A DNA stretch of 64,000 nucleotides, taken from Escherichia phage ManiWeber_Bas99. The position numbers and the translations under genes were made by a program. Below are positions 1 to 64,000 of this stretch, piece by piece. The stretch is from the sequence record PQ850618.1; one strand, given 5' to 3'. Within the stretch, counting starts at the first letter, position 1. Each line of letters begins with the position of its first letter. Below the pieces are notes generated by a model. It was not told the origin of the DNA. It worked only from the letters and a program-made list of their open reading frames with translations, and made no database searches.

Positions 1-1428
1 ATGTACCAGTTGAATCCTGCTTTAAGAGAAGTCTGGAAGACGAAAGCGCGATACAAAGTCATATACGGCGGTCGTGCATCTTCCAAATCGCACGATGCCG
101 CTGGTTTTGCTATTTATTTGGCGGCAAACTTCAAATTAAAATTCCTTTGCGTTCGACAATTCCAGAACAAGATTTCTGAATCAGTATATACGCTATTAAA
201 AGACAAAATAGAGATTTCTGATTTTAAAGATGAGTTCAATTTATTAAAGAACTCTATTGAACATAAAAGAACAAAATCTGAATTCTTATTTTACGGTATC
301 GCACGCAACGTTGACGAAATCAAATCAACAGAAGGTGTTGACGTTCTTTGGCTTGAAGAAGCGCACGCGCTGACTGAAGAGCAGTGGGACATTATTGAGC
401 CGACAATTCGTAAGGAAGGGTCAGAAATATGGATCATATTTAACCCTGATGAAGAGGCTGATTTCGTCTACCAGAACTTTGTCATGCGACCGCCGAAAAA
501 TGCCATCGTTAAGAAGATTAACTGGCAGGACAATCCATTCTTGTCGCAAACAATGCTGGATGTTATCGCTGGCATGTATGAGCGCGACCCGAAAAAGGCA
601 GAACACGTTTATGGCGGAGTGCCGAAGACAGGCGGCGATAAGTCGGTCATCAACCGTGCATTCGTCAAAGCCGCGCTAAACCTCCACAAACACCCTACGC
701 TGGGATGGAGCTTGTCAGGGTCTAACCGTATAGGCTTCGACGTGGCGGACGACGGCGACGACTTAAACGCCACAGCATTTGTCACAGGCAACGTATTACG
801 TGGCATCAAGACATGGGAAGGTCTGGAAGATGAATTGCTTAAGTCCGCAAGCGGAGTCTGGAAAGACGCATTGACATTCGGCGCATCAATCACCTATGAC
901 GCCATCGGTGTTGGTGCATTTGCTGGTTCAAAATTTGATGAGCTTAATGAGTATGCAATCCATGAAAATCCAACATTCCCAAGAATCGAATTTAATGCGT
1001 TCAACGCGCAAGGTGCTGTTGATGATCCTGATGACGTTTTCCTTGAGTTACCACACGTTGAAATACTCAATAAAGACCATTTCGCAAACATAAAAGCGCA
1101 AAAATGGACTGAGATTGCCGAACGATTCAGGAAGACATATGAGTATGCGACAGGGCAGGCCGTATATCCGACTGATGAGTTGATTTCCATCGACACAGAC
1201 GGCATCCCAGAACTTGGGATTCCTGCTTGGACTGCGGAAGAGATTGAGACGTTTCTTTTTGAGATGTCAGCGCCGCGCAAAGATACGTCTGTTCTTGGTA
1301 AGTTCAAAGTTGAATCGAAAAAAGATATGGCAAAGCGTGGAGTCAAATCGCCTAACAAAGCGGACGCCGCAATCATGGCATTGATGAAACCAATTGTTGC
1401 AGCATCCGGCTTCTTCTCTAACCTTTAA
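1..1428 (+). CDS. terminase large subunit
   Basis: 475 aa; N-terminal Walker A-like GGRASSKSHD as in PBSX/terminase_6 large subunits; followed by portal and MuF-like genes. ORF starts at the window edge, so the true start may lie upstream. Confidence 0.8.
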   Translation: MYQLNPALREVWKTKARYKVIYGGRASSKSHDAAGFAIYLAANFKLKFLCVRQFQNKISESVYTLLKDKIEISDFKDEFNLLKNSIEHKRTKSEFLFYGIARNVDEIKSTEGVDVLWLEEAHALTEEQWDIIEPTIRKEGSEIWIIFNPDEEADFVYQNFVMRPPKNAIVKKINWQDNPFLSQTMLDVIAGMYERDPKKAEHVYGGVPKTGGDKSVINRAFVKAALNLHKHPTLGWSLSGSNRIGFDVADDGDDLNATAFVTGNVLRGIKTWEGLEDELLKSASGVWKDALTFGASITYDAIGVGAFAGSKFDELNEYAIHENPTFPRIEFNAFNAQGAVDDPDDVFLELPHVEILNKDHFANIKAQKWTEIAERFRKTYEYATGQAVYPTDELISIDTDGIPELGIPAWTAEEIETFLFEMSAPRKDTSVLGKFKVESKKDMAKRGVKSPNKADAAIMALMKPIVAASGFFSNL

Positions 1429-1431
1429 CAA

Positions 1432-1671
1432 CTAAAGCATTCCGTGCTGAAGGTCAAGCTTTCTTGCGGCAAACGACCTGGCACGGAATCGCTTACCCGC
1501 TCTTACTGCCTGTCGAATCTTCTTTTGCAAACACTTACGGTCAAAATCGTTGCGGTCGACGGCTTCGAGTAAATCGCGACGCAACGCACCCAGTGTCGAC
1601 TTTTCGGAGACTTCAACGCCCAGCGCGGCTGCAACATCTTTCAAAACATCGAGTTCGGTTAAAGTTCTCAT
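1432..1671 (-). CDS. hypothetical protein, basic C-terminus (79 aa)
   Basis: Minus-strand ORF overlapping the upstream gene by 4 nt (ATGA); no recognisable motif. Confidence 0.4.
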   Translation of the reverse strand: MRTLTELDVLKDVAAALGVEVSEKSTLGALRRDLLEAVDRNDFDRKCLQKKIRQAVRAGKRFRARSFAARKLDLQHGML

Positions 1672-2084
1672 TTGATAATCCCCTTGATGTCTGATTCTGC
1701 CATAAATATTGGAGTGCCGCCGCCAGGAACAATCGAGCGTGTGACCTTGTCAAACATATCGTTTTCTTCAACTTGAATACGATAAAATTTATTTTTGGAT
1801 GAAGATGGGCACAATCCCATAAATTTGCCGATGCCGCGAACGCATTCATCTTCAAAGTATACTGTTTCACCTTGAATGGAGTCGATGTCGTCTACTGGAT
1901 AGACCTTGCGACCCAATAGCCACTCATCCAAAGTCGCCTGCAAGACGTTGCGCGCATCTAAAATCCACGGGTCAATAGTAGCACCTTCATATCGCGCAGC
2001 AGTGGCCTTTGCCAGTTCTTCATATTCGCATACGTTAACGACTTCGCCGTTGTGCAAGACGACAAATACAATTGTTGTGCTCAT
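1668..2084 (-). CDS. hypothetical protein (138 aa)
   Basis: Strong SD AAAGGAG 6-7 nt upstream of ATG; own promoter-like element; opposite orientation to flanking packaging genes. Confidence 0.55.
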   Translation of the reverse strand: MSTTIVFVVLHNGEVVNVCEYEELAKATAARYEGATIDPWILDARNVLQATLDEWLLGRKVYPVDDIDSIQGETVYFEDECVRGIGKFMGLCPSSSKNKFYRIQVEENDMFDKVTRSIVPGGGTPIFMAESDIKGIIK

Positions 2085-2112
2085 TTCAATCTCCTTTCGT
2101 TTGGTTAACTAA

Positions 2113-2140
2113 AATATAACTCAAAATGATACAAAAGCAA
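2113..2140 (-). promoter_or_regulatory. sigma70-like promoter (TTGCTT-16-TATATT) for the minus-strand cassette
   Basis: Read on the reverse complement of the 2085-2213 intergenic region; sits upstream of the 1668..2084 gene. Confidence 0.4.
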
Positions 2141-2179
2141 AATATTTTATGAACTATTTATGATCACCATACATATCAT

Positions 2180-2208
2180 TTGCTTACAAACACATGAATA
2201 TTTATAAT
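2180..2208 (+). promoter_or_regulatory. sigma70-like promoter (TTGCTT-17-TATAAT) upstream of portal gene
   Basis: Hexamers TTGCTT at 2180-2185 and TATAAT at 2203-2208 with a 17-nt spacer in an AT-rich intergenic region. Confidence 0.45.
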
Positions 2209-2246
2209 ATAGATTGATTCCCTTTCACTGTCAGGTGGCGTTAACA

Positions 2247-4622
2247 ATGAAAATTCTTGGCATAAAACTCTGGGAGAAGACGCAACCAGAAGCCGAACCA
2301 GCGGAGATGCCGCCAGGCGACCCATTGGCACCGTTTGAACGCCTTGAAAGGCGCGGCAGCGGTCAACGCTGGGAAAAGACTGAAAGCAATCGACCGACCT
2401 TTAAAACGGTTGATGACTTCCCTTTATATGAGCCTGATATTAATGGCGATGGTGTTGCAATCATAAAAGGTCGTTCAGTCGATTCCGCAACAGTATCCAA
2501 AAAGGTTATGGATAATGCCTTAAAGAACATCAGTTCAGAAGGGCAAGTCAACCCATACACAGTACCTATTCAACTTCAAAACTGGTATTTGTCACAGTCA
2601 TTCATCGGCTATCAAGCTTGTGCCATCATCGCACAGCATTGGCTGGTGAACAAGGCGTGTTCCATGGTAGGCCGCGATGCGGTCCGTAAAGGTTGGGAAG
2701 TCAAATCCAGTTCTGAGTCAGAATTGTCAGTACAGGCAAGCGAACGCCTAAAGCAAATTGATAAAGAATTTAATATCAAAGAGCACTTAGTTGAAGCCGA
2801 ACGATTCAAAAATATTTTTGGTATCCGCGTCATCATATTTGATGTGCGTAGCGATGACCCAGAATATTACAGCAAGCCTTTTAACATTGATGGCGTGACA
2901 AAGGGGTCTTATAAGGGAATCATTCAGGTTGACCCTTATTGGATGATGCCGTTTCTGACGTCTGAAAACACAGCAGACCCTGCATCACAGCACTTCTATG
3001 ACCCAGAATATTGGGTAATCAGCGGACAACGTTATCATCGCAGCCACCTCATAATCTTGCGCAACGATGAGCCAGCTGATATTCTCAAGCCGACTTATAT
3101 TTACGGCGGCATTCCTCTGACTCAGCAGATTTATGAACGCATCTATGCCGCTGAACGTACCGCCAACGAAGCGCCATTGCTGGCGATGTCCAAGCGTACA
3201 ACGACGCTGCGGACCGACGTTGACAAGGCTATTGCCAATGAGCGGTCTTTTGCAGAACGTCTGATGATGTGGATCAAGTACCGCGACAACTATGCAGTCA
3301 AAGTGCTTGGCCAAAAAGAAGAGATGGACCAGTTTGACATCAACTTGTCAGACTTCGACAGCATCATCATGAACCAGTACCAGCTTGTGGCCGCAATCGC
3401 AAAAGTTCCGTCGACCAAACTGCTTGGGACTTCGCCAAAAGGCTTTAACGCCACTGGTGAATTCGAGATGGTCAGCTATCACGAAGAGTTGGAAACGTGC
3501 CAGCAGCATGACCTGACAAAAATTCTCGACCGCCATTACAAAATCCTTCTCAAATCAGAAGGGGTGGATGTCGATGTTAAGGTTGCATGGGAACCAGTTG
3601 GCTCACTTACTGCTACTCAACTTGCAGAAATCAATGATAAGCGAGCCAACACTGGCAAAACTCTTATTGATGCTGGCGTCATTTCTCCTGATGAAGAGCG
3701 CGACCGCATCAAAGACGACAAAAACAGCGGCTACAACCGTCTGCCGGAAGACGCAGCAGAAGAAACCCCAGGGATGTCTCCAGAGAATATGGCATTGCTT
3801 GGCAAGTCTGCTGGTGAAGTCCTGCAAGGTAAGGCCGATATTGAACAGGCGAAAGCTGATGTCGTTAAGATGGGCGGCCAGTTCTATAGCGAAACAGGTA
3901 TTATGCCAGAGGGTGCCGCGCGCGGTGAGTTGGCGGAAAACCCTGACAAAGCGCCTGTCGAAATCAACATGGACGATACCGATGATGAATCAAGCCATCA
4001 GGTTGATGTCCTAACGCAGTTGAAAGAAGGGCTGGAGGGTATTGCGGATTACTACCTGAAAGAAGGTCAGGATGTGGATTTTGACCCTCAAAAAGATTCA
4101 CGGTCGGTGCAACCGTCTACCCTTCCAAGCGTTAAAGGACACGTCGTCAACTTACGCCACAACGTGGGTAAAATGGACGCAGCATCATTACCTAAGATGA
4201 AGTTGCACGGAATGATTCTTGGCATTGAGAATCCGCGAAACAGCATTCGTAGAGGAAACAGCCTTGACGGTGAATGGGCCGTGAAGATGCCGCACCACTA
4301 CGGATTCATCAAGGGCACCAAGGGCGCAGACGGTGATGAAGTCGACTGCTTTGTGGGTCCAAATCTGAAGTCGCCGAAAGTCTTTATCGTGAACCAAAAC
4401 GATAACTACTCTGGCGAGTTTGATGAACACAAGTGTATGCTTGGATTCGATTCAGCAGAAGAAGCGAAAGAAGCTTATCAAGCATCATTTGGTAACGGTT
4501 GGAACGGATTCGACTCAATCCACGAATTAGATGTGAACTCATTCAAGGAGTGGTTGAAGGGTGATTGCTCTCAAGCATACGGAGCACTCAATAATCCTAC
4601 TAATTCACCGAAGCAAGGTTGA
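2247..4622 (+). CDS. portal protein with C-terminal inorganic-pyrophosphatase-like domain
   Basis: About 790 aa immediately after TerL and before the MuF-like gene, the expected portal position; ATG at 2247 preceded by AGGTGG. C-terminal ~130 aa contain HHYGFIKGTKGADGDEVDCFV and AEEAKEAYQASF, resembling the PPase motifs YPxNYGxIxxT..DGDPxDVLV and [12 protein letters not shown]. Confidence 0.7.
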   Translation: MKILGIKLWEKTQPEAEPAEMPPGDPLAPFERLERRGSGQRWEKTESNRPTFKTVDDFPLYEPDINGDGVAIIKGRSVDSATVSKKVMDNALKNISSEGQVNPYTVPIQLQNWYLSQSFIGYQACAIIAQHWLVNKACSMVGRDAVRKGWEVKSSSESELSVQASERLKQIDKEFNIKEHLVEAERFKNIFGIRVIIFDVRSDDPEYYSKPFNIDGVTKGSYKGIIQVDPYWMMPFLTSENTADPASQHFYDPEYWVISGQRYHRSHLIILRNDEPADILKPTYIYGGIPLTQQIYERIYAAERTANEAPLLAMSKRTTTLRTDVDKAIANERSFAERLMMWIKYRDNYAVKVLGQKEEMDQFDINLSDFDSIIMNQYQLVAAIAKVPSTKLLGTSPKGFNATGEFEMVSYHEELETCQQHDLTKILDRHYKILLKSEGVDVDVKVAWEPVGSLTATQLAEINDKRANTGKTLIDAGVISPDEERDRIKDDKNSGYNRLPEDAAEETPGMSPENMALLGKSAGEVLQGKADIEQAKADVVKMGGQFYSETGIMPEGAARGELAENPDKAPVEINMDDTDDESSHQVDVLTQLKEGLEGIADYYLKEGQDVDFDPQKDSRSVQPSTLPSVKGHVVNLRHNVGKMDAASLPKMKLHGMILGIENPRNSIRRGNSLDGEWAVKMPHHYGFIKGTKGADGDEVDCFVGPNLKSPKVFIVNQNDNYSGEFDEHKCMLGFDSAEEAKEAYQASFGNGWNGFDSIHELDVNSFKEWLKGDCSQAYGALNNPTNSPKQG

Positions 4623-4623
4623 T

Positions 4624-5475
4624 ATGGCTTTTAAAGCTTCGAAAAAACGTGAACGCCGCTCACCCGATAGAGTCGGGCGCGGCAGTCCGATAATCCCATC
4701 CAACGCTATTGCGATGGCCTATCGTCGTGAGATGAAAGGTCTTTGCTATGCGATGATTGACGACTATCAAGCAGGAATTGCTGAGTGGCTTGAAAAGAAG
4801 CAGGTTAAAAAGTTCTTTGCGCAAGACTCTGCTGATTCAACTTTTCAGACCTTGATGAAGCGACTGCAACTGAAATGGGCAAAAGCTTTCGCCCGTGTCG
4901 GGTCAAAGATTGCCGCAGATTTCATCAAGTCAGTTGAAAAGGGTGCCACTTCTGCTACATTTGCAAGTCTTAAATCTGCAGGAATAGAAGCGCCAAAAGC
5001 CACATATAATAAATTCGTTGAGAACACTCTTAAAACAAGCGAGACGTTCAACACGACTTTAGTGACTAAGGTTGGCGAAGATATTCACAACAGGGTGTAC
5101 GAAGCGGTGATGCTTTCGCTGACTTCGCCAGACCCAGCGCAACAAGGCACGTCAGGCATTCAGGCGGCATTAAGAAATGTAAAACACTTCTCTGCAAAAC
5201 GCGTAGACCTTATCGCTAAAGACCAAACGAGCAAACTTTATTGCGTATTAAGTGATGAAAGGATGCGACAGAATGGCGTTGAGGAATTTGAGTGGGCGCA
5301 TTCAGGAGCAGGCAAAGAGCCGCGAATATCGCATGAGCATGTCGATGGAATGAGATTCAAGCTTGATGACAAACGCTTATGGGAAGTAGGTGGAGAACTT
5401 AAGTTCAAAAAGGGTGACATCGGTCCTCCTGGATGGGCGATACACTGCAAGTGCAGAAAAATACCAATTATCTGA
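4624..5475 (+). CDS. head morphogenesis protein (Mu gpF / SPP1 gp7-like)
   Basis: 284 aa directly after the portal gene; TerL-portal-F synteny typical of Mu-like head modules. Confidence 0.6.
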   Translation: MAFKASKKRERRSPDRVGRGSPIIPSNAIAMAYRREMKGLCYAMIDDYQAGIAEWLEKKQVKKFFAQDSADSTFQTLMKRLQLKWAKAFARVGSKIAADFIKSVEKGATSATFASLKSAGIEAPKATYNKFVENTLKTSETFNTTLVTKVGEDIHNRVYEAVMLSLTSPDPAQQGTSGIQAALRNVKHFSAKRVDLIAKDQTSKLYCVLSDERMRQNGVEEFEWAHSGAGKEPRISHEHVDGMRFKLDDKRLWEVGGELKFKKGDIGPPGWAIHCKCRKIPII

Positions 5476-5482
5476 GGTCATT

Positions 5483-6403
5483 ATGACGATACCAATCAAC
5501 ACATTCCCTCTATCTGGACAAACTCCAGTCTTGCCTGCGGTGTATGCTAATGGCTTGGCGATTGTCTCAGAATTCACTTCTGATAAAAACTTGATTGTTC
5601 CACTGAGCCCGCCGCTTGCATCGGGGTACAACTCAGTAGGTCAATTCTTTATGATTGGCAATGATGGCGATTCGACCAGCAAGCCTAATCTGACATTGTC
5701 TGTACCTAAGATGAACATCACCGACGTTCAAACTGGCTTGACTGCATCAACAATCACCATTGCTTTTGGAGAAGCAGTGATTATAGGAATGGAGTCTGGA
5801 GGGTCCAAGAATGCTGTCGCCGTTAAGGTAGTCAAATCCAGCGACAACCAATACACTTTACCAGCTGCGACGGCTTCCGTTCTCGGCGGCGTCAAAATAG
5901 GAAGCGGAATAAGCGTCGCAGGTGACGGTACAATTAGCGTCACTCAATACTCATTGCCGATTGCGTCAGCATCTACTTTAGGCGGCGTAAAGGTCGGTAC
6001 AACTCTATCAATTGATGGTTCCGGTGTGCTTAACGCAGCGGCAAGCACCGTCCAGAATGCCACGAACAGTGTTAGCAATCCTCCAACCACTTTGGTTAAT
6101 CTGGCAACATTAAACCTTCCTGCAGGCAAGTGGCTGGTCACGGCAAGCCAATTGACCGTTGCAACAGCAGGCGTTCAAGCGAATACCGGAATTACAGTCA
6201 AATTGTCAACAAGCAATTCAGATATTACGGATGATGCATTTACCATGTCAGCTGGCATTCGGGCTGCAGGTCGTTTCGGCGGCAACATCCCAACAAAAGT
6301 AATTACTCTTGCCGCGCCTGGTAATGTGTATTTAAACTATCAGTGCACCGACGCGTTGACATCTACCGTTTACGGACAGATCACCGCAATTAAGCTGAAC
6401 TAA
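5483..6403 (+). CDS. virion protein with tandem LGGVK(I/V)G repeats (fiber-like)
   Basis: ATG at 5483 with GAGGT SD; two repeats ASVLGGVKIGSGISVAGDGTISV and ASTLGGVKVGTTLSIDGSGVLNA; Gly/Thr/Ser-rich. Confidence 0.45.
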   Translation: MTIPINTFPLSGQTPVLPAVYANGLAIVSEFTSDKNLIVPLSPPLASGYNSVGQFFMIGNDGDSTSKPNLTLSVPKMNITDVQTGLTASTITIAFGEAVIIGMESGGSKNAVAVKVVKSSDNQYTLPAATASVLGGVKIGSGISVAGDGTISVTQYSLPIASASTLGGVKVGTTLSIDGSGVLNAAASTVQNATNSVSNPPTTLVNLATLNLPAGKWLVTASQLTVATAGVQANTGITVKLSTSNSDITDDAFTMSAGIRAAGRFGGNIPTKVITLAAPGNVYLNYQCTDALTSTVYGQITAIKLN

Positions 6404-6589
6404 AGAGGAAGTTATGCAAAAGATTATTCAGTCACGTTATGTTAAAGTGCGAAATATTAATTGCAACTCTTTGCTTTCTTGGAAATGGGCTGTTTATGAC
6501 TCGATGTTGATTGGCGTTTTAGTGGCAGGAGTGCTATTTAATATTCACTGAATTCATCGGCAAAGGATTGCCGAGAGTTTTATACGTAT

Positions 6590-6860
6590 AATGACGTATC
6601 ATCCGTATCAAGTAAGTTGTTGTTTTCAAAAGAATCTTACGGATGATACGGATGATACGCGTTGCCGCCGTACTATATAGGAATTCAAATAAATTAATTT
6701 AAAATTATATATCTAATTTAATTTTATTTTTTTATAAACTCTTATATGTGAAAAGTATCCGTATCATCCGTATCATCCGTATCACACCAGTGATAGCGCG
6801 GCTTATACACCGATACGGATAAAAATACGCCTCATTTTATCCGTATCATCCGTATCACAC
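6590..6860. repeat. iteron-like repeat element A
   Basis: Units of CATCCGTATCA in both orientations (6594-6610 forward, 6639-6660 reverse, 6756-6785 forward triple, 6811-6820 reverse, 6839-6858 forward) around an AT-rich core carrying GAATTC; homologous to the element at 58.7 kb. Confidence 0.6.
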
Positions 6861-6914
6861 TAATAAAGGCGCGGCTATATCGGTTGTTATACATATTCAA
6901 ACCATAATTATTGT

Positions 6915-6943
6915 TTGCCTAAGTTTTTTTCATTAGATATAAT
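6915..6943 (+). promoter_or_regulatory. sigma70-like promoter (TTGCCT-17-TATAAT) upstream of scaffold gene
   Basis: Hexamers at 6915-6920 and 6938-6943 with a 17-nt spacer, about 25 nt upstream of the start codon. Confidence 0.4.
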
Positions 6944-6966
6944 ACACAATACTTATTTGAGGGTGG

Positions 6967-8385
6967 ATGCGAATGCAAACGGCACGCGAAATTGACAAAA
7001 ATGGATTCTTGACGATTATGGGTTGTCCGATTTCGTCATTTGGCATTTTTGATTATTCTGCTGGTCAAGTTGGTCTTGATGGTGATCCGAATCGCATCGT
7101 AAAAGTCTATCGCCCTGAGTCAGCGGTGAAAGACCCCGAAGCGATAGATTCATTCAAAAATATCCCTTTCATCGACAATCACGAAATGCTTTCTGGATTT
7201 GAAGGTGATGAGGATAACACAGCACCCGAAGAGTATGGCGTTGATGGCGTTCTAACTGGCAATGTTTATTATGACAAGCCATGGATGCGCGGCGACCTTA
7301 AAGTGTTTAGCCGTCGTCTGAAGAAGGCCATTGATTCTGGAAAGGTTGACTTGTCTTTGGGCTATGACTGTGAATTCATCATACAGTCTGGAGAGTTTGA
7401 CGGGCAGCCGTATGAAGTGGTACAGACAACTCTTCGCGGCAACCACATTGCTCTCGTGGACGTTGGTCGAGTACCAGGTGCACGGGTGCTGGATGGTCGT
7501 TGCTTTGACCATCTTTGTTTGACGACTGTAACACCATCCAACGAGGATTTAGACATGCCAAAACCGTTAAAAGGTAAAGCGCGTGATAATGCTGTTGAAC
7601 AGCTGAAATCACTGATCCCTGCGCTCGAACAATTTCTGAATGAAGAGAGCACCGAAGCGGCTCATCAGGACGAAGTTGAAGTGAAAGCAGAAGAGAAGGA
7701 TTCAACCGAAGAACGTGAAGAAGTGATGGTTGATCCAGAAGTTAAAGCAGAAGCTGAAGAAACTCCAGAAGGTGAAGAGAAGTTTGAAGTTGAAACTGAA
7801 TCTCACGCTGGCGGCGAGCTTCCGCAACTGATCAGCCAAATCGAAGCACTTATTGCAAAACTGAAAGGTGGCGCGGTAGGTGATGAAGAAGAAGTTGAAG
7901 CCGAAGTCAAAGACGAAGAAGTTGAAGTCAAGGCTGAAGATGTATCACCTTGCGACAAAGCTGAAGATGTGGTTAGCGGCCTGCAAAACAGCAACGTAAA
8001 GGGGGCTTCGGTCGAAAAAGATGACAAACCGACAAAAGCGGCGAAAGCGTCGCCAGGTCCAGCAAAAGGGGAACACTCAATGGCATCTGATTCAGCAGTT
8101 GCTGCTTTCTACGCTGATTCTGCTCGTAAGAATAGCCTCTACCAGCGCCTGTCTAAAGTTGTTGGTGCCTTTGATCATGCAACTATGGACTCCAAGTCCG
8201 TAGCGAAATATGGCGCTAAAAAGTTAGGCTTGAAGTGCGTTGATGGTGCTGAGTTTGACGTGGTGGATAATTATCTGCGCGGCGTTGAACACGGTCAAAA
8301 ACAGCGTGTAGTCGCAAAACAAAAGGCCGCTGCGGATTCTGCAGCGACTGACGAAGCATTTGAAGCTTGGTTGAAAGGGGAATAA
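6967..8385 (+). CDS. scaffolding / prohead core protein
   Basis: 472 aa; N-terminal region resembles DUF2213-type phage head proteins (from memory, unverified); central acidic Glu/Lys/Val repeats typical of scaffold proteins; lies upstream of the capsid gene. Confidence 0.5.
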   Translation: MRMQTAREIDKNGFLTIMGCPISSFGIFDYSAGQVGLDGDPNRIVKVYRPESAVKDPEAIDSFKNIPFIDNHEMLSGFEGDEDNTAPEEYGVDGVLTGNVYYDKPWMRGDLKVFSRRLKKAIDSGKVDLSLGYDCEFIIQSGEFDGQPYEVVQTTLRGNHIALVDVGRVPGARVLDGRCFDHLCLTTVTPSNEDLDMPKPLKGKARDNAVEQLKSLIPALEQFLNEESTEAAHQDEVEVKAEEKDSTEEREEVMVDPEVKAEAEETPEGEEKFEVETESHAGGELPQLISQIEALIAKLKGGAVGDEEEVEAEVKDEEVEVKAEDVSPCDKAEDVVSGLQNSNVKGASVEKDDKPTKAAKASPGPAKGEHSMASDSAVAAFYADSARKNSLYQRLSKVVGAFDHATMDSKSVAKYGAKKLGLKCVDGAEFDVVDNYLRGVEHGQKQRVVAKQKAAADSAATDEAFEAWLKGE

Positions 8386-8387
8386 AC

Positions 8388-9005
8388 ATGACTTTCCAAA
8401 CTAGTGTAGGCCGTCAATATACAACTGGCTTTCCTGGCGACATCGTTCGCGACGGCCCACAGCGTGGGAAGCCAGGCCGAATTGCCAACGCTAACGAAGG
8501 CGCAAACGTAAACGCCATCAGCCGTGTGTTCGGTTTTAAGACTGACGTATCCTTAATGGGTACTGGTCAAACCAAAACTTTGGGCGCGCAGGACTTTGAA
8601 GTTGAGCTGGGCGGCACTAACTACTACGGCATCCTCGGCAATAGCAAGCGTTACGCGCTGTATGGCAACTCTACTGGTCCTTTGGGTGCCAGCATGGTCC
8701 TGCCTCAATATAGCGAAGGCGAGTTCTATGATATGTGCACGGGCCTCGTAGTTGAAGTATTCAACCCAAGCACCAGTCCGCAGACGCTTAACTATGGCGA
8801 CCTGCTTGCTTATGTACCTAAAGGCATTTCCAGCGGTAACAACCCGAACAACTTGCCTATTGGTGCAATTATCGCCTATACTGGCTCATTGCCAACTGGC
8901 ATGGTTGCCATCCCAGGCGGTATTGTGATTGACCCGACGACTATTGCCCTTTCCGGCCCAAGCGTCCAGTCTTCCACTTATACCATTGTACAATTGACTC
9001 GTTAA
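8388..9005 (+). CDS. head structural protein (decoration/auxiliary candidate)
   Basis: 205 aa between the scaffold and capsid genes; Gly-rich. Confidence 0.45.
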   Translation: MTFQTSVGRQYTTGFPGDIVRDGPQRGKPGRIANANEGANVNAISRVFGFKTDVSLMGTGQTKTLGAQDFEVELGGTNYYGILGNSKRYALYGNSTGPLGASMVLPQYSEGEFYDMCTGLVVEVFNPSTSPQTLNYGDLLAYVPKGISSGNNPNNLPIGAIIAYTGSLPTGMVAIPGGIVIDPTTIALSGPSVQSSTYTIVQLTR

Positions 9006-9019
9006 TAGGCAGGTGAATA

Positions 9020-10159
9020 ATGACTCGCATTAGCCAAACACACTCTCGCCTCCCAGCGAGCAAGGTGCGCCCTTTTGATATGCAATCCGTGACCGACGCG
9101 GCTGTTTCCCAGCTTGCGCGTATCGGTATTGTGTTTGATTCCGCGATTGTGCGTGATCAGATTGAGCACTTAAACCGTGCAGGCGCTTTCCGCGTAGGTG
9201 ACGCCGCATTTACTGCGCCGCAGACCACGCCATCAATCCCGACCCCGCTGCAGTTCCTGCAACAGTGGCTGCCTGGCTTCGTCAAAATCATGACCGCTGC
9301 CCGTAAAATTGACGAGCTGGTTGGTATTGACACCGTTGGTCAGTGGGAAGATGCAGAAATCGTTCAGGGCATCGTTGAACCAGCTGGCACCGCAGTTGAA
9401 TATGGTGATTTCACCTCTATTCCTCTGGCAAGCTGGAACGTGAACTTTGAACGCCGTTCCATCGTTCGCGGTGAAATGGGCATGGCAGTCGGCATGCTGG
9501 AAGAAGGCCGCGCGTCTGCGATGCGTCTGAACTCTGCAGAGACCAAGCGCCAGCAGGCTGCTGTATCTCTGGAAATCATGCGTAACGCAATCGGCTTCTA
9601 TGGTTGGTATAACGGGAACAACCGCACGTTCGGCTTCCTGAATGATCCAAACCTGCCAGCGGCAATGACTTCAAACACCACTTCCGGCTGGGCTACTGCG
9701 ACCTTCCAACAGGTGACTGCAGACATCCGTTTGATGGTTCGTCAAATCCGTGTCAACTCTCAGGATCAGATTGATCCAGAGAAGGTTGATATGACTCTGG
9801 CGCTGCCGACCAACTCTATTGATTGGCTGTCAAACACCACCGACTTCGGTATTTCTGTACGTGACTGGATCACCCAGACTTATCCGAAGATGAAGATCAA
9901 ATCCGCACCGGAACTCAACGGCGCACTTGGCAGTGACCCGACTTTCCTGAATGTGGCATATCTGTACGCTGATCACATCGATTCCTCAATTGATGGCTCA
10001 AGCGATGATGGTTCCGTATTCAGTCAGCTGGTCCAGACTAAGTTTATGACTCTGGGCGTTGAGAAACGCGCTAAGAGCTACGTTGAAGACTACGCAAACG
10101 CAACAGCAGGCGTTCTGCTCAAGCGTCCTTTCGCAGTCGTCCGTATGACTGGTATCTAA
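9020..10159 (+). CDS. major capsid protein
   Basis: 379 aa; ATG at 9020 with AGGTGA SD; position after scaffold; followed by a stable hairpin as commonly seen after capsid genes. Confidence 0.55.
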
Positions 10160-10184
10160 TTGCTGTGATTACACAGTAAAACAC

Positions 10185-10214
10185 ATGGGGCGTGGTCGAA
10201 AGGCTTCGCCCCAT
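10185..10214 (+). terminator. stem-loop after capsid gene (8-bp stem ATGGGGCG/CGCCCCAT)
   Basis: Perfect 8-bp inverted repeat with a 14-nt loop; no clear U-tract, so possibly an attenuator or RNA stability element. Confidence 0.35.
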
Positions 10215-10274
10215 ATCAATAGACCTCAAGGGCTGTAGGGGCTTATCTGAGGCTTATATAAATAGGACTACAAA

Positions 10275-10739
10275 ATGCCAAAATACATCGTTTCAACTAT
10301 GTCTATGTCAGTCAACTACACTTTCTATACGGAAGTGAAAGAAAACCCGAATGCAAAAGCTGGTTCAGGCGCTCTTCCAAATATTCGCAAACAGATTCTG
10401 ATCAAGGGCGGTGCTGGTCTTACTTCGGCAACTTCCGGCTTTGGTGAAATGGCAAAAGGCGCTGATGGTGCACCTTTGTGGACTCCTGAAGGAATCGTCA
10501 CCGTTGTAAGCGATGCTGATTTTGAACATTTAAAAGATCATCACGTATTCAAGCAGCACCTTGAAAAAGGTCTGGTTAAAGTGGTTAACCACGACATCGT
10601 TGGCAATCATAAAGCTGTCGCTAAAGAAGTGCGCGGCATGTCAGATGACCCGTTCGCGCCTATGACGCGTGAGACGGCTGACAAGCGCATCAAGGTTAAA
10701 TTGAGCGGCGAACAAGAAGATGATTTGTTCCGCGTTTAA
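10275..10739 (+). CDS. hypothetical head/virion protein
   Basis: 154 aa ORF in the structural operon. Confidence 0.5.
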   Translation: MPKYIVSTMSMSVNYTFYTEVKENPNAKAGSGALPNIRKQILIKGGAGLTSATSGFGEMAKGADGAPLWTPEGIVTVVSDADFEHLKDHHVFKQHLEKGLVKVVNHDIVGNHKAVAKEVRGMSDDPFAPMTRETADKRIKVKLSGEQEDDLFRV

Positions 10740-10753
10740 ATAAGGTGAATGCC

Positions 10754-11209
10754 ATGTCATTAGATTACGAAAAGTTCAGAATAAAATTTCCACAGTTTGC
10801 TGATCAGGTAAAATTCCATGATACAACGCTTCAAGTATTCTATGACATGGCATGTGAATTTATTGAATCACAAGACAGTCCTTGTCGTGTTTTAAATGGC
10901 AGTAAATTGGAGCTGGCATTGGAATATATGACGGCTCATCTTTTATGCATAGCCACAGACCAACAGGTGTCTGTGTCTTCTGGTGACGGAGTTGAACAAG
11001 GCGGCTTCGTGACTGGCGCAACAATTGGTGACATCACAGTAAACAAAGTCGCGCCGCCTGCGAGTGATGGCTGGGAATACTGGCTATCAAGCACTCCATA
11101 TGGAATGGCGCTGTGGGCGCTTCTTCAAGCACTGGCCGTTGGCGGCTTGTCATTCGGCGGTCTTCCAGAGCGTGAAGGATTCCGTAAAATTGGTGGGGTA
11201 TTCTGGTGA
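10754..11209 (+). CDS. hypothetical head-tail connector region protein
   Basis: ATG at 10754 preceded by AAGGTGA; structural operon. Confidence 0.5.
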   Translation: MSLDYEKFRIKFPQFADQVKFHDTTLQVFYDMACEFIESQDSPCRVLNGSKLELALEYMTAHLLCIATDQQVSVSSGDGVEQGGFVTGATIGDITVNKVAPPASDGWEYWLSSTPYGMALWALLQALAVGGLSFGGLPEREGFRKIGGVFW

Positions 11210-11592
11210 GGATTCCTGGCGTAAACTTATATCGAGTGGCGACAAAGGTTATCGGTCGCCAACCGATTCAATATTACATGTACAAGGGGCGCACCCTTGA
11301 TAAGATGCGCAACTATGTCACTACATATGAAAAACCAATCACCTTGCTTGCTTCGGTGCAGGCTGTACTTCGAAACCAATACGTTGAGCTTGGTTTAGAG
11401 CTTCAAAAGAACTATGTTAAAATCTGGGTGGACAAAGACGTTGTTGACCTTGACCGCGACGCTTCCGGCGACTATTTTGTGTTTGGTGGCAAAACGTACA
11501 AGATGGAAGATGAAACGACATGGTTTGACCAAGATGGTTGGACGACTTGCCTTGCCGTGGAAGTAAAACAAAGCTTTCCAGTGTCTACTTGA
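11206..11592 (+). CDS. hypothetical structural protein
   Basis: GTG start overlapping the upstream stop (GTGA); 128 aa. Confidence 0.45.
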   Translation: MRIPGVNLYRVATKVIGRQPIQYYMYKGRTLDKMRNYVTTYEKPITLLASVQAVLRNQYVELGLELQKNYVKIWVDKDVVDLDRDASGDYFVFGGKTYKMEDETTWFDQDGWTTCLAVEVKQSFPVST

Positions 11593-11599
11593 GGTGTAT

Positions 11600-12175
11600 A
11601 TGACAGATGTCGACCTGATTGACATGCTGGCAACGCGAATTGAAGAAGGTCTGGCGACGTATAGTCGTGCAGACCTTTCTGCTGTTCCAGTCCAGAAAAA
11701 ATACCAACCGACTCAACAGGGCATTCCGACTGGTGATCAGATTTGGTTTAACCTTTTATTCTCAGTCCCATTCGGTTGGTCAATGAGAAAGAATGAATTT
11801 GTCAATGATGAATCTCAATTTGTTAATGGCAAATTTAAAGATATTGAAGATCAGATATACGCAACACGTTTTCAAATTAGCGGCTTATTTCCAGAAGTTC
11901 CTGGCAATCCAGAAAAGCCTACGGCTAATGACGTTTTGACTTATTTAGCAAGATTCATAACCCACAAGGCTAATTTGAGGGATTGGTTTAAAAGGCATCA
12001 AGCTTCAGTATATAGAGTCGACATGAACAACAATGAAAAGTTCTATGACGACATGTCTCAGTTTGAATCGTTTCCTTCTTTTGATTTGGTGATCCTTCAC
12101 AGAAACGCAATTTCAATTGACACGCCTGCTGTTGCAAGAGCTGTTAATAACGATTTGGGCGATATTCCGGTGTGA
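11600..12175 (+). CDS. hypothetical structural protein
   Basis: ATG at 11600 preceded by GAGG; 191 aa. Confidence 0.5.
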   Translation: MTDVDLIDMLATRIEEGLATYSRADLSAVPVQKKYQPTQQGIPTGDQIWFNLLFSVPFGWSMRKNEFVNDESQFVNGKFKDIEDQIYATRFQISGLFPEVPGNPEKPTANDVLTYLARFITHKANLRDWFKRHQASVYRVDMNNNEKFYDDMSQFESFPSFDLVILHRNAISIDTPAVARAVNNDLGDIPV

Positions 12176-12176
12176 T

Positions 12177-12662
12177 ATGACAAAATCAAAAATGATAGAG
12201 AAACAGATAAAGGCGCTTCAATCAATGAAGGGTCTTACTGTTGAGGCAGGATGGTTTGACTCTACCAGATACCCTTCAGAAACTGGTGGAGAAGGTATTC
12301 TGGTGTCAGAAGTTGCGCGGCTTAATGAATTTGGTCACATAGCCGTTTTGAACTTTGGACAAGGACCAGTCAGGGTAGAAGTGCCACCCAGACCATTCAT
12401 GAGATACGCCTATGAATTATTCGTTAGTGAGCGCAGTGAAATAGAGAATAAAATTGCTAAAAAAATTTTTTCCGGTAAAATAGACGCTAGACAGGCATTG
12501 GGTCAAATTGGGCTTGCGATGGAAGCAAAGATTGTCGAATCAATTAAAAACGGACCGTGGCAGCCAAACGCCAGATATACTGTACGTGTGAAGGGATTCG
12601 ACAAACCTTTGATTCACACCAGCCTCATGTGGCAATCTGTCAGCAGCCAAGTCATTAAATAA
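12177..12662 (+). CDS. hypothetical head-tail joining / tail completion protein
   Basis: ATG at 12177 directly after the upstream stop; 161 aa. Confidence 0.45.
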   Translation: MTKSKMIEKQIKALQSMKGLTVEAGWFDSTRYPSETGGEGILVSEVARLNEFGHIAVLNFGQGPVRVEVPPRPFMRYAYELFVSERSEIENKIAKKIFSGKIDARQALGQIGLAMEAKIVESIKNGPWQPNARYTVRVKGFDKPLIHTSLMWQSVSSQVIK

Positions 12663-12674
12663 GAGGACACCGAC

Positions 12675-14213
12675 GTGATCAGTCAATCTCGTTATATTAA
12701 AATTGTATCAGGGGTCGGAGCAGGCGCGGCTGTTGCAGTTCGCAAACTGTCGCTTCGCGTCATGACTTCTAATACAGTTCTGCCGCCGGGCATTGTAGCA
12801 GAATTTTCAACGGCTGATGCTGTTGGATCATATTTCGGTTATTCTTCCGAAGAATATAAGCGCGCAGCATTATATTTTGGATTCATCAGCAAGCAAATCA
12901 ACTCGCCTGATTCAATCAGCTTCTCGCGTATTGTTTCAACTGCGATTCCAGCAATGGTCATCGGTGATACTGAGCCTAAAGTGCTTGCTACGTTTCAAGC
13001 ATTCACTGGCGCTATTTTAAGCATCACTTATGATGGCACAGACTACCTGACTGACGCAATTAACCTTTCAGCGGCAACAAGTCTGGCGAATGTGGCTGAA
13101 CTTCTGGAAACGGCAATCAATACTAAATTTGCAGCAGAAGGTGGCACGTCGGTGCCTGCACTTGCTGATGCAGAAGTGTATTGGAACGCTAATACTCAGC
13201 AGTTCACGCTGGAAGCAGCGCCGTCGACCGCTGGCGCAGGCAACCTGTCTATCAACGTCACAGGCCAACCGACCGACCCGTCTCAAGCATTGGGTTGGAC
13301 CACCACTGGCACCGTAACCGTTGCAGGCCAGGGCGTTTCAAGTCCGGTAGAAGCAATCGCAGCATCTGTGGAAATCTCCAACAACTTCGGCTCATTCCTT
13401 TTTGCTGGGGCTGACCGAACTCTGGAAGAAATTACCGCTGTGGCAGCGTGGAATCATTCGCAGAATAATATGTACATGTATTTATTCTCGACTTCGTTCG
13501 CTAATATCGGGTCATACTACACCGCTCTGAAAGGGTACTCAGGCGTTGGCATGATGATTCGCGCCACTAACCTTGCAAACGATTACATCGACCAAGCGCC
13601 TGCTGAAATCCTCGCGGCGACGAACTATAATACTGTGAATGCGACTCAAAACTACATGTATTATCAGTTTGATACTCGCAACGTGACTGTTTCAACTGAC
13701 TCTCGCGCAGATACTGCTGATCAAAACCGTGCTAACTACATCGGTGCAACTCAGCAGGCCGGACAAACCTTGGCATTCTTCCAGCGCGGCGTATTGATGG
13801 GCGGGTCTACCGCAGCAGTTGACATGAATACTTATGCCAACGAGATGTGGCTTAAATCTGCTATCACTTCTCAGCTGTTCAGCATGTTCTTGAATCTTGG
13901 TCGCGTGCCTGCAAACGAAGAAGGTAAAGCTACTGTACAAGCCATGATTCAAGTTGCTGTTGACAATGCGAAGGTTAACGGCACCATCTCTGTTGGCAAG
14001 GCGCTGACTGAGATTCAGAAACAATACATCACGCAAACTTCCGGTGACAACACTGCTTGGCGGCAGGTTGAAACTATCGGTTACTGGCTGACTGTAGATT
14101 TTGATACTGAAACCACTTCCGATGGGCGCACCGAATACTATGCAACATACACGCTAATCTACTCTAAAGATGATGCTGTGCGTCGCGTTGAAGGTCGTGA
14201 CGTCCTTATCTAA
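12675..14213 (+). CDS. major tail protein, sheath-like
   Basis: 512 aa; GTG start with AAGAGGA SD; placed before tube-like genes and the tape measure; sheath assignment inferred from size and synteny only. Confidence 0.4.
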   Translation: MISQSRYIKIVSGVGAGAAVAVRKLSLRVMTSNTVLPPGIVAEFSTADAVGSYFGYSSEEYKRAALYFGFISKQINSPDSISFSRIVSTAIPAMVIGDTEPKVLATFQAFTGAILSITYDGTDYLTDAINLSAATSLANVAELLETAINTKFAAEGGTSVPALADAEVYWNANTQQFTLEAAPSTAGAGNLSINVTGQPTDPSQALGWTTTGTVTVAGQGVSSPVEAIAASVEISNNFGSFLFAGADRTLEEITAVAAWNHSQNNMYMYLFSTSFANIGSYYTALKGYSGVGMMIRATNLANDYIDQAPAEILAATNYNTVNATQNYMYYQFDTRNVTVSTDSRADTADQNRANYIGATQQAGQTLAFFQRGVLMGGSTAAVDMNTYANEMWLKSAITSQLFSMFLNLGRVPANEEGKATVQAMIQVAVDNAKVNGTISVGKALTEIQKQYITQTSGDNTAWRQVETIGYWLTVDFDTETTSDGRTEYYATYTLIYSKDDAVRRVEGRDVLI

Positions 14214-14260
14214 ATAATTGCCGCCGTAACTGGCGGCCATCTCTCTGAGAGGAATCTGTA

Positions 14261-14728
14261 ATGATTAACGTTTCCGGTTTTGGCGCTTCGATTCGTTTAG
14301 TGGCATCAAACACTTTTCCAAATGGTGTAACTCTTTCTGATTTCGCAGATGATGCTGATCCGATTGACGCGCCTGATCTTCAAATCTCTGAAGCGGCAAT
14401 GGGATTGAACGGTGACTTGGTAGTCTGGAACCGTGCCAACCCTCTTGAAGTAGGCGTCAACATCATCCCTACTTCTGAAAGCGATGTAAACTTAGATGTT
14501 CTGGCAGCGGCTAACCGTGTAGGCAAGCGCAAGAACTCTGCGAAAGACGTGATCACCCTTATTCTGACCTACCCTTCTGGCATGGTCATCACACTGAATA
14601 AGGGAACTTTGACGACTGGTTCAGTGATTCCTGGCATCCAGTCTCAGGGTCGTGTAAAAACACGTCAATATCGCTTTAAGTTTGAGAACGTAGTCAAAAC
14701 TGGCGTGAGCAACCAAGAGATTTTATAA
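14261..14728 (+). CDS. tail tube-like protein (paralog 1)
   Basis: 155 aa; N-terminus MINVSGFGASIRLVA... parallels the 15679 gene; position after the sheath-like gene. Confidence 0.45.
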   Translation: MINVSGFGASIRLVASNTFPNGVTLSDFADDADPIDAPDLQISEAAMGLNGDLVVWNRANPLEVGVNIIPTSESDVNLDVLAAANRVGKRKNSAKDVITLILTYPSGMVITLNKGTLTTGSVIPGIQSQGRVKTRQYRFKFENVVKTGVSNQEIL

Positions 14729-15057
14729 TGTATCAAATACCACTTGACAGCGTACCTAACCAGAATATCAGCTTTAACGTTGACGGTGCTTATTGGCAGC
14801 TGCACATATTCGCCGCAATTGAGCACATGTGCGCAGATGTTTACCGCAATGGCGAATTGTTGATTCAGGGGGTACGTTGTTTTGGTGGTATACCAATGGT
14901 GCCTTATAAATATCTCATGATTGGGTACGGCAACTTTATTTTTGACAGCGTACCCGATTATGAGCATTTTAACTCTGGCGGCTGTAATTTATATTACATG
15001 TCAGAATCTGAGTTGGCTGAATTCCAGAAAACTGCTGAAGCGGAGTTTGCAATTTGA
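14728..15057 (+). CDS. hypothetical tail protein
   Basis: ATG overlapping the upstream stop (TAATG). Confidence 0.45.
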   Translation: MYQIPLDSVPNQNISFNVDGAYWQLHIFAAIEHMCADVYRNGELLIQGVRCFGGIPMVPYKYLMIGYGNFIFDSVPDYEHFNSGGCNLYYMSESELAEFQKTAEAEFAI

Positions 15058-15410
15058 CAACTCTAACGATTGAAGTTAATGATAACAATGACCTGTTTCT
15101 GCCTGATGGAAGAAATTTGAATATTCTGTCAGGAGAAAAGGCCATGGTACAAGTTATCAAGGCGGCGCATCAAATGCGACTTGGTGAAGACTTGTACGAT
15201 GTTGAAAACGGAGTCGATTATTTAGGCACTGTTTTCAAATCGCCCGTTGATGAAGACGGTGCGAGAAAGTCGATTGCAGATGCTATTCTGAAGAAAGCAG
15301 ACGTTGCCGGAATCGACTCATTGACTGTCACCATCCAAAACGGTATTCTTGGATTCACCGCTGAAGTGGTGACTATTTATGGCGAACGTATAAAGGTGAG
15401 TAATCAATAA
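15054..15410 (+). CDS. hypothetical tail protein
   Basis: TTG start overlapping the upstream stop; 118 aa. Confidence 0.4.
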   Translation: MTTLTIEVNDNNDLFLPDGRNLNILSGEKAMVQVIKAAHQMRLGEDLYDVENGVDYLGTVFKSPVDEDGARKSIADAILKKADVAGIDSLTVTIQNGILGFTAEVVTIYGERIKVSNQ

Positions 15411-15676
15411 TGGCACAAGTAATTCATTTTGCTAATGGCGTCATGAAATTTGGCGAAAAATTTGAAGACGCATCGGAATTATTCAAAAAGACTTCAAACC
15501 CTGTTGCGGAGAAGAAAGAACAGGTTGAAGAGAAGGCAGTAGAATCGAAAGTTGATTTCGATTCAATGAGCGTCTCTGAATTGAAGGCTTATGCAAAGGA
15601 ACATGAGATTGACATCAAGGGTCTTTCTTATAAGGATGAAATTCTTGCTGCAGTTAAATCTGCATCTGCGGAGTAA
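15410..15676 (+). CDS. hypothetical protein, Lys/Glu-rich
   Basis: 88 aa ORF, overlapping start/stop with neighbours. Confidence 0.4.
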   Translation: MAQVIHFANGVMKFGEKFEDASELFKKTSNPVAEKKEQVEEKAVESKVDFDSMSVSELKAYAKEHEIDIKGLSYKDEILAAVKSASAE

Positions 15677-15678
15677 AC

Positions 15679-16176
15679 ATGGTCAATATTAGTGGATTTG
15701 GCACAAGCATTAGAATTGTCGCTCTTCAATCTTTTCCTGTTGGGCTGAATATCAGTTCTTTTTCTGATGACCAGGATTCGCTAATTATTGAGGAAGTTGA
15801 ATCAGTAGGTTATCAACTTACTTACGACGGCAGCATTTGCATATACGACAAAGCCGCCGTCGTTCGCGTATCCATTGCGGTCATTCCAAACACTGAAGAT
15901 GACATAAATCTTAAGCTTTTATTATCTGCCCGTAAAGGTGGATTCAAGTGGTTGCCAATTCAGGATGTGACATCAATGCTTATTACATATCCTGACGGTG
16001 GAAGGGTGGCATTCTCTAACGGAACAATAATCAGCGGTCCGCTTGGTGACTCCATAGAGCAATCAGGCCGTCGCAAGACAAACCGATACACATTTGTGTT
16101 TGCCAGCTACGGCGGCGCGCAGAGCACGTCTCAAATTGCCAAGGGCGTGGTGCAGAGCATATTGGGGTCCATTTAA
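15679..16176 (+). CDS. tail tube-like protein (paralog 2)
   Basis: 165 aa; N-terminus MVNISGFGTSIRIVALQSFP... and C-terminal KTxRYxF match the 14261 gene. Confidence 0.45.
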   Translation: MVNISGFGTSIRIVALQSFPVGLNISSFSDDQDSLIIEEVESVGYQLTYDGSICIYDKAAVVRVSIAVIPNTEDDINLKLLLSARKGGFKWLPIQDVTSMLITYPDGGRVAFSNGTIISGPLGDSIEQSGRRKTNRYTFVFASYGGAQSTSQIAKGVVQSILGSI

Positions 16177-16709
16177 TGGCTATCGATTTACTGTCATATA
16201 GTCTATCAAACAGAAGCTTCACGATAAAGAGCTTCAACCTTGGAGAAGTATCCACGCTTGGATGGGCCATAGTCAACGTCAAAATAAGACTCCAAGCGAA
16301 GATATTCAAAAACCAAAGGGAAGACGGCAGCTATATTGTCGATGGCAGAGTAAAGATGCCGCGAATACTCACTGTCACCGTGATAGCGCAAACGAAAAGT
16401 GCATCAGATGCAATAGCTAAAATGCTGCAAAACAGGTCGACTATATACACAATTAATTCCCGTGGTCTAATATTCGAACGTATGGTGCTGCAAAATAACA
16501 ACTTCAGCCAGGACGCTGACAATATAACGTCTCAGCCCATACAATTGGTCTTCCATGAGATATTAACACAGCAGGATGTGTCTATTCAAACAGCGCAGGC
16601 AGGCGACTCAACAGTAATAGAGCGCGGCATTGCATACATAAAAGAAACTTCTGCCAGCGTCACTGGCGTCGCTACAAAGGTGATGAATGGTATCAAGGGG
16701 ATGTTCTGA
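16176..16709 (+). CDS. hypothetical tail protein
   Basis: 177 aa ORF. Confidence 0.45.
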   Translation: MAIDLLSYSLSNRSFTIKSFNLGEVSTLGWAIVNVKIRLQAKIFKNQREDGSYIVDGRVKMPRILTVTVIAQTKSASDAIAKMLQNRSTIYTINSRGLIFERMVLQNNNFSQDADNITSQPIQLVFHEILTQQDVSIQTAQAGDSTVIERGIAYIKETSASVTGVATKVMNGIKGMF

Positions 16710-17269
16710 TGGACTTCGTTTCGATTCTGCTTTCTGGTCAATCTTTGACCATAACGAATGAGTCAACAGGTCTTCCTGTCTGGACAAGGCTTTCACCTGT
16801 TTCTGCAGAAATAACATCCCCAGCAGAAACAACTCAATTCCCTCTTGCTGGTACAGCCATGCAGGTTGTCGAAGTATCAAGCACGTCATCAGTAAGCAAT
16901 TTACAGGCGGCAAAGGTTGTAATGCCAGCCCATATGGCGTTAAACGTAATTTGCAATGACCAGTCTACAATTGAAAATATCATAAATTCATTTGATGATG
17001 ACGAAGTCACATTTTCAATAACTTCACGAAGCATCATTGCCAGTAAAATGTCGATGTCCGACGTTGAAATAACCCAGTCAGAAGAAAACTTGAATGGAGT
17101 CTCAATAGTAATAACCTTCGAGCAAACGTCATTTAGCATTCAAGGAAGCTTCGACCCTAAACAATCTGCAGACGAATCATCAAATGGTGTTGCTATTAAA
17201 GAACCAGTCAGTTTGACTACAACTGTGAGTTCGTTATATAATAAAATAAAATCAACAGTAGGAATATAA
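16709..17269 (+). CDS. hypothetical tail protein
   Basis: 186 aa, Ser/Thr-rich; start overlaps the upstream stop (TGATG). Confidence 0.45.
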   Translation: MDFVSILLSGQSLTITNESTGLPVWTRLSPVSAEITSPAETTQFPLAGTAMQVVEVSSTSSVSNLQAAKVVMPAHMALNVICNDQSTIENIINSFDDDEVTFSITSRSIIASKMSMSDVEITQSEENLNGVSIVITFEQTSFSIQGSFDPKQSADESSNGVAIKEPVSLTTTVSSLYNKIKSTVGI

Positions 17270-17270
17270 A

Positions 17271-17687
17271 ATGAAGATCACCAACAAACAAACTGGTCGT
17301 ACAGTAGAAATTAAAATCAGCAAAATGACTGCGATGGAAGGCTGGAATATTCAGCGTCGCTTTGTCGAATTTGCAATGTCGAAAGACCCTGCTTTTCGTT
17401 CAGAGTATACGATGGAAGTGTTGAGCTTCGCAAAAGTCGAGCTTGATGTGGGCCAAGAAATCCCATTAAGTACTGGTGCACTAATTGACAACCATCTTGG
17501 TGACTGGGAAAACCTTAAAGAAGTCTTCGAAGCAGTCCTCATGGAGAACGGTATAAACCCAGATACTCACGCCGAGCGTGAAGGCTACTGGGAACAAGCT
17601 GGCGGCGAAATGGCTGCAGCATTCATCGGCGAATCGATGCGATTAATCGCGCCATTCCTCAGCGGCGAGACTCCAAACAAGGGGTAA
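17271..17687 (+). CDS. tail assembly chaperone candidate
   Basis: 138 aa acidic protein directly upstream of the tape measure gene; positional inference. Confidence 0.4.
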   Translation: MKITNKQTGRTVEIKISKMTAMEGWNIQRRFVEFAMSKDPAFRSEYTMEVLSFAKVELDVGQEIPLSTGALIDNHLGDWENLKEVFEAVLMENGINPDTHAEREGYWEQAGGEMAAAFIGESMRLIAPFLSGETPNKG

Positions 17688-17690
17688 ACT

Positions 17691-19871
17691 GTGTCTGACT
17701 CATTAGAAAAATTTGTGCTTCAATATACGGTGGACTTGAAAGAGTCCATCAATCGTCTTGAGCAATTGCAAGATAAAGTTGATCAGACAAACAAAAAGGC
17801 GAAATCCGCTGGCAAAGATTTCTCTGGAGCATTCAAAGATGTTTTTGGCGAGCTAAAGCCGCTTACTGGTGAGCTAGGGTCAATTGACGGAATACTTGCG
17901 CGGCTGACATATCGTTTTGCCGCGCTCGTTCCTGTTGTCGCAGGATTGGCAGTCGTCGTCAAATCCATCGTTGATGTTCGAAAAGAATACGAAGCGCAAA
18001 GAAAGCTTGGTTTTGAAGCCGGACTCTCTCCAATGGGTGTCGAACAACTACAACGACAGTTGAATGAAAGTTCAGGTGGCATCCTTGGCGCACAGGGGTC
18101 GCGAGACTTAATCAGCAAAGCTTCTAATCTGGCATTCAATGCATACACCAACCCCGATGTGATGAACAAGGACAACTTGTTGTTGAACAAGATGGGGACA
18201 AGTCCTTTCAACAGTAACGGCGGCATCAAAGACACGAATCAGCTGCTTGATGAAATTGGAACAAAGCTGAGAAGTGTTAATGAGCAAACCGCTCGTGCCA
18301 TTGGTGCTCTGGCAGGTTTTACCGCCGATGAAGTCCGCGCCCTTCGCGAGCGCAACCAGTCTGTGAAAGAAAGCACACGCATAAGCGATGAGGAAACGGC
18401 AAAGCTGCAGCGCCAACAAGCTGCTCTTGAGACTATACGAAATAGTATGGGGCAAATTCAAGAAGATTGGCGACGTATTGAATTGGTCATCGGTGAAAAC
18501 GTTATGCCTGCATTCTCGACGCTTGTCAGCAAAACCGCCGATACAGTCGAAGGATTCCAGATGATGTTCCAAAGAATGTCTGACGGATGGAGCGAATTTG
18601 TCGACAATTTCATTGCTGACTTGAAACACCCGTTTGATAAACAGGCGGCTGTTAACGAGCGTCACGAGCGTGCCGTTGATAGATGGATCACGCAGATGGC
18701 CGAAGGCGATGTGAAACGCCAGAGGAACCAGGAGCAAAACGCAGCTGAACAACGTTCTGCGCAAGCACTTTTCACTCGCGATATAAACCTGTTTTCAAGC
18801 GCCGTTTCAACATTTGCTGGCGTCATTGATGAGCGACAAGCATGGGCTGCATGGGCTGGTGAAATAGGACGAAGCGCAGGTCAATCTGCCATGCCTGGAA
18901 CACCAGCACTAAGTACTGGCGCGACCGTAGGCAACAACTTGGGATCAGGCAATCCGACCGCTTACGACTCAATCTATGAGGAAGCATCCAAGCGTTATGG
19001 AATCCCTGTTGCGATGATGAAGGCCGTAACAGAAGTCGAATCTGGATTCAACCCCAATGCCGTAAGCGGAGCAGGTGCGACCGGACTGATGCAAATCATG
19101 CCTTCCAACTTCAAGGGTCTTGGTATCACAGACGGCAACGACCCTAGACAAAACATTATGGGCGGCGCTCAACTGTTGAAAGAGTATTTAAACGCTGCCA
19201 ACGGCGATTGGAATCTTGCGCTGACGATGTATCACGGTGGCTACGACCGCAGCGGCTGGGGCAAGAATACACGCGCTTATCCTGGAAAGGTCATGGCCGC
19301 TCTCGACCGACAATCCAATGGTGAGTATGCCACGGCAGCGCCGCAAGGTGCACCAGTTACTCCAGTGCTTAGCGGTAGCGGAGCGGAAGCACCAAAGGGC
19401 AGCTATGCACCAGTACAAGGCCAATCGCGCCAAACGGTGCAATACAGGCAATTGCAAGAAGCCATTGCAGGATACCTGAACGTACCAGTTGAGCAGTTGA
19501 TGCAGGGACAAGTCAACAAAGGCGATATTGACTTTGCTCAAACTTACCTTAAGCTTGGAACGCAAAGGGATTATATTAAAAACATGCAACTGGCTTCAAC
19601 TCCAGGTGTAAGACCGAACATTCAAGCCGAAGCGATGAAAAACGCTCGTCTTGCTGCATTCCAACTTGAAGCATTCCAGAAATACGGCGGCGACCTTTCC
19701 GCGAATAGTCGACCTGGTGGGCGTGATATTACTATGGGTCAGAAAAACGTTGTCATCAACGTCAACGGCGCTCAAGACCCACGCAGCACGGCATTCGAAA
19801 CGAAACGAGTGCTTGAACAAGATGATATCAACGACATAAACAACCTTACTGCTACACCTTTGAAGTGGTGA
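17691..19871 (+). CDS. tape measure protein with lytic transglycosylase (SLT) domain
   Basis: 726 aa; coiled-coil N-terminus with a hydrophobic segment; C-terminal EVESGFNPNAVSGAGATGLMQIMP matches the SLT catalytic-Glu motif. Confidence 0.65.
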   Translation: MSDSLEKFVLQYTVDLKESINRLEQLQDKVDQTNKKAKSAGKDFSGAFKDVFGELKPLTGELGSIDGILARLTYRFAALVPVVAGLAVVVKSIVDVRKEYEAQRKLGFEAGLSPMGVEQLQRQLNESSGGILGAQGSRDLISKASNLAFNAYTNPDVMNKDNLLLNKMGTSPFNSNGGIKDTNQLLDEIGTKLRSVNEQTARAIGALAGFTADEVRALRERNQSVKESTRISDEETAKLQRQQAALETIRNSMGQIQEDWRRIELVIGENVMPAFSTLVSKTADTVEGFQMMFQRMSDGWSEFVDNFIADLKHPFDKQAAVNERHERAVDRWITQMAEGDVKRQRNQEQNAAEQRSAQALFTRDINLFSSAVSTFAGVIDERQAWAAWAGEIGRSAGQSAMPGTPALSTGATVGNNLGSGNPTAYDSIYEEASKRYGIPVAMMKAVTEVESGFNPNAVSGAGATGLMQIMPSNFKGLGITDGNDPRQNIMGGAQLLKEYLNAANGDWNLALTMYHGGYDRSGWGKNTRAYPGKVMAALDRQSNGEYATAAPQGAPVTPVLSGSGAEAPKGSYAPVQGQSRQTVQYRQLQEAIAGYLNVPVEQLMQGQVNKGDIDFAQTYLKLGTQRDYIKNMQLASTPGVRPNIQAEAMKNARLAAFQLEAFQKYGGDLSANSRPGGRDITMGQKNVVINVNGAQDPRSTAFETKRVLEQDDINDINNLTATPLKW

Positions 19872-19875
19872 TAAT

Positions 19876-20748
19876 TTGAAAAAGAGAATCCTTAAAGTCA
19901 CCTTATCTATGCCGGATGGCACAAGCCAAGTGCTTGATGAAGGATTGATGCTTAGATGCCGAATCAAAAAGGCAGCACTTTCCGTGCAAAATAAGGCCAC
20001 AATCGAAGTCGCAGGATTGACAGGGTACTTGAGAGAGTACCTGCTTTCCAACTTCACCGCATTCAACAAACGTCTGCGTGATCAAGGCCAATTGGCGGCG
20101 AATTACGTCAACGTAACAATTGAAGCTGGATATAGAGAAGGCAACGTTGTTAGCAGCAACTTGGTATACAAGGGACAGGTGACGACTGTCGAGATAACAG
20201 CGCCGCCGCCGAACATCGTCATACGCATCACTTGCTACACCAACCAGATAAACAGGACTAAGTTTATCACTCAAGCTGCACCGTCAAACCCAACCTTCAA
20301 AGAGTTTGTGGAGTGGTCAGCAAAGCAAATGGATATTGATACTGTTATATGCGATACGTCGATTAACAATCAGCGCCTTGTTAACCCAGGCCGCACAACA
20401 TATGTTGCAGCAGCCTTGCTGCTTGAGATTCAGAACTATCAAAGGAACTCTATTGCGGCATATATCGATGATGATACGCTCATCGTCAAGGATAAAGACA
20501 AAATTCTGAATCCAGAACAGATAACGGTGATTGAGGAATTTGTCGGAATACCGATGTGGAACGAGTGGGGCGCTGACTTCACTTGCATGTATAACGCGGA
20601 TTTGAAGCTTGCCCAAGGTGTGAAATTCAAATCAGTCTTAAACCCAAGCTTGAACGACACCACATTCGTCATCATGCAACTTGAATATGATTTAGCAAGT
20701 CGTGATGACATATTTACGGTGACGGGCGGCGTTGCACCATCGGCCTAA
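19876..20748 (+). CDS. hypothetical tail/baseplate protein
   Basis: 290 aa after the tape measure; TTG start in track, alternative ATG at 19909. Confidence 0.45.
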   Translation: MKKRILKVTLSMPDGTSQVLDEGLMLRCRIKKAALSVQNKATIEVAGLTGYLREYLLSNFTAFNKRLRDQGQLAANYVNVTIEAGYREGNVVSSNLVYKGQVTTVEITAPPPNIVIRITCYTNQINRTKFITQAAPSNPTFKEFVEWSAKQMDIDTVICDTSINNQRLVNPGRTTYVAAALLLEIQNYQRNSIAAYIDDDTLIVKDKDKILNPEQITVIEEFVGIPMWNEWGADFTCMYNADLKLAQGVKFKSVLNPSLNDTTFVIMQLEYDLASRDDIFTVTGGVAPSA

Positions 20749-20750
20749 AT

Positions 20751-21272
20751 ATGAGAAAGAATAAAGTAATTGAGTTGTTTGGAGTTACTTATGAAATACA
20801 TCAATTCAGCGCAATAGATGCGTTTGAAATGGTTGATGCGATAAGCATATTAACTCCACTTGAATTATTAAGTGAATGTCATGTTATTAAATATGACGGA
20901 ACTAAAGTCAGGTTGAATTCTGAGAAGGCCATCAGTGAAGAAGTGAAAAGTGTGCCAAATCACTTGCCGCCCAACCTTGTATTGAAAGTTCTAATGGAAG
21001 CGGTAAAGAAGCACAATTTTGGATTCCTCAGTGATTGGAAAGGCACTAAGATTCCAAATAGATTCTTGGCTGACGTTCCGACCGTGGAGCCTAATTATCT
21101 TGAGCCGATGGTTGCAAGCCTAATAAACAATGGTCTTGCTTCGTTAAAAGAATTGGAAGAATATTATTCATTGCGTGATGCATTCGCCATGTTTGATGGA
21201 CTAATAGCAAAATCACTTAATGAAGCCTACTCAAACGAAGCTGCCATTAAAGAATCAAAGTCAAATCGCTAA
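20751..21272 (+). CDS. hypothetical baseplate protein
   Basis: 173 aa ORF. Confidence 0.45.
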   Translation: MRKNKVIELFGVTYEIHQFSAIDAFEMVDAISILTPLELLSECHVIKYDGTKVRLNSEKAISEEVKSVPNHLPPNLVLKVLMEAVKKHNFGFLSDWKGTKIPNRFLADVPTVEPNYLEPMVASLINNGLASLKELEEYYSLRDAFAMFDGLIAKSLNEAYSNEAAIKESKSNR

Positions 21273-21329
21273 AATATTGCTTATAGACTCCTTATAGATT
21301 ATAATTTGTTGATCAGATATAAGGAGTCT

Positions 21330-22058
21330 ATGATGGCAGAAAAGTTAACCCAACTTACAAGCCCCAACCAAACTGACAAATCAAGTATGTTTGCCGCGCT
21401 GCAGGGAATGCTGGACCGTGGCAAGTATACCACTGACGGCATGATTCCTGCACAAGTAATATCTTATGACCGCAAACAGAATTTAGCAGTCATAAAGCCT
21501 GTTATTCATTTCGTAAGTCTTGATGATAGACCAGTGGAGCGTCAACCACTGGTGTCAATTCCTGTATTGGCAATCGGCGGCGGCGGCTTCGTAATCAACT
21601 TTCCTCTGAAAGAGGGTGATTTGGGCTGGATATTCGCTGGCGACCGCGAGTTGTCGACATTCCTTGAAGAATTGAAGCCGACCGCGCCTACCAATGGCCG
21701 CGCGAAAACTTTCGCTGATGGACTGTTCATACCGGATGTATTTAGAAAATACACCATAAGCGGAGAGGATGCAGGCTCAATGGTAATCCAGTCACTCAGC
21801 GGCGCTGTCCGCATTGCATTAAGTGATGACTCGATAAACATAACTGCATCGGCTGGAGTAAATGTGAAAACACCAATAACCACTATCGACCAACAATTGA
21901 TAGTTAATGGAAAGGCAACGTTCAATGGTGGTATAGAAGGGAAAGAAGGAACGACGGCAACGCTTCCGACTGGCACAACAATCGGCGGCACAAATGTATC
22001 CACTCACGGTCACATAGGTAACGGACCTGGAAACAGAACTGGGGATATGATAGAATGA
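21330..22058 (+). CDS. baseplate hub/spike-like protein
   Basis: ATG at 21330 after AAGGAG; Gly-rich C-terminus; placed before the baseplate J-like gene. Confidence 0.4.
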   Translation: MMAEKLTQLTSPNQTDKSSMFAALQGMLDRGKYTTDGMIPAQVISYDRKQNLAVIKPVIHFVSLDDRPVERQPLVSIPVLAIGGGGFVINFPLKEGDLGWIFAGDRELSTFLEELKPTAPTNGRAKTFADGLFIPDVFRKYTISGEDAGSMVIQSLSGAVRIALSDDSINITASAGVNVKTPITTIDQQLIVNGKATFNGGIEGKEGTTATLPTGTTIGGTNVSTHGHIGNGPGNRTGDMIE

Positions 22059-23326
22059 GTGCACAATATTCTTACATAGTAAGCACTGGTGTAATAACCA
22101 TCGACACAGCCGATTTGCTGGCTGACGTTCAAAGTGAATGGATTGAGTCATTAGGGGTCGGGCTTGACGTTGATGCCTCGACACCGCAAGGCACCCTAAT
22201 CGCGACAGAGACTTTGGCAAGAACTTCAGTCATGAAGAACAATGCCGAGCTGGGAAGTCTCATCAACCCTAATTATTCATATGGCGTATACCTTGATGCC
22301 ATCGCGGCGTTGCTTGGTATTGAGCGAACGAAAAACATCAGCACGATGTTGAAAGGAATTACCGCAGAAGGAACGCCGCTGTTGGAAATTCCTGCTGGAA
22401 GTTTGCTGACGGATTCAAACGGTACATACTGGTATGTTCTTGAAGACGTTCAAATCACTTCGACTGGCAAGACAGGCAATATGACTCTTGCATCAAAAGA
22501 GTATGGCTCATTTACTGTTGCGCCTGATGAAGAGTTTACCGTGGTGCAAGGATATGACGTCATCGGATGGTCAAGAACGTATTCAACATCAGCAACGACG
22601 ACCGTACCAGGTACGCAATACATGGGCGACGGAGCGTTAAAGGCCGCTCGCGTTAAGCGCCTTTACCAGCAGGGAATTGCATCGCTTGGTGCTATTCGCG
22701 CTCGCGCCATGTCGGTCGACGGCGTGGAATCGGTGATGGTCGTGGAGAACGACACGGGATTGCCTGGAACGGTGCGCGGCATCACCTTTTCAACGCCTAA
22801 CGGTGTCTGGGTGTGCGCAAGCGGAACGTTCGATAAGCAAGTTTTTGCTGAGACTATTTTCAAGGCAAAGATGGGTGGCCAGCCGTGGGACTTTGGTGCT
22901 ACCAACCAGGGTGATCCAGTCAACTCGCCTGATGGAATAGAAGTTGTCGACGAAGAATCGCAACTGTCTTATTTCGTAAAGTTCAACACTGCTGTCATAT
23001 ATGACTTGTATGTCGACATTACTGTTGTAAGAGGCACCGCAACCGCCGATGCCGAATCTATTATTGCCGCTGTGTTGAATTACGGTAATGGAAATTTTAA
23101 CGGCGAGCAAGGATATGCAGTGGGCCAATCTCAATCTTCTTTTGAGATTGCTTCAGCAGTGTCTTGCGAGTATCCAGGTCTGTACATTAAAGATTGCAAA
23201 ATTGCAGCAGTAAAAAGCGGACAGGCAGCGCCAAATTATCCATCCGATTACGGCAGCGAGTGGATTGCCAATCCTTGGGATAAGGCTAATACTATGCGCG
23301 GCTTCATCAACGTTAAATTTGTGTGA
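22055..23326 (+). CDS. baseplate J-like protein
   Basis: 423 aa; size and position typical of a baseplate wedge subunit; no motif verified. Confidence 0.4.
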   Translation: MSAQYSYIVSTGVITIDTADLLADVQSEWIESLGVGLDVDASTPQGTLIATETLARTSVMKNNAELGSLINPNYSYGVYLDAIAALLGIERTKNISTMLKGITAEGTPLLEIPAGSLLTDSNGTYWYVLEDVQITSTGKTGNMTLASKEYGSFTVAPDEEFTVVQGYDVIGWSRTYSTSATTTVPGTQYMGDGALKAARVKRLYQQGIASLGAIRARAMSVDGVESVMVVENDTGLPGTVRGITFSTPNGVWVCASGTFDKQVFAETIFKAKMGGQPWDFGATNQGDPVNSPDGIEVVDEESQLSYFVKFNTAVIYDLYVDITVVRGTATADAESIIAAVLNYGNGNFNGEQGYAVGQSQSSFEIASAVSCEYPGLYIKDCKIAAVKSGQAAPNYPSDYGSEWIANPWDKANTMRGFINVKFV

Positions 23327-23332
23327 GGAACT

Positions 23333-26071
23333 ATGCAAAAGTTTGACACAAACCTGTTGCAAAACCTTAAGTGGATGCAGAACAATGCGCCAAACATCAC
23401 ATCTTTGGTGCAAAAGAAAAGTGACTGGTATGAAAGATACCAAGATCAGTTTTGGACTGACTGGTACAATAACATTTTTAACATTGACACTTGTGATGCA
23501 ATGGGCATTTATATTTGGTGCGACATTCTTTGCATACCAAGAGACTTTGTGGACTTAAGCAATTATGAGCACAACTGGGCGTTTGGACCGACGCGCGACA
23601 ACTTTGAAGGTGCGGACAACATCGGCGGCAACTTCTTTGGTGCTGGCGGGAAGGTTGTAAAGAATATCGAAGAAGCGCGCATACTTCTTAAGCTTCGTTA
23701 TCTGACGCTTACAAGTGATGGCCGCATCGAAAGTATCAACCGCATGCTTAAGTGGATTTTTAACCGTGGAGAGGCTTGGGATTACTCTTCATCACGCTAC
23801 GCATATGTGACCGACAATACTCAAGGTGCGGTGTCTTCATCTGAATCAACAAATGGCTCATTCCTTCTGTACGACTGGCAAGGGTCAACTGAGATTCAGC
23901 ATGATTATAAGCAGATACTTTTAAGCCATGGCAACAACGCCGGGCTGACCATCAGCGGAGTGTCAGGCACCGTGTCACGGATGGCGCACCCAGATTGGTA
24001 CTCATGGGGAAATGGTTCCGGCACAGGGATTGTCGGCGGCGACACCAGACAGTATGGTGGGCCTGATTACTATGGGCAGTTGTGTGGTGATTACCCAGGC
24101 GAGGCCATAGAGAATTTTGCCAACGCAGTAAGGGTCATCAAGACGGCTTCAAGCGGTGAGCCTGTGTATTCTTTGGCCAATAAACCAAGTGCCAAATCAA
24201 TTTCGCTTCCTTCGCAGGCTGGCGTCAACGTTTGCTATAGCTTCTACATAAAGGTGCTTTCTGAAAATGTCGCTTCTGTTTCTGTTACAGAGAATAGTGA
24301 TGCATCGAGTAATGGAAAGCTGTTTGACCCCGTCACTGGCCAGTTCAACTTGGACCCGTCATTGAGCTATTTCATCAAAGGTAAATTCGATGGAGTAAGA
24401 AGGGAATCAAACCGTGGTGGCATAAAAGCAATTGGCGGCGATTGGTATCGAATCTGGATTGTAGAGCAGACGGCAACCGCTGCTTCTGGAGTAAGTACCA
24501 GCTTTTCAATAGAGTTGAAGGCGACTGCCGCTGGATCAACTCAAACTCGTGAATTGCCTGAAGGGTCTGATGCTCTTTTGTTTGGATACTCGATTTGCGT
24601 CTGCGACCCTGTTCAGAATCCAAATGGACCTGAGCCTTATTTTTATGGAACGCAAAACCCTCCTTCTGACGGAACAGCAATCCTGTCTGTAACGGCGGGA
24701 ACGCTCAATAACATCTCCTGTGCAAACGGACCGCTGACGACAAGAAACGGTGTAGTTGGCGAGTCATTCATGCAACCTGGCTCATCACTTGCATACTCTG
24801 GCTCAATCGGCGGCTACCCGTACCCAGGGAACGCCACGCTGATTGCAGAGACTGATGGAATCAGACGCTCATGGAACGTTAGCAGGCTGGATGGAGTACC
24901 GCCGCCGCCGACCGCCGACTATTACATGGAATACGTCATCGGACCTTATTTCGCCAACAACCTGTCTGACAACTTTAAGACGCTAGTTGGCGACAGGAAT
25001 GAAGGATTCTTGCCAGCAAATGCCGGAATACGCTGGCAGCTTTACCAAGAAGTCGCAGACTTATCTGATATCGATTTGACTGTCAGCGACATAACAGACA
25101 CGCGCGTAGGATTTGAAACGGAAGGTGTTGCGTGGATTAACACTGACGGTATCATCAGAGTTGGCGGCATTAACGAGTGGCCACTGAACAACTTCAACGG
25201 TGTGATACGCCAGCTTGAATCTTTGAAAGGTGTAAACCAGGTCGTCGACGGCGCGCTTGTCAACGACTATTCAATCTCAAAAGCATCAAGAGATGACTTT
25301 GGTCGTGAAATACCACGCGCGGCAATCACTAACTATTGGCGCTACACACAGCCAAATGACGGTACATCTTTTGGCAATATCATTGAGGATGGCGCAAACA
25401 CTGTCACAGCGACGCCAATCAGCGGTGCGCCCAACCAGTTCCCATCATTCAAGCTTTCCGCTACAATAGGGACTGTGCCAGCATCCGGTTATGCACGCGC
25501 TGTACTTGCTACTAAATACACTGGCACCCTGACCGGCCCTTTGTCATTTATCGCGATAGTCAAAAACAACACGGTTAACGGTCAAAAACTTTTTGTAACT
25601 GTACCGGACGGGATGGGCGACTATATCCCTAAATTCTACAACATAGGCGCAGGTGATTTGCAACGTATCGAAATTGACCTTGCCGCTGAGATTGTTGAAG
25701 GCGCTACCTGGGATGGATCAACAGGTGGCATCAGCATCGGTTTGATATCAGGGAAAGACTTGCCGACCGAAGTTGGTACGACTCTTGAACTTGATATTTT
25801 AAGCTTGATGCTTGTGTCTGGTAATACGATGAATGCGCTTGCAATTTCAACAAGCGAAGATTTCGCAAAGAAAACTGCGACTTCTATATACATCAAAAAC
25901 CCAGGATCACTTGCCACTGGAGTTCAATTGATTGCTTCTAATGGTGATGTTGTAGCAACAGTAAACTTTCCGAGAAGTGCTGCTGGTGGTTATGTTTCAA
26001 GCATGAACATAACTGACTTAACTGGTGATTGGGCATCAACCCTTTTATCAAAAATTAAATACATCGTGTAG
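23333..26071 (+). CDS. large tail fiber / baseplate-associated protein
   Basis: 912 aa, Gly/Ser/Thr/Asn-rich, in the distal tail module. Confidence 0.5.
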   Translation: MQKFDTNLLQNLKWMQNNAPNITSLVQKKSDWYERYQDQFWTDWYNNIFNIDTCDAMGIYIWCDILCIPRDFVDLSNYEHNWAFGPTRDNFEGADNIGGNFFGAGGKVVKNIEEARILLKLRYLTLTSDGRIESINRMLKWIFNRGEAWDYSSSRYAYVTDNTQGAVSSSESTNGSFLLYDWQGSTEIQHDYKQILLSHGNNAGLTISGVSGTVSRMAHPDWYSWGNGSGTGIVGGDTRQYGGPDYYGQLCGDYPGEAIENFANAVRVIKTASSGEPVYSLANKPSAKSISLPSQAGVNVCYSFYIKVLSENVASVSVTENSDASSNGKLFDPVTGQFNLDPSLSYFIKGKFDGVRRESNRGGIKAIGGDWYRIWIVEQTATAASGVSTSFSIELKATAAGSTQTRELPEGSDALLFGYSICVCDPVQNPNGPEPYFYGTQNPPSDGTAILSVTAGTLNNISCANGPLTTRNGVVGESFMQPGSSLAYSGSIGGYPYPGNATLIAETDGIRRSWNVSRLDGVPPPPTADYYMEYVIGPYFANNLSDNFKTLVGDRNEGFLPANAGIRWQLYQEVADLSDIDLTVSDITDTRVGFETEGVAWINTDGIIRVGGINEWPLNNFNGVIRQLESLKGVNQVVDGALVNDYSISKASRDDFGREIPRAAITNYWRYTQPNDGTSFGNIIEDGANTVTATPISGAPNQFPSFKLSATIGTVPASGYARAVLATKYTGTLTGPLSFIAIVKNNTVNGQKLFVTVPDGMGDYIPKFYNIGAGDLQRIEIDLAAEIVEGATWDGSTGGISIGLISGKDLPTEVGTTLELDILSLMLVSGNTMNALAISTSEDFAKKTATSIYIKNPGSLATGVQLIASNGDVVATVNFPRSAAGGYVSSMNITDLTGDWASTLLSKIKYIV

Positions 26072-26081
26072 AGGAACGGCA

Positions 26082-27866
26082 ATGCCAACACTTATTAACA
26101 GACCTTTCGCGCAAAGCGGTGATGTATCCGTGGTGCCGGATGCAAGTCCAAGCGGTTATGTGAACTTCCAGCGCGGCTACACCCCTGACTATGCACTTGC
26201 CCTGGAAGCCGGAAACGTCGCCGCGAAAGCGGTTGAACGTGAGTCGATGAACTGGTTGCTGAATCTGATCACCGACAACCTTATGTTCATCCAGGACCAC
26301 GGCGCTCAACAGTATTTCTCGTCTGACTTGAAGCCAGATGGATACCCGAAAAATGCCATCGTTGTCAGCAACTCTGGCACCCCTTCAGCGCCTGAATGGC
26401 GCATTTTCCAGAGTGTGGTAGACGGCAACACCAGCGCAGTCCCAGCTAACGGCGAAACGGAATCTTGGCAGGAATTGACGCTGCCTAGCGAAGCGAGAAA
26501 ATATATTCCTATGCCTGCTGGCGGCGATGCGCAAAACCCGTATTTTGTTCGCGGACTGATTTCAAACTTTGTGGACTTTGATAATATCACGACTTCCACA
26601 ACTATTGTCATCCAATCTGACGCCGTTGCCGCTCTCTGCTCTAACATCCCGAACGCGGTTGGTGCGACGAAGGTTGCAGGTCGTCTCCAGGTTTGCGCTT
26701 GGCAGGTTGATGCGCAAACTTTTGCCCTGCAGCAATACACATCAATGAACGGATATGTTTTCACCCGCTCTTATACTTCTGGTGCTTGGAGTGCCTGGAT
26801 TCAAAATGCTACTGTTCAAGACGTGCAAATTGGAACGCCGAATCTTGCATCAGGTAAAGGCGCACAAGATATAATCCTTACCGTTCCAGCAGGTTATTCA
26901 TGGCCTCCGTCAGCAGGTAGTCGCCTGACAATCGTCAATGATGTGACGACTACCGGACCTGTCACCGTGACCATTGGTGTAAACAAAGTTGCCGTTCTTG
27001 GATTCGACGGCAGCGAGTTGCCAGCTGGCGCTATCGTAGGCCTGTTGCCATTCACCATCATCTATGACGGCACTGTTTGGCGTCTTCTTCAGGCATTCGG
27101 CGCGGCGCAAATCGGCGTTGATGCTACGGAGCCGCAGCAGTTTGTTACCAAAAGGCAACTTGACGCGCTTGCCGCGAAGTTGATTACCATGGGCGACGTA
27201 TTCGAAGTTGGTGAGACTCGATTCCTTACCAACGGGACCAACCCAAATACTAAACTGGGCGCTTACGGTCAGGTATGGACAAGGTTGCCTGATAACATGG
27301 TGATTCGCACGTCTGGAACGGCGCGAAACGGTCTTGATACAGGCGGTGCAGACTCTGTTACTCTTACCGCCGCAATGCTTCCACTCCACAATCACAGTGT
27401 GAACATTACCACGCGACAAAGTGGTCCATGGTCCAATACCACTGGAGACGCAGGCAACCATAGCCACACAGGCGATACAAGCCAAAACGGTGCTCACTCT
27501 CACGGTATGGATGCAGCTGGTAACCACCATCACGACAGCGGATGGGGCGAGGCGTATGCCGACCAAGCTCGATACGGAGTTTATGATGGAACAAACAACA
27601 ACATTGGAAGCAGAAAGACGGATTATGATAACTACAAGTTCAACACTTCAACTAACGGCAACCATGTCCACAATATTCAATCTTCTGGTTCACACACCCA
27701 TGGCTTGAATATTCAATTTTCCGGCAATCACAGCCACGGCTATACACTTCCCGCTCACACTCACGATGTGGTCGGTAACACTGGCGATGCAGGGCAGTCG
27801 GTGCCAACGGCTGTTTCAACTCTGCCGCGATACGTTGTTTTGAATGGCTGGTACAGAAGCGCATAA
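26082..27866 (+). CDS. tail fiber protein with C-terminal His-x-His repeats
   Basis: ATG at 26082 with GAGGAA SD; C-terminal NHSH, AHSHG, NHHHD, NHVHN, SHTHG, NHSHG, AHTHD repeats resemble metal-binding HxH motifs of fiber tips. Confidence 0.55.
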   Translation: MPTLINRPFAQSGDVSVVPDASPSGYVNFQRGYTPDYALALEAGNVAAKAVERESMNWLLNLITDNLMFIQDHGAQQYFSSDLKPDGYPKNAIVVSNSGTPSAPEWRIFQSVVDGNTSAVPANGETESWQELTLPSEARKYIPMPAGGDAQNPYFVRGLISNFVDFDNITTSTTIVIQSDAVAALCSNIPNAVGATKVAGRLQVCAWQVDAQTFALQQYTSMNGYVFTRSYTSGAWSAWIQNATVQDVQIGTPNLASGKGAQDIILTVPAGYSWPPSAGSRLTIVNDVTTTGPVTVTIGVNKVAVLGFDGSELPAGAIVGLLPFTIIYDGTVWRLLQAFGAAQIGVDATEPQQFVTKRQLDALAAKLITMGDVFEVGETRFLTNGTNPNTKLGAYGQVWTRLPDNMVIRTSGTARNGLDTGGADSVTLTAAMLPLHNHSVNITTRQSGPWSNTTGDAGNHSHTGDTSQNGAHSHGMDAAGNHHHDSGWGEAYADQARYGVYDGTNNNIGSRKTDYDNYKFNTSTNGNHVHNIQSSGSHTHGLNIQFSGNHSHGYTLPAHTHDVVGNTGDAGQSVPTAVSTLPRYVVLNGWYRSA

Positions 27867-27874
27867 GGTGATTT

Positions 27875-28519
27875 ATGATTAATGCAAACGTAATATCTAA
27901 AGGGACCGGATGCAGCATGGATGTTGCTGAAAAATGGGTCGACCCCTTCAAGCAGGCTTGTGAGCACTACGGAATCAAAAGCAAGAATGCCATCGCGGCG
28001 CTGCTTGCAAACGTAGGAGTGGAAACAGGCAGTCTGAAGACCTTTGTGGAAAACCTGAATTATTCCGCTCAAGGTCTTGCTAATACGTGGCCTAGCCGTT
28101 ACAGCGCCAGCGGTCGTTTCGGTGGCGCACCAAACTCCTTGGCATTGTCGATTGCCCGTAAACCAATGGAAATCGCCAATAATACATATGCAAACCGAAT
28201 GGGAAATGATTCGGTAGCATCTGGCGACGGTTGGAAGTACCGTGGCCGTGGTGCCATTCAGCTGACTGGAAAGGCTAACTATGCAGAGTATTCAAAACAA
28301 TCAGGGTATGACGCATTGAATAACCCTGACATTTTGACTGAGCCGAAATACATCGCTGACAGCGCGGCGTGGTTCTTCAAGAACAGCGGTTGCATTCCAC
28401 TTGCCGATGCGGGTGCATTTGATTCGACCGTGAAGCGGATTAACGGGGCCGCGCCGAATACGGCCAACCACGGGGATTTGCGACGGAAGCGTTACAAGGA
28501 TGCACTAGCAGTTATGTAA
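27875..28519 (+). CDS. endolysin, glycoside hydrolase family 19-like
   Basis: 214 aa; LANVGVETGSL...VENLNYS...YRGRGAIQLTGKANY fits the GH19 catalytic region. Confidence 0.65.
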   Translation: MINANVISKGTGCSMDVAEKWVDPFKQACEHYGIKSKNAIAALLANVGVETGSLKTFVENLNYSAQGLANTWPSRYSASGRFGGAPNSLALSIARKPMEIANNTYANRMGNDSVASGDGWKYRGRGAIQLTGKANYAEYSKQSGYDALNNPDILTEPKYIADSAAWFFKNSGCIPLADAGAFDSTVKRINGAAPNTANHGDLRRKRYKDALAVM

Positions 28520-28520
28520 G

Positions 28521-28551
28521 AAAAAGGCCCATATGGGCCTTTGTTTATTTT
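28521..28551. terminator. bidirectional rho-independent terminator
   Basis: AAAAAGGCCCATATGGGCCTTTGTTTATTTT: GC stem with A-run upstream and T-run downstream, between convergent genes. Confidence 0.6.
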
Positions 28552-28775
28552 ACGGCTTCAACCTGGACGGGTGGCGCGGAACTTGTATCAATGTCTGGCA
28601 AGTCGAAGTAATACCCCGCCATGCCAATCACGCCAACAATCGCGGCCCGTGCCACCTTGTTGCTAATTGACTCCCCAATAAGCTTTACCAACAGGGACAA
28701 GATTTGAGACGTCAAAGCCTTTTTCAGCCTTTTGTTTTCTTCCAAATCTTTCTGCATAACTACCACCCATGTCAA
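28545..28775 (-). CDS. small membrane protein (holin-like candidate)
   Basis: 76 aa with one hydrophobic segment AAIVGVIGMAGYYF; close to the endolysin but on the opposite strand. Confidence 0.35.
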   Translation of the reverse strand: MTWVVVMQKDLEENKRLKKALTSQILSLLVKLIGESISNKVARAAIVGVIGMAGYYFDLPDIDTSSAPPVQVEAVK

Positions 28776-29314
28776 CGCACATCCTGTGTCTTAACATTAC
28801 CTGAAGCATCTCTTAAGGGCAGTGGATAGTAGGCCATTTGGTAGTCTGATACGCCTTCAACATGATAAAACACGATTACGTCTTTGCTGTTGATGAGCAT
28901 GTTAACGACATCTGATTTATCTTCTGGAGTGAGTATGAGTGCGCCGCCTGTCCTGCTGTCTACTGCAACAGGGTATGTCTTGTCGACAAGGCCGCTGTCC
29001 AATGTATTATACCTGACAACGATTTCAGCGGCATCAACTTTTGCAATTGACATTCCGAACACAAACGAAACGACTTGGCGACCGCGATCATTCATTACGC
29101 ACATCTTTTCCTTATCAAACCTTTCCTTTATCACATCATATTTGTTCCAGCAAAATTCGAACGATTGGCCGTTGTTAAAATATCTCGTTAACACTTTGGC
29201 ATTACTATTTGGTGGCGTAAACATACTTTCAGCCGCTGCACTTTTGGTGAAGAACAAGACTGTCAGCATAGCCATGATGGTGATCAAAACAATCTTTAAA
29301 GTTTTCGATTTCAT
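28772..29314 (-). CDS. secreted protein of unknown function
   Basis: 180 aa with N-terminal signal peptide MKSKTLKIVLITIMAMLTVLFFTKSAAA. Confidence 0.5.
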   Translation of the reverse strand: MKSKTLKIVLITIMAMLTVLFFTKSAAAESMFTPPNSNAKVLTRYFNNGQSFEFCWNKYDVIKERFDKEKMCVMNDRGRQVVSFVFGMSIAKVDAAEIVVRYNTLDSGLVDKTYPVAVDSRTGGALILTPEDKSDVVNMLINSKDVIVFYHVEGVSDYQMAYYPLPLRDASGNVKTQDVR

Positions 29315-29385
29315 TATAATTCACCTTTTGATTACGAATATTAATAGTATAGGCCGAAGGTTTTGAAAGTAAATAAGGCGAAAGG

Positions 29386-29418
29386 TAAATAAAAGAAAAG
29401 CCGGAGATTTCCGGCTTT
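29386..29418 (-). terminator. rho-independent terminator after ligase gene
   Basis: Stem AGCCGGA/TCCGGCT with a 4-nt loop and a U-tract on the minus strand. Confidence 0.5.
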
Positions 29419-29490
29419 ATGTATACACTGTATATTAAATTCTATAAAACGACGAGATAGATTATCCGCACCAATTATTTATCTAGTGTC

Positions 29491-30453
29491 TTAAAAATAC
29501 TCCATATCGGTAATATCACGGAAGCATTTATACAAAGCAGAGCGCGGCACGTCGACGATGCCAAAGTTAAAGAATTTATACGTTAGGTATTTATCGCGAT
29601 AGTTCTCGCGATTCTCCCAAAGCATTTTACGCTCTGCCATAGGCATTGAACCAGCGGAGACGCGGAAAGGAATCATTTCACCTTTCTCATCCACATATTT
29701 TGGATTGACGACTACGAATGAGCCAAGGCATCCTTTCGCAACTAAACCTTCAGCCTCTTTTGAACGTTTGGTGCGACCCAATTCGTCAATGAATGCTTCG
29801 TTGTTGTTCTCCATCATCTCAACGAAGTCTATGATCAACCCTTCTTCATCGGTCCACGGCTTGTCCTTCCACACATCACGTGACTTCGGCGTCGCGCGCC
29901 CATGCTTATATTTGCCCGTCCAAGACTTGCCATACAAGCCTTCATATCCAAGCTGGTCTGCTTCGATTTGCATCGCCGCGTACTGTTCCATATTTTCGAT
30001 GTTTCGATATTCGAGAGCGCGAAGGAATGGGCGTCGACCATGGTTGATGAGATGTTGATTAACTTCAGCAACTCTAGCTCGATAGTTTGCATAACGCTTT
30101 TCAAAAGGCAGATCAGGGTCGCTGAAGTCATCAAACACCCACCATGTAAAGTTAGTGATTGCATCAGTATTCATGCATGCAGTATAGGCCTGTTGCATGA
30201 CGTTCTTATCATTTGGATTGCCGTCGATTAGCTCTCCATCAAGTCCGTGAATTAGTTCACCCAAAAAGAGGAACTCTTTTTTGATTTGAACGTTGCGCAA
30301 CGGCATGCCGGAAGTGCCCATTGGCAAGTTGTCATACGCCATTGCACGTATGCCATCGACCTTGAATGACAGTCCGCAAGGCAGCGGCACGTCCTCGCCG
30401 CGCTCGATAATCTGCTTACGTTGGCAACCCTTCATTGGTTTTAATGCTGTCAT
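29491..30453 (-). CDS. ATP-dependent DNA ligase
   Basis: 320 aa; nucleotidyltransferase motif I KVDGIR and DGELIDG. Confidence 0.65.
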   Translation of the reverse strand: MTALKPMKGCQRKQIIERGEDVPLPCGLSFKVDGIRAMAYDNLPMGTSGMPLRNVQIKKEFLFLGELIHGLDGELIDGNPNDKNVMQQAYTACMNTDAITNFTWWVFDDFSDPDLPFEKRYANYRARVAEVNQHLINHGRRPFLRALEYRNIENMEQYAAMQIEADQLGYEGLYGKSWTGKYKHGRATPKSRDVWKDKPWTDEEGLIIDFVEMMENNNEAFIDELGRTKRSKEAEGLVAKGCLGSFVVVNPKYVDEKGEMIPFRVSAGSMPMAERKMLWENRENYRDKYLTYKFFNFGIVDVPRSALYKCFRDITDMEYF

Positions 30454-30455
30454 AA

Positions 30456-31079
30456 TTATTGTCCTGTAACTTCTCTGATCACACGGTCTTCAAGTTCCAG
30501 CTTCTTTACCATTTTGCAGGAGTGCTCATAAGCCTGATCAGTCGATTTGATGAATGTGCCGTTGTACATGACACCTTTTCGGTCTTTAATGTCTTCGTAG
30601 GCAGCTTGCGCACAGTCGGATAAGCGAAGGCCATAATCATGAGCTACGCCGGAAAGGTAATCGACTGCGGCCATGATGGTCACGTCAATATCCATGGTCT
30701 GATTCTTAGCGATTGCATCACCAAGTCGTCCAAGGGTCTTTGCCAGGCGAAGGATAAATGAATGAGGGTGAGCACCTTTATCAGCGCAACCGCCGCCATT
30801 AATGTTTTCGATTTCAGTACCGTTTTGCGCTGCCAGGATGGTCAACACAACAAGGCAATCGCCGATGTCATCCTTAATTGCGGCCTGCAAGTCACAGATG
30901 GCCTGCTCTGTATATCCAATTTCAGGGTCAAAGAACACAAGGTCATGTAATTGATCAACGTGGTCTGTCAACTCCCCAAACTCGCTAATAAGCTTCGGGT
31001 ATTGGTCCTTAAGGTCGCAGCCTTGGATGATGTTACGGTCAGAAGCCCACTGGCGAATGTTTGCATAAATCTGGTTCAT
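30456..31079 (-). CDS. MazG-like nucleotide pyrophosphohydrolase
   Basis: 207 aa; ISEFGELTDHV and DDIGDCLVVLTILAA resemble MazG/HisE acidic helix motifs. Confidence 0.45.
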   Translation of the reverse strand: MNQIYANIRQWASDRNIIQGCDLKDQYPKLISEFGELTDHVDQLHDLVFFDPEIGYTEQAICDLQAAIKDDIGDCLVVLTILAAQNGTEIENINGGGCADKGAHPHSFILRLAKTLGRLGDAIAKNQTMDIDVTIMAAVDYLSGVAHDYGLRLSDCAQAAYEDIKDRKGVMYNGTFIKSTDQAYEHSCKMVKKLELEDRVIREVTGQ

Positions 31080-31594
31080 TTATTTTCCTTTGATGCATTG
31101 AATTGATCGATTTTAATTTTAGCCTGATTATAAGTATCAATCAAGCTATTAACTTTCTCTTTTAATCGATTTGTTTCTGCGGCGAACTGAACAAGAAATC
31201 TGACATCCTCTTCTGATAGTCCACAGTTTCCTTCTGGGATAGAGAGGCGTCCAGTGGTCGCAGAGTCGGGCACACTCCTGAGTAACTCACGGGAGCAGCT
31301 GAGTTGCTCGCGCAACTTGACATTCCCAGACTTGTAACGAGCAATAGTGCCATCAGCAACCAGTTGCGCTTCCTGGCGACCCTTCTCATATGCCGATGCC
31401 GATTCAACCTGTAAAGTTGCAATTTGCTCTTCGAGTGCATTTATCTTGTCCTTACGCTCATTAAGCGATGTCAGATATTGATTATACTTGGCCAGTGATG
31501 CGTTGGTTTGCTGCAGGTCTTCAACGTATGATCCAGCGGCAAACGCGCCAACAAGGGCCAGAATCTTCAGGAGCGGTACAATTCTTTCTATCAT
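31076..31594 (-). CDS. Rz: i-spanin (Rz-like)
   Basis: 172 aa; N-terminal transmembrane segment then coiled-coil region; contains an embedded out-of-frame lipoprotein ORF. Confidence 0.55.
   Translation of the reverse strand: MIERIVPLLKILALVGAFAAGSYVEDLQQTNASLAKYNQYLTSLNERKDKINALEEQIATLQVESASAYEKGRQEAQLVADGTIARYKSGNVKLREQLSCSRELLRSVPDSATTGRLSIPEGNCGLSEEDVRFLVQFAAETNRLKEKVNSLIDTYNQAKIKIDQFNASKENK
31162..31389 (-). CDS. Rz1: o-spanin (Rz1-like) embedded in the i-spanin gene
   Basis: Alternate frame within Rz; MRRVARKRN + hydrophobic stretch + relaxed lipobox GMSS-C, then short Pro-containing mature peptide. Confidence 0.45.
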   Translation of the reverse strand: MRRVARKRNWLLMALLLVTSLGMSSCASNSAAPVSYSGVCPTLRPLDASLSQKETVDYQKRMSDFLFSSPQKQID

Positions 31595-31651
31595 GATGCA
31601 CCAGATAAATAAAAGGCCGCCAATCGGCAGCCTTGTTGATTTGATTGTCGA

Positions 31652-32512
31652 TTAAAACTCTTCTGCGTCGGTCGGAGTTTCATTGACAGGACCAGCGGCA
31701 CCGCTTGCTTCTTCCTGCTTGCTGCGGTCAATGTTAACATTGCCGCCAACTACGTCGTTGTGGAATGCCTTGGCGACTTCGTACAGGCCTTTGTCCTGCA
31801 CCAGACCTTCCAGCTCAAACTTCAGAACAGACCAGGTGTTGCCGTCTTTGGACTGGGATGCAGTGCCCATGCGAACGATGTTCATAAAGGTCGGCGGCGT
31901 TTTCAGACCCTGCGGAGTCTGAACTTTCTTCTGCTGCAGAGCGGTCATCAGCATGCGAGACGGCTTGATCATGGAAGAAGTCAGAGACAGCATTGCGCTA
32001 CCAAATTCACCAGTTTCTTCGTTCAACAGAATTACGAAGTGGTTGCGTGTATCTGCGTAGTAAGGAGATTTCTTCTCGTGCACCTTGCCGTTTTCGTCCG
32101 GCACGAATACCTTACCGTTGATCTCAACAGCGCGGCCTGCTGCGACTTCTGCATCAACGTGCTCTTTGGTGAATTCACCTTTAAAGCCTTTATCGTCGGA
32201 CTCGCGACCGCCCCAAAGAATGAAGGTGCGTTTGAATGCGCAAGGGATGATCTGCACGCCTTTCTTGCCGTCATACAACTCACCAGTAACGGTGTTGTAA
32301 AGCATGCCAGCTTTTGCGCCAGGAACGTGTTTCGGATCATCTTCGTCGACCATAGGAGACATCTTCTGCAGTACGACGATAAAAGGAATGGCATACGCAT
32401 CGGCATCGGCACCTTCAAAACCAGCGCCAAAATCGGTCATGTCGACAAAATCAGCCATAGCGGACATCTGGGTGTTTTTCACTGCAACTTCGGTGGTTTC
32501 TTTCTTAGACAT
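31652..32512 (-). CDS. ssDNA-binding / annealing protein candidate
   Basis: 286 aa; Gly-rich, acidic C-terminal tail ending ...TDAEEF as in T7 gp2.5-type SSBs; in the replication module. Confidence 0.4.
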   Translation of the reverse strand: MSKKETTEVAVKNTQMSAMADFVDMTDFGAGFEGADADAYAIPFIVVLQKMSPMVDEDDPKHVPGAKAGMLYNTVTGELYDGKKGVQIIPCAFKRTFILWGGRESDDKGFKGEFTKEHVDAEVAAGRAVEINGKVFVPDENGKVHEKKSPYYADTRNHFVILLNEETGEFGSAMLSLTSSMIKPSRMLMTALQQKKVQTPQGLKTPPTFMNIVRMGTASQSKDGNTWSVLKFELEGLVQDKGLYEVAKAFHNDVVGGNVNIDRSKQEEASGAAGPVNETPTDAEEF

Positions 32513-32571
32513 TTGATATTTTCCTATAGTATCAAGTTTCGTGGCAACCTGATTTCAAGATAAAGGTTAAA

Positions 32572-33129
32572 TTACTTTTTGCTTTTAGGCAAGGTTATTT
32601 TAGCTTCTTTGTATTCAAAAACGCTAATATCTTCACTAACTGGATTGCCCGCTTCCAGCTGTTCTTTTACAAACGACTTCAGTGTAGCAGAATGAACGCC
32701 TTGTTTCAACGTGGCTTCAACACCATCTTCACGCAGCGCGGCAACAATCTCTTGCGCCTGTTCGATTTCTTCGCGACCGAACTCAGCCGTGACGCTGGAC
32801 TTGATCAAGCCGCCGTAACCGTTGTTGACAAGCCAATCGAAAACTTTTAATTCGTTTTCTTTCTTGATTGAAGCGTTCACCTTGGACTCGACCTTGATTT
32901 TGGTCTTGTCCTCAAGCTTGATTTCGGACACGCCAAGCTCATCCATAACGCCAGGAAGCAGAACAGTTTTGATTTCACTGATTCGCTGCTTTTGCATATC
33001 AGCTTCATCTTCAAGCTCTGTCAAAGCTTCTTGGCGTTCTGCCAGTTCAGATACTAAGCGCGCAAGGCGCTCTTGAATGCTCTCAGGAGCGACCTGCGGC
33101 AAATCATCTTCCCAATTAATATTGCTCAT
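32572..33129 (-). CDS. hypothetical coiled-coil protein
   Basis: 185 aa acidic ORF. Confidence 0.45.
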   Translation of the reverse strand: MSNINWEDDLPQVAPESIQERLARLVSELAERQEALTELEDEADMQKQRISEIKTVLLPGVMDELGVSEIKLEDKTKIKVESKVNASIKKENELKVFDWLVNNGYGGLIKSSVTAEFGREEIEQAQEIVAALREDGVEATLKQGVHSATLKSFVKEQLEAGNPVSEDISVFEYKEAKITLPKSKK

Positions 33130-33446
33130 ATTTTACCTTCTTGCATTAGCCCTTCAACACGGGTCATTTGATAACGTTCAGGTTTCCAAGCCGCCAAAGC
33201 CTTCTCAGCGCCTTTCAATGTTTTATATGCCTTGATGCCAGGCATAATAACGGTATTCACCCCAGCACCGTTGCCATAATCAAACTCTTTAACAACGCGG
33301 AACATCCCGTCAATTTCTTTGACCAAAAGACGTTTGAAAGCGATTGCACCAGTAGCTTCATTTTTTGTAACGTTCAAGGATGCGTACCATTTTGTATTCC
33401 TCTGTTTCGTTTCGATGAAGTAATTATGACTCATCTTCCGTGACAA
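33126..33446 (-). CDS. hypothetical protein
   Basis: 106 aa ORF overlapping the downstream start. Confidence 0.45.
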   Translation of the reverse strand: MSRKMSHNYFIETKQRNTKWYASLNVTKNEATGAIAFKRLLVKEIDGMFRVVKEFDYGNGAGVNTVIMPGIKAYKTLKGAEKALAAWKPERYQMTRVEGLMQEGKI

Positions 33447-33464
33447 GTCAAATTATTTTTGATA

Positions 33465-34988
33465 TTAATTCATCTTTTTGCCGTCGAGGATGTGATCAGC
33501 AAGCATAGACTTCATACTTAATGAACGCTGAATTTCTTCGTCGATGGTATCAACACCAATAAAATCAACATACAACACGCTTGATTTTGTGCCGATTCGG
33601 TGATTTCGGTCTTCAGATTGCTTGCGCAACTCGTTGTCATAGTTGCAAGAATAATAGATTGCCAAGTCGGCGGCGGTAAGCGTGATACCGATTCCTGCCG
33701 CTGCAGCGTGACAAACAAGCACTTGCGTCCCACCGTTCTCGACTGTGTTCTTCTGGAAGTCATCAATCAAGAACTCGCGCTGCTCTTTTGACGTCTCACC
33801 GTTATATACACCAGTGACCACTCCTTCAGACTCAAGCCAATCCTTAATCTGGTTCATCTCTTCCTTAAAGATGGCCCAAACAATGAATTTGCGCTCTGGG
33901 TCGTCTTCCAGCACCCCTTCCACATAGTCCTTAAAGGCCGTGAATCGTGGGTTGTCTTCCATGTAGACCATCTCATCATACACCTTAACAAAGCCTGATG
34001 TAACCTGCTTCATCTTAGTGCGAGATGCGATCATCTCAAACTTAACGTTTTCTTCTTCGCCCTTGTATTCCATCAAATAGTTGTACTCATTCTTGAGTTC
34101 ATCGTAGACATCGCGTTGTTTAGGCGACAGCTCGAAGTCGATAAACTTATACACCTTCTCTGGAAGGTCAGGCAAGTATTCCGCTTTTGTCGCACGAAAA
34201 TAGTGCGGTTCCATCAGCCGGATAAGCTTGTCAAGGTTTTTGTACATCGGTCGGCCAAACTGGTCTTTGCGCGGCACTTGCGGAATCCCATAGCCATTGC
34301 CGCCGATTTTCTTGAGGATGGCTTGCATTTCTGGGTCGTGCGCTTCAAGTAGCACAGTGAATTCAGAGTTGAAGGCGCGGAAAGATTTGGTGCCGAGCAA
34401 GCCTGCTTCAAGGAAGTGATATTGCATGTAAATATCCGCAGGCGAGCGCGGCAGCGGCGTGCCAGAAAGGATTCGACGGGCCTTTGCCAGCCGACCCAAT
34501 TCCACGACCTTGATGGAGCGTTTTGCTGTGTTATTTTTGATGCGAGTCGATTCATCAATGATCATCAGGCAGCGGTATTTCTTCAAGACCGACTCGATGT
34601 GTTGATAACCTACTGGTGTGTTGACGGTATCGATGTTGAATGAGAAGATGCGCGCAGGCACTTCGCCTTCAGGGTAGTGATCAGCAAACATCTTCTCCCA
34701 AAGCGCCTTGCCCTTTTTAGTCTTCATCTTGTCGTTGCCGCGCCAGTAGTGCCCAATCCACTTGATGGAAAGGTGTTCTGGTGCTTCACGACGAATCCAG
34801 TTGGAGTGGACACCGTTTGGAGCGATGACGACCATGGCATCGAACGCGCCAGCAGTGAAGTGCTTTTCAAACTCTGCCAAAGCGGTCCAAGTTTTACCAA
34901 GACCCTGTTCCATGAAATAGGCAAAGTATTTTCTGCGGCCTGCTTTATCAAGCGCCAGAAGCTGGTGGCGCATCCCTTGTGTTTTCAT
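33465..34988 (-). CDS. SNF2-family helicase
   Basis: 507 aa; GLGKT Walker A, DExx box LMIIDESTRI, and a C-terminal helicase region. Confidence 0.7.
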   Translation of the reverse strand: MKTQGMRHQLLALDKAGRRKYFAYFMEQGLGKTWTALAEFEKHFTAGAFDAMVVIAPNGVHSNWIRREAPEHLSIKWIGHYWRGNDKMKTKKGKALWEKMFADHYPEGEVPARIFSFNIDTVNTPVGYQHIESVLKKYRCLMIIDESTRIKNNTAKRSIKVVELGRLAKARRILSGTPLPRSPADIYMQYHFLEAGLLGTKSFRAFNSEFTVLLEAHDPEMQAILKKIGGNGYGIPQVPRKDQFGRPMYKNLDKLIRLMEPHYFRATKAEYLPDLPEKVYKFIDFELSPKQRDVYDELKNEYNYLMEYKGEEENVKFEMIASRTKMKQVTSGFVKVYDEMVYMEDNPRFTAFKDYVEGVLEDDPERKFIVWAIFKEEMNQIKDWLESEGVVTGVYNGETSKEQREFLIDDFQKNTVENGGTQVLVCHAAAAGIGITLTAADLAIYYSCNYDNELRKQSEDRNHRIGTKSSVLYVDFIGVDTIDEEIQRSLSMKSMLADHILDGKKMN

Positions 34989-35407
34989 GACAATTCCTCT
35001 AAATACTTGATGATGTGATGGATGGACCCGCTCGCGGCGACCATAGCCAGAATCTCATGCTTAGTATATTCTTTTAATCGCAATGAAGGGTGAACTAAAT
35101 AATAAGCCTTTTCAGAGTCCACCTTCAGCAACACGAATGACGAGAATTTCCAATCACTCCAAGAAGTCAAAAAGCTTTGTTGACCTTTCTCAAATGCGCT
35201 CTTGAAAGGAAGAGTGGTGGCCCTTGCAGGCCACGATTCAAAGAACTTCATTTCAAGCCAAAAGCCGCGCCCTTTCCGGTTGGTGCCGATTACGTCCGGC
35301 ACACCATCACCCGTCATTGATTCGATTCTTTGAAGCTTCAAGATTGATTCTGAATGCTTCTTCAAAGGCACGAATATGTATTTCTGTTCACGGTTATTTG
35401 TTGCCAT
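34985..35407 (-). CDS. VRR-NUC / PD-(D/E)xK nuclease
   Basis: About 140 aa; GVPDVIG...GFWLEMKF gives a D..E.K catalytic arrangement; ATGA overlap with the SNF2 gene. Confidence 0.55.
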   Translation of the reverse strand: MATNNREQKYIFVPLKKHSESILKLQRIESMTGDGVPDVIGTNRKGRGFWLEMKFFESWPARATTLPFKSAFEKGQQSFLTSWSDWKFSSFVLLKVDSEKAYYLVHPSLRLKEYTKHEILAMVAASGSIHHIIKYLEELS

Positions 35408-38291
35408 CTGGATACACCTGTTTGATAACGTCGACGATGAACATGTCAATGCCTTCAAGTTTGCGGCCTTTCATCAGGAAGAATGCGCCGTTCCCGACGT
35501 TCTCTGCAATGTATTTCCCGTATTTCTGGAACTTCTCTGGACGAATCCTGAAGCGCATTGGCGAGTCGGTCGAATCGTCCTTGCACATAAGGTCAATGAA
35601 CTGAGTCTCAAGCTTGTTTCCATACTGGTCAAACTCTGCGTAGCGGCCATCAGCTTGAAGACCCTTTTTAAGTTTGCCGTGCTTTGTATAAATGCCGCGC
35701 TCAAGACGTTTACGGATGCGTGTCGCTTCGTTCTCGTCAGCCAGCACTTTCTTGGTCAACTTGCCGATCACTATTGCACGCTCGTCATCGCCGACTTCCT
35801 TCATCTGGCGTATTGAAGCACCGGAAGTAACGCCAATCAGATAGGGGTCATTATATGCCCATCCGAACTTTGTGTGCATCTCTGTAAGGTCGCCGTATTT
35901 GACTTCAGCATTGGCCAATGCATCCTTTTGCTTTTGCGTTAAGGTTCCGGCTTCACGTGCTTCGATATACTTCATTGCCTTCACCATGCCATATCCTTTT
36001 GCGTTCATGATGCCGCCGATTAGCTTTCCGTTAGCGATGGTCCAGTTCATTGAAGAGTGGTCAGGGTCGATTGGCACATAATCCACGCCTTCCTTCGCAA
36101 GTTCACGTAATATCGCAATCGTCTGGTCTTCGTCCTTAGCAGCGCGTAAGCAGGCAGCGGCAAATTCCAACGGGTAGTGTCGCTTAAGCCACAAGGTCCA
36201 GTAGGTCACGACCGCGTATGATACGGAGTGTGACTTGTTAAAGCCCCATGACCCGAACGTCGCCATCGCTTGCCAAAGCTTTCTTGCATCCGCTTCCGGT
36301 ACGCCGTTATTTATTGCTCCTGCAACGAAGTCTTCGCCAAGCTTGTTAAAGTATTCCTCACCCTTACGACCTGACATCGCCTTACGTACAGCGGATGTTT
36401 TCGCCCAGTCAAATGAACCAATCTCTTTAACCACGGCCATGATTTGCTCTTGGTAAAGAAACACGCCGTAAGTCTCTTTTAAGTACGGCTCAAGCTGCGG
36501 CACGTCGTACTCAATCGGCGCACGTCCTGCCGCGCGTTCAATGTATTTCTGGGCCATACCGGACGACAACGGGCCAGGTCGGCCAAGTGCTGTCAGGTTA
36601 TCGATTTTGTTAAAGTTATCAACGTGCACAAAGTTGGTTACTGAGCGTACAGCGTCGCCTTCAAACTGGAAGATGCCTGACATCTTGTTTTCGTTAAGGA
36701 TGTCAAGGACGCTTTGGTCATCAAGCTTGATTCCGTACAGCGTTTCAGCATCTATCACGCCAGTATCAGAAATGATTCCGAGAGTACGAAGGCCCAGCGC
36801 ATCAAGCTTCAAAAGGTTTAGGTATTCGCTGTCAGGCTTATCGATTTGCGCAATACCTTCTGCAGTTACAGTACAGTAATCAGAGATTGGGTCATTACAC
36901 ACAATGATTCCCGCTGCGTGAACACCTGTGTGAGACGGGTGAATCTCAAGGTCACCCATGCAACGCGCGGCGTCAGGATATTTCGCCACAAACTCTTGGC
37001 CCGTGGTCGTTGTTGCAAAGGTATCCTCCAGGCCGTGACCATAACGGGCGTCACCGGATGAGTATTCAAGCAGTGCGTTTTTAATGTTGGCCGTTTCGTG
37101 GTATCCAATGTTGAACTTCTTACCAACCTGCGCCATTACTGAGTTGGCCTTAAGCGTGTTGATGTTGCCAAGCTTTGCAACGTTCATTTCGCCATATTTC
37201 TCTTTAAGATAATCAAACACCATGTAGCGTTTGGTATCTTCAAAGTCGATGTCGATGTCAGGAAGGTCGGCGCGGCTTACGTCGATGAATCGGGCAAACA
37301 GCAGCTTATACGGGATTGGGTCCACTTCCGTGATGCCGAGGCAATAGCAAACAAGTGAACCAGCCGATGAGCCGCGCGCAGGACCGACGAGCATTTTTGT
37401 TTTTGCGAATCGCACAAGGTCCGCTACCACCAGAAAGTATGAGTCGAAATCTTTCAGCTGAATCTGGTGAATCTCTTCGTTGAAGCGGTCCTCATATTCC
37501 TGAGTCCATTCTTTGATGTGACCTGCTTTTAGACGGTACTCCATCCCCTCACGAGCAAGCTTTACCATGTCACCAGCAAGGTGAATAATCGGTGCCTTAC
37601 GCAATTTCAAGTCAAGTCCGACTATGCCGTTTGCTATGTCAACAGCATTGGCCGTTGCCTGATCAAGTTCATCTTCAGTCAAGATGCCTTTAAGCTGTTT
37701 GCGCAAATCTTCCACGTCAACGATGCAATGCGGCTTGACCGTGTCGCGCACTTCCCAAGCATAAGCAAAGTCAACGTGCTCAGGTGAAGGCATGTGGTTG
37801 TATCCGGTTAAAACCAGCGGCCTTCCACCGCTACGATGAGCCAATGCCTGGCGCTTTGCCAAAAGGAACGATGATGGGTTGACGTCTATATAGTCGTAGT
37901 CCTCTGGCCGCAGCAACTCCACGGCACCGCCACAGAATTTAACGACGCCATCGAGCGCACCGAACTCTGCACGGGTAAGCCCACCGCGCTGCGTTGAAAG
38001 TGTTGTAGCGTTGTAAAAAGATTTTAAGTCAAGGGCCAATATCCAAGCCTTCGGTTTGAATCCCTTTTTCGGGTCCGCATCAGGGTCGATGATTGGAATC
38101 TCCATCCCAAACATAGGCTTAATATCATTTTTCTGGCATTCCTTTTCCCAGCGAACGTGACCCCATGTGTTGTTATCAACTAATGCCGCGACTTCGCAGC
38201 CCAACTCTTTGAGCCGTGCTATAATTTCAGGATGCCGTCCATAAACTTCTTTGAACGTGTAACCGCTGCGAACTCTCAATTGTGGAAACAT
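35394..38291 (-). CDS. dnaE: DNA polymerase III alpha-type (DnaE-like)
   Basis: 965 aa; N-terminal PHP-like region; GPARGSSAGSLVCYCLGITEVDP and DIDIDFE match conserved DnaE motifs. Confidence 0.8.
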   Translation of the reverse strand: MFPQLRVRSGYTFKEVYGRHPEIIARLKELGCEVAALVDNNTWGHVRWEKECQKNDIKPMFGMEIPIIDPDADPKKGFKPKAWILALDLKSFYNATTLSTQRGGLTRAEFGALDGVVKFCGGAVELLRPEDYDYIDVNPSSFLLAKRQALAHRSGGRPLVLTGYNHMPSPEHVDFAYAWEVRDTVKPHCIVDVEDLRKQLKGILTEDELDQATANAVDIANGIVGLDLKLRKAPIIHLAGDMVKLAREGMEYRLKAGHIKEWTQEYEDRFNEEIHQIQLKDFDSYFLVVADLVRFAKTKMLVGPARGSSAGSLVCYCLGITEVDPIPYKLLFARFIDVSRADLPDIDIDFEDTKRYMVFDYLKEKYGEMNVAKLGNINTLKANSVMAQVGKKFNIGYHETANIKNALLEYSSGDARYGHGLEDTFATTTTGQEFVAKYPDAARCMGDLEIHPSHTGVHAAGIIVCNDPISDYCTVTAEGIAQIDKPDSEYLNLLKLDALGLRTLGIISDTGVIDAETLYGIKLDDQSVLDILNENKMSGIFQFEGDAVRSVTNFVHVDNFNKIDNLTALGRPGPLSSGMAQKYIERAAGRAPIEYDVPQLEPYLKETYGVFLYQEQIMAVVKEIGSFDWAKTSAVRKAMSGRKGEEYFNKLGEDFVAGAINNGVPEADARKLWQAMATFGSWGFNKSHSVSYAVVTYWTLWLKRHYPLEFAAACLRAAKDEDQTIAILRELAKEGVDYVPIDPDHSSMNWTIANGKLIGGIMNAKGYGMVKAMKYIEAREAGTLTQKQKDALANAEVKYGDLTEMHTKFGWAYNDPYLIGVTSGASIRQMKEVGDDERAIVIGKLTKKVLADENEATRIRKRLERGIYTKHGKLKKGLQADGRYAEFDQYGNKLETQFIDLMCKDDSTDSPMRFRIRPEKFQKYGKYIAENVGNGAFFLMKGRKLEGIDMFIVDVIKQVYPDGNK

Positions 38292-38833
38292 TATTTACTC
38301 CAGATGTCATATACGCCAATTTGTTGGCAGACTTTGTGCAGTAATATTACGTCGTCTAATGCACGGTGTTTCTGTTCATATTTTCCGAAATATAATTCAT
38401 ACAGCTCTTGAAGCTTAACTCTTCGGCCAAAAATAGGCAAGGTTTGCTCAACTGTACAAATGTTTATTTCTGGAAAATTAACATCATCAAGCGTAAGTCC
38501 TTCGCGCTGTAGTGCATAATCAAGAATGTTTTTATCGAACGCATGGTTGTGCGCGATAGTGGCATCCGTCTTCTTGAAGATTTCTTTTAGCTGCGGGACA
38601 AAATTGATGAATGGTGGATTGCACTCAAGGTCTTCATTTGTTAATCCGGTAATCTTTGTGATAATTTCTTCAATCACGATTTCAGGATTAATTATGAATT
38701 CAAACGTTTCAAGAATCTCTTTGCCGTCTGTCAACAGACCTGCAAATTCAATAGGGCGCGGCTGCATCCCAAGCGGCGCTTTCGGGTGCACGGTCAATCC
38801 GGTTGTTTCGAAGTCATAAGGGAGAAATAACAC
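38291..38833 (-). CDS. DnaQ-like 3'-5' proofreading exonuclease
   Basis: 180 aa; Exo I YDFETTG, Exo II AHNHAFD, Exo III HRALDD. Confidence 0.75.
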   Translation of the reverse strand: MLFLPYDFETTGLTVHPKAPLGMQPRPIEFAGLLTDGKEILETFEFIINPEIVIEEIITKITGLTNEDLECNPPFINFVPQLKEIFKKTDATIAHNHAFDKNILDYALQREGLTLDDVNFPEINICTVEQTLPIFGRRVKLQELYELYFGKYEQKHRALDDVILLHKVCQQIGVYDIWSK

Positions 38834-38845
38834 ATTAGCCTCCTA

Positions 38846-38872
38846 CAAAAAGGCCGCCCATTAGGACGGCCA
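38846..38872 (-). terminator. rho-independent terminator
   Basis: Minus-strand hairpin GGCCGTCC-TAAT-GGGCGGCC (one G-U pair) followed by TTTTT. Confidence 0.45.
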
Positions 38873-38887
38873 CAGATTCACGATTTG

Positions 38888-39439
38888 TTATACAGTGTAC
38901 GGAGTACCGTCTTGATTCAACCGCACGATGAATTTAAGGTCGACACCGATGATTTCACGAGTATCAAAGATTACATAGTTGTAACGACGCTGACCAGCAA
39001 TGTTTGGGTTGGTGTGAGAGTCGGTCACAACTTCCTGCGCAACCTGAATGCCTTCTTCTTTAAAGAACTTGCGCCATTCAGCAAGTTCAGCGGCAGTCAC
39101 GTGCATACCAAGATGGCTAACCTGATTGTCGTGCGCATCGATGTATTCGATGTTTTCGTGAATCCAGTTGCAACCTTTTGTATAGTCAAGAATTTCAAGC
39201 TCAAGAGGCTTACCAGCGCCGCCATCGGTGCCGTTGCCAGCCTGATAGTTGAAGCGCAAGTCAGCTTCGTTGGTGCAATCGCCGCGCTGACCCTTAAAGA
39301 CATCAGCTTCAAATACGCGACCAGTAGCAACAACGTGATCATGGAACCATTCTGTCAGGCCGATTTTAGCCAGGAAATTCTGTGCGCGCTGAGCACCTGG
39401 AATTGACAGGGCGATTTGTTCAATTTTAAAATGTGGCAT
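38888..39439 (-). CDS. hypothetical protein
   Basis: 183 aa ORF with no confident motif. Confidence 0.45.
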   Translation of the reverse strand: MPHFKIEQIALSIPGAQRAQNFLAKIGLTEWFHDHVVATGRVFEADVFKGQRGDCTNEADLRFNYQAGNGTDGGAGKPLELEILDYTKGCNWIHENIEYIDAHDNQVSHLGMHVTAAELAEWRKFFKEEGIQVAQEVVTDSHTNPNIAGQRRYNYVIFDTREIIGVDLKFIVRLNQDGTPYTV

Positions 39440-39459
39440 TTTGTTTCCTTAATTAAATA

Positions 39460-39630
39460 TTATTGATTAATTACTGTGTTGCCTTCGATGGAATAAGTCT
39501 CAATGGAACCGACGCGCTCGTGGTTAATCTTTGCGTTTTCGATTCTTATTACTTCAAATCCAACACCTTCTTGATCAATCTTCACTTCTGCTACGTCGCC
39601 AATCACTTCTACAACAACTTTGATAGTCAT
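39460..39630 (-). CDS. small hypothetical protein (56 aa)
   Basis: Fills the gap between two minus-strand genes; weak RBS; not in the ORF track. Confidence 0.3.
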   Translation of the reverse strand: MTIKVVVEVIGDVAEVKIDQEGVGFEVIRIENAKINHERVGSIETYSIEGNTVINQ

Positions 39631-39633
39631 GAT

Positions 39634-40317
39634 TTATTTCCCAAATGGAATATCAGTACCAGACATAAAGCGCCATGCGCCCGTAATTAAGATATGGCGA
39701 ATGAAGTCAGCAATTACTTGCGGCTCAGTCTCCAATCCATTCATCAGCGCCTTTTTCTGGTATTCAGCAGCATACTCAGGAGTCCAGCCGCGAGTCGCGC
39801 AAACAGCATCTTCAATCTGTTTGGACATGCCAGTACCACGTAGCTTATTAGGACTAATAGAAAATACCGTGATCCCGTATTTAGGCGTAAGCTCGTGAGC
39901 CATCTGCTTGCTAATCATGAGCGCAGCAGCCTTGGAAGCATTATAACACAAGCTGGATGTCATAGGAATATGCGCAGCGTTGGAAACGATATTGATCACA
40001 AAACCTTTGTTGTCGATAAGACTTTTCAGCGCGGCTTGAGTCGTGTTGACGAAAGAGAAGGCGTTGGTGTGCATAACGCGATTGAACTCTTCGTAGTTAA
40101 CATCTTCAAACCAGTTGTTGGAGTTGACGCCAGCACAGTTGATCAAGCCTTCTACATCATATGGGCTTAAAATTTCTTTCATCTGTTTCGCGTCGCGGAC
40201 GTCATATCCGTATGCTGAATCGATTCCAAGCACGTTATGACCGTAAGCGCCAAGGGTGTCAAAAATAGATTTACCAAGACCGGAATTGGAACCTGTTACA
40301 ACAATTACTTTTTTCAT
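39634..40317 (-). CDS. short-chain dehydrogenase/reductase (SDR)
   Basis: 227 aa; VTGSNSGLGKS (TGxxxGxG NAD(P)-binding) and YNASK (catalytic YxxxK). Confidence 0.7.
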   Translation of the reverse strand: MKKVIVVTGSNSGLGKSIFDTLGAYGHNVLGIDSAYGYDVRDAKQMKEILSPYDVEGLINCAGVNSNNWFEDVNYEEFNRVMHTNAFSFVNTTQAALKSLIDNKGFVINIVSNAAHIPMTSSLCYNASKAAALMISKQMAHELTPKYGITVFSISPNKLRGTGMSKQIEDAVCATRGWTPEYAAEYQKKALMNGLETEPQVIADFIRHILITGAWRFMSGTDIPFGK

Positions 40318-40382
40318 TTATTTATCCTTTTTGGACTTCGTTTCAATGAGATAAATATAACTCATCGAAACGCACAAGTAAA

Positions 40383-41255
40383 CTATTTATTGAAATTAAT
40401 ATTGTGGGTGTTGACGAGACGTTCACACATGGCGCTGTAAACACCATCGTCGTGTATAGAGTCTTCGTGCTTCAGGCCGCTGATTGCAAAGCGTGTAAGC
40501 TTGACAATCTTAAGCTCGAACAGATGCCACATGTGGTAGTCTTCCGGCGTTTTCAACGTTACGCCATTAGGGAAAAGCACCTGCATAACCTGGCCAACCA
40601 TCACGGCATTATCGCCATAGACAGCGTTGCGCTCACGGAAGGTTGCTGCCATTGCATCAAGAATATCGGCGGCAGTTGCCGGAGATTGTTCAACTTCCAC
40701 AGCCTTAGTCTCTTCTTGCCCTGTTGCGCTTGGATCAATTGCTAATTGTTGCACCACTTCACCTGCCTTGCAAAGATTAAATGTAAAAGCGATTTTATTT
40801 TGAGCAACGGAATTATAATACAATGCTTCATCTTGCATCCGCGCGAGCACGTCTTGTCGGTCGTCGAATACATTGATGATTCGATAATCGCCGTGCCGCA
40901 ATGCGTGCGATAGCCATGCAGATTTCATAATAGTTGATGGACGTTTGTCGCCATAGTCTCTCATCTTGATTGTAAATTCATCAAAAGGAAAAACATTGTC
41001 CAGACGTTCAAAAGTCACTTGTCTGTATTTTTCTGGCCTTGCAGTCCAATATTCAACCGCCTCACCGCGAAGAGATGCCGACTCTACTGCTGATGCAATG
41101 TGAGGATAGAACTGATCATAACCAATACCGCTGTGATAGTCATCATAGTCTGACAACGGACCTGCCACCTTGATGCGGTCTAAGCGCCAACGGTCATCAA
41201 ACAGCGTTCCGTCAAGGTCGAATACGTTTAATATTTGGTTATTTTTAATACTCAT
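40383..41255 (-). CDS. HAD-superfamily phosphatase fused to a domain of unknown function
   Basis: 290 aa; N-terminal FDLDGTLFDD is the HAD DxDGT nucleophile motif; C-terminal half unassigned. Confidence 0.5.
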   Translation of the reverse strand: MSIKNNQILNVFDLDGTLFDDRWRLDRIKVAGPLSDYDDYHSGIGYDQFYPHIASAVESASLRGEAVEYWTARPEKYRQVTFERLDNVFPFDEFTIKMRDYGDKRPSTIMKSAWLSHALRHGDYRIINVFDDRQDVLARMQDEALYYNSVAQNKIAFTFNLCKAGEVVQQLAIDPSATGQEETKAVEVEQSPATAADILDAMAATFRERNAVYGDNAVMVGQVMQVLFPNGVTLKTPEDYHMWHLFELKIVKLTRFAISGLKHEDSIHDDGVYSAMCERLVNTHNINFNK

Positions 41256-42061
41256 CCCTTTGACACTCCATCTTTAGCAACTGGATTGTTTGTGATTGGC
41301 GCGGCATCCCAAAACTGGATGCGCAACTCTTCTTGCTGTGCCGTGGTATCCATCCAATCACGATACCACGGGCAATGGGCTTTGCCATGACGAGGAAACG
41401 CGCATTTACCCATACCGATGCATTGCGGCTGTAGTAAAGGATTAGCCCATGGGTGCACCTTGAGGACTTCCGCAACCATTGCGCGAAATACTTCTTGATA
41501 CTCACCTTGTGTGCGCGTGCACAAGCGGTTTGACGCCATCTGCTGCAGCGTGCGCAAGTTGAACTTTGCCATGATATGCGTTTGCATATTAGAAGGCAAC
41601 ACGGCACGTGCATCCTGAATCTCTGCGCCAGCCGCGCGAAGTTCTTGATACAAAGCATCGATAGTCGCCATTGCATCATCCCATTTCTCTGCCAATGAGT
41701 GATGTCTTATGTGCACATCATCAAATGCATTTTCATCATTGCAGTCAGAAGGGTGCTCGAATGCCTTCGGACGAATCGCATCAAATGCAGAAGATTCCTG
41801 AGCGCGGCTGGTGCGTTCTTGGTATGCACCTGTGCGTGTGCGTACCATCTGATGAGTCATATTCTTTGATACAGCGGTGATGTCAAAGATATAGTCCACA
41901 AAGTCAAAAGGCGACTTGATGGTGTCAAGCATGTAGCGCCAATGCTCTTGCTTCTCTGATTCCGTCATCTCAGAGACAGGCTTACCAGTCATGCGCGTGT
42001 TCTTTGTTTCCAGCAAAAGGTCAAGTGCATCTTGGGTGTATCGAATTAATTCAACTTTCAT
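41252..42061 (-). CDS. thyX: flavin-dependent thymidylate synthase-like (ThyX family, variant motif)
   Basis: 269 aa; HQMVRTRTGAYQERTSR aligns with the ThyX RHRx7-8S signature but has Thr in place of His. Confidence 0.6.
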   Translation of the reverse strand: MKVELIRYTQDALDLLLETKNTRMTGKPVSEMTESEKQEHWRYMLDTIKSPFDFVDYIFDITAVSKNMTHQMVRTRTGAYQERTSRAQESSAFDAIRPKAFEHPSDCNDENAFDDVHIRHHSLAEKWDDAMATIDALYQELRAAGAEIQDARAVLPSNMQTHIMAKFNLRTLQQMASNRLCTRTQGEYQEVFRAMVAEVLKVHPWANPLLQPQCIGMGKCAFPRHGKAHCPWYRDWMDTTAQQEELRIQFWDAAPITNNPVAKDGVSKG

Positions 42062-42074
42062 TTTAATTATCCTA

Positions 42075-42521
42075 TTAACGGTAATTTACTAGTTGCTGAT
42101 CACCAGAGAAGGTGCAATGATAAACGAATTGTGCGTTATAAAGCAACTGAAAACTTTTCTTTGGTTCATTATTAGAACTCATTGATGTAAAGATTTCTGC
42201 ACCAGAACGATTTTCACCAATCAGGTTGATAAAGCCGCCAGTTGAACGAGGCTGAACGAAAGTGAAACGTTGCATCCACGGAGTGCGGTTGGCACCTTTC
42301 CCTGTGAATCCTTGAATCTGAATATTCAGGCCTTCTTGCTCGTTCACACCGATGTAAGTGGTAATTGTTGCGCCAGTCGTTGCTGCGGTCTTGCCGTCCA
42401 TCGCTTCGCAATCGTAAACAGCGATTGAATCTGAAGTACGGACAGCGGCTTCAGTCGCTTCCATATACATGGTTCCGAGAATAGCAGTTGCGGCAAGCGC
42501 GATTCCAGTGATTCGTTTCAT
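42075..42521 (-). CDS. secreted protein of unknown function
   Basis: 148 aa with N-terminal signal peptide MKRITGIALAATAILGTMYMEA. Confidence 0.5.
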   Translation of the reverse strand: MKRITGIALAATAILGTMYMEATEAAVRTSDSIAVYDCEAMDGKTAATTGATITTYIGVNEQEGLNIQIQGFTGKGANRTPWMQRFTFVQPRSTGGFINLIGENRSGAEIFTSMSSNNEPKKSFQLLYNAQFVYHCTFSGDQQLVNYR

Positions 42522-42586
42522 TTTCGTTTCCTCTATGAGTTCTGCTTCAATGATTAAAGTATACGCCCATTGAAGCAGAAAGCAAA

Positions 42587-43582
42587 TTATTTATTAGCAA
42601 TATAAGCAAATTTTTGATAGTTATTTGCTTTGATGAGTTTTTCAACTTCAACAAGGTCATGAGCAACGTCATCAAGCAAAATGTTTCGCCAAGTAGCGAA
42701 TCGACCGACACTAAATACGTTCAAATCCATGGTCAGCTGTAGGAGTAGAGCGTGTCGCAAGTCTTTCGGAATGTCGACAATCTTGCCATACTTCTGGTCG
42801 ACCTTTTCAACTTCTTCGAGAGCGATGTCACTCCATGAGAGGCCAAAGGCCGTCAACACTTCGTCGACTTCTGCGCGCAGCTTGATGTCACGGTAACGAG
42901 TAATGCCGCCAGCGGCTTCAACTGCGGCTTCACTTACGCTAACCAAAGGAATTGTTTCAATGATCAGCGTGTCACCAGTGATTGATGCGCGGTAAGTTCT
43001 GACGGAGTAGTCAGGAAAGTAAATGGTTTGATACAGTTCACACTTGCGTTTAATCTTAAAGCGGTAAACACGAATGTTTGCCTTGTCGAATGAGAAATCA
43101 ATCTTTTGATCAATCCCAGCAAGCTTCATTATGACTGGCAGCGGCGATGTGTTGATGATTGGCGTCTCGCTATAGCCGCAAAGAGTATCAACAGGAGTAT
43201 TAAAGAATATGCGGTCACCCAGTTTGTCGACAAGCTGATCATAAAAGTCATCAGGCGCAATATAACGCGTTGCAGTTTTAAGCTTCATGATTGAACGGCT
43301 GCCAAACTGATTGGTGACCTTCATGGAATACATATTGGCAAGGTTGATTGGGCAATGGTCGTGGTAGTAGTTGCCGCGAAAATACACAGCCTTGTCAACT
43401 GTCACGGCTTTAAAAGGGATTCCGGTAATACGGCTTACTTCTTCGCTGCGAAAGCGTAGCAATGCCTTGTGCTGTGGCGCTCGCTCCCCTGCTTCGTACA
43501 CAATAGAGTTCGGGAAGTGACACGCGGTAATAAGTCCTGCCAAACCGCCGCCGATAATCATTACAGGTTGTTTCATGTTCAT
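42587..43582 (-). CDS. Rossmann-fold FAD/NAD(P)-binding protein
   Basis: 331 aa; N-terminal VMIIGGGLAGL dinucleotide-binding motif; substrate unknown. Confidence 0.5.
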   Translation of the reverse strand: MNMKQPVMIIGGGLAGLITACHFPNSIVYEAGERAPQHKALLRFRSEEVSRITGIPFKAVTVDKAVYFRGNYYHDHCPINLANMYSMKVTNQFGSRSIMKLKTATRYIAPDDFYDQLVDKLGDRIFFNTPVDTLCGYSETPIINTSPLPVIMKLAGIDQKIDFSFDKANIRVYRFKIKRKCELYQTIYFPDYSVRTYRASITGDTLIIETIPLVSVSEAAVEAAGGITRYRDIKLRAEVDEVLTAFGLSWSDIALEEVEKVDQKYGKIVDIPKDLRHALLLQLTMDLNVFSVGRFATWRNILLDDVAHDLVEVEKLIKANNYQKFAYIANK

Positions 43583-43717
43583 TTGTCCTTTGTGGGTGAT
43601 ATGAGAAGTATAATAGCTAAATTATTTTACAGCAACAAGTCATTTCTATTTAGTACAGACGAAAAAAAGACCCACAACAAGTGTGGGTCAATTACCGCTA
43701 TATAACCGTCCTACAGG

Positions 43718-44563
43718 TTATTCCGCTTGATCACCGTCTTCAGCATCGTCGTTGGATTCAACATCGACAAACTCGATGTGACCCATCTCTTCCAGCTTGC
43801 TCAGGTAGGAGCGAACGGAAGCGCCAAACAGTTGATCTTTAACTTTTTCGCCCAGCTCATCGATAGACTGTGCCACACCAACTTCGCCTTCTTTGATCGC
43901 CGCCAGAACGCGTCCACGGGTGGAATGCTCTTGCGGCTGGCTCAGGCCGTTGCCAGTGTAGATGAAGTGAGTGGCTTTTGCACGACGCTGACCGTTTGCC
44001 TTTTTAGCAGCCTTACGTTCTGCGATGGCTTTGCGACGTTCTTCAGCTTCTTTCTTACGCTGTTCTTTCTGCTGTTCTGCAGCTTCTTTAGCCGCAATCT
44101 TAGCAGCTTCACGCTCTGCCTTGCGTTTCGCTTTAGCTTCTTCTTTGGCCTTTTCTTTTTCGGCCTTCGCTGCAGCACGGGCTTGATCACGCTCTGCTTT
44201 CTTGGCCGCAGCCTGCTCAGCTTTCAGGCGCTTGGCTTCTTCTTTAGCCTTTGCCTTTTCGATTTCTTTTGCTGCTTTAGCGGCTTCACGCTCTGCTTTC
44301 TTAGCAGCAGCCTTTTCTGCACGCTCTTTAGCTTTCTTAGCTGCTTCTTCAGCACGCTTCTGAGCCTTCTCATCAGCAGCCTGCTTGCGTTTCAACGCAG
44401 CTTCTTCACGCTTGGCTTGTTTTTCCTGCTCACGCTTCTGGCGTTTTTCTTCGGCTTCTTTCTTTTTAGCCAGGCGTTTTTCTTCAGCCACGCGACGACG
44501 TTCTGCTGCGGCTGCTTGTTTTTCTTCTTTAGATAATACTTTGATTGCTTCGGCCATATTCAC
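43718..44563 (-). CDS. Lys/Ala/Glu-rich low-complexity protein with globular acidic C-terminus
   Basis: 281 aa; about 170 aa of KAEREAAKAAKE-type repeats, then a non-repetitive domain ending in an acidic tail. Confidence 0.55.
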   Translation of the reverse strand: MNMAEAIKVLSKEEKQAAAAERRRVAEEKRLAKKKEAEEKRQKREQEKQAKREEAALKRKQAADEKAQKRAEEAAKKAKERAEKAAAKKAEREAAKAAKEIEKAKAKEEAKRLKAEQAAAKKAERDQARAAAKAEKEKAKEEAKAKRKAEREAAKIAAKEAAEQQKEQRKKEAEERRKAIAERKAAKKANGQRRAKATHFIYTGNGLSQPQEHSTRGRVLAAIKEGEVGVAQSIDELGEKVKDQLFGASVRSYLSKLEEMGHIEFVDVESNDDAEDGDQAE

Positions 44564-44716
44564 AGTCCTTAAATAAATTAGTTTATTTTATATTCCCCGT
44601 TTGGGATAACTTAATTATGCCTTCAGTTGCCGCCAGTAGCAACTAAAAACTATGGCGGCAATGCCACTTTAATTAAACTGATTTTCAGTTTTATTTTTCG
44701 TAAATTTACGTCAACA

Positions 44717-45901
44717 TTAACGCGCTTTCAAATCACGGTACACGGTCAGATTCTTCTTAGCACGGGTGATAGCGGTGTACATCATCTTGGAGTACGGAAC
44801 GCCGCGCAAGATTTCTTCCAGCACGCACACATTGTCCCACTCGCTGCCTTGCGATTTGTGCACCGTGATGACATAGCCGTAGTCCATCCCGCCAACAGCA
44901 CGTTGCGCTTCTTTGCGCACTTCCTGATCAGTAGAGAAGGAAAGAGGATTAATCTTTACCTTTATATCTTTACCATCAGTCAATGAACGCAAGTTGACAT
45001 ACATTATTTCATTCGACTCATCTTCATCCCTTTCAAAGTCCGGCACTGGCTCATAGCTAATAACAATCCCTTGCTCGCCATTACAGAATCCTGGCCCGTG
45101 CTGGTTGAAGGTGCAAATAACTTTCTCGCCGATTCCTGGCATTGGCGTTATACGTCCGCTCACTTGCCGTAATAATGAATTCCATTTATCTTTGGTGCTA
45201 TTATAGGAGCAAATAATTTGATCATCTTCGCCCATGAATTTCTTCAATGCAGTAACGCGCGGCGATTCTGCCAATACTTTGACGTCATCGTATTCACGCG
45301 GAGGAAGGCGGTTGCCTTGGCGCACGAAGAAGGAGGCGCGGATTATATTGGACTCTTTCCCTTGCCGCATGATTTCTGTTAACAGTACGTCAACGGCATC
45401 TTCAGTAAAGTAGGCGGCGGCTTTTACCGGAGGGACTTGTCCAATGTCGCCTAATGCCAGGACAGGGATGCGGTGATCAAGAAGGCGCTCTGTGTCCCAC
45501 TCGCCAACCATCGACGCTTCATCGAGTACAACAAGGTGCGGCCTTTCATCCAGCTTTGACTTTCTCGAAAAGATTGGCTCATTGTCGTCATTTACGCCGC
45601 GCACGTTATAGATGAACTGGTGAAGGGTCTTAGCGCCACGACAGCCTTTTTGCTTTAATCGGCTTGCAGCCTTTCCGGTCGGCGCAATATAGATAGCTCC
45701 ATACTCACCGACACAACGGCGCACAATCTCGCGAGCAATAGAGGTTTTACCAGTTCCTGCATAGCCAGCGATGAAAAACACGCGCTTCGTCGTTTTACCG
45801 TCCTGCAATCGCTTGTACCATGCAACGGCTTTCTCGATGGCGTCGATTTGTTGCGCGTTAAACTGAATCACTGGCTCATCATTAAATTCTGGAATGTTCA
45901 T
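44717..45901 (-). CDS. Dda/RecD-like SF1B DNA helicase
   Basis: 394 aa; Walker A AGYAGTGKTS, Walker B LVVLDEASMV, C-terminal helicase motifs. Confidence 0.7.
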   Translation of the reverse strand: MNIPEFNDEPVIQFNAQQIDAIEKAVAWYKRLQDGKTTKRVFFIAGYAGTGKTSIAREIVRRCVGEYGAIYIAPTGKAASRLKQKGCRGAKTLHQFIYNVRGVNDDNEPIFSRKSKLDERPHLVVLDEASMVGEWDTERLLDHRIPVLALGDIGQVPPVKAAAYFTEDAVDVLLTEIMRQGKESNIIRASFFVRQGNRLPPREYDDVKVLAESPRVTALKKFMGEDDQIICSYNSTKDKWNSLLRQVSGRITPMPGIGEKVICTFNQHGPGFCNGEQGIVISYEPVPDFERDEDESNEIMYVNLRSLTDGKDIKVKINPLSFSTDQEVRKEAQRAVGGMDYGYVITVHKSQGSEWDNVCVLEEILRGVPYSKMMYTAITRAKKNLTVYRDLKAR

Positions 45902-46227
45902 TATAACTCCACTACGCTTTCAAGGTCCAGATATACTGGAATAAAATGGCAATCTTCTTTTCGTTCAAACATCTCACCATCAACATGGCTGAAGAAAACA
46001 GTCGTGTTTGGTATCTTCCATCCTTTCTCGTCGCGCACTAAGTACGCCATGGATTCAACAGGGATGTACAGCGATACCGGATTTGCGGCAAAAATAAATT
46101 TGATTCTGTCTGGCTGACCCAGGAATCGCATGATTGTTAGGCTTGAGTTCATTCGGGTATTAAGGAAGGACTCAACGATGCCGACGTGTGTTGCACGTTC
46201 GCGTTGCTTCGTATCTTTTTCGTTCAT
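45901..46227 (-). CDS. hypothetical protein
   Basis: 108 aa, first gene of the leftward operon. Confidence 0.45.
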   Translation of the reverse strand: MNEKDTKQRERATHVGIVESFLNTRMNSSLTIMRFLGQPDRIKFIFAANPVSLYIPVESMAYLVRDEKGWKIPNTTVFFSHVDGEMFERKEDCHFIPVYLDLESVVEL

Positions 46228-46265
46228 TTCAGGCGACCTTTGTTAGTGCGGAAATATTTTCTGAT

Positions 46266-46294
46266 AGTATAATTGCAGATATAGTATAAAGCAA
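46266..46294 (-). promoter_or_regulatory. leftward sigma70-like promoter (TTGCTT-17-TATACT)
   Basis: Read on the reverse complement; in the divergent intergenic region upstream of the minus-strand replication operon. Confidence 0.45.
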
Positions 46295-46330
46295 AGTAAA
46301 TCGAAATTGTGAACTAAATGGTAAATATTG

Positions 46331-46358
46331 TTGACTTTGTATCACTCAATATTATACT
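46331..46358 (+). promoter_or_regulatory. rightward sigma70-like promoter (TTGACT-16-TATACT)
   Basis: TTGACT at 46331-46336 and TATACT at 46353-46358, about 30 nt upstream of the primase start. Confidence 0.45.
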
Positions 46359-46387
46359 GCAGGTATTGATCACCGAAGGAAAGAAAG

Positions 46388-47470
46388 ATGGCTAGTTTAA
46401 GAGAAGAAGCAAAAATAATCGAAGAGTTTTTAACAGAACTCCAAAGAGGCATTCCAGAAGATGAGCGCGTCATGACGGTGTTTGCGCCTGAAGCAACGGT
46501 GCAGACTGACGAGCGCGGCAAGAAGATTAACAGCAGCTTCTGGCCTAAGCCTTGGAAGTTGGGCAAGCCGCTCATGCAGCACCAAAACGGCTATGCCTGC
46601 ATCAGTTCAATGCGTAAGTCTCCCAACCCGAAGACGGGTGAGATGCGATACTGGCGTACAGAGTCAGCCTTTGGTCACGGTATGGCGATGATGGTCGACG
46701 ACATCGGTCACGGTAAAGGGTCCAAAGGCGATTTAGATTTGGAATTCTTTTTCGAGCGACTGAAGCCGACTGTCATTGTCGAGACGTCACCGAACAACCA
46801 CCAGCTGTGGTACTTCTTTAAAGAACCAATTGACCATCTTATTCAGTTCAAAGCATTCCTTGGGTCTTTCGTAAACATGGTACTCAAGAAGGGCGGCGAC
46901 AACACGATTAAAGACGTAACGCGCGTGGGCCGTGTTCCTGGGTGCATCAACAACAAGCGCGTGACTCACGACGGCCCCTATAAATATGTCGATGAGAACG
47001 GCGACCCGTTCCGCTGCCGACTTGTCCATGCAGATTACTCCTTGCGCTACACCATCGAAGACATTTGTCAGGCATTCGGCTTTCACGTTGTAATGCCGCA
47101 AAAGCGTGAGATTCAAATTGACGTCGATGAATACAAATACGATGCTGTTTGGTATAAGATAGCCCAGCAGATTCTAGCGCGCAACAAGATGGGTGAAGGG
47201 TCTGATGGCGACGTTATCGAGAATATGTCAGGTAAGTGTCGCATAATCTGTCCTTGGGGTGAAGAGCACACCAACGGCGACCCGTATGGCGCTTACTTTC
47301 GCGGCCCTATCCCTGGTGCAGAACATGAATTTGTGTTCGGTTGCGCCCACGACTGTCACCGGAAAGGGGAAGGCAAGAAAGGTTGGACCGCTTTTGTTGA
47401 AGCAATCGTCATGCCTTATATTGAGAATCAACTTGACATGATAAATCGTCGTGCAGGTGGCATAAAATAG
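46388..47470 (+). CDS. DNA primase, archaeo-eukaryotic (prim-pol) type
   Basis: 360 aa; MVDDIG (acidic DxD-like) and SPNNHQLWYFF resemble AEP catalytic motifs; C-terminal Cys/His cluster. Confidence 0.5.
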   Translation: MASLREEAKIIEEFLTELQRGIPEDERVMTVFAPEATVQTDERGKKINSSFWPKPWKLGKPLMQHQNGYACISSMRKSPNPKTGEMRYWRTESAFGHGMAMMVDDIGHGKGSKGDLDLEFFFERLKPTVIVETSPNNHQLWYFFKEPIDHLIQFKAFLGSFVNMVLKKGGDNTIKDVTRVGRVPGCINNKRVTHDGPYKYVDENGDPFRCRLVHADYSLRYTIEDICQAFGFHVVMPQKREIQIDVDEYKYDAVWYKIAQQILARNKMGEGSDGDVIENMSGKCRIICPWGEEHTNGDPYGAYFRGPIPGAEHEFVFGCAHDCHRKGEGKKGWTAFVEAIVMPYIENQLDMINRRAGGIK

Positions 47471-47528
47471 TTTGCTTTTATTTTTATAGCAACTATAATC
47501 ATTTTATGAACTGAAGCAGAGGTGGTTT

Positions 47529-47675
47529 ATGCAAAGCGAAGAATTGAACATCGAGGTTGAAGGTCTGTTAAAGGCGTTAGAACCTAAACCAGTAGAGCTT
47601 CCGACCCTTCAAGGCGTCATGGCTCACCATCAAGCGGCTGCGGCCCAATACTACTCTGAATTTGTTAAGGAATAA
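47529..47675 (+). CDS. small hypothetical protein (48 aa)
   Basis: Strong SD AGAGGTGG; tightly packed with the next gene; not in the ORF track. Confidence 0.4.
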   Translation: MQSEELNIEVEGLLKALEPKPVELPTLQGVMAHHQAAAAQYYSEFVKE

Positions 47676-47678
47676 AAG

Positions 47679-47969
47679 ATGAACGAACCAAAAATGATGA
47701 CTGTTGAAGAAGCGCAAAAGCTTCGTGTTGAAAACGAGCTTAAGCTTGTCAACCAGATTCTTCCCTTGTTTGCAGGCTACGCAGTGGAAGAAGTTGTTGG
47801 TGCAATCCTTAACGTATCCACGCATGTAGCTATGAATCTCCAGGCCGAACGATTCAACACGCTGCTGACTATTAAAAACCTTACGGTCAGTGCAACATTC
47901 ACCGTTGAGCCAGTCAATTTTGACGAAGCTTCAGCCGCGATTCAACAGCAAAGAGATCAAGAGGTGTAG
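47679..47969 (+). CDS. hypothetical protein
   Basis: 96 aa ORF. Confidence 0.45.
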   Translation: MNEPKMMTVEEAQKLRVENELKLVNQILPLFAGYAVEEVVGAILNVSTHVAMNLQAERFNTLLTIKNLTVSATFTVEPVNFDEASAAIQQQRDQEV

Positions 47970-47970
47970 C

Positions 47971-48234
47971 ATGGGCGCTTTCCGTAACGAGTTCATCTGG
48001 AACGTTACCAGCAATCTCTCGACTTGTCCTAACTGTGCGAGCGATGTTATCAAGGTGCGGCAGCATCGCAACGCGGAGGAAGGTGCCTGGGAAGATGGCG
48101 ACCTTGTAGAGTGCCAGTGCTGCTCTCATGAAGGTGTTGTTGAGCTTCAAGCTGGTGAAGGTTGCCCACCAGCAGAACGCACGGCACGCGTTGAATGGGA
48201 TGCGACAGACTCCATTGGTGATCCTCAACAGTAA
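47971..48234 (+). CDS. Cys-rich zinc-ribbon-like protein
   Basis: ATG at 47971; CPNC...CQCCSH...C cysteine pattern. Confidence 0.45.
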   Translation: MGAFRNEFIWNVTSNLSTCPNCASDVIKVRQHRNAEEGAWEDGDLVECQCCSHEGVVELQAGEGCPPAERTARVEWDATDSIGDPQQ

Positions 48235-48252
48235 ATTTAGGTATAGATACTT

Positions 48253-48357
48253 ATGAAAGCCGTAAAGAAATACACATTAATCATTTCCCTTGTCATCATC
48301 CTGGGGCTATTATATGTATTGGATATGGCATATTATTTGGCAGGGGTGAGTGGATGA
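48253..48357 (+). CDS. small single-pass membrane peptide (34 aa)
   Basis: MKAVKKYTLIISLVIILGLLYVLDMAYYLAGVSG; stop overlaps the next start; not in the ORF track. Confidence 0.3.
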   Translation: MKAVKKYTLIISLVIILGLLYVLDMAYYLAGVSG

Positions 48358-48644
48358 ATATTGTAATTCTTTATGGTGAAAATATCAGCGATGACGACAT
48401 CGAAGTTGCCGTTGATGTTTACGGTATCGATGAGGTGAAACGTGTTGAAGAAATTAGTGGCGCAAATCTCAATGAGATTGTCAAAGAAACTGGCTGCCCT
48501 TCGGAAGAGATTCTGGTGGTTACTAACGATGACCTGTCTTCTATGGATCATTTGCGCCGCATCTTCACCGATTGCCAATACCTTCATGCTGTTCAATCAG
48601 TAAACAAATTGAGAAAGGCATACGCCAACCAATTTCCTTGCTGA
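48354..48644 (+). CDS. hypothetical protein
   Basis: 96 aa ORF followed by a terminator. Confidence 0.45.
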   Translation: MNIVILYGENISDDDIEVAVDVYGIDEVKRVEEISGANLNEIVKETGCPSEEILVVTNDDLSSMDHLRRIFTDCQYLHAVQSVNKLRKAYANQFPC

Positions 48645-48696
48645 TAGTTCACCAGTTATATTGCTTTAAATTGAGTTTTACTATATTAATATACAA

Positions 48697-48719
48697 CGCC
48701 AGATTTCTGGCGTTTATTT
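48697..48719 (+). terminator. rho-independent terminator
   Basis: CGCCAGA-TT-TCTGGCG hairpin followed by TTTATTT. Confidence 0.5.
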
Positions 48720-48780
48720 ACCGCACCCTGAAAGGATATATCCATGCAACAATATAACAAAGCCGTATCAGGAGGATTAA

Positions 48781-50451
48781 ATGTCAATTAATAATGACAA
48801 TCTTCCAGAGGATACAGGTGATGAATTTGGTGCAATCTTTGACGAAATTCAAGATGCAGGCGTTTCGGAAGAAATGCAGGCAGCAGAGCAGCAAGGCACC
48901 AGAGCTAAAATCAGCCTTCAACATAAAGCCGTTGAAAAAGATTCAGAGCGCATGGAATGCTACGGTGAAGAAGACTTGGTTGAAAGAGCACGCTTGCTCG
49001 CCTCACTTCAGGTAATCAAGTTCCCTCACTACAAGCCTACCAAAGATGACTTCGTTCTACAGGCAGACCGGACGAGTGACATGAACCGTTATGCGGTTTT
49101 CGACGCGTTGTTTGATAAGGGAAGTGGCATTGTTCCATTCCCTCACAAAGATACTTTTCGTGGGCGCTTAGTCGACCATCGCGGCGAAACATTCACTGAC
49201 CGTACCTTGGAAGTCACAGAGATAGTTGCCGCTGTCGACGCAGCAGGGCTGTCCAACCCAAACTCACGTCAGGTCGCTCAATCCTATAAGGAATGGGCCA
49301 TGCGTTATCAGCGCGACGACCTGATGGACTTCTTCTACAAGAAGCTGCCTGAATGGGACGGTACTGCGCGCATCGAGAAATACCTTATCGAGCTATTCCG
49401 ACCGTTCGATACAGAGTTAAACCGACGAATCGGTGTGTATTTTTGGCTATCGCTCTATAACCGCCTGACCAACCCTGGCTGTCAAGCGCCAATCTCCATC
49501 GCGCTCATCGGCGGCCAGAACGCAGGGAAGAGTTATTTTAGCAAGCTGCTTTGCGAAGCTATTATGAACGACCGCCACGCAACACCGATTCCGTTGAACT
49601 TAGCCGCGCAAAACTTCAACCCGTTCTTGCGCGCCATCACGGGTCGCTCCATTATCGCGAACGTTGGCGAGATGACAGGCTTTAAAAAGGCTGACATCGA
49701 AAACATGAAAGCATTCCTGACTAAGACGGAAGACGACCTGGACTTCAAATTTGAAGATACACAGGTTAAACCACGCCAGTGGATTGCTATTATGGACGGC
49801 AACGAATACGCAGGCATGCAGCGTGATGACACGGGCAACCGTCGTGTGTATCCTATCTTTGTTGGCCAACTTGCCGACAAGGACGGGCAGCCGAACTGGT
49901 CGAAAGACTTCCAAGCTGACCTTTCCACTTTGAAAGAAGACGTTTGGCAGTTGATGGCTGAGTGCGCTGCGTGGATGGAGAAGCACGGCGAAGCAGGCTA
50001 TAACGCGTTTGTTGGTGAAACATCTCGCATGCTTACTGAGTTCAGTAAAAACGAAATGGAACGCGCTCGCGGCGTTATCCGTGATGAGATGGTTGACAAC
50101 GACCTTGTTGAAGTCGTCATCACCGCGCCTTATGACCGACATCACAGCGGACGCTGGCACATCACCAGTGGTGCTATTGCTATGGGATTCAGAGCGAAGT
50201 GTGGCAAGTCGCCTTTCTCTCGTACCCTTGCGCCACACATGTCGAAGCTTGGTTTTGAGCCTGCAACCTATCGCAACCAGCGCGGTTACTTTACGCCGCT
50301 GATTAAGAATGAAGCAGGAGAATACATTTCTGATTTGATGACCATCTTAGCGTATCTTATTCGCGATGAGTCTGACCCTGAAGATATTGAATTCTTGAAG
50401 AAGGTTATCGAGCGTAAACGTTCTTTGGGAAGAGATAAGGATGAATTCTGA
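48781..50451 (+). CDS. P-loop NTPase, primase-associated helicase candidate
   Basis: 556 aa; Walker A GGQNAGKS; resembles P4-alpha/VirE-type helicase regions (from memory); same operon as the primase. Confidence 0.55.
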   Translation: MSINNDNLPEDTGDEFGAIFDEIQDAGVSEEMQAAEQQGTRAKISLQHKAVEKDSERMECYGEEDLVERARLLASLQVIKFPHYKPTKDDFVLQADRTSDMNRYAVFDALFDKGSGIVPFPHKDTFRGRLVDHRGETFTDRTLEVTEIVAAVDAAGLSNPNSRQVAQSYKEWAMRYQRDDLMDFFYKKLPEWDGTARIEKYLIELFRPFDTELNRRIGVYFWLSLYNRLTNPGCQAPISIALIGGQNAGKSYFSKLLCEAIMNDRHATPIPLNLAAQNFNPFLRAITGRSIIANVGEMTGFKKADIENMKAFLTKTEDDLDFKFEDTQVKPRQWIAIMDGNEYAGMQRDDTGNRRVYPIFVGQLADKDGQPNWSKDFQADLSTLKEDVWQLMAECAAWMEKHGEAGYNAFVGETSRMLTEFSKNEMERARGVIRDEMVDNDLVEVVITAPYDRHHSGRWHITSGAIAMGFRAKCGKSPFSRTLAPHMSKLGFEPATYRNQRGYFTPLIKNEAGEYISDLMTILAYLIRDESDPEDIEFLKKVIERKRSLGRDKDEF

Positions 50452-51098
50452 TGAATAAAGCAATCAACATCGCTAAATTCTTTCAACATCTTGGTGAACT
50501 GAACAAAGAAAGTGATGTTCATGGCGAAGAAATGAACCGGATGATTTCAACCGTGTTGCGTGGCTTTGGTTATGATAAGGACTCAATCACTTGCAAGCGC
50601 ACAAAGCTTGTCGATGAGTCTTATCTTTACTACGTAGAGTTGCGCATCGGGAAAGATGTGATGATCATTGACCCTAAACTGGAAGGGGCGCACTGTTTTG
50701 GCGCTCACCCTCGTGCGAGTGAATTCAAGGGTCGCGGTCGCAACCGAATCCAAAAGCTTGATGATGCAGGCGACTTGAACATTGCTATGTTCCTTAAAGA
50801 GTTCCTTGCGCTACCGAAGGTTGCATCATCCACTGGTCGTGATGACCCTTGCAAGATTGGATTCCGAACTAAAGATTTGCGCAATGCGCTACGCAAGAAG
50901 GGATTTGTGCCTTCTTATGACAATGTCGCCGCGCTGATGGCTTCAATGGAGGAAGCTGAAGCGATGGACAAGGTGCGCGGCTATTTCCTGAATACAGGCT
51001 TCACCATGTATGAATGGCACACGAAGGGATTGACTGTCGCCGACTTCATCTATTCATTAGAGCAGAAGTATGTACGCAATATGCAGGCCACAGGATAA
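50451..51098 (+). CDS. hypothetical protein
   Basis: 215 aa ORF with overlapping start/stop. Confidence 0.45.
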   Translation: MNKAINIAKFFQHLGELNKESDVHGEEMNRMISTVLRGFGYDKDSITCKRTKLVDESYLYYVELRIGKDVMIIDPKLEGAHCFGAHPRASEFKGRGRNRIQKLDDAGDLNIAMFLKEFLALPKVASSTGRDDPCKIGFRTKDLRNALRKKGFVPSYDNVAALMASMEEAEAMDKVRGYFLNTGFTMYEWHTKGLTVADFIYSLEQKYVRNMQATG

Positions 51099-51137
51099 TT
51101 ATCATCAAAATATTTGCTTTTCTGACGAGGTGATATT

Positions 51138-51362
51138 ATGATTAATTTAGACAGGATTGAGTTAGCACTTAGTACCTTAATCAAATATTACCAGTTTGCT
51201 TTTAAGGCTAGTTTGTTTGGCTTGTTCAATCCTCATCAAGCAGCAAAGGCGCGAAGCAATGCCAACCGCCTGCGCTGCACTGGTATAGTCATCCATGACC
51301 GGATATTGACAGAGGGTAGATTCAGCCATGAATACACAGGGGAGAATAACAAATCAACGTAG
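51138..51362 (+). CDS. hypothetical protein
   Basis: ATG preceded by GAGGTGA; 74 aa. Confidence 0.4.
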   Translation: MINLDRIELALSTLIKYYQFAFKASLFGLFNPHQAAKARSNANRLRCTGIVIHDRILTEGRFSHEYTGENNKST

Positions 51363-51537
51363 GGCTTTACAAGTCCTCATCCACTACCTGTCACGCCTTT
51401 ATCCAACGGCGCACGAGCAGAATCCAGAAACTGGTCATCTGTTTAAGCGCCGTAACCTTTCGCTAAAAACATTCGCTTTAATCCAATATGACCGCTACCT
51501 GGACGGGCGCTACTGCGGCCCGAAGGATTCTCTATGA
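51328..51537 (+). CDS. hypothetical protein
   Basis: 69 aa ORF overlapping the previous ORF; start uncertain. Confidence 0.3.
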   Translation: MNTQGRITNQRRALQVLIHYLSRLYPTAHEQNPETGHLFKRRNLSLKTFALIQYDRYLDGRYCGPKDSL

Positions 51538-51812
51538 TTACTACATACAAAGTATTCTTTGTCAAGTGCACATCATCTATTGATGACCAATTTACTGCTG
51601 GCAAGAATTATCCCGTGATTTCTGAGTCAAAGCTAGATATAATCTTGAACGATCATGAAATCTATGAGCCGATGCCAGCGACTGCGTTTGATGTTATCGG
51701 TCACGTTCGGATTAAGACTAATGTTGATACGATGCATGATCCGTTGTTCAAGAAGCAAATCAAGAATGCCATGCAAGACTTTTGCGCGGCCATGTTTAAA
51801 TATTATAAGTGA
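51534..51812 (+). CDS. hypothetical protein
   Basis: 92 aa ORF. Confidence 0.45.
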   Translation: MITTYKVFFVKCTSSIDDQFTAGKNYPVISESKLDIILNDHEIYEPMPATAFDVIGHVRIKTNVDTMHDPLFKKQIKNAMQDFCAAMFKYYK

Positions 51813-51819
51813 GTTGAAG

Positions 51820-52041
51820 ATGAGCAAGAAAACCCTTAAGGCTGGCGACCGTATCCGTTGGGTGTCAGGACAGCACATGCGTGCCGGCACCATCCTTGAG
51901 CTGGATGAATACCTTACCGATTCTCGCGGTCGCAATCATTACCGTGTAAGAATCGATACAGTAAAAGAAGATGACAAATCAATGGTTGGTGAAGTGGTCA
52001 TCGTTACTCCACGTCAAATTAAGGCGGCTTGTGAAGCATGA
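51820..52041 (+). CDS. hypothetical protein
   Basis: ATG at 51820; 73 aa. Confidence 0.45.
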   Translation: MSKKTLKAGDRIRWVSGQHMRAGTILELDEYLTDSRGRNHYRVRIDTVKEDDKSMVGEVVIVTPRQIKAACEA

Positions 52042-52193
52042 ATAAATATCAATTTAGCGATAATAAAATCAGTAAGGCAGATGCAATCAAGCAGCTTCGC
52101 CGCGTACTTGAAGCCAGCGGACATACGAAAGAGCGTGCACGCGTCCTGGCCAAAGAGCATTATAAACGTTTTGTGTCACAAATCAGAGGTTAA
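52038..52193 (+). CDS. small hypothetical protein (51 aa)
   Basis: ATGA overlap with the upstream gene; not in the ORF track. Confidence 0.35.
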   Translation: MNKYQFSDNKISKADAIKQLRRVLEASGHTKERARVLAKEHYKRFVSQIRG

Positions 52194-52195
52194 TT

Positions 52196-52687
52196 ATGAT
52201 CATTCATCGCCCTTTAATGTTAAACAAAGAAGAGTGTGAAGAAATTTTACACGCATTGAGACGTGCAGAGGCAGATGTCAACATTCGTGTAAAGGTAAGA
52301 AACTTTATCATGAATGAGTTTAAAAGTTTTGATGTTGACTATGCCATCGATGAATTACTGAAGCGAAACGTCAAGGGTGCAACAAGACCTATTCACCATC
52401 AATCACGTTGCGTAAGAGTTCCTATTAAAACTTATGTTGATAAAAAGCCGCGCCTTAAGCCAATTGACATATTTGACATAAAGAACGGCGACTCAATCAT
52501 AAGCAAGGACGCGGAAGAGGGTGCAATTCCTGTCAATGGCCGAGTGATTCACGTGTCGCACGATGCTGATCAGACTTTAATTCAATGGGTAAGGTTTGAT
52601 AACACTGGCGGCGGCAAATATCGCTACTATGGCGACGAGCGATTCACCACTAAATTCTATAAGGTACTCGACCATGGCTCATGTTAA
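52196..52687 (+). CDS. hypothetical protein
   Basis: 163 aa ORF. Confidence 0.45.
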   Translation: MIIHRPLMLNKEECEEILHALRRAEADVNIRVKVRNFIMNEFKSFDVDYAIDELLKRNVKGATRPIHHQSRCVRVPIKTYVDKKPRLKPIDIFDIKNGDSIISKDAEEGAIPVNGRVIHVSHDADQTLIQWVRFDNTGGGKYRYYGDERFTTKFYKVLDHGSC

Positions 52688-53021
52688 AGACGAAGTGTTG
52701 TTTGGCGCAGAGATTAAGAAACGTGTCAGAGAAATGGCAGGAGAAGAAAGAATGAAGTTGCTGCGAAAAGGTTTTGATCACATCAATGGCGTATCCGGCA
52801 CGAAGGAGATGGGCGTGTTGGTAAAAGACATTCGCATTGGCGATGTCATGGTCATCGACCGACAAGCGCGCGTCGTTATCCAGGTACAGCCGAACGATGA
52901 TGAAGGTTGTGTCCTATTGAAGTTGAAGAAGCTTTCATCAAGCCCAGCGAAGGCCGTCATCAAGAAGGTATGGCCCGAAGGATTGCGCAAACTCATTCGT
53001 CGACCAGTGGAGAATGTATAA
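52674..53021 (+). CDS. hypothetical protein
   Basis: ATG at 52674; 115 aa. Confidence 0.45.
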   Translation: MAHVKDEVLFGAEIKKRVREMAGEERMKLLRKGFDHINGVSGTKEMGVLVKDIRIGDVMVIDRQARVVIQVQPNDDEGCVLLKLKKLSSSPAKAVIKKVWPEGLRKLIRRPVENV

Positions 53022-53257
53022 TGGAAGATTATATCAACGCTATGTATATGGCATTCTATGTCGTGCAACTTCCGAATGGCGCGGTATTCTATGGCGAGTA
53101 TACCTTTGACGTTCAATATGACGTTTCAGAGCGTACAGTGTTAACAAGGGAGTTGATTGCGGACCTTAAGGACGACATCAAACGCGTCGCGCGGCAGCAG
53201 TTCAATTTGGATGACACGGTCATCGTTCGAATTACCGGAATAACAGAGGTGCAGTGA
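53021..53257 (+). CDS. hypothetical protein
   Basis: ATG overlapping the upstream stop (TAATG); 78 aa. Confidence 0.45.
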   Translation: MEDYINAMYMAFYVVQLPNGAVFYGEYTFDVQYDVSERTVLTRELIADLKDDIKRVARQQFNLDDTVIVRITGITEVQ

Positions 53258-53586
53258 TGACCCGTGATCAGATACTCGCCGCGCATGAGCGTGAAAAGGT
53301 GAAAGAAATCTGGAAAAGACACAACGCCTTTGCCGAGTCCTATTACTTCTTAAAGAGGTGCATAAAAGAGAATGTGAGGATGGGCGATACCGTTTTGACA
53401 TTTAACATTTTGTCTTATGGTAATAAGCTTAATGCAATATATGCTTGTCGACTAGCCAACATGAAGTTCGATAGAGGAGGTGACGGAGAGTTGACCATCT
53501 ATCGATTCTCTCACCGGACGGGTGATACAAAGATAACAAGGACACGTGACCAGATAGAGATTGACCTACTCCACTATGTAAAATGA
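53254..53586 (+). CDS. hypothetical protein
   Basis: 110 aa ORF followed by a terminator. Confidence 0.45.
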   Translation: MMTRDQILAAHEREKVKEIWKRHNAFAESYYFLKRCIKENVRMGDTVLTFNILSYGNKLNAIYACRLANMKFDRGGDGELTIYRFSHRTGDTKITRTRDQIEIDLLHYVK

Positions 53587-53594
53587 ATATCAAA

Positions 53595-53625
53595 AAAGGT
53601 GAGCTAAATGCTTGCCTTTTCTTTT
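53595..53625 (+). terminator. rho-independent terminator (copy 1 of a duplicated cassette)
   Basis: AAAGGUGAGC-UAAAU-GCUUGCCUUU (two G-U pairs) followed by UCUUUU. Confidence 0.5.
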
Positions 53626-53640
53626 ATCAATACTTATACT
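53612..53640 (+). promoter_or_regulatory. sigma70-like promoter (TTGCCT-17-TATACT) overlapping the terminator
   Basis: The -35 lies inside the terminator 3' arm; -10 TATACT at 53635-53640. Confidence 0.4.
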
Positions 53641-53671
53641 CTTTTCATCAAGATGAAAAGCGAGGTGAATT

Positions 53672-53989
53672 ATGATTTACTTAGGAATGGACGAAGATGC
53701 GCACAAAGACCTTTCAAGGGTGCCAAACGTTAAGTTAGACACAGCTGTACACATCAAGCCTTGGCCAATCGCCCACCCTGACGTAGTTGTACCAGTCGCG
53801 CCTGGCACGCGTTACGTGGCCATTGATGACGACGGAGTGATTCACTGTTATTCGGAAAAACCAAAGTATATAAAGCAATATCACGGTTGGTTTTTGGACG
53901 AGCGTGCAATGGCGCGTTACTGCGGCGAAGTCGGACTGGAAGGCTGGAGCTTCGAGGCTAGTGAATCGTGTGTCGAGGTGCAATTATGA
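53672..53989 (+). CDS. hypothetical protein
   Basis: 105 aa ORF. Confidence 0.45.
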   Translation: MIYLGMDEDAHKDLSRVPNVKLDTAVHIKPWPIAHPDVVVPVAPGTRYVAIDDDGVIHCYSEKPKYIKQYHGWFLDERAMARYCGEVGLEGWSFEASESCVEVQL

Positions 53990-54204
53990 ATGCCGCGCTG
54001 GGTAAGTTGTCTTTCAATAAACGCAACGAGTTGCGCATGGTGTCGGCTTTTCAGCGCACCCTTAATGCCATGTCAAGCGTTGCCATCACGATGCTTCGCG
54101 CTGATTGCCCTGCTGAAAAGCGTGAGACTTTATTCGAACGTCACCAACAATTACAAAAGGCGGCATTTAAGCTGCAGCAATATGCCATGGAGTATGCAAA
54201 ATGA
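53986..54204 (+). CDS. hypothetical protein
   Basis: ATG at 53986; 72 aa. Confidence 0.4.
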   Translation: MNAALGKLSFNKRNELRMVSAFQRTLNAMSSVAITMLRADCPAEKRETLFERHQQLQKAAFKLQQYAMEYAK

Positions 54205-54584
54205 GAATGAAGCGTTGCCCTTACTGCCACGATGTAATGCACCTTCCACACGAAGAGTTTGTGCAGCACATGACTAACTGTGATAAGAATCCTAATAGCG
54301 AAAGCCAACTTGAAGAAAGAATGTTCTTGGTGTCATTCAAAGCTTCTGCTTATGAAGTGCAACGTTCTTACGGCGCACCAAGTACGATTTACTGTCCAAC
54401 AACATTGAGAAGCGACATCGACTCAATTCAGCTTGCGGCCTGGATTAACGTTAAGGAAGGAATCACGCCGCACTTTATTGCGCGCATCCAATCTCAGATT
54501 CTACAAATCAAGCGCGAATACAACCGTGACATCACTGAAGTGAAGGTGTTGTCTATCACGCCTATGAATAAGGAGTTGCCGTGA
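54201..54584 (+). CDS. zinc-finger-like protein
   Basis: N-terminal CPYCH...H...C motif; 127 aa. Confidence 0.45.
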   Translation: MRMKRCPYCHDVMHLPHEEFVQHMTNCDKNPNSESQLEERMFLVSFKASAYEVQRSYGAPSTIYCPTTLRSDIDSIQLAAWINVKEGITPHFIARIQSQILQIKREYNRDITEVKVLSITPMNKELP

Positions 54585-54841
54585 ACAAGGGTCCGATGAC
54601 TAAGTTAGCCGTTGCCGCGCGGAAGCTTCGACAAGCCGTTAATGGGTCACGGCCCGTGGTGTTAACACTCGACGACGCAAAGGAACTGGTAGAGCTACTC
54701 GACGAGCACAACCGACGCAAGAATAGAGAGCGCACATTAAAGTACCGCGTCACGCCAGCCGGACGCGAGTGTGAAAAGAAAGCTTACTTGCGGCGGAAGT
54801 TAAGGTCGGTCGGTCTACACGAAGAAGCCGATCAGATTTAA
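54581..54841 (+). CDS. hypothetical basic protein
   Basis: 86 aa ORF followed by a terminator. Confidence 0.45.
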   Translation: MNKGPMTKLAVAARKLRQAVNGSRPVVLTLDDAKELVELLDEHNRRKNRERTLKYRVTPAGRECEKKAYLRRKLRSVGLHEEADQI

Positions 54842-54846
54842 TTCAA

Positions 54847-54877
54847 AAAGGTGAGCTAAGTGCTTGCCTTTTTATTT
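54847..54877 (+). terminator. rho-independent terminator (copy 2 of the duplicated cassette)
   Basis: Near-identical to the 53595 hairpin, followed by TTATTT. Confidence 0.5.
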
Positions 54878-54891
54878 GTCTGTATTATACT
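54864..54891 (+). promoter_or_regulatory. sigma70-like promoter (TTGCCT-16-TATACT) overlapping the terminator
   Basis: Same architecture as the 53612 promoter. Confidence 0.4.
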
Positions 54892-54919
54892 TAATTCATC
54901 AAGCAAAGGAGAGGTTATT

Positions 54920-55225
54920 ATGAGTACCGAAGCGATGAAGAGCAAGTTGTTGAAGGTTATGCAAGCCGCTGTCGAGTGCGGTGCTATTCAGGAGTTCAAA
55001 GAGACGCAAGAAGGCGGTGAGCCAGTATTCTTCTTTAAGAACAAGAAAGGTGCGGCAGCTGCTGTTATGCTCTTGAAGAACAGCGACATGACCTTTATTC
55101 TTTGCGCAGGCGGTTATGACCTTGTTGCCGATGACGCTTACATCACCTGCGCGACGGGCCTTAATCCTATGTTAACGTTTGAGCGTCGCGGTATTCGTGT
55201 TGCGACATTTGGAGGCGTTTTATGA
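54920..55225 (+). CDS. hypothetical protein
   Basis: ATG at 54920 preceded by AGGAGAGG; 101 aa. Confidence 0.5.
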   Translation: MSTEAMKSKLLKVMQAAVECGAIQEFKETQEGGEPVFFFKNKKGAAAAVMLLKNSDMTFILCAGGYDLVADDAYITCATGLNPMLTFERRGIRVATFGGVL

Positions 55226-55407
55226 GTACCGAAGTCCACAACGCATCAGCACTGGTAAGCTTTTACCGCAACAAAGGCGTGTCTCTCGTTAAAACGTCGC
55301 AAGGCATGCTGTTCTTTGGCACGCGATTCCTTAAAGCTTCGGAGCGTGAAACGCTGTCCAAGTTTGATCAGAAAACATTACAAGCAGTTTGGAGACGACA
55401 ACAATGA
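55222..55407 (+). CDS. hypothetical protein
   Basis: 61 aa ORF. Confidence 0.4.
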   Translation: MSTEVHNASALVSFYRNKGVSLVKTSQGMLFFGTRFLKASERETLSKFDQKTLQAVWRRQQ

Positions 55408-55700
55408 AACTAAGTTTAGCACAAGTCCAAACATTATACCGTATGGAAGACGGGACGCGATATATGTTGCGTGGCGATTGCAAGAAGGCTCATGAGAAGC
55501 GCCCATCGCTGTTTCATGACGTCAATGCACCATCAATCCCTGTTTTGTTTCGCCTTGGGCTTGTTGATTGGGCGGTTCAAGGAGAAAAAGACCCAAGGCT
55601 ATATTCATTTGTGGTGATGACAAAGAAGGGTCGCGAGGCATTACAAGGAATTAAAGAGAATATGAGAGGAGGAAAATACTATTATGACATCCAATCTTAA
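55404..55700 (+). CDS. hypothetical protein
   Basis: ATG at 55404; 98 aa. Confidence 0.45.
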   Translation: MKLSLAQVQTLYRMEDGTRYMLRGDCKKAHEKRPSLFHDVNAPSIPVLFRLGLVDWAVQGEKDPRLYSFVVMTKKGREALQGIKENMRGGKYYYDIQS

Positions 55701-55920
55701 AGCCCGTTTATTATTCATCAAGCCGCATGTGCCGTATAAGATTAGTAAGCGCACCTGGCTTAACATTTACAACCGCAGCGGCGACCGTTGTTTGTACAAG
55801 GCAAAGCGGCGCAAGAAGGTATATTTAAAGGCGGTGATGTCCCAGCCCGTCGATGCATTCAACATCGGCGAAAATGAATTGTCAATCGGCTATCAAATTG
55901 AACTAGGAGCAAAGAAATGA
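55684..55920 (+). CDS. hypothetical basic protein
   Basis: 78 aa ORF. Confidence 0.4.
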   Translation: MTSNLKARLLFIKPHVPYKISKRTWLNIYNRSGDRCLYKAKRRKKVYLKAVMSQPVDAFNIGENELSIGYQIELGAKK

Positions 55921-56417
55921 AAATCGAACAACTCGAAGCAGTATTGGAAATGGCTGTAAAGGCAGGCGCAATCAGAAGCTATAGCCGCGAGAAGTCGGAT
56001 GATGCTGCGCACTTTTGTCGCAACTTCTATATTGTCGGCAACCTTAACGACCACTACACCATCGAGTGGTATACTAATATGATGACGCTTAAGTCGCGCA
56101 CCATGGAGCTTTGGTGCAATGACATTTGCTTATCCAACACTCATCCATCCTACGACGTGGCATTGGCATTCTATTACGGAAGTCATCAACCAGTAGCCCA
56201 CATTGGTGAGAAGCATGAGCACTTGAAGAAGCCAGAAGAATCTCATGAAGGTTGGATTGAATGGTCTGGCGGCAAGAATCCGGTGCCTGGTAAAAAGGTC
56301 ATGTTGATGTGGAGGAATGAAGAGAAGTCTTCTTATTCATCCAATTCAGAAGGATGGCTATGGCAGCACAACGGAAGCATTTATGACATTATCGCTTATC
56401 GCGTCGTGGAGGAATAA
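55917..56417 (+). CDS. hypothetical protein with GG-NPVPGK / AYRVV C-terminal domain
   Basis: 166 aa; C-terminal WIEWSGGKNPVPGKKV...IIAYRVVEE shared with the 57299 gene. Confidence 0.45.
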   Translation: MKIEQLEAVLEMAVKAGAIRSYSREKSDDAAHFCRNFYIVGNLNDHYTIEWYTNMMTLKSRTMELWCNDICLSNTHPSYDVALAFYYGSHQPVAHIGEKHEHLKKPEESHEGWIEWSGGKNPVPGKKVMLMWRNEEKSSYSSNSEGWLWQHNGSIYDIIAYRVVEE

Positions 56418-56758
56418 TGGAAGAGCAAGAAGGCCGTGAGCTAACGTTCGACGAGCAAATGCAAGAGCTTCAGCGCACATCGCCGCTGCGCGGTAAGGTT
56501 GTTGACATCGAGGCGAGCGAATCCAATCTCACCCAGTGGCGGCTTAAGTGCACCAGCACAAGCAAGGATATGTTAAGCTTCAAGGTCGGTCAGACCTATT
56601 TGCTTTATGAGGCAAAAGGACTTATTATTGATGGAAGGCAAATTGTCTTCACGGTAGTCAGCGGAATGCGTTGGTTTGTGAAGCGTGATGTCGAGGGCCG
56701 TGACATGTTTGTCGCAGGCTTTCCAGAAACAAGATTCCAATTGGAGAAGGTTAAATGA
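56417..56758 (+). CDS. hypothetical protein
   Basis: 113 aa ORF. Confidence 0.45.
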   Translation: MEEQEGRELTFDEQMQELQRTSPLRGKVVDIEASESNLTQWRLKCTSTSKDMLSFKVGQTYLLYEAKGLIIDGRQIVFTVVSGMRWFVKRDVEGRDMFVAGFPETRFQLEKVK

Positions 56759-57087
56759 AATTGAAATGGTATGTGGACCCTGAGCCGACAGGCTCATACA
56801 GGTCATTCCAACGTCGCGGCTGGCCGATTTGTTACAGCGGCAATCCCGATAAAGAAGACTGCGAGGTGCTTGCCGCGATAGTAAGTCTTAATCATGACGG
56901 CTATGAAGGCCACTACGCGAGAGCAACCAACCTTCGTCTCAAGGTGCGCATCCATTTCAAGGTCGCAGGCGAGGACCGCACCGGACTCTCCAAGGAAGAG
57001 TTCAGCAGCATTGCCGAAGCAAAGGCATGGCTCAAGGCGTTCTACAAGAACAATCCTAAATTTTATCCAACTAAGGGTGCATTATGA
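56755..57087 (+). CDS. hypothetical protein
   Basis: 110 aa ORF. Confidence 0.45.
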   Translation: MKLKWYVDPEPTGSYRSFQRRGWPICYSGNPDKEDCEVLAAIVSLNHDGYEGHYARATNLRLKVRIHFKVAGEDRTGLSKEEFSSIAEAKAWLKAFYKNNPKFYPTKGAL

Positions 57088-57302
57088 CCGATAATCAATA
57101 CGCAGTCGGGCAACGTGACATCGAGCAACTCGACGAGGGCGGCTATTATACGCGCCACATCTATGCCATGACTCATGAAGGACTTTACAGCAAGTCGGAC
57201 ATCGCCGCTGAACTGGCCCATCGTGACTTGCAAATTGACCTTCTCAAGATAGAAATTCAAAACTTACGCAACACCCTGTTAAACACCTGGAGCTTAAAAT
57301 GA
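57084..57302 (+). CDS. hypothetical protein
   Basis: 72 aa ORF. Confidence 0.4.
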   Translation: MTDNQYAVGQRDIEQLDEGGYYTRHIYAMTHEGLYSKSDIAAELAHRDLQIDLLKIEIQNLRNTLLNTWSLK

Positions 57303-57724
57303 TACAGCGTTACGACCTGACATATGACGTGGCATCAGACGATTTCGCCGTCACTCCCGTTCCAGAAAGTCATGAAGGACGTTTTGTTGCATATGAGGAC
57401 TATGAATCACTACTCAAGCTTAATGAGTCGCTAACAAAAGAGATTGAGCAATACCGCGAGCGCATCAAAGCCGCTGAAGATGTTATCAAGCTTTTTAGCG
57501 AGGCTGTTGAGAAATACAAGGAGCGAAACGTACCGATTAAGGAGGAAGCGTGGACCGTGTGGTTTGGTGGCGTGAATCCGGTGCCTGGGAAGATGGTTGA
57601 GTTTGAATTACTCAACGGTTATAAGTCAAAAGGTGCTGTTCCTTCGGATAGTTTGACATGGGATAAAGTCACAAGCCCGACTGGTGCAAAGATTGTTGCT
57701 TATCGGGTCGTTAAGGAGGGGTGA
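57299..57724 (+). CDS. hypothetical protein with GG-NPVPGK / AYRVV C-terminal domain
   Basis: 141 aa; C-terminal WTVWFGGVNPVPGKMV...IVAYRVVKEG paralogous to the 55917 gene. Confidence 0.45.
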   Translation: MIQRYDLTYDVASDDFAVTPVPESHEGRFVAYEDYESLLKLNESLTKEIEQYRERIKAAEDVIKLFSEAVEKYKERNVPIKEEAWTVWFGGVNPVPGKMVEFELLNGYKSKGAVPSDSLTWDKVTSPTGAKIVAYRVVKEG

Positions 57725-58173
57725 TGGGTAACAAGCTTATCGCCGCTGGTTGGGCCATACCGAAGTGGGCTCATCGTGCGCACTACTTTGATGAAGGAGA
57801 AGTGCAAAGCCTTTGCGGTCGCGCAACGTATTTCGGTGATGAGCGCGTCAGCGGCGATTACATTGACTCGCTTTTAGGTAAAGGTGATTGCAAGAAATGT
57901 CAGGATATATTAAGAGATATTCTGACGCAAAAAGGATTGCTTGAGCTTGATGAGTCGGAGGAAGTAATAGAGCTTAAGCTTGAAGCCAATCACCTTATTA
58001 ATATGTTCAAGAATTATTACTTAACGAATATGCGCTCAAAGATGCGTGAGGAAGTAATAAAAGAGGTGCTCACTTACAATCCGTTAAGGATGAATAAAAC
58101 TAAACTGAAGAAGTTTAATGCAATGGTAAGAAAGGAATTTAGACGGCTTGGAGTGAAGAATTTTATATTTTAA
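57721..58173 (+). CDS. hypothetical protein
   Basis: 150 aa; last gene of the rightward early operon, followed by a terminator. Confidence 0.45.
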   Translation: MMGNKLIAAGWAIPKWAHRAHYFDEGEVQSLCGRATYFGDERVSGDYIDSLLGKGDCKKCQDILRDILTQKGLLELDESEEVIELKLEANHLINMFKNYYLTNMRSKMREEVIKEVLTYNPLRMNKTKLKKFNAMVRKEFRRLGVKNFIF

Positions 58174-58190
58174 TTATGATTAATGTTAAG

Positions 58191-58214
58191 AGGGCCAATC
58201 GGCCCTTTTTATTT
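58191..58214 (+). terminator. rho-independent terminator
   Basis: AGGGCC-AATC-GGCCCT hairpin followed by TTTTATTT. Confidence 0.6.
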
Positions 58215-58710
58215 GCCTGTGTAATGGGAGGCTTTTGTGGTTATTTACGATTCAAGGCTGTAATTTAAGAGAGCGAAAATATTATAATAATTTATCAAGA
58301 TTATTGCATATTGTGGCAATCAACGTTTATACGTATTTATGACAGTTTAATCCACTAAATAATACGGATAGAACAGTGAGGAAAATACAGCGGTGTATTT
58401 TAGTGTAAATATTGAATCAAAAATAAATAATTATGGTGCTATTATATACGCAGATTGTTTGTAATTTATAGGATATTTTATCGTGGAGTATTGGCTAACG
58501 GTGCGTTAGCCGTGGGTCTTGGTGCTTGTGGTGTTGATGCTCAGAATTTTAATAATGTTTTTAGTTTTAGTAATCGTAGTCAATGATGATACGTATAAGA
58601 AAATGAGAGTCACCCCTTCACAGGATATTGTACCGTGGCCCTGTGGCGCGCCGCGCCTGGGATTGCTGGTATACACTGGTGCTATTTTGCCGCGAAGGCA
58701 GTCATTCATA

Positions 58711-58952
58711 CGTATCATGACGTATCATTGGGCTATTGATTTATAAGGAAAAATACGCTGATACGGATGATACGGATGCAAACATAATATATATAGAATT
58801 CCAGAAAATTAATTAACTCCATTTTGAATTAATTTAAATTAATTTTTTTCTACATCCTCATACTTATACTAAACTTATATTTATACGTATTATCCGTAAG
58901 ATATAAGTAAAAACAAAGACTTGCGGCAATACGGATGATACGTCATGATACG
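58711..58952. repeat. iteron-like repeat element B
   Basis: CGTATCATGACGTATCA (58711-58727), GATACGGATGATACGGATG (58759-58778), AT-rich core with GAATTC, TTATCCGTAAG (58889-58899), ATACGGATGATACGTCATGATACG (58929-58952); same units and core as the element at 6.6 kb. Confidence 0.6.
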
Positions 58953-59166
58953 CTTCAACCAGCCAGCAGCGGCTAAGTCATTGATTTGCATAGCAAGCGG
59001 CGAAAGGGATGGATTTCTTTTATACGTATCAAACAGTACACCACGCACCACGGTCCGTTATCCATTCAGCAATATGATTTGTGTACGTTTATAGCCATAA
59101 TGAACATCAATCTGCACTTGAATATAATGTTCATCCATTGTATAATTCACACTATTAATTTGCACT

Positions 59167-59655
59167 ATGGGATTTTGCACTATGAGTCAAGATTATGTAG
59201 CGATGCCTGAAGACTTTGAAGACCCGCGATTTGCAGAGCACAATCAGGCTTTATTCGATGAGTTCATTGACCTTGTTATTCAGGGCCATGACATGCGCGC
59301 AGCTTTTGCACTAGTATTTGGAATGGAAGTTGCAACGGATAACTACACTGGCCAGCGAATCCTTTGCACGCAACGCAATCCATACTACAAGATGCGCTTC
59401 AAAAAGCGTATGGAAGAGATGCCACTCAAGGATTTGTGGAGCGTAAAAGGTGCAATTCACAATTTGGTTAAGCTTGTGCGTGATCCAGAAGTCGCAGCGT
59501 CAGCCAAGCTTAATGCTATTCGTGAACTGAATATCATCTACGGCATCACGATGATTGATGAAAACGGCAATAGTAAAATGGGCCGTTCCATGGACGATTT
59601 CTACAAGGATTTTGGAGAGGCGGCCAAAGAAGGTGAGCAATTCTCCCGCCACTAG
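59167..59655 (+). CDS. hypothetical protein
   Basis: 162 aa (alternative ATG at 59182); both candidate starts are immediately preceded by a copy of the TTTGCACTAT motif. Confidence 0.45.
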   Translation: MGFCTMSQDYVAMPEDFEDPRFAEHNQALFDEFIDLVIQGHDMRAAFALVFGMEVATDNYTGQRILCTQRNPYYKMRFKKRMEEMPLKDLWSVKGAIHNLVKLVRDPEVAASAKLNAIRELNIIYGITMIDENGNSKMGRSMDDFYKDFGEAAKEGEQFSRH

Positions 59656-59666
59656 CCAATTTGCAC

Positions 59667-59708
59667 TATAAAACGGCCCTAGAACACATCTTCTCCACTT
59701 CTAGGGCC
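59667..59708 (-). terminator. hairpin terminator candidate (10-bp stem GGCCCTAGAA/TTCTAGGGCC)
   Basis: Perfect 10-bp inverted repeat with a 14-nt loop between convergent genes; U-rich tract on the minus strand. Confidence 0.35.
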
Positions 59709-59769
59709 ATCGGTAATACGACGGGGAAGGTTACAACCATAAACGCGTTAGAAAGTGTATTATTATAAG

Positions 59770-60033
59770 TCATCTTTTAGTCACTTTACGTAACAATTTA
59801 CGACCTTCAGCCGTCCAATCGAACGACTCCACCAGCAGATTCGCACTATAACCTAAGATGATGCGCCCTTTCTCGTTATCGACCCGCCAACAAGTCTCGA
59901 ATAGCATTCGATTTGCACTATTAACTATCGCCGCAACGCGCGTAGGGTAAACGCAATTTGCACTATGGTCATAAAGGGATAAGGTGCGACCACTTCCGAT
60001 GGACAACGTAGCGATGAGAATGAGCGTATTCAT
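59770..60033 (-). CDS. hypothetical protein
   Basis: 87 aa; contains three in-frame SAN tripeptides encoded by the antisense of the repeated motif. Confidence 0.4.
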   Translation of the reverse strand: MNTLILIATLSIGSGRTLSLYDHSANCVYPTRVAAIVNSANRMLFETCWRVDNEKGRIILGYSANLLVESFDWTAEGRKLLRKVTKR

Positions 60034-60083
60034 AAGCCACCAATTTGCACTATGAAAAGCGACCCCGAAGGGCCGCCATTCGA

Positions 60084-60710
60084 TTAGATAATCTGGAAGG
60101 TGTAGGACTTGTTGCCGAACTCGAAGTTCAAGCGCCCAGCTTCCTTAAGCTTCATGCGGAAGCGAATGTGCTTGCTATCCGGTAATCCCAGCGCGGCGAA
60201 CGCTACGCGGACCGATTTGAACTCGCCTACACCCTCGACCATGACACCGTTACGGGTAAGACGCTTTTGCGCCACTTCCTTATTATCCCAGCTTTTTGCA
60301 ATACCTTCGCTATTCGAACGGCGATGGGAAGGAGTTCCATTTTGCACTACGCAATTTGCACTATCGTTTAAACCGCTCTTAACGAAGGCTTCATATTCTT
60401 CGTCGGTCATCGCGTCGAGTTCTTCCTGGGTCGGCTCAGCCTTTTTAACGACCGCACGCGCCTTATGCGTTTTTACATCGCTGGACACTTCCTCGCGCGA
60501 CTTCGCGTCTGGGATGGGCGATTCGTTGGACGGCTCATCTAGCGCGTTTAAGGACTCGATTAACGCGATGACGCGAGTCTCAGCGGTCCGGCGGTCCGAA
60601 AATTTCTTAATCGGCTTCGAACCGGAATTTGCATTATAAAATGCAACGAGGTCGGCGGTCTTAGTTGCGATAACGTCGCCGCTAGTCGAGAAACGATTTA
60701 AGCTAACCAT
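60084..60710 (-). CDS. hypothetical acidic protein
   Basis: 208 aa; SD AGGAG upstream of ATG; carries the motif as DSANCVVQ. Confidence 0.5.
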   Translation of the reverse strand: MVSLNRFSTSGDVIATKTADLVAFYNANSGSKPIKKFSDRRTAETRVIALIESLNALDEPSNESPIPDAKSREEVSSDVKTHKARAVVKKAEPTQEELDAMTDEEYEAFVKSGLNDSANCVVQNGTPSHRRSNSEGIAKSWDNKEVAQKRLTRNGVMVEGVGEFKSVRVAFAALGLPDSKHIRFRMKLKEAGRLNFEFGNKSYTFQII

Positions 60711-60790
60711 AATAAACTCCTATTTGTTAGGGCGCTAGGCGCGAAAGAATTTTATTAAAGCGCCGCGCACGACGCTCTAAAAATCCTCTC

Positions 60791-61075
60791 TTACGCTTCG
60801 ACGAGGGAGAAGGTCTCAAATTCTTCTTCGCCCATAACGAGTAAGATATTACCGATTTCGACCGCTTCGAAGAAATATCCGTTAACGTTTACTTCGAAGG
60901 CTTCGCGGTCCGATTCCGGTAGCGCCGCGTAAAGTTTAAAAGCCTCGGCGACCGTTACCCCACCCGCCTCGATAGTTTGGCCTACGTTCGCGGCGTAGAC
61001 TTCGGATAAAATTTGTTTTACGCCGTAGTTCTCGACGATAGCGTTACGAATAGAAGAAACGTTAAGAATAGCCAT
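60791..61075 (-). CDS. small protein, paralog family member 1
   Basis: 94 aa; N-terminus MAILNVSSIRN and internal VNVNGYFFEAVEIG parallel the 61710 gene; conserved CAACTAGGAG upstream. Confidence 0.5.
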   Translation of the reverse strand: MAILNVSSIRNAIVENYGVKQILSEVYAANVGQTIEAGGVTVAEAFKLYAALPESDREAFEVNVNGYFFEAVEIGNILLVMGEEEFETFSLVEA

Positions 61076-61299
61076 TTTAAACTCCTAGTTGGGAGAGGCG
61101 TTAACGACCTATTCGTTAACTCATCCCGTCCCGATATGAGTACATTATAATATAGTGTAGAAAAAAGTAAAGCACTTTTTCGATAAAAATGCGATAAATT
61201 ATTTTATCTTTTTTCTTTACTTCTTCGTACACTCGCGTATACTTGTTTATATCGAGACGGGCGATGGCCCTTTCTTCTACTAGCATCGGGAGCTTTATT

Positions 61300-61602
61300 A
61301 TGACTACTTTAATCTCTTCCATCCTTACTTACGACGAAGACCGCTTAACCGTTCGCTCTCTTATCGCCGCCGTTAACGCGGAACTAGAATCTAGCGCCAT
61401 TAAGGTCCGCGCGGTCGCCTTCATCGGCCTTTCCTTCGACGATATGAAGTATGCCGAACGTAGCGCCATCCGCTTCGCGAAGACCGACGACGAAGCCGTT
61501 ACCCTTATCGAGACGGTTACGCCGCGCGGCGAAGCGTTAATTATCGTCGAGTATATCGACGTAGAAGGCGATAAATCTTATAAACATTTTATCGCAGAAT
61601 AA
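61300..61602 (+). CDS. small protein, paralog family member 2
   Basis: 100 aa from ATG 61300 (GGGAG SD); MTTLISSIL... with conserved upstream TTTACTTCTTCGTACACT box. Confidence 0.5.
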   Translation: MTTLISSILTYDEDRLTVRSLIAAVNAELESSAIKVRAVAFIGLSFDDMKYAERSAIRFAKTDDEAVTLIETVTPRGEALIIVEYIDVEGDKSYKHFIAE

Positions 61603-61709
61603 CGAAAAAGTGCTTTACTTCTTCGTACACTAAGACTATAATGTTTTATATCGAGAGGGGATGAGGTAGCGAATAGGTCGCTGCCCTCCCGACCAACTAG
61701 GAGATTATT

Positions 61710-62000
61710 ATGATTACTTTAGCCGCTATCCGTTCCGCTCGCGTCGAGACTTCCGAAAACTCTAACGTATTTGGCGAAACCTTAGAGAGCGTTTATCTCT
61801 CTAACGTAGACGCAACTATCGAATCCATTTATGAGCCGATCAACTTCCTCGACCTTTACAAGTATCGCGATGAGGACATCGTGTCTTGCCGCGTAACGAT
61901 CAACGGCTTCGTCTATACGATTACCGAAATCGGCGGCGAATATCTCGCGGTCCCGCAACTCGGCGGCGAAGTAACTTATTTTAAAATCGTCTCCTTATAA
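61710..62000 (+). CDS. small protein, paralog family member 3
   Basis: 96 aa; MITLAAIRS...VTINGFVYTITEIGGEYLAV; conserved upstream box and CAACTAGGAG SD. Confidence 0.5.
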   Translation: MITLAAIRSARVETSENSNVFGETLESVYLSNVDATIESIYEPINFLDLYKYRDEDIVSCRVTINGFVYTITEIGGEYLAVPQLGGEVTYFKIVSL

Positions 62001-62019
62001 TACCCTTCCGTTACTAATA

Positions 62020-62045
62020 GGCCGCGCTTAGTCGCGGCTTTTCTT
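62020..62045 (+). terminator. rho-independent terminator
   Basis: GCCGCG-CTTAGT-CGCGGC hairpin followed by TTTTCTT. Confidence 0.55.
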
Positions 62046-62642
62046 CGCCCCTATCTCGGTGCGCTCCTACGCGAAAACTCCTTTATCCTTACCTTCGTCG
62101 TCGCATAATCTTCGTCGAGATGCTCCTTAGTTCGCATAACAGGTATTACGTTAAATGGAGAACATCGCGTAAGTCGTTGTTTTATATAGACACCTATATC
62201 GGACCGTTAGCGAGGGTCGCGTAAGTCGTTGTTTTATAAAGGCGCAAAACTTTCCCTTCGTTCCGAACTAAAACGAGGAATATGCCGACCCTTCGCCCGA
62301 AAATAGTACGCATGCGATATTACCGACATCTAGAATAATCCCTCCCGATATTATTACGCGCTCAATCATTAGCTTTCGAATCATTATGCTGCATACTATT
62401 ATGCGCCAAATCATTAGCCTTCGAATTGTAACGCTGGAAACTGTAACGTCGATTGATTATTGCGTTCGTGTGGTTTTTAGGACATGGGTCTTTTGGTGCG
62501 TTTTGCTACTTGATGGAATTTGCAGTACACTAATCAAAATACGACACATTTGGTCCACTAACTTTTCAAAGAAAAAGTCCTAGACAGTACCGTACTATTT
62601 TGTACCCACAGGAAATTTGCCGTACACTCCTGCGCGGCAGGC

Positions 62643-62670
62643 AAAAATAAAGGGCCGCACTAAGCGACCC
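62643..62670 (-). terminator. rho-independent terminator
   Basis: Minus-strand GGGTCGC-TTAGT-GCGGCCC hairpin followed by TTTATTTTT, downstream of the 62707 gene. Confidence 0.55.
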
Positions 62671-62706
62671 ACAACCCACGATTCACGGTTAAATCAGCAA
62701 CACCCA

Positions 62707-63087
62707 CTATTCACTCTTATGGGCATCACCAAAGCCATCAGCAATCTGGCTGATCAACGACTCAATGGACACGGTTTTACCAATTGATCGAGCGGTAATA
62801 GCAAGCATATTATCAATCAAACCACGATTGACTTCACATGTTCCAGGCTTTGACTCATCTTTAGGACCACCAAAAAGCTGGTCGCGCAGACTTTCAAGAG
62901 AACGCTCAATATTTTCCAACTTCTCTTCTAAATCGGATTGGCGACGTAAAACCCACGTCAAGTCACGGTTGCCAACTTCCAATCCATCAGAATAGCAAGG
63001 TGGAGCGTCAATTTTGATGCTGGAACCAAAAGCAATGCCGCTGCCTTTAGTATATGTGTGGCTAATAGAATCATTTTTATTTGACAT
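62707..63087 (-). CDS. hypothetical protein
   Basis: About 126 aa from the internal ATG at 63087 (the track ORF extends to 63153); coiled-coil-like centre. Confidence 0.45.
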   Translation of the reverse strand: MSNKNDSISHTYTKGSGIAFGSSIKIDAPPCYSDGLEVGNRDLTWVLRRQSDLEEKLENIERSLESLRDQLFGGPKDESKPGTCEVNRGLIDNMLAITARSIGKTVSIESLISQIADGFGDAHKSE

Positions 63088-63266
63088 ATCATTACCTTTA
63101 ATATTTGGGTGATTAACAATAACTATAATAAAGCCGCATAGCGCGGCATTCAAATCGGTTTGTTAATTGTAACGATTGAATTTACTTATCCAACCAATCA
63201 ATAAGCGCAATCATGGCTACAACAAATACTGCACTTATTGCTAATATGATCAAAAACATCACGAAA

Positions 63267-63503
63267 TCAACGTTCATCAATCGATACCAATTGTGCAGGG
63301 TCGCCGGATACAGTTGCGCCGATGATACCCATCTGAGAGAAAAATTCTGAATAAACTTCCTTCCAGTACTTGCGCGCAGCTTTCTGGGCTTGACCTTTTC
63401 GCTTGTAGCTTTTACCTTGAAAGATGAAACGGTCGCTTGTCGCGCGATACTCCACCACGCCTTCCAGCCATTGCAAGAATGCTGCTGATTCATTTTTATT
63501 CAT
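63267..63503 (-). CDS. hypothetical basic protein
   Basis: 78 aa ORF. Confidence 0.45.
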   Translation of the reverse strand: MNKNESAAFLQWLEGVVEYRATSDRFIFQGKSYKRKGQAQKAARKYWKEVYSEFFSQMGIIGATVSGDPAQLVSIDER

Positions 63504-63510
63504 GTTAACC

Positions 63511-63906
63511 TCAATATTTTAATAAGAAAGCACCCAACCAACTTTCCTCAATCTCGCGGCCAGTAGCCACACGGTCGGTCTTGGCTATGGGTCTGGATTC
63601 GCCGCAGGGCAATCCGTATTGTAGTTGTGTACTATTGCCAATTCTCACCATGACCTTTCCATCAGGGTCGATATAAGCGCGACAACCCATGATTTCGAGT
63701 CGTTGTAGACACTGGCGAATCGTTTTCAGCCTTTCACCGGACCGGATTGAGCGCGGTCGCGACCGCTGACCGTTCTTGTTCACTGTCCGCTTAACGACCG
63801 GAATATCATTGCTGCGCTGCGACTTGGGTCGATAATAGGCTTCTTCGCCAGGAGTCGCACCTGGCGTCAATTCGCGCTTAAGCGCCTTTTCAATATCGAT
63901 GATCAT
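63511..63906 (-). CDS. hypothetical basic protein
   Basis: 131 aa, Arg/Lys-rich ORF. Confidence 0.45.
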   Translation of the reverse strand: MIIDIEKALKRELTPGATPGEEAYYRPKSQRSNDIPVVKRTVNKNGQRSRPRSIRSGERLKTIRQCLQRLEIMGCRAYIDPDGKVMVRIGNSTQLQYGLPCGESRPIAKTDRVATGREIEESWLGAFLLKY

Positions 63907-64000
63907 GATTCATGCCGCTGCAGCGTAAACAATTGCATAAGCAATTCCAAACAGCGCGGCAATACATACCGTGCCCCAAAATGCAAAGCGTCGTGACTCT

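Follow-up and report, generated by a model that had tools for sequence, protein, structure and literature searches.

The locus and its signals

The gene studied here lies in a 64,000-nucleotide stretch of DNA from Escherichia phage ManiWeber_Bas99 (PQ850618.1), referred to here as the window. The phage carrying it is a Wifcevirus that infects E. coli. The gene is read from the minus strand and encodes a protein of 279 aa (31.1 kDa, pI 9.6), with its TAA stop codon at positions 43718 to 43720. The original prediction had given the span as 43718 to 44563; the open reading frame holds, on the minus strand, but the end at 44563 corresponds to an upstream GTG. Translation almost certainly begins at the ATG at 44557 instead, because the sequence AAGGA (44570 to 44566) lies 8 nt upstream of this ATG and 2 nt from the GTG, and because GenBank records annotate a CDS of 840 nt and 279 aa. 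A ribosome-binding site is also annotated at the equivalent position in phage Mansfield. The features of the locus are collected in Table 1.

TABLE 1 Features of the gene, its flanking signals and the encoded protein segments (positions in the window)
Feature	Position	Strand	Basis
CDS	43718..44557	-	PHROG 4765 match, CDS in relatives, orthologue MS, dN/dS 0-0.03, CAI rank 1/75
Sigma70-like promoter, TTGCTA-17 nt-CATAAT; predicted TSS near 44607	44614..44642	-	Consensus scan
Inverted repeat TTGCCGCCA-N17-TGGCGGCAA around the -35 hexamer	44627..44661		Arms match exactly
Ribosome-binding site AAGGA, 8 nt 5' of ATG	44566..44570	-	Read from sequence
Intrinsic terminator GACCCACA-CTTGT-TGTGGGTC followed by T7	43659..43689	-	Hairpin and T-run
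Single continuous alpha-helix with hendecad (11/3) basic seam, residues 10-186	44000..44530	-	AF2
Linker with conserved basic motif G-x-RR-x-K-A-T-H, residues 187-196	43970..43999	-	Homologue alignment
Winged-helix-like domain (beta-H1-beta-H2-H3-beta), residues 197-265	43763..43969	-	Predicted structure
Acidic, predicted-disordered C-terminal tail, residues 266-279	43721..43762	-	pLDDT <50

A sigma70-like promoter and an intrinsic terminator of its own delimit the gene as a single-gene unit, an arrangement conserved in all genera. On the 5' side, a TTGCnn-17-nATAAT element, read by eye, occupies the same position in front of the homologues of MyoSmar, Gekk3-15, XcP1 and BcepF1. On the 3' side, the records of Mansfield, phiKT28, LBL3 and XcP1 annotate a terminator at the equivalent site, and a GC hairpin followed by a T-run was found in all seven homologues inspected. 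The inverted repeat around the -35 hexamer is possibly an operator or, alternatively, a hairpin that terminates the helicase transcript. Different inverted repeats occupy this position in other genera, the one in BcepF1 being among those that resemble terminators of the upstream gene. A regulon search gave no enrichment of the motif elsewhere in the window; the excess of 9-mers matching it with one mismatch in the window falls mostly within coding regions.

Family, neighborhood and expression

Among the PHROGs, residues 1 to 279 match only family 4765, whose label carries no function (E 2.4e-84), and a search with the C-terminal 100 aa alone recovered the same family (E 5.7e-49). Pfam returned no family for the protein at E<=1, and NCBIfam gave only sub-threshold low-complexity matches. 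The family is small, with 45 clusters at 50% identity confined to Pbunavirus-like phages. Conservation of the gene extends to every Pbunavirus-like myophage (356 phage records, of which 293 come from Pseudomonas), therapy phages included. No homologue was detected by tblastn in 72,556 plasmids. The records annotate the protein as "TolA," as "structural protein" (several Pbunavirus entries) or as "hypothetical"; the original GenBank record of 14-1 lists ORF66 as "hypothetical" only.

The gene sits in a module of replication and nucleotide metabolism, adjoining a Dda-like helicase and neighbored by a ThyX/FAD/SDR/PNKP cluster. This position is conserved, even where the homologue of a distant phage carries another N-terminal domain; the homologue of distant phage L017 has no adjoining helicase. 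The N-terminal domain of the distant relatives (phrog_4730) has no Pfam annotation. The annotation of the complete Bas101 genome lists neither an SSB nor an HU-like protein.

An assembly artifact, one of the concerns raised with the original prediction, is excluded, because the region is carried by 28 independently sequenced phage genomes at 95 to 99% identity and the three orthologues compared show no indels. Among these orthologues, dN/dS is 0 to 0.03 with the helix included, and the comparison shows strong purifying selection on the gene. The concern that the frame might not be expressed is dispelled by mass spectrometry (MS) of a near-identical orthologue of 31.1 kDa, vB_Eco4M-7_83, for which seven peptides, 25.8% coverage and a score of 1197.6 were reported (PMC7048862). 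Only seven tryptic peptides of at least 7 aa are possible from the protein, so this detection is near-saturating. Judging from codon usage, the gene seems to rank with the most highly expressed ones of the phage: its CAI of 0.599 ranks first among the 75 ORFs of the window, the major head protein reaching 0.525.

A predicted long helix with a straight basic seam

The segment had been described as highly repetitive and rich in Lys, Ala and Glu. Its composition agrees with this, since residues 9 to 188 are 94.5% K/R/E/D/A/Q and contain no Gly or Pro, and their net charge is +25. The helical segment is 30% Ala and 22% acidic, with 40 acidic residues and a net charge of +26 over 185 aa. Hydrophobic residues number only nine in the first 190. 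The repetitiveness proved to be a hendecad charge register at the protein level. Tandem Repeats Finder reported a single array in the gene, two copies of 15 nt, and the dispersed direct repeats within the gene are just 61 to 90% identical; on these grounds a true tandem DNA repeat was rejected.

In AF2 models, which were built on an eight-sequence alignment by a method that tends to draw long helices for charged low-complexity sequence, residues 10 to 186 form one uninterrupted helix of 177 residues (about 26.5 nm), mostly with pLDDT >90. Apolar residues showed no 3.5-residue periodicity along the helix, the power at this period lying below the shuffle mean, and a canonical heptad coiled coil was rejected accordingly. 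The K/R residues have a period of 3.68, with D/E in antiphase, and their hendecad power of 4.27 compares with a shuffle 95th percentile of 1.48. One half-face holds 52 of the 65 K/R residues, and over 16 rows the K/R residues fall at hendecad positions 0, 3, 7 and 10. This basic half-face consists of Lys/Arg and Ala, has a net charge of +42 against -17 on the opposite, acidic face, and carries one of the seven LIVMF residues. Since K/R residues are phased at 11/3, they trace a straight positive seam along the full 26 nm. To our knowledge, it is unusual for a polyanion-binding surface to be built as a straight, 26-nm basic seam on a single helix.

The register is shared by the family: of 12 homologues, which span six host genera, 11 show a K/R periodicity of 3.67 to 3.70 with antiphase D/E. 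All homologues have a helix of positive net charge (+5 to +26), going as low as +5 to +14 across 120 to 190 residues in relatives; their charge density is far below that of histone H1 or protamine. Pairs of opposite charge at i/i+3 and i/i+4 are enriched (71 observed versus 56.3 +/- 5.7 in shuffled sequences; z 2.6), and z values of 1.6 to 5.2 were obtained in 8 of 13 homologues, with values near zero in BcepF1, Gekk3-15, P0005 and P0020. Family members differ in the length of the helix, which ranges between about 20 and 190 residues, and its N-terminal tip shows no conservation.

A winged-helix-like domain and an acidic tail

A nonrepetitive C-terminal domain with an acidic tail had also been proposed, and this description was borne out: residues 191 to 279 have an ordinary composition and a pI of 4.8 and end in DVESNDDAEDGDQAE. 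The linker motif G-x-RR-x-K-A-T-H is present in all phage homologues, R192 being nearly invariant in 38 divergent family members. The domain that follows has the H1-beta-H2-H3-beta(-beta) topology of the winged-helix superfamily, with a confidently predicted core, and resembles known domains of this fold. Across the 38 divergent domains, the invariant Arg, Lys, Gln and Ser residues are Q209, S212, R214, R249 and K254, and the residues of the recognition helix are invariant in the family. The domain is net acidic (pI 4.8), with a conserved KLEE in its third helix. The terminal residues 266 to 279 include seven D/E and no K/R; such an acidic tail occurs in every homologue, variable in length and often ending in -AE or -GE.

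Foldseek returned no significant match for the protein in the PDB (best E 0.4) and, in BFVD, only family members and a few uncharacterized phage proteins. PDB sequences searched with the single sequence yielded nothing significant, and a 38-sequence profile yielded nothing below E 0.05, the best profile matches, all nonsignificant, being an HU-like protein (E 0.057), YejK (0.12) and H1.0 (0.66).

Comparison with known systems

The likeness to TolA domain II is one of composition and does not extend to homology. Both are helical segments of about 200 residues, rich in Lys, Ala, Glu and Asp and free of Gly and Pro, and BLASTP against E. coli TolA reported 47.7% identity (E 1e-32) solely with SEG and composition correction off; with both on, no match remained. 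In contrast to our protein, TolA domain II lacks an 11/3 K/R periodicity (best power 0.40, the 95th percentile of shuffles being 1.08), and its charge is close to neutral, at +7 over 263 aa. No TolA model in Pfam or NCBIfam matched, TolA domain III is absent, and the protein has no signal peptide. It also lacks a transmembrane (TM) anchor, the maximum of a 19-residue Kyte-Doolittle window being 0.61, in the winged-helix domain, compared with 2.45 at residue 14 of TolA. Without a membrane anchor, domain III, a family match or composition-corrected similarity, an identity as TolA was rejected.

The suggested resemblance to histone H1 is upheld in part. Like linker histones H1/H5, the protein combines a winged-helix-type globular domain with a long, basic Lys/Ala-rich segment and may be compared with them as an abundant protein. 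Membership in the Linker_histone family is not supported by Pfam (no match), by the PDB profile search, in which the E value of 0.66 to H1.0 covers 25 residues, or by Foldseek against the globular domain of Hho1p (E 4.1). Unlike in H1/H5, the basic segment is N-terminal, helical and 22% acidic, with a far lower charge density, and the C-terminal tail is acidic where H1/H5 carry a basic disordered one. In the model, the K/A/E segment is a mixed-charge helix and not the polycationic disordered tail that the resemblance implied.

ER/K single alpha-helix (SAH) segments, as in myosin VI/X and caldesmon, share with the protein a long E/K/R-rich segment, predicted here as one helix, that is free of Gly and Pro and lacks a hydrophobic seam; the absence of a heptad seam and the enrichment of opposite-charge pairs are as in this class. 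However, the protein contains 30% Ala, and its charges lie on opposite faces (11/3) instead of being wrapped around the helix. KfrA-type plasmid proteins of IncP-1/IncU likewise join a small globular head, which in their case binds DNA, to a very long Ala- and charge-rich helix on a mobile element (PMC7821693, PMC7783346). They too have their own promoter, which in the present gene overlaps the inverted repeat. They differ in having the head at the N terminus, whereas here it is C-terminal. Their tail is a coiled coil; the present stalk, also a long predicted helix, has no heptad signal, carries the hendecad basic seam and might self-associate through its charge-complementary faces. The codon usage of our gene suggests very high expression. 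KfrA_N (PF11740) gave no Pfam match in the protein, which has no sequence relationship to KfrA. Phages also use abundant early or middle proteins for coating or organizing their genomes, such as p6 and the membrane-DNA organizer p16.7 of phi29 and TF1 of SPO1. TF1 is HU-like, and p16.7 joins a TM anchor to a homeodomain-like domain. The present protein is similar to these in being small, highly expressed and part of the replication module. The folds are unrelated, and our searches gave no match to them in sequence or fold.

Detection in virions

Virion association had been raised as a point to check. Orthologues were detected by MS in CsCl-purified virions of two Wifceviruses, vB_Eco4M-7 (PMC7048862) and ECML-117, which does not amount to proof of packaging. 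Such copurification may reflect mere abundance, because abundant nonstructural proteins, among them a glyoxalase-like protein and a helicase, were found in the same vB_Eco4M-7 virion analysis (PMC7048862). In DNA-free ghost particles of Pbunavirus SCUT-S1, which belongs to a different genus and was analyzed by a different method from the Wifcevirus virions, the homologue is not among the 31 proteins and the neighboring helicase is present. The cryo-EM study of E217, in which 19 gene products were built, does not mention an internal protein.

Proposed function and alternatives

We tentatively propose, at a probability of about 0.4, that the protein is abundant, has an architectural role and associates with DNA or some other polyanion. 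Of the functions first suggested, DNA coating or nucleoid organization is the leading reading, on indirect support from the winged-helix domain, the basic seam, the signals of high expression and the replication-module context. Also in favor of the proposal are the invariant polar and basic residues, the lack of an annotated SSB or HU-like competitor in Bas101, and detection in whole virions of Wifceviruses but not in the SCUT-S1 ghosts, although the latter contrast spans two genera and two methods. Points against it are the net acidic winged-helix domain with its KLEE, the lack of significant PDB matches, the 40 acidic residues of the helix and its low net charge in relatives, the small alignment behind the AF2 models, and the abundant nonstructural proteins seen by virion MS. 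The gene would be transcribed alone, starting at a host-type promoter and ending at its own terminator, and its product may be pictured as a head on a stalk. The C-terminal winged-helix head and the conserved RRxK arm would form the binding module, R192, Q209, S212, R214, R249 and K254 being the kinds of residues that contact the backbone and bases of nucleic acid. The 177-residue N-terminal region would act as a stalk, a stable single helix and not a coiled coil, whose seam may run alongside a linear or flat polyanion or bridge it, replicating phage DNA being the most plausible candidate. The acidic C-terminal tail is a probable modulator of binding or recruiter of partners. We infer the binding of nucleic acid, its target and a role in organizing, protecting or packaging the genome.

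The long spacer that was proposed along with DNA coating is a live rival, albeit a rather unlikely one. The helix would be a passive ER/K ruler in the replisome, and the winged-helix domain and acidic tail would bind proteins, not DNA, holding a Dda-like helicase, a Pol III-like polymerase, a primase or the adjacent FAD enzyme about 26 nm apart. The SAH-like charge-pair enrichment, the missing hydrophobic seam and the single AF2 helix suit such a role, as do the conserved synteny with the helicase and the acidic tail, SSB-type proteins having acidic C-terminal tails that recruit partners. However, so variable a helix length is not ruler-like, a passive role needs no K/R seam in register over 16 hendecads and many genera, and conservation is lacking at the N-terminal tip, the part that a spacer would present. 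L017 has no helicase next to its homologue, and the extreme expression signals fit stoichiometric coating better than an adaptor. An improbable alternative is a KfrA-like autoregulator, the head binding an operator at its own promoter and repressing it while the helix self-associates into filaments or scaffolds. The inverted repeat around the -35 hexamer would provide the operator, helices could zip together through their charge-complementary faces (+42 and -17), and the head, long helix and monocistronic unit recall the description of KfrA-type proteins (PMC7821693, PMC7783346). Yet neither KfrA_N nor any other Pfam family matches, plasmid homologues are missing, the domain order is reversed and no heptad coiled-coil signal is present. 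The inverted repeats vary by genus while the recognition-helix residues are invariant, and some of the repeats, as in BcepF1, look like the terminator of the preceding gene. Nor does the window show enrichment of the motif at other sites, and the top CAI of the window is atypical of a repressor.

We are similarly doubtful that the protein is packaged inside the capsid and coinjected with the genome, shielding it from host nucleases or restriction enzymes. Its presence in CsCl-purified virions of vB_Eco4M-7 and ECML-117, the "structural protein" annotations of Pbunavirus records and its absence from the SCUT-S1 ghosts would be expected of such a protein. On the other side stand the abundant nonstructural proteins of the same MS runs, the location of the gene, which follows a host-type promoter in the early/replication module and lies apart from the late structural genes, and the E217 structure, for which no internal protein is mentioned; the ThyX/FAD/SDR/PNKP cluster offers DNA modification as another source of resistance to restriction-modification. 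Very improbable is a TolA-like protein of the membrane or envelope, or a tether in which the seam lies on anionic phospholipid and the winged helix holds phage DNA. The straight face of 11/3 helices suits flat surfaces, as in apolipoproteins and alpha-synuclein, and the "TolA" annotations and the basic half-face of Lys/Arg and Ala are compatible with such a location. Nevertheless, the protein has no TM segment, signal peptide or TolA domain III, the similarity to TolA vanishes with composition correction, and the seam is nearly devoid of hydrophobic residues.

Significance

Regarding annotation, the rejection of a TolA identity does away with a misleading label, and the description of the protein as a winged-helix head on a helix with a hendecad basic seam leads to testable hypotheses, namely, DNA coating, genome organization and possibly protection from restriction. 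Almost none of the restriction-modification systems tested affects Wifceviruses, for which no mechanism of genome protection is known. It is a long shot that the protein is a component of phage "chromatin," packaged and coinjected, that coats the DNA both inside the capsid and during entry; if true, such a coating, rather than base modification, would explain this insensitivity. Overall, a DNA-coating or coinjected role, if confirmed, would bear on both the very fast replication of Wifceviruses and their unexplained resistance to restriction.

Gene identity and selection

The 1.6 kb around the gene matches 28 sequenced Wifcevirus genomes at 95-99% identity; these myophages infect E. coli or Shigella and measure 66-72 kb, and the best match is vB_EcoM_WFC (98.8%). 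The original prediction had placed the upper end at 44563; however, the GTG there stands only 2 nt from the Shine-Dalgarno AAGGA, compared with 8 nt for the ATG at 44557. Since this spacing favours the ATG and GenBank records annotate an 840-nt CDS, the ATG was taken as the start.

Residues 9-188 are 94.5% K/R/E/D/A/Q, with Gly and Pro absent and a net charge of +25; residues 191-279 are of ordinary composition (pI 4.8), and the final 14 include 7 acidic and 0 basic residues. This composition bears out the predicted Lys/Ala/Glu-rich low-complexity segment followed by a non-repetitive domain and an acidic tail. The description "highly repetitive" fits the low-complexity protein and its hendecad charge register, but no true tandem repeat was found at the DNA level in the gene. 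An assembly artefact is ruled out because 28 independent genomes carry the same gene. Three Wifceviruses compared differ in it by 16-24 synonymous and 0-2 non-synonymous changes and no indels; since dN/dS is 0-0.03, for the helix alone as for the whole gene, the low-complexity part is under strong purifying selection.

Features of the locus and related loci (window coordinates unless another sequence is named)
Feature	Coordinates	Strand	Details
Target CDS	43718..44557	minus	840 nt, 279 aa, 31.1 kDa
Predicted sigma70-like promoter	44642..44614	minus	TTGCTA-17-CATAAT; within the 159 nt that separate the target from the preceding Dda-like helicase gene
Canonical intrinsic terminator	43689..43669 + T-run	minus	after the target stop codon
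Perfect 9-bp inverted repeat	44627..44661		TTGCCGCCA-N17-TGGCGGCAA; brackets the -35 hexamer; AGTTGC-N8-GCAACT nested inside
PF23977 protein	31652..32512	minus	286 aa; Pam3 phage gp34-like; phrog_2402
Downstream gene string	38888..43582	minus	directly downstream of target
Counterpart string	L017 8652..16401		metagenomic phage sequence
Glyoxalase-like protein	38888..39439	minus	CAI 0.499
148-aa ORF	42075..42521	minus	between FAD protein and ThyX
P0043	L016 2267..3004		distant family member

Transcription unit and expression

As judged from its predicted promoter and terminator, the gene is a self-contained unit. Pbunavirus, Myosmarvirus, Bcepfunavirus and Carpasinavirus share this layout, as do one Aeromonas phage and one Vibrio phage: in each, a gap of 110-160 nt contains TTGCnn-17-nATAAT and a terminator directly follows the gene. 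The inverted repeat at the promoter, replaced by different inverted repeats at the equivalent position in other genera, could serve as an operator or mark where the helicase transcript ends.

With codon weights for E. coli after Sharp and Li, the gene reached a codon adaptation index (CAI) of 0.599, the highest of 75 ORFs in the window (median, 0.294; major head protein, 0.525). The PF23977 protein ranks second (0.566), also above the major head protein, and is apparently very abundant, judging by codon usage. LC-MS/MS of CsCl-purified phage detected the orthologue vB_Eco4M-7_83 ("TolA protein," 31.1 kDa; 7 peptides covering 25.8%, score 1197.6) and that of ECML-117 (2 peptides; PMC7048862), which dispels the concern that the ORF is not expressed. 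Because an in-silico tryptic digest yields just 7 peptides of at least 7 aa (maximum coverage, 32.6%), detection of the orthologue was near saturating.

Virion association was raised in the original prediction as a matter for proteomics. The protein co-purifies with CsCl-banded virions of two Wifceviruses (PMC7048862), and several Pbunavirus records label family members "structural protein." DNA-free ghost particles of Pbunavirus SCUT-S1 contained 31 proteins, including the adjacent helicase, without the target homologue ORF69. Recovery with banded virions and absence from ghosts would be expected of a protein that accompanies the DNA. However, the Wifcevirus data also include the glyoxalase-like protein and a helicase (PMC7048862), and such "extra" proteins track high-CAI genes, so simple carry-over of abundant proteins into virion preparations is at least as likely. 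The glyoxalase-like protein (8 peptides, score 718; PMC7048862) is either abundant soluble carry-over or one of several "metabolic" proteins truly packaged.

A charged helix with a straight basic seam

In the AlphaFold2 model (8-sequence alignment), residues 10-186 form one unbroken helix of ~26.5 nm, mostly with pLDDT >90. The suggested coiled-coil check gave no heptad signal: apolar residues make up ~5% of the helix, no 3.5-residue apolar periodicity was found, and a heptad coiled coil was rejected. As is typical of ER/K single alpha-helices, residues of opposite charge are paired at i/i+3 and i/i+4 more often than in shuffled sequences (z 2.6; up to 5.2 among relatives). K/R residues recur with a period of 3.68 (power 4.27; shuffle 95th percentile, 1.48), with D/E about 180 degrees out of phase. 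Over 16 consecutive hendecads, K/R occupy positions 0, 3, 7 and 10, where acidic residues are almost absent, and D/E occupy positions 2, 5, 8 and 9; 52 of 65 K/R fall on one half-face (net +42), the opposite half being net -17. An 11/3 register places such a seam straight along the helix axis. Of 12 homologues whose phages infect different hosts, 11 show the K/R period significantly (3.67-3.70, equal to 11/3), despite differing sequences and lengths.

The winged-helix domain and its family

The core of the C-terminal domain was modelled by AlphaFold2 from the same number of sequences with pLDDT ~90 in the order beta-H1-beta-H2-H3-beta, followed by a disordered tail. Because Foldseek gave no significant match, profile searches of the PDB nothing below E 0.05, and Pfam no family for the protein, the model points to a winged-helix (WH)-like fold outside any described family. 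Across 38 divergent domains, R192 (in the GxRRxKATH arm), Q209, S212, R214, R249, K254 and L255 are invariant or nearly so.

Known families were considered and rejected. The likeness to TolA domain II holds for composition, but the BLASTP match (47.7% identity, E 1e-32) vanishes entirely under SEG and composition correction, and E. coli TolA domain II shows no 11/3 K/R period; with neither membrane anchor, TolA domain III nor family-model match, the protein is not TolA, and the GenBank "TolA protein" labels are misleading low-complexity artefacts. The predicted resemblance to histone H1 extends to the general plan of a winged helix joined to a stretch rich in Lys and Ala, but not to family membership, which Pfam, PDB profile and Foldseek searches all failed to support. 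KfrA was rejected for want of a Pfam match or plasmid homologue.

The homology search proposed for the C-terminal domain succeeded: tblastn retrieved 356 phage records, 293 from Pseudomonas (Pbunavirus, about 52-54% identity), with other matches in Serratia, Pantoea, Burkholderia, Xanthomonas, Vibrio and Aeromonas phages, and 0 matches among 72,556 plasmids. Only 45 clusters emerged when 1.84 billion cluster representatives were searched exhaustively with HMMER. In every close member, a charged helix whose length varies (about 20-190 aa) leads through the RRxKATH arm to the WH domain and then to an acidic tail, which frequently terminates in -AE. In the most distant members the helix is swapped for another N-terminal domain (phrog_4730), and one distant member occupies the same syntenic slot in the very divergent L017 (WH protein, 323-aa protein, ThyX, PNKP, SDR, RNase T-like exonuclease, Pol III alpha). 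Because the slot is kept although the helix is replaced, the WH domain is the conserved core of the family, and its link to the replication/nucleotide-metabolism module is old.

Among the metagenomic homologues P0005, P0006, P0009, P0010, P0015 and P0023, several carry a His-rich N-terminal tip (e.g., MSHGHHAHESGNHQHGINDPGHSHG) before the charged helix, and the homologues XcP1 and P0020 have Pro/Lys- or Pro/Ala-rich extensions instead, so the stalk tip is variable; it may be lineage-specific. In P0043, flanked by DUF932 and DUF2786/DUF7168 genes, AKKAAAP repeats resembling AlgP/H1-type repeats join the N-terminal and WH domains.

The conserved downstream string starts with a Rossmann/FAD protein of 331 aa, "UDP-galactopyranose-mutase-like" (phrog_4828), for which Pfam gave no match. 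ThyX, a phosphatase of the HAD-PNKP type, a short-chain dehydrogenase and the glyoxalase-like protein come next, and Pol III epsilon and alpha follow the string; this order is kept in the very distant L017. The 148-aa ORF has a signal-peptide-like N-terminus (MKRITGIALAATAILGTMYMEATEAA) and no PHROG or Pfam match; Pbunavirus has several small ORFs at this position.

Proposed role

The kinds of residue that are invariant, the conservation of the seam, a net helix charge positive in every homologue examined, the expression signals, the genomic context, and an annotation of the complete Wifcevirus genome Bas101 with no SSB or HU-like protein lead us to propose, tentatively (probability about 0.4), an abundant, stoichiometric protein whose WH head and RRxK arm would bind nucleic acid, whose 26-nm basic seam would run along, or bridge, DNA or another polyanionic surface, and whose acidic tail would modulate binding or recruit a partner. 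Against nucleic-acid binding, the WH surface is acidic and the net helix charge is modest in relatives. That such a coating protein is co-injected and explains the RM resistance of Wifceviruses is speculative and improbable; another explanation is the neighbouring ThyX/FAD/SDR/PNKP cluster. The downstream string is a candidate pathway for modifying nucleotides or DNA and might itself account for this resistance. The phage gene is real, conserved and highly expressed. A hendecad basic seam along one long helix, joined to a family-specific WH domain, is newly described for its product, which is best classed as a variant among head-and-stalk DNA-associated proteins.

Follow-up and report, generated by a model that had tools for sequence, protein, structure and literature searches.

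Two copies of a conserved, predicted terminator-promoter cassette in a gene cluster of the Wifcevirus phage ManiWeber_Bas99

The stretch of DNA analysed here (the window; 64,000 nucleotides of record PQ850618.1) comes from Escherichia phage ManiWeber_Bas99, a Wifcevirus (an E. coli myophage of ~68 kb); the record of one relative, kaset, places Wifcevirus in the Lindbergviridae. A co-directional cluster of plus-strand genes spans 46388-58173, and two similar intergenic units, referred to as cassettes 1 and 2, lie inside it. Between the promoter predicted in cassette 1 and the terminator predicted in cassette 2 stands a block of four genes, kept in all relatives, although one extra gene is inserted in some of them and one relative is without a gene. 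Pfam and PHROGs searches with the ten proteins flanking the cassettes gave no function, recognisable domain or candidate regulator. The features of the cluster, with promoters and terminators as predicted, are as follows.

46294-46266, minus strand: divergent partner promoter, TTGCTT (46294-46289), 17-nt spacer, TATACT (46271-46266)
46331-46358, plus strand: upstream promoter of the cluster, TTGACT-16-TATACT, in the divergent gap
47472-47499, plus strand: promoter within the cluster, TTGCTT-16-TATAAT, with no hairpin attached
53587-53671, plus strand: cassette 1, the whole intergenic unit from the TGA of a 110-aa gene (53584-53586) to the ATG of a 105-aa gene (53672)
53594-53620, plus strand: terminator hairpin T1, GGTGAGC (53598-53604), loop TAAAT (53605-53609), GCTTGCC (53610-53616), extended by A:U pairs
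53617-53627, plus strand: U-tract of T1, TTTTCTTTTAT
53612-53640, plus strand: promoter P1, -35 TTGCCT (53612-53617, inside the 3' arm of T1), 17-nt spacer, -10 TATACT (53635-53640)
53644-53652, plus strand: TTCATCAAG box at the probable start site of cassette 1, common to both cassettes
53672-54841, plus strand: block of four genes, function unassigned
54842-54919, plus strand: cassette 2, the intergenic unit from the TAA of an 86-aa gene (54839-54841) to an ATG (54920)
54845-54873, plus strand: terminator hairpin T2, GGTGAGC (54850-54856), loop TAAGT (54857-54861), GCTTGCC (54862-54868)
54869-54877, plus strand: U-tract of T2, TTTTTATTT
54864-54891, plus strand: promoter P2, -35 TTGCCT (54864-54869), 16-nt spacer, -10 TATACT (54886-54891)
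54895-54903 and 54905-54914, plus strand: TTCATCAAG box and ribosome-binding site AAAGGAGAGG downstream of P2
58188-58220, plus strand: terminator T3 closing the cluster, stem GGGCC-AATC-GGCCC, tail TTTTTATTTGCCTGT; an annotated terminator in the WFH record

The original prediction had described nearly identical units of ~45 bp at the two sites. A repeat search bore out their position, pairing 53593-53628 with 54845-54880 (89% over 36 nt) and 53634-53652 with 54885-54903 (84% over 19 nt). The near identity applied to the hairpin and U-tract (29 of 30 positions) and not to the spacer between the -35 and -10 hexamers, so that 39 of 46 positions agreed over the units as first delimited; the length was underestimated as well, because the homology spans the entire gap (84-91 nt) between the stop codon and the ATG. 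The 25-nt pattern of the hairpin matched the window exactly twice, compared with 0.00 matches expected from shuffled sequences, and the repeat is therefore not a product of chance. Hairpin, U-tract, -10 hexamer and start-site box are common to both cassettes, and spacer and discriminator differ; the TTCATCAAG box is the same in both even though the discriminator bases preceding it are not. Cassette 2 has a mosaic-like make-up, combining the hairpin of T1, the tail of T3 and the -10 and start box of P1. In most relatives, cassette 2 and T3 have the tail TTTTTATTTGCCTGT in common.

The seven core pairs of the stem (GGUGAGC/GCUUGCC) are G-C, G-C, U-G, G-U, A-U, G-C and C-G. Folding of the extended stems gave -13.7 and -14.7 kcal/mol on the plus strand (z -4.75 and -4.12) and -10.5 and -9.7 kcal/mol on the minus strand; for the core by itself the values were -8.7 on plus versus -3.2 kcal/mol on minus. 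The proposal that the hairpin folds only in the plus transcript is borne out as to its two G-U pairs and the asymmetry between the strands, but "only" was slightly too strong a word. The stems begin 8-11 nt past the stop codons, and in each case a G+C stem-loop is followed by a U-tract, as in intrinsic terminators (TTTTCTTTT behind T1 and TTTTTATTT behind T2). The homologous hairpins of both cassettes carry the annotation "putative transcriptional terminator" in the record of phage WFC (given with -10.10), and the WFH record also annotates both as terminators, a prediction made independently by others. T1 and T2 are thus most likely plus-strand intrinsic terminators according to the modelled folds. 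The core is modest (7 bp, two of them wobbles), so termination there may be weak.

As the original prediction had it, a TTGCCT -35 overlaps the hairpin and a TATACT -10 follows downstream at both cassettes. The spacing and hexamers are of the sigma-70 type, and the ATG lies 31 nt (P1) or 28 nt (P2) downstream; the start sites would fall near A53647 and A54898, respectively. The hexamers of P1 and P2 each score 9/12 against the sigma-70 consensus. Single 9/12 matches numbered 30 in the window, compared with 30.4 expected in shuffled sequence, so that the promoter call depends on the statistics of a motif family and on conservation. The motif TTGCYT-N15-18-TATAMT occurred 10 times in the window versus 0.16 times expected, an over-representation of ~60-fold. 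With a relaxed form of the motif, 9 of 12 matches were fully intergenic, although intergenic sequence makes up 8.6% (binomial p = 4e-8), and these nine point at the next gene, 20-45 nt upstream of its ribosome-binding site and ATG. In the part of Bas101 that was examined, every family match falling there (10/10) was conserved. The promoter motif is accordingly recurrent, enriched and non-randomly placed. The same hexamers had been reported at 2180, 6915, 46266 and 46331; all four sites proved to be members of this one family, yet none carries both TTGCCT and TATACT. The site at 2180 is TTGCTT-17-TATAAT and that at 6915 is TTGCCT-17-TATAAT, and the site at 46266 is on the minus strand. A motif search for further copies added members at 21277, 42558 (minus strand), 47472 and 17213. 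Those at 21277 and 42558 are likewise embedded in strong hairpins. What the other promoters of the family have in common with the cassette unit is the hexamers alone. Head and baseplate genes, too, are preceded by predicted promoters of the TTGCYT/TATAMT family. An early timing of the region and differing expression of its blocks, as in the original prediction, gained no support.

These data bear on the view that the cassettes are terminators only, in which the hairpins end transcripts or stabilise 3' ends and TTGCCT and TATACT are inert. The hairpins alone sufficed for the annotators of WFC and WFH, the single hexamer matches stand at background, and within each site the whole gap, including the spacer, is without variation. 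The hexamers would then have been conserved only as parts of a duplicated gap in which the leader and ribosome-binding site of the following gene are located too. This view does not account for a motif family that is over-represented, intergenic and directed at genes. It is also at odds with the comparison of the two copies, in which the -10 and start box were kept while the spacer diverged, the pattern expected of a promoter. Furthermore, efficient termination at T1 and T2 would require separate promoters for the genes that follow. We therefore regard the terminator-only view as unlikely, and P1 and P2 are, judging from their sequences, most likely sigma-70-type promoters whose -35 doubles as the 3' arm of the hairpin.

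Both cassettes were present in 28 of 28 GenBank relatives, with exactly two copies per genome, and in all 18 relatives compared in detail. In cassette 1, 78 of 92 alignment columns were invariant and diversity was 0.022 (19 genomes), compared with 0.17-0.27 in the flanking genes; the corresponding values for cassette 2 were 0.039 versus 0.13-0.37. The cassettes form an island of conservation even where the downstream protein is 64-70% identical. This invariance extends over the whole gap, and conservation alone consequently cannot single out the promoter elements. Hairpin variation among the relatives fell almost entirely in the loop (TAAAT, TAAGT and TATAT at site 2). The sole stem change, GGTGATC at site 2 of SP13, is uncompensated and lowers the core to -2.0 kcal/mol. 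No compensatory stem changes were seen in ~30 genomes, which leaves the RNA structure without support from covariation.

Searches of GenBank, IMG/VR and metagenome contigs found no cassette outside the genus. Scans of IMG/VR with TATACTNNNNTTCATCAAG and GGTGAGCNNNNNGCTTGCC gave chance single matches, none with the full hairpin; a scan with the 23-nt hairpin recovered only further Wifcevirus genomes with an identical hairpin, and the same was true of metagenome contigs scanned with the 5' arm left free. Rfam gave no match for the cassette. Distant BLAST matches of cassette 1 to Asteriusvirus and Salmonella jumbo phages (E ~1e-3) were rejected as evidence of cassette spread, since they proved to be bidirectional terminators of an ordinary kind (AAAAAGGAGAGC..GCTCTCCTTTTCTTTT), situated between convergent genes; their resemblance to the cassette is one of convergence and low complexity. 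In the literature searched, promoters, terminators and transcriptomes of Wifcevirus appeared only as software predictions in methods sections.

The constancy of the stem could also reflect a sequence-specific recognition site, at which a factor of phage or host origin (for example an antiterminator, a nuclease or a repressor acting on P1 and P2) binds the hairpin, either in the RNA or in the DNA, where it is an imperfect palindrome, and switches both boundaries together during infection. The stem sequence itself, beyond its pairing, is invariant at both sites in ~30 genomes, and other terminators of the phage have unrelated stems; as the -35 lies partly in the hairpin, binding there would affect termination and initiation alike. 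However, the genus is young, and the identity may simply be due to purifying selection on a stem that loses a pair with every single change. Read as DNA, the palindrome has two mismatches, each of the G-T type on the plus strand, a sign of pairing in RNA rather than of a symmetric DNA site, and the neighbouring genes, with no recognisable domains, yielded no candidate regulator. A dedicated recognition site seems to us quite improbable on balance.

A further view concerns translation. The 5' arm contains AAGGTGA, which resembles a ribosome-binding site, and an ATG or GTG follows in the loop 5 nt later, so the cassette could begin a leader peptide at site 1 or an N-terminal extension at site 2. 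Open reading frames do start in the loops (53608-53733, 41 codons, out of frame; 54860-55225, in frame), gene callers took the loop ATG as a start in Bas101, kaset and AV128, and in WFC the first AAGGTGA copy is the ribosome-binding site of an inserted gene. Against this, the frames at the two sites are unrelated, a much better ribosome-binding site and ATG stand 60 nt downstream at both, and the start codon would be buried in a stable hairpin. The hydrophobic "extension", moreover, is a translated T-rich tract that precedes four unrelated genes. A coding or translational role thus has very little to recommend it. A lipoprotein or signal-peptide reading of the extension at site 2 was also considered and rejected, given a cysteine at residue 8, a valine before it in the window and four unrelated genes downstream.

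Taken together, each cassette probably is a composite of an intrinsic terminator and a sigma-70 promoter that divides the co-directional cluster into transcription units. The core of the original prediction, a plus-strand terminator whose 3' arm serves as a -35, was supported by every computational test available, namely the strand-specific hairpin and U-tract, the annotation in WFC and WFH, the motif family, and the conserved -10 and start box. We infer termination, initiation and their start sites at the cassettes from the sequence, and the proposed course of events is as follows. Polymerase coming from 46331 and 47472 (and, for cassette 2, from P1) would transcribe the hairpin and the U-rich tract, and part of the population would stop there, as at a factor-independent terminator. 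The DNA of the 3' arm would at the same time present the -35 TTGCCT of a host sigma-70-type promoter, with the -10 16-17 bp further on, and E. coli RNA polymerase would start anew at the A of TTCATCAAG, ~7 nt downstream of the -10. The new mRNA would lack the hairpin and would have a short leader and a strong ribosome-binding site. With the cassettes as transcription boundaries, the cluster at 46388-58173 would be split into at least three units, running from 46331 to T1, from P1 to T2 (four genes) and from P2 to T3 (~ten genes). As regulatory signals of a phage, the cassettes are of an ordinary kind, though their conservation is strong.

Gene content next to the cassettes varies, and a reading that is compatible with the terminator-promoter explanation sees the cassette chiefly as a patch of homology for insertion, deletion or swapping of genes that bring their own start and stop signals. 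A 195-nt gene lies directly 5' of cassette 1 in WFC, SP13 and Bas100 and has on either side a copy of the 21-nt direct repeat AAATGAATATCAAAAAGGTGA, which takes in the 5' arm of the hairpin. RCIP0319 carries an insertion of three genes immediately 5' of cassette 2. In the slot immediately 3' of that cassette the genes belong to eight families, which are combined in many ways, and four different genes are found in first position. The mosaic make-up of cassette 2 and the precedent of the PeSL cassettes in T4-like phages (PMC2839356, PMC4122927) fit as well. On the other hand, the region has at least five further variable slots where a cassette is absent and the breakpoints are plain gene junctions, and a swap 3' of cassette 2 is explained equally by a 15-nt repeat at the gene starts, TTATGAGTACCGAAG. 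The block between the two direct repeats was never deleted in ~30 genomes, and there are only two cassette copies per genome and none outside the genus. Three of four cassette-adjacent junctions were variable versus roughly 5-6 of 18, a comparison with too few events for significance. We therefore hold a chief role in gene exchange to be doubtful. Only tentatively, and against the balance of the evidence, could the cassette be called a mobile regulatory module of the PeSL type outside T4-like phages that serves as a patch for gene gain, loss and exchange in Wifcevirus; such exchange would have left as its footprints the 21-nt repeat around the gene inserted at cassette 1 and the T1/T3 mosaic of cassette 2. 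Equally tentative is a further idea: the termination point closely overlaps the spacer between -35 and -10, and a terminated polymerase might restart at once from the overlapping promoter.

Should these predictions be confirmed, the cassettes would mark out the transcription units of a genus that has been little studied, for which very fast replication has been reported and biocontrol use proposed, and they would provide a compact terminator-plus-promoter part readable by E. coli polymerase. The TTGCYT-N16-17-TATAMT family is a ready promoter map for the annotation of Wifcevirus genomes, and it suggests that promoters in front of structural genes, too, may be read by the sigma-70 polymerase of the host. 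A PeSL-like role, if true, would mean a second, independent lineage with such composite signals and would bear on how small accessory genes are shuffled without disturbing the expression of their neighbours. None of these outcomes would change current concepts.

TTGCTT is the -35 of strong promoters of coliphage T5, such as PN25. These T5 promoters have been characterised by experiment, E. coli RNA polymerase reads them in its unmodified form, and they are not known to be fused to a terminator hairpin. The predicted Wifcevirus sites resemble them in the TTGCYT-type -35, the 16-17-bp spacer and the TATAAT-like -10. On a genome-wide scale, a parallel is offered by the distantly related Pbunavirus 14-1, for which Putzeys et al. 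(2024, PMC10914365) give dependence on host RNA polymerase, 26 mapped sigma-70-like promoters, a second, phage-specific promoter motif and 14 terminators. Many sigma-70-like promoters and fewer terminators, distributed over the genome, and overlapping transcription units are features that 14-1 has in common with the picture proposed here; it differs in its host, and it has no sequence homology with the Wifcevirus cassettes.

Within the genus, the records of WFC and WFH (MK373777, MK373776; Korf et al. 2019, PMC6563267) place putative terminators on the same two hairpins at homologous positions, and the methods of that paper include the terminator predictor ARNold. These records annotate the hairpin only, with no overlapping promoter, copy relationship or promoter family.

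The closest known kind is the PeSL (promoter-early stem-loop) cassette of T4-like phages (Arbiol et al. 2010, PMC2839356; Comeau et al. 2014, PMC4122927). The Wifcevirus cassettes differ from it in that they belong to a phage that is not a T4-like myovirus, occur as two near-identical copies rather than as dozens of dispersed copies with ~100 bp conserved, and have a stem that is not of the GGGG/CCCC type; recombination at them is no more than a suggestion. Both are small composite intergenic motifs that join a sigma-70-type promoter to a stem-loop acting as terminator or attenuator, as predicted here. One PeSL subclass has a stem that overlaps the -35, and G-T pairs have been noted in PeSL stems. 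Early expression, crossover points within the cassettes and mini-circles that arise by recombination between cassettes are further traits of PeSLs. As in the hyperplastic regions in which PeSLs occur, the ten proteins flanking the Wifcevirus cassettes are without known function and gene content varies (18 genomes), and both kinds of cassette are repeated within the genome, in a variable region of unknown-function genes, adjoining insertions and replacements that distinguish close relatives.

The two-unit repeat was present as originally described, with 39 of 46 positions identical at the coordinates first proposed. A repeat search paired 53593-53628 with 54845-54880 (89%) and 53634-53652 with 54885-54903 (84%), and the similarity spanned the entire gap from stop codon to ATG in both units (cassette 1, gap 53587-53671; cassette 2, gap 54842-54919; both + strand). 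The 25-nt hairpin pattern had 2 matches in 64 kb, against 0.00 expected. E. coli and Shigella Wifcevirus phages (WFC, WFH, ECML-117, FEC19, Bas98-101 and others) matched the window at 85-92% nucleotide identity, and the gene map was taken from the annotation of one close relative, Bas101.

Gene map after the Bas101 annotation, with the terminator T3
1 to ~28.5 kb, + strand, terminase, head, tail and lysis genes
28.8-46.2 kb, - strand, replication and nucleotide-metabolism genes
46388-58173, + strand, gene cluster with primase and ATPase genes first, then ~25 small genes
58188-58220, + strand, T3, the terminator closing the + strand cluster, tail TTTTTATTTGCCTGT

Both cassettes fell within the small-gene portion of the + strand cluster, and the ten proteins around them matched no known-function family in Pfam or PHROGs. 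In most relatives, the T3 tail was identical to that of cassette 2. Past T3 lay about 1 kb of non-coding DNA (58216-59166), in which short repeats occur (ATACGGATGATACGGATG and ATACGTATCA-like). Judged against WFC, the 3784-bp direct terminal repeat begins near 58.8 kb, which would also be the physical genome end, and the small-gene cluster therefore extends to where the unique sequence stops on the right.

The core stem of the predicted terminators (T1 and T2 in cassettes 1 and 2), GGUGAGC/GCUUGCC, contains two G-U pairs and folded at -8.7 kcal/mol on the + strand versus -3.2 on the - strand. With flanking A:U pairs, the stems reached -13.7 and -14.7 kcal/mol (z -4.75 and -4.12) on the + strand and -10.5 and -9.7 on the - strand, so that both hairpins were strand-asymmetric. 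The hairpins lie 8-11 nt from the stop codon, with G-C pairs at the stem base beside U-rich tracts directly 3' of both. Because the WFC and WFH records carry homologous hairpins independently labelled as putative terminators by their authors, the terminator half is already part of the public annotation; the terminator predictor ARNold is among the listed methods of the WFC/WFH genome paper (PMC6563267).

Both cassettes were found in 18 of 18 fetched relatives, and exactly two copies occurred in all 28 matching GenBank records and in two metagenome contigs. Among 19 genomes, nucleotide diversity was 0.022 and 0.039 in the two gaps, compared with 0.13-0.37 in the adjoining coding sequence, and the protein just 3' of cassette 1 shared only 64-70% identity in many of these phages. 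The site 2 loop had three variants (TAAAT, TAAGT and TATAT). The single stem change, in SP13, was uncompensated and would reduce core stability to -2.0 kcal/mol; the stem was otherwise invariant, and covariation thus gives no evidence for or against pairing.

In the promoter half, TTGCCT lies within the 3' arm of the hairpin, with TATACT 17 bp (cassette 1) or 16 bp (cassette 2) further downstream. A generic promoter scan at 9-of-12 gave 30 sites versus 30.4 in shuffles, and an isolated match of this kind means little. The motif TTGCYT-N15-18-TATAMT, however, had 10 matches in the window versus 0.16 expected. A relaxed pattern that also admits TTGAYT and TAYAMT had 12, of which nine were wholly intergenic (intergenic share of the window, 8.6%; p = 4e-8).

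Intergenic sites of the promoter family (relaxed pattern)
2180, + strand
6915, + strand
21277, + strand
42558, - strand
46266, - strand
46331, + strand
47472, + strand
53612, + strand, P1, predicted promoter of cassette 1
54864, + strand, P2, predicted promoter of cassette 2

All nine face the next gene, 20-45 nt upstream of its ribosome-binding site and ATG, and the family sites within the Bas101 stretch compared (1-50000) were conserved in 10 of 10 cases. Head, protease and baseplate genes are also preceded by family promoters, indicating that the family is not specific to early genes. A literature search for expression data on the genus found none, and 'early operon' is at most a tentative label. 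Common to the two cassettes are the hairpin, the U-tract, the -10 and, where transcription would be expected to start, a TTCATCAAG box; spacer and discriminator differ, which is what a promoter under selection would look like. Strong phage T5 promoters use TTGCTT as -35. A distant relative, Pbunavirus 14-1, depends on the host polymerase and has 26 mapped sigma-70-like promoters (PMC10914365).

Two exact family matches, at 8853-8882 (+; coding sequence near the end of the gene preceding the major head protein gene) and 12896-12869 (-; antisense inside the tail-sheath gene), were nearly conserved in Bas101; they may represent internal or antisense promoters, or may have arisen by chance. At 21277-21340 (+), identical in Bas101, the family promoter ahead of the baseplate-spike gene is embedded in a strong hairpin (-26.7 kcal/mol, z -5.3). 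The hairpin's 5' arm falls within the promoter spacer, and its 3' arm takes in the AUG and the ribosome-binding site AAGGAG; this site would hence be masked in readthrough RNA but not in RNA begun at that promoter. Phage T4 gene e (lysozyme) follows the same logic. A second promoter within a hairpin was seen at 42515-42600 (-), where the -10 of TTGCTT-16-TATACT (42585-42558) sits between the two arms of a perfect 14-bp inverted repeat, UCUGCUUCAAUGG/UCAUUGAAGCAGA (-19.3 kcal/mol, z -3.5). At 29346-29420 (-), terminator and promoter adjoin without overlap: TTTACT-16-TATACT begins 24 nt past hairpin AAAGCCGGAaatcTCCGGCTTT and its tail TTTTCTTTTAT, which equals the cassette 1 tail. The gap 5' of the 556-aa primase/ATPase gene (48644-48781, +) holds a promoter-like TTGCTT..TATATT, then hairpin GCCAGAtttcTGGCG and TTTATTT, and could encode a small RNA or leader attenuator.

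From these sequence features, each cassette is probably a conserved composite terminator-promoter boundary, and the original prediction of attenuated readthrough with re-initiation appears largely right. T1 and T2 would lower readthrough arriving from upstream, and host polymerase would re-initiate at P1 (53612-53640) and P2 (54864-54891), yielding hairpin-free mRNAs with short leaders and units running from 46331 to T1, from P1 to T2 (four genes) and from P2 to T3. The termination point would fall within the spacer of the cassette's own promoter, and we infer that the terminator may shield this promoter from overrun by incoming polymerase.

The public records of Bas101 (L002 4361), kaset (L009 4200) and AV128 (L260 4361) begin the gene that follows cassette 2 at the loop ATG of the hairpin, which takes its coding sequence across terminator and promoter. 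These starts are probably mis-called, since a more plausible one lies 60 nt further on, behind AAAGGAGA.

The cassette adds one more example to a kind of element already described, and its terminator half had been annotated before in relatives. Promoter-early stem-loops (PeSLs) of T4-like phages, the closest such kind, are composite motifs that join a promoter to a stem-loop and occur in hyperplastic regions rich in unknown-function genes; in some subclasses the stem overlaps the -35. A role in guiding modular shuffling has been proposed for them, and mini-circle formation has been demonstrated (PMC2839356, PMC4122927). The cassettes resemble them in composite architecture, in location within a variable region of unknown-function genes and in the varying gene content beside them. 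Directly 5' of cassette 1, three phages carry a 195-nt gene bracketed by a 21-nt direct repeat containing the hairpin's 5' arm; RCIP0319 has three genes inserted 5' of cassette 2, and the stretch immediately 3' of that cassette draws on eight gene families in many different combinations. There, two consecutive genes open with the same 15 nt, TTATGAGTACCGAAG (54918-54932 and 55220-55234), and ECO71P1 and RCIP0363 lack the first, a pattern consistent with its loss or gain through recombination at TTATGAGTACCGAAG rather than at the cassette. Unlike PeSLs, the cassettes exist in just two copies, the phage is not T4-like, and they are absent outside their own genus, with no copies beyond it found in GenBank, IMG/VR or metagenome contigs. 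At least five other variable slots carry no cassette, and the block between the two repeats was never lost. Given both shared and unshared traits, the cassettes are predicted to work like a PeSL and are likened to that family rather than classed within it.

Follow-up and report, generated by a model that had tools for sequence, protein, structure and literature searches.

Two small open reading frames (ORFs) of Escherichia phage ManiWeber_Bas99, here called ORF A and ORF B, have the same C-terminal module attached to N-terminal parts between which BLASTP found no similarity. The two proteins are modular fusions, each with a different N-terminal part joined to one Trp-rich, mostly beta domain of about 57 residues. 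In our judgment, there is about an even chance that this domain serves as a non-catalytic docking module. The window, which is the whole 64,000-nucleotide stretch of DNA that was analyzed (sequence record PQ850618.1), comes from a Wifcevirus-type E. coli myophage. Its closest record is that of Escherichia phage HermannAdler_Bas98, to which it is 96% identical over 54.5-59 kb. The features of the window are as follows.

54845..54891, + strand: hairpin that overlaps a sigma70-like promoter (TTGCCT-N16-TATACT) and heads the sub-operon of ORF A and ORF B
55917..56417, + strand: ORF A, 166 aa, with an N-domain, a linker and the C-terminal module (ORF list)
55917..56231, + strand: N-domain of ORF A (residues 1-105), predicted as one helix and then an 8-strand beta meander; corresponds to phrog_21861
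56241..56414, + strand: module copy A (residues 109-166; HMM envelope 109-166, E = 1e-24)
56276..56290 (module A) and 57574-57588 (module B), + strand: 15-nt core GAATCCGGTGCCTGG, which codes for N-P-V-P-G (DNA alignment)
56295..56381, + strand: hypervariable centre of module A (residues 127-155), seen by entropy, with discrete variants and sub-mosaics
56417..57302, + strand: three small ORFs between ORF A and ORF B, at 56417-56758, 56755-57087 and 57084-57302 (ORF list)
57299..57724, + strand: ORF B, 141 aa, with a short N-segment, a coiled coil and the module (ORF list and mosaic alignment of 14 orthologues)
57401..57529, + strand: coiled-coil segment of ORF B (residues 35-77; heptad statistics)
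57539..57721, + strand: module copy B (residues 81-141; HMM envelope 81-141, E = 6e-21)

ORF A, ORF B and their genomic setting

An earlier, sequence-only reading of this DNA had placed the two ORFs at these coordinates and had described them as having unrelated N-terminal halves and a common C-terminus. Both ORFs lie exactly there, on the + strand, and the description was borne out. BLASTP aligned residues 110-166 of ORF A with residues 82-140 of ORF B (42% identity over 59 positions, E = 3e-10), which is significant. The motif quoted in that reading, W-x-x-W-x-GG-x-NPVPGK-x-V ... AYRVV-x-E, was found in both ORFs, and only its length for the shared part, about 50 aa, needed correction, as the module is somewhat longer at about 57 aa. 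Both modules cover positions 1-59 of the family HMM, which scores them at E = 1e-19 to 1e-25, and a six-frame scan of the 64-kb window with the HMM found no module copies beyond these two. At the DNA level, both contain GAATCCGGTGCCTGG as a core of 15 identical nt.

The AlphaFold model of full-length ORF A (mean pLDDT 84) has two domains with a low-confidence linker between them, and the N-terminal 104 residues match the whole of phrog_21861. In ORF B, the 43-residue coiled coil has 85% hydrophobic residues at heptad positions a and d compared to 20% elsewhere (p = 0.0005 vs shuffles). The PHROG matches of the three ORFs between A and B are all of unknown function, and the PADLOC defence profiles gave no match for ORF A, ORF B or four neighbours.

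The structural genes of the phage lie at 1-28.5 kb on the + strand, and the replication genes (DNA polymerase, helicases) lie at 28.7-46.2 kb on the - strand. A + strand operon begins at 46.3 kb with a sigma70-like promoter, a primase and a primase-helicase, and then has about 30 tightly packed small ORFs that extend to 58.2 kb. The last part of this block contains ORF A and ORF B. Across the homologous regions of 15 genomes, every gene is annotated as "hypothetical protein."

The hairpin and promoter at the head of the sub-operon belong to a unit of about 60 nt, of which a second, near-identical copy is found at 53594-53640. Both units contain the hairpin AAAAAGGTGAGC-TAART-GCTTGCCTTTTT followed by TTCATCAAG, of which none is expected by chance, and the promoter spacer across the two is N16/17 (TTGCCT-N16/17-TATACT). 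WFC annotates a terminator at the homologous site. These units are probably the terminator/promoter punctuation of the small-ORF operon. From the promoter unit and the position of the ORF block, early or middle transcription by the host RNA polymerase is plausible. Past the block, 58173-59167 is a stretch of about 1 kb with a low GC content (0.39), no long ORF and promoter-like sites clustered on both strands. It may hold genome ends or a regulatory region, since the corresponding position is close to the start or end of several GenBank Wifcevirus records.

Size, spread and predicted fold of the module family

An exhaustive HMMER search with a three-sequence profile, the kind of search that the sequence-only reading had proposed for the C-terminus, returned 1,596 representative clusters (50% identity) at E <= 1e-3, 88 of them at E <= 1e-10. 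A word-indexed protein search with the 65-aa module alone gave one match, the query being too short for that method. When the profile was iterated on the best 150 proteins, a module length of 57 residues was obtained with the consensus EDGWIEWSGGECPVPGTRVEVRLRDGEESKEGKADDLRWSHDGSAADIVAYRVVEEG. The family motif, GW-x-x-W-x-GG-x-x-P-V ... V-x-V ... W-x-H ... D-I-x-A-Y-R over about 57 aa, is present in both ORF A and ORF B. In total, 261 module instances were counted in 153 proteins, with one to four copies in each. Of these proteins, 82 have the module at the C-terminus, 32 have it at the N-terminus and 23 have it internally, while the other 16 are essentially the module alone. One apparent "5-copy" carrier, P0027, a MucBP/LPXTG surface protein that looked like a Gram-positive extracellular carrier, was rejected as a partial-match false positive.

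A query with a 74-sequence alignment against an annotated database added 495 proteins, many of 54-70 aa and all "hypothetical"; none of the 120 listed homologues has a precomputed Pfam domain. With the consensus as a tblastn query, the module was found in 216 sequenced phage isolates. Their hosts are all proteobacterial and include Escherichia, Klebsiella, Pseudomonas, Burkholderia, Salmonella, Rhizobium, Aeromonas, Sinorhizobium, Caulobacter and Edwardsiella. Gp326 of Sinorhizobium phage phiM19 consists of two module copies and nothing more.

The module is predicted to fold autonomously and to be mostly beta. The AlphaFold model of the isolated module has a pLDDT of 92 and a pTM of 0.74, and a Foldseek search recovered this fold from 28 viral proteins of BFVD (E <= 1e-3, TM 0.74-0.93). 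Trp makes up 5.7% of module residues compared to 1.9% in partner segments. The module is mildly acidic, with a mean net charge of -3.0 (+1 for module B), which amounts to -0.049 per residue vs -0.038 in the partner segments. Since only 3 of 269 carriers have a TM-like segment, the carriers are taken to be cytoplasmic.

Pfam and NCBIfam gave no match to the module of ORF A or ORF B at E <= 0.1, and the same was true for four distant carriers. No PDB sequence matches the module, and the fold search found no pocket or structural relative and no nucleic-acid-binding fold. Literature searches on Wifcevirus, DUF3310, DUF6378 and general terms found no description of it. PHROG profiles 9174, 16943 and 11995 were matched independently by both C-termini at differing profile positions, and these families, together with PHROG 26870, contain the same module. 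All four are of "unknown function," with no name or structure. Each groups whole proteins and does not define a domain, and the differing partners of the module are the reason why it is distributed over several of them. The module is so far unnamed, implicit only inside several PHROGs without function, and no name, model, structure or paper was found for it.

Several known domains resemble the module in general character. Like it, the WW, SH3 and Tudor domains are beta-rich adaptors of about 35-60 aa with conserved Trp that occur repeated and fused. A WW domain profile (2ysb) matched weakly (E = 0.14), and assignment to that family, which would call for a three-stranded sheet with two signature Trp and for significant similarity in sequence or structure, was not supported. 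Other promiscuous short domains, such as DUF551, are known from lambdoid "ea/nin"-type accessory proteins; in phage accessory regions, they too stand by themselves or are joined to many partners. A module copy without a partner lies beside NinX, and the Pfam searches described above, which included DUF551, gave no match.

More than 100 unrelated partners were seen for the module, which also exists by itself and in tandem arrays of up to four. The 186 non-module segments of the 269 carriers fell into 136 clusters, of which 111 were singletons. Helical or coiled-coil N-termini recur among the partners. The recurrent enzymatic partners, all in other phages, are MazG-like: DUF3310/SaV-like (five carriers), DUF6378 (three) and dATP/dGTP diphosphohydrolase (three). 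The module can sit on either side of these enzymes and is not part of the MazG fold, and neither ORF A nor ORF B has a MazG-like domain. In four look-ups of their contexts, stand-alone copies were found only in phage or prophage accessory regions and had no conserved neighbour: one copy has NinX beside it, one belongs to an early-left operon that also encodes RecT and an exonuclease, one lies between structural modules and one is close to Lar.

Two carriers deserve separate mention. P0053, a 602-aa protein, has a second, different repeat at residues ~74-331 (…FAELKQAHAQGKxIQV…W…W…YRIK…) without a Pfam match, and this type of repeat accompanies the module in a few metagenomic proteins. ORF56 of Burkholderia phage vB_BpP_HN01 (locus L028, 2189-2671) has the module at its C-terminus and is annotated as "polynucleotide kinase." Pfam gave no support for a kinase, so this annotation is probably wrong.

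The N-domain of ORF A can also be found on its own. It occurs without the module in the Wifcevirus phages AV128 and Mansfield (108 aa, with the next gene directly after) and in a Phapecoctavirus (phAPEC8_0046, 99 aa, 47% identity). These proteins, together with the many partners and stand-alone forms of the module, uphold the proposal of the sequence-only reading that a shared module sits on divergent proteins. The AV128 and Mansfield orthologues further suggest that the module is dispensable on ORF A.

Variation and exchange among Wifcevirus phages

Variation among the orthologues of ORF A is concentrated in the module. In 13 A proteins, the mean pairwise identity was 87.4% for the N-domain vs 57.9% for the module. 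In 52 A orthologues, the mean Shannon entropy was low in the AYRVVEE tail (0.30 bits) and the N-domain (0.31), higher at the module edges (0.74) and highest in the centre (1.81; residues 127-155). The conserved edges, GW-x-x-W-x-GG-x-NPVPGK and DII-AYRVV, flank a hypervariable centre of about 30 residues. At least 10 discrete variants of the centre were distinguished in 28 modules, along with sub-mosaics that join halves of different variants. A variant that one phage has at position A can occupy position B in another, and homologous recombination carries the variants from gene to gene (A and B) as well as from phage to phage. In all 12 panel genomes that have both modules, the central variants of A and B differ.

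Phage ECML-117 carries a natural A/B chimera (locus L018, 3165-3677, which corresponds to 55917-57724 of the window). Its gene follows A up to nt ~360 (~350-375) and B from there on. The switch falls in the GG-NPVPGK motif, and ECML-117 has lost the three genes in between along with the N-terminus of B. The 15-nt core common to the two copies of the window falls within this crossover zone. The deletion chimera is attributed to the repeat homology between the two module copies. Truncated or frameshifted copies were seen among the metagenomic sequences.

Within variant classes, pN/pS was 0.23-0.47 for the module vs 0.15-0.27 for the A N-domain, which indicates purifying selection; positive selection by point mutation was not supported within these classes. 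The diversity of the module therefore comes mainly from allele exchange, not from positive selection on point mutations. A diversity-generating retroelement target was considered and rejected on the pattern of variation and the template repeat: the variation consists of whole-segment replacement and crossovers instead of point changes, and the window has two copies only, without a template-like third copy.

The orthologues of ORF B range from 133 to 222 aa, with two modules in tandem in the ECO71P1 protein. Residues 1-80 of ORF B (57299-57538; loci L006-L019) are mosaic as well, with two to three alternative first segments. Its coiled coil has two alleles that are unrelated in sequence and equally heptad, and the three segments of ORF B occur in mixed combinations. 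Kaset and CWP003 have insertions of 50-80 aa bounded by a repeated DYAALEAKYSE motif.

A comparable exchange is described for the receptor-binding domains of phage tail fibres in Wifcevirus and other phages (PMC11990801). There, too, conserved flanks enclose a highly variable, horizontally exchanged segment, near-identical phages are involved, and variants are scattered across the phylogeny (PMC11990801). The module differs in that it belongs to small cytoplasmic proteins of an accessory, replication-side operon, not to the virion, and in that its variable unit is only about 30 residues within a 57-aa domain.

Possible roles of the module

The conserved residues look like a scaffold, and the centre is hypervariable. 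Because the module is too small and too promiscuous for an enzyme, is multivalent, has enzymes among its cargo and places scaffold-like residues around a variable surface, we infer that it is a non-catalytic docking module that binds a ligand or protein. The invariant residues (three Trp, GG, Pro, Ile and Tyr) would be the scaffold, while the variable central hairpin and loops would be the specificity surface. Display would be multivalent, by way of the coiled coil of ORF B and, in other proteins, of tandem copies. The module would bring its fused cargo, which in other phages includes MazG-like dNTP pyrophosphohydrolases, to a target in the cytoplasm that is probably polymorphic. Against docking, recombination between the conserved flanks could have produced the hypervariability as a neutral side effect, with no selection on a binding surface, and selection within variant classes is purifying, not positive. 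The conserved aromatics could also be exposed and make up a ligand site instead of the core.

The sequence-only reading had taken the shared module as a sign of a common binding target. A shared, independently evolving module was found, but the central variants of A and B always differ, which makes a single common target doubtful. This difference is as good an argument for separate specificities, or for separate epitopes on a polymorphic target, as it is for one target. A common target is, thus, not favoured over related but distinct specificities.

A more specific form of the docking module is rather unlikely but worth stating. Here, the module would be an intracellular specificity cassette with a new fold, whose central hairpin re-targets accessory proteins or MazG-like enzymes to polymorphic host factors, for example variable defence proteins. 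That its alleles are traded among phages in the manner of tail-fibre receptor-binding domains is part of this proposal and is held just as tentatively.

Another possible explanation, which we consider unlikely, is that the module is a self-association (oligomerization) domain that forms homo- or hetero-oligomers and possibly links ORF A with ORF B. The module is often found beside coiled coils and in tandem arrays, and two module proteins are encoded in one operon, as this would predict. However, ORF B already has a coiled coil for oligomerization, and stand-alone proteins of about 57 aa would be without cargo. A hypervariable centre, with A and B variants that differ within a genome, is also unexpected for self-recognition.

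The MazG-like partners raise the question of a small-molecule ligand, since these NTP pyrophosphohydrolase families are the only recurrent enzymatic partners. The module could bind a nucleotide or signalling nucleotide and act as a sensor or sponge, alone or on nucleotide-hydrolysing enzymes. Its invariant Trp and Tyr would suit this role, and its tandem and stand-alone forms resemble known phage sponges. This is distinctly unlikely, as nucleotide-enzyme partners were seen in only about 10 of 150 carriers, neither a pocket nor a structural relative was found in the fold search, and a hypervariable centre would be unusual for a site that binds a fixed metabolite.

It is improbable that the module has no specific function of its own and is a recombination-prone selfish coding cassette or neutral passenger, its diversity being a by-product of exchange at conserved flanks. 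Such a passenger should not be conserved at the protein level across distant phages with unrelated DNA, show the pN/pS of 0.23-0.47 or have a confident predicted fold. Cassette exchange, the sub-mosaics, the deletion chimera, the truncated or frameshifted copies and the loss of the module from A in two phages would all be accommodated by it.

Binding of nucleic acid or mimicry of DNA is very improbable, even though some carriers are located in replication gene clusters and some partners are nucleotide enzymes. The mean net charge of -3.0 leaves no basic surface for binding. The module is no more acidic than the partner segments, and module B is at +1, so there is no signature of a DNA mimic either; no nucleic-acid-binding fold was matched. 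Finally, a chance or low-complexity artefact is already refuted by the pairwise E-value, the independent PHROG matches of both proteins, the 1,596 clusters and the recurrence of the fold in BFVD.

As a kind, the module is familiar: it is a promiscuous small adaptor domain of phage accessory proteins that evolves by cassette exchange like tail-fibre receptor-binding domains (PMC11990801). The ECML-117 chimera is a clean natural example of shared modules driving gene fusion and deletion in phage genomes. With no Pfam model and no structural relative, the module is a candidate for a new domain entry and for structure determination. Most phage accessory genes are unannotated, and a 57-residue domain in more than 1,500 clusters provides a handle on many of them by splitting them into a common module and variable cargo. 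A cassette-like variable centre within conserved flanks is the pattern usually seen where phage and host interact. Should the module prove to be a targeting device, differences in productive host range among close Wifcevirus phages could be explained in part by its variants, and if it is a specificity cassette, it would represent a general, previously unrecognised targeting system of phage counter-defence.

Follow-up and report, generated by a model that had tools for sequence, protein, structure and literature searches.

Phages of the genus Wifcevirus are myoviruses with genomes of about 68 kb, the ends of which have been described in three reports (PMC6753283, PMC6454146, PMC6563267). For WFC and WFH a terminal repeat of about 3.7 kb was given (PMC6563267), and for Ro157lw a repeat of 3,533 bp was determined by PhageTerm and the phage classified as a T5-type long direct-terminal-repeat phage, the mechanism generating such long terminal repeats being stated to be unknown (PMC6454146). 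Exact-repeat packaging is reported for Wifcevirus and for Pantoea phage Kyle, headful packaging of permuted genomes is reported for Pbunavirus, and for the Pbunavirus phage JG024 a pac restriction fragment supports a putative pac site at 59,376 (PMC10913387 for Pbunavirus). That the Wifcevirus repeat of about 3.7 kb starts at the locus considered here is already known from GenBank records and the three papers mentioned above. In the literature we searched, neither the iteron/dyad structure of this boundary, nor its homology with the Pbunavirus pac region, nor the co-evolving internal copy presented below is described.

The window analysed in the present study comprises 64,000 nucleotides of Escherichia phage ManiWeber_Bas99 (PQ850618.1), a Wifcevirus-type E. 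coli phage, and starts approximately at the large terminase gene, as does the record of Escherichia phage HermannAdler_Bas98. The region of interest, 58175-59166, is 98.6% identical to Bas98; 27 other Wifcevirus records match it as well, though only from about query position 585 onward, and a search of higher sensitivity agreed with this. It harbours no supported gene and is dense in palindromes and ATACG(G/T)AT repeats. The initial annotation, which had described a gene-free regulatory region of about 1 kb with palindromes, is borne out as far as the content is concerned, since all elements that it listed are present in the sequence. A terminator lies to the left and promoter-like sites lie to the right, but the main identity of the region, namely a genome end and the boundary of a terminal repeat, had been missed.

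The records of the relatives Mansfield (PhageTerm), WFH and Ro157lw (PhageTerm) all start at the base homologous to position 58821, to which the first 40 bases of each record map (40 of 40 in the case of WFH). At the other end, the WFH and Ro157lw records finish with 40 nt that match 62454-62493 with 1 mismatch. Both of these records carry the two repeat copies, with a right end that equals the left copy at 40 of 40 positions, so that identical ends with fixed boundaries are found in the relatives, and a single copy is contained in the circularised record of our window. As the ends of the relatives' records map to these positions, the direct terminal repeat of the present phage can be placed at 58821..62493 (3,673 bp), with position 58821 as its first base and with an inferred left physical terminus at 58820|58821 (...AATTAACTCC|ATTTTGAATTAATTT; in longer form ...AATTAACTCC|ATTTTGAATT). 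Since the region thus spans the junction of the unique right end and the left boundary of the repeat, a physical DNA end is expected inside it. The repeat lengths of 3,701, 3,533 and 3,673 bp differ and yet all end at one sequence, which argues that both boundaries are sequence-specific. The right boundary is located in a second gene-free stretch (62001-62706), the repeats of which are unrelated to those at the left boundary. As such, the notion that a non-coding region of this size is unusual for this genome does not hold: in relatives, a gap of 480-650 nt precedes the repeat and another of about 360 nt follows its left boundary, and the second non-coding stretch, which holds the other repeat boundary, measures about 700 nt.

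Several observations support the conclusion that 58175-59166 is non-coding. Six internal open reading frames gave no match in PHROGs or Pfam. Two frames overlap on opposite strands, 58506..58718 (-), which does not extend to 58746 as had been listed, and 58519..58746 (+). Both were rightly regarded as spurious from the outset, and the frames of the left half differ between lineages. A scan of the region for tRNAs and tmRNAs found none, the Rfam covariance-model search proposed with the initial annotation returned no match at E<=1 within 57000-61000, and the RNA fold of 58440-58760 (z = +0.7) gave no structure signal. It is nevertheless true that frames of 43-75 aa exist, some of which are annotated (Bas98 genes 0091-0095; Mansfield gene 001), and one could imagine small proteins, or else a structured small RNA, as products of the region. 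The frame 58945-59094 (49-52 aa), the sole one in the conserved part, is annotated in Bas98 and Mansfield and open in 10 of 11 relatives. However, its variable sites are distributed 14:8:5 over the codon positions, as opposed to 5:1:43 in the adjacent terminase gene, and its ATG lies inside an iteron and is absent in Bas101. Together with the lack of profile, Rfam and folding signals and with left-half frames that are different in every lineage, this makes a coding or small-RNA function very improbable.

At its left edge, the region contains an intrinsic terminator (58188..58218, + strand) with a 9-bp stem, a 4-nt loop and a U-tract that ends the rightward operon of small genes and whose equivalent is annotated as a terminator in phage WFH. 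The early-operon terminator that had been recognised from the letters alone is thereby confirmed (hairpin 58188-58209 plus U-tract, dG -14.1 kcal/mol, z = -2.7). It is followed by a hypervariable non-coding spacer (58219..58700), the extreme right of the unique genome, which is common to Bas98 only and not found in the 27 other Wifcevirus records. The spacers of relatives come in at least three other unalignable versions, which still carry ATACG motifs and an island of the form GCGCCG-N3-CTGG. The conservation in related phages, which had been suggested as a check, hence applies to the right part of the region from about 58750, whereas the left half is unalignable beyond Bas98.

Within the spacer, outlying iterons occur at 58329, 58362, 58446 and 58589, and the palindrome GGCTAAC-GGTGC-GTTAGCC forms a hairpin (GGCTAAC-N5-GTTAGCC) at 58493-58511. 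A conserved island at 58631-58662 consists of ACCGTGG..GTGG and GCGCCGCGCCTGGGATT. The GC palindrome GGCGCGCC-GCGCC, first placed near 58636-58650, is indeed present but sits about 9 nt further on, at 58645-58657. Both parts of the island have inverted partners on the far side of the element described below: the GC motif pairs with 58963-58973, giving an outer inverted pair of GCCGCGCCTGG (58650, +) and GCCGCTGCTGG (58963, -), and ACCGTGG..GTGG (58631-58644) pairs with CCACGCACCACGGTCC (59039..59056; partner motif CCACGCACCACGG). GCCGC motifs to the left of the dyad and GCGGC motifs to the right make up a further pair. The inverted pair with ACCGTGG..GTGG also exists in the metagenomic relative L019, as GAACCGTGAACTGTGGTG in two copies and CACCACGTTACACGGTTC.

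To the right of the spacer follows a mirror-symmetric iteron/AT-rich element (58701..59032), in the following referred to as element B. Its left arm (58708-58779; CATACGTATCATGACGTATCAT and GATACGGATGATACGGATG) and its right arm (58881-58898, 58927-58953 and 59018-59032) are built from GATACG(G/T)AT units that stand partly in tandem at a spacing of 9-10 bp, and the core between them (58780-58880) has a GC content of 17% compared to 46% for the window and genome. The motif ATACGKAT occurs 26 times in the 64-kb window, where 2.4 +/- 1.7 copies are expected, and is confined to two clusters, 6582-6855 and 58329-59029. Likewise, the pentamer ATACG reaches 19 copies in the region and 13 in the element at the first cluster, as against about 1 per 500 nt elsewhere, with a peak of 13 per 500-nt bin at both clusters and a mean of 1. 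In a scan of viral contigs for GATACGKATGATACG, multiple matches were restricted to Wifcevirus contigs, the others being single chance matches.

The inverted units of element B form nested dyads that span 58711..58952, with arms of 19 bp (58711-58729 / 58934-58952, 18 nt perfect), 13 bp (58762-58774 / 58886-58898) and 11 bp (58804-58814 / 58837-58847) and centres at 58825.5-58831.5. The inferred cut at 58820|58821 falls into the 22-nt central loop of these dyads within the AT-rich core. Folded as a single DNA strand, 58700-58960 is more stable than its shuffles (z = -5.0); a continuous long palindrome was considered and rejected, the symmetry being one of discrete inverted blocks. The palindromes had been listed one by one, but from about 58700 rightward the iteron inverted repeats and the ATACGTAT palindromes resolve into one nested dyad centred on the cut. 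The ATACGTAT sites themselves were correctly noted, with five of the six sites of the 64-kb window lying at 58329, 58589, 58708, 58883 and 59022, and the same is true of the iteron element and of the first ATTTGCACTAT array copies at 59158 and 59173. From about 58750 rightward, element B is 91-94% conserved in 28 of 28 Wifcevirus records, and the switch from unalignable sequence to this level of identity, about 70 nt left of the cut, is sharp. The sequence at the cut, TTAACTCC|ATTTTGA, is invariant and also kept in the relative with 69% identity of the small terminase subunit, and positions +81 to +120 and +321 to +360 each show 1 variable site among 11 genomes.

The first right-end gene of the initial annotation turned out to be the gene of the small terminase subunit TerS (59182..59655, + strand, 157 aa; profile match, phrog_4783), located at the left end of the terminal repeat. 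A profile built from 8 homologues including this gene product matches PDB 7uxe_A, 'Small terminase', with E=7.6e-68, and 43 of 49 substitutions in the gene fall on the third codon position. PDB 7UXE comprises ten chains. For the small terminase of the Pbunavirus E217, a review lists a decamer solved by cryo-EM and notes that the gene maps at a distance from that of the large terminase (PMC9611059). The cut lies 361 nt upstream of the TerS gene. In between, three copies of the array motif (A/T)TT(T/C)(G/A)CACTAT, namely TTCACACTAT, ATTTGCACTAT and TTTTGCACTAT, are found at 59147..59183 (+), and the array, which continues to 60637, comprises 9 copies compared to 2.0 expected, all of them on the + strand.

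From our point of view, element B (about 58700-59032) probably represents the packaging-initiation and left-terminus site at the junction of the unique end and the direct terminal repeat, a reading we favour with some reservation. We imagine that a sequence-specific protein would assemble on the iterons to the left and right of the core, for which the ring-shaped small terminase would be the most likely candidate, as tandem iterons at a spacing of 9-10 bp would suit the wrapping of DNA around an oligomer. The bound protein could then distort the easily melted core such that the large terminase would cut in the central loop, whereupon packaging would proceed rightward into the repeat and past the same-strand ATTTGCACTAT array and would stop, one genome length on, at the sequence-specific boundary 62493, giving rise to the terminal repeat. 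All steps beyond the mapped end, i.e. the binder, the melting or bending of the core, the rightward direction and the stop at 62493, are proposed by analogy to the pac sites of P1 and SPP1 and to lambda cos, with the packaging direction and the duplication of the repeat taken from other phages. The upstream gene 57721-58173 had also been considered as a source of the iteron-binding protein and was rejected, as its product falls to 26% identity within the genus while the iterons are constant, and as it has no counterpart before element B in Kyle or L019.

The second ATACGKAT cluster of the window belongs to a paralogue of element B, termed element A (6553..6975), which is found in the midst of the head genes at a distance of 16 kb, ahead of the gene for the head maturation protease. 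It consists of iterons (6582-6660), a core with 12% GC (6672-6755) and inverted iterons (6757-6855), includes a 22-nt perfect inverted repeat and has a terminator-like hairpin (6557-6574) on one side and a sigma70-like promoter (6915-6943) on the other. The two elements can be aligned over about 340 nt with a column identity of 77%, and BLAST detects the similarity on both the plus (E=2.5e-12) and the minus strand (1e-10). Element A is 96-99% conserved in 28 of 28 Wifcevirus records and represents the sole sizeable gap in a 26-kb late operon according to the curated annotation of Mansfield. Where annotations mention the element at all, they give predicted promoters or a repeat without a name. 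As it carries the iterons together with a similar core and is not a known end in Wifcevirus, iterons alone appear to be insufficient for cutting, and it may be the B-specific central TTAACTCC|ATTTTGA that specifies it.

The arrangement recurs in other genera. The relative L019 (terminase identity 69%) keeps the layout of element B including TTAACTCCATTTTGA, and L020 (51%) keeps ACGGAT/ATCCGT around an A/T-rich core. In Kyle (43%) and in the Pbunavirus phages PS44/JG024 (41%), gaps exist at the positions of both A and B, and within each genome the two elements resemble each other (E=1.2e-21 for Kyle; E=1.1e-17 over 306 nt for Pbunavirus), while comparisons of A to A and of B to B between the genera gave no significant similarity. 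In the DNA examined, each genus has its own iteron that is restricted to A and B: 17 of 17 copies of GGTTATT in Kyle lie in one of the two elements, as do 5 of 5 copies in PS44 and 4 of 4 in JG024 of the Pbunavirus iteron (GTAATTTGG, GTAATT(T)GG). Judged from these sequences, the pattern of A and B iterons within each genus is one of concerted evolution, which would imply that one protein binds both elements or else that gene conversion has occurred repeatedly.

The DNA ends follow the same scheme. The record of Kyle begins, at its left end, within the AT-rich core of the element B of that phage, and the JG024 pac base 59,376 is situated at the edge of the Pbunavirus B core, 1 nt away from where the PS44 record starts. 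In several further Pbunavirus records, the start is located about 616 nt ahead of TerS. In three genera, a DNA end or initiation cut thus maps into element B, whichever packaging mode is reported. The record of the Pbunavirus E215, by comparison, is linearised inside the core of element A, 13 columns from the position homologous to the cut in B. This hints that A can be an end as well; the paper describing E215 gives no reason for the starting point of the record.

One could speculate that A and B constitute a coupled terminase-recognition pair that has undergone concerted evolution across the PB1-like supergroup (here Wifcevirus, Kylevirus and Pbunavirus) and that packaging or the formation of the terminal repeat needs both of them, an extension that we regard as unlikely. 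It could operate through the synapsis of two small-terminase rings; alternatively, A could be a second site, about 16 kb into the DNA being packaged, that is cut conditionally or serves as a checkpoint. If true, a shared two-site initiation system would have been the basis on which headful packaging gave way to exact long terminal repeats.

Coming back to a packaging and left-terminus function of element B itself, this interpretation is supported by the three independently determined relatives that start at the homologue of 58821, by the ends at 62493, by the iteron enrichment, the AT-rich core and the dyad centres that bracket the cut, by the sharp onset of conservation left of the cut, by the adjoining TerS gene and by the recurrence of the layout across genera with ends in B. 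It is weakened by the fact that the paralogous element A possesses the same iterons and is not a known end, and by the homologous E217 small terminase, for which the review reports no appreciable DNA binding in vitro (PMC9611059). A further weakness is that iterons around an AT-rich core are equally a hallmark of replication origins. As such, A and B could be origins at which an initiator binds the iterons and melts the core, with the end in B resulting from origin-coupled packaging or origin-coupled duplication of the repeat, or from mere proximity. The architecture of both elements fits this equally well, which is why the idea stays live: inverted iterons adjoin and flank what would be the unwinding element, a core of about 100 bp with 12-17% GC, there are two copies per genome that are conserved across genera, both are insulated by a terminator upstream and a promoter downstream, and SPP1 oriL/oriR, P4 ori/crr, SaPI ori and HSV oriS offer precedents. 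In Pbunavirus and MyoSmar, a VirE/VapE-type primase gene even abuts element B. However, in the enterobacterial relatives (L019) the VapE-like gene is about 8 kb away from B, DnaA boxes are not enriched (50 vs 63 expected), the GC skew tracks the gene strand and is thus uninformative, and the sole functional datum, the DNA ends in three genera, concerns packaging. A scan with the IHF consensus gave one match in B and zero in A. Overall, we consider an origin to be a rather unlikely explanation, albeit one to be taken seriously, and it would be compatible with a packaging role, as the two are not mutually exclusive.

The remaining possibility goes back to the initial annotation and interprets the region as a transcriptional control region, in which the iterons would serve as operators or enhancers for a phage regulator of late promoters, acting through B on the terminase gene and through A on the head protease-scaffold-capsid operon. 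It is true that a + strand late gene follows each of the two elements at a distance of 260-360 nt, and that a sigma70-like promoter lies within this interval. At element B, there are two overlapping matches, TGAACA-16-TATAAT and TTGAAT-17-TATAAT (59101..59146, + strand), 36-54 nt upstream of the terminase gene, the sequence of which is invariant across 11 relatives. In addition, the annotation of the Pbunavirus element A includes predicted sigma70 promoters, and GCCGCGCCTGGG at 58650 resembles the CTGGG core of the phage-specific promoters of Pbunavirus 14-1 (PMC10914365). The promoter matches are, however, matches to the consensus alone and occur at chance density (17 vs 12.7 expected), the core of element B contains no promoter-like match, and at least 10 iterons over 330 nt at a distance of 260-360 nt from the genes are unlike known phage operators. 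Moreover, such a function would explain the flanking promoters but leave the DNA end at the dyad centre unexplained, and we therefore deem it distinctly improbable. In this context, GCCGCNNCTGG was also considered as a genome-wide promoter motif and dropped as weak, given only 4 exact sites.

Taken together, the region is mostly explained by ordinary phage biology, and it is the A/B pair that stands out as the unexplained feature: the second copy, conserved and co-evolving, is located in the head-gene operon, and no annotation accounts for it. For small terminases of the E217 type, a structure exists but, according to the review, a DNA target is lacking (PMC9611059). Element B provides a concrete candidate for such a target in the form of GATACG(G/T)AT iterons in nested dyads around a mapped cut, with the sister genera as natural specificity variants. 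As therapeutic use and synthetic rebooting have been practised or proposed with phages of Wifcevirus and Pbunavirus, the exact cis-acting packaging signals matter for genome design.

How does the locus compare with known systems? In lambda, cos has the order cosQ-cosN-cosB, followed by Nu1, and the succession of cut site, repeated sites and small terminase gene is alike in our phage, where same-strand ATTTGCACTAT copies, found from the cut to the gene and further on, take the position of cosB. Unlike in lambda, the ends are not cohesive and the array extends over 1.5 kb through genes on the opposite strand. With T5-type phages, the present phage shares a non-permuted genome with an exact repeat of several kb; to our knowledge, however, the T5 boundaries possess no iteron/dyad element of this kind, and the initiation element found here is common to the Pbunavirus phages, which are reported to be headful, permuted packagers. 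In the two-copy iteron origins named above, two dispersed copies are bound by one protein, and in SaPI ori the iterons flank an AT-rich region next to rep. The flanking of an AT-rich core by element-specific iterons is the same in A and B, whereas the DNA end that maps to the core and an initiator gene that is not consistently adjacent set the latter apart.

In layout, the region also resembles the pac sites of P1 and SPP1 (pacL-pacC-pacR; PMC9611059 for SPP1), in which short repeats flank a central cleavage region by or within the small terminase gene. In contrast to both, the far end in our phage is sequence-specific, with an exact repeat of 3.67 kb instead of headful permutation. The arms are organised as nested dyads, a non-terminal paralogue is present in addition, and the small terminase is a candidate binder of the iterons. 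Finally, the 'twin-ring pac synapsis' model of the T4 terminase, as summarised in the same review (PMC9611059), offers a possible analogy for two related sites per genome that a small terminase might join; the T4 sites, however, are short and lie inside genes, whereas A and B measure about 340 nt and occupy intergenic gaps.

The last gene ahead of the gene-free region (58175-59166) occupies positions 57721-58173 and encodes a phrog_2358 product of 150 aa with a Cys-X2-Cys motif. As identity of this product falls to 26-37% within the genus, the right-end hypervariable zone of the unique genome takes in this gene. Inside the region itself, the public records of the Wifcevirus relatives carry small CDSs, namely genes 0091-0095 of Bas98 (about 58199-59094 in the window) and gene 001 of Mansfield. 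Neither family matches nor a codon-position signal were found for these CDSs, and they are probably spurious calls.

Within the terminal repeat (58821-62493), ATTTGCACTAT forms an array at 59147-60637, with nine copies (≤1 mismatch) against 2.0 expected, all of them on the plus strand and several lying in minus-strand genes. Related same-strand motifs occur between the AT-rich terminus element B (58701-59032) and the terminase gene as TGCACTA variants in the metagenomic relative L019 and as three copies of AACACTCA in Pbunavirus. The array could represent a polar signal for packaging or binding. The terminal repeat has its right boundary, at 62493, in a second stretch without genes of about 700 nt (62001-62706), which has direct repeats of its own (CGCGTAAGTCGTTGTTTTATA and AATCATTAGCYTTCGAAT, two copies each) and contains none of the ATACG iterons that build element B.

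The terminus element has a paralogue, element A (6553-6975), which lies ahead of the head maturation protease gene. Conservation of element A within the genus is 96-99%, and A and B co-evolve in three genera. The record of Pbunavirus E215 (NC_042080; 1-329 and 66607-66789) is linearised within the AT-rich core of its own element A; in the alignment, this point and the homologous position of B's pac cut are 13 columns apart. Since the paper describing E215 gives no reason for this linearisation point, the break in the A core could be an assembly artefact or else a real second end.

Two further motifs accompany these elements. The heptamer GCGGCAA occurs 46 times on both strands of the whole window (13.2 ± 3.7 expected), for example at 58687-58693 (minus strand) and 58923-58929 (plus strand), and the cores of A and B have orientation-segregated flanks, with GCCGC to the left of each core and GCGGC to its right; the elements of the Pantoea phage Kyle, MyoSmar and Pbunavirus have similar motifs on their flanks. 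The second motif, GCCGCNNCTGG, occurs around B as an inverted pair (58650-58660, plus strand; 58963-58973, minus strand), with a further plus-strand site at 6311, and MyoSmar has GGTGCGCCGCGACTGGG and CCCAGCTGCGGCGCACC at places equivalent, in relative terms, to those of the pair. GCCGCNNCTGG resembles the CTGGG core that has been reported for the phage-specific promoters of Pbunavirus 14-1.
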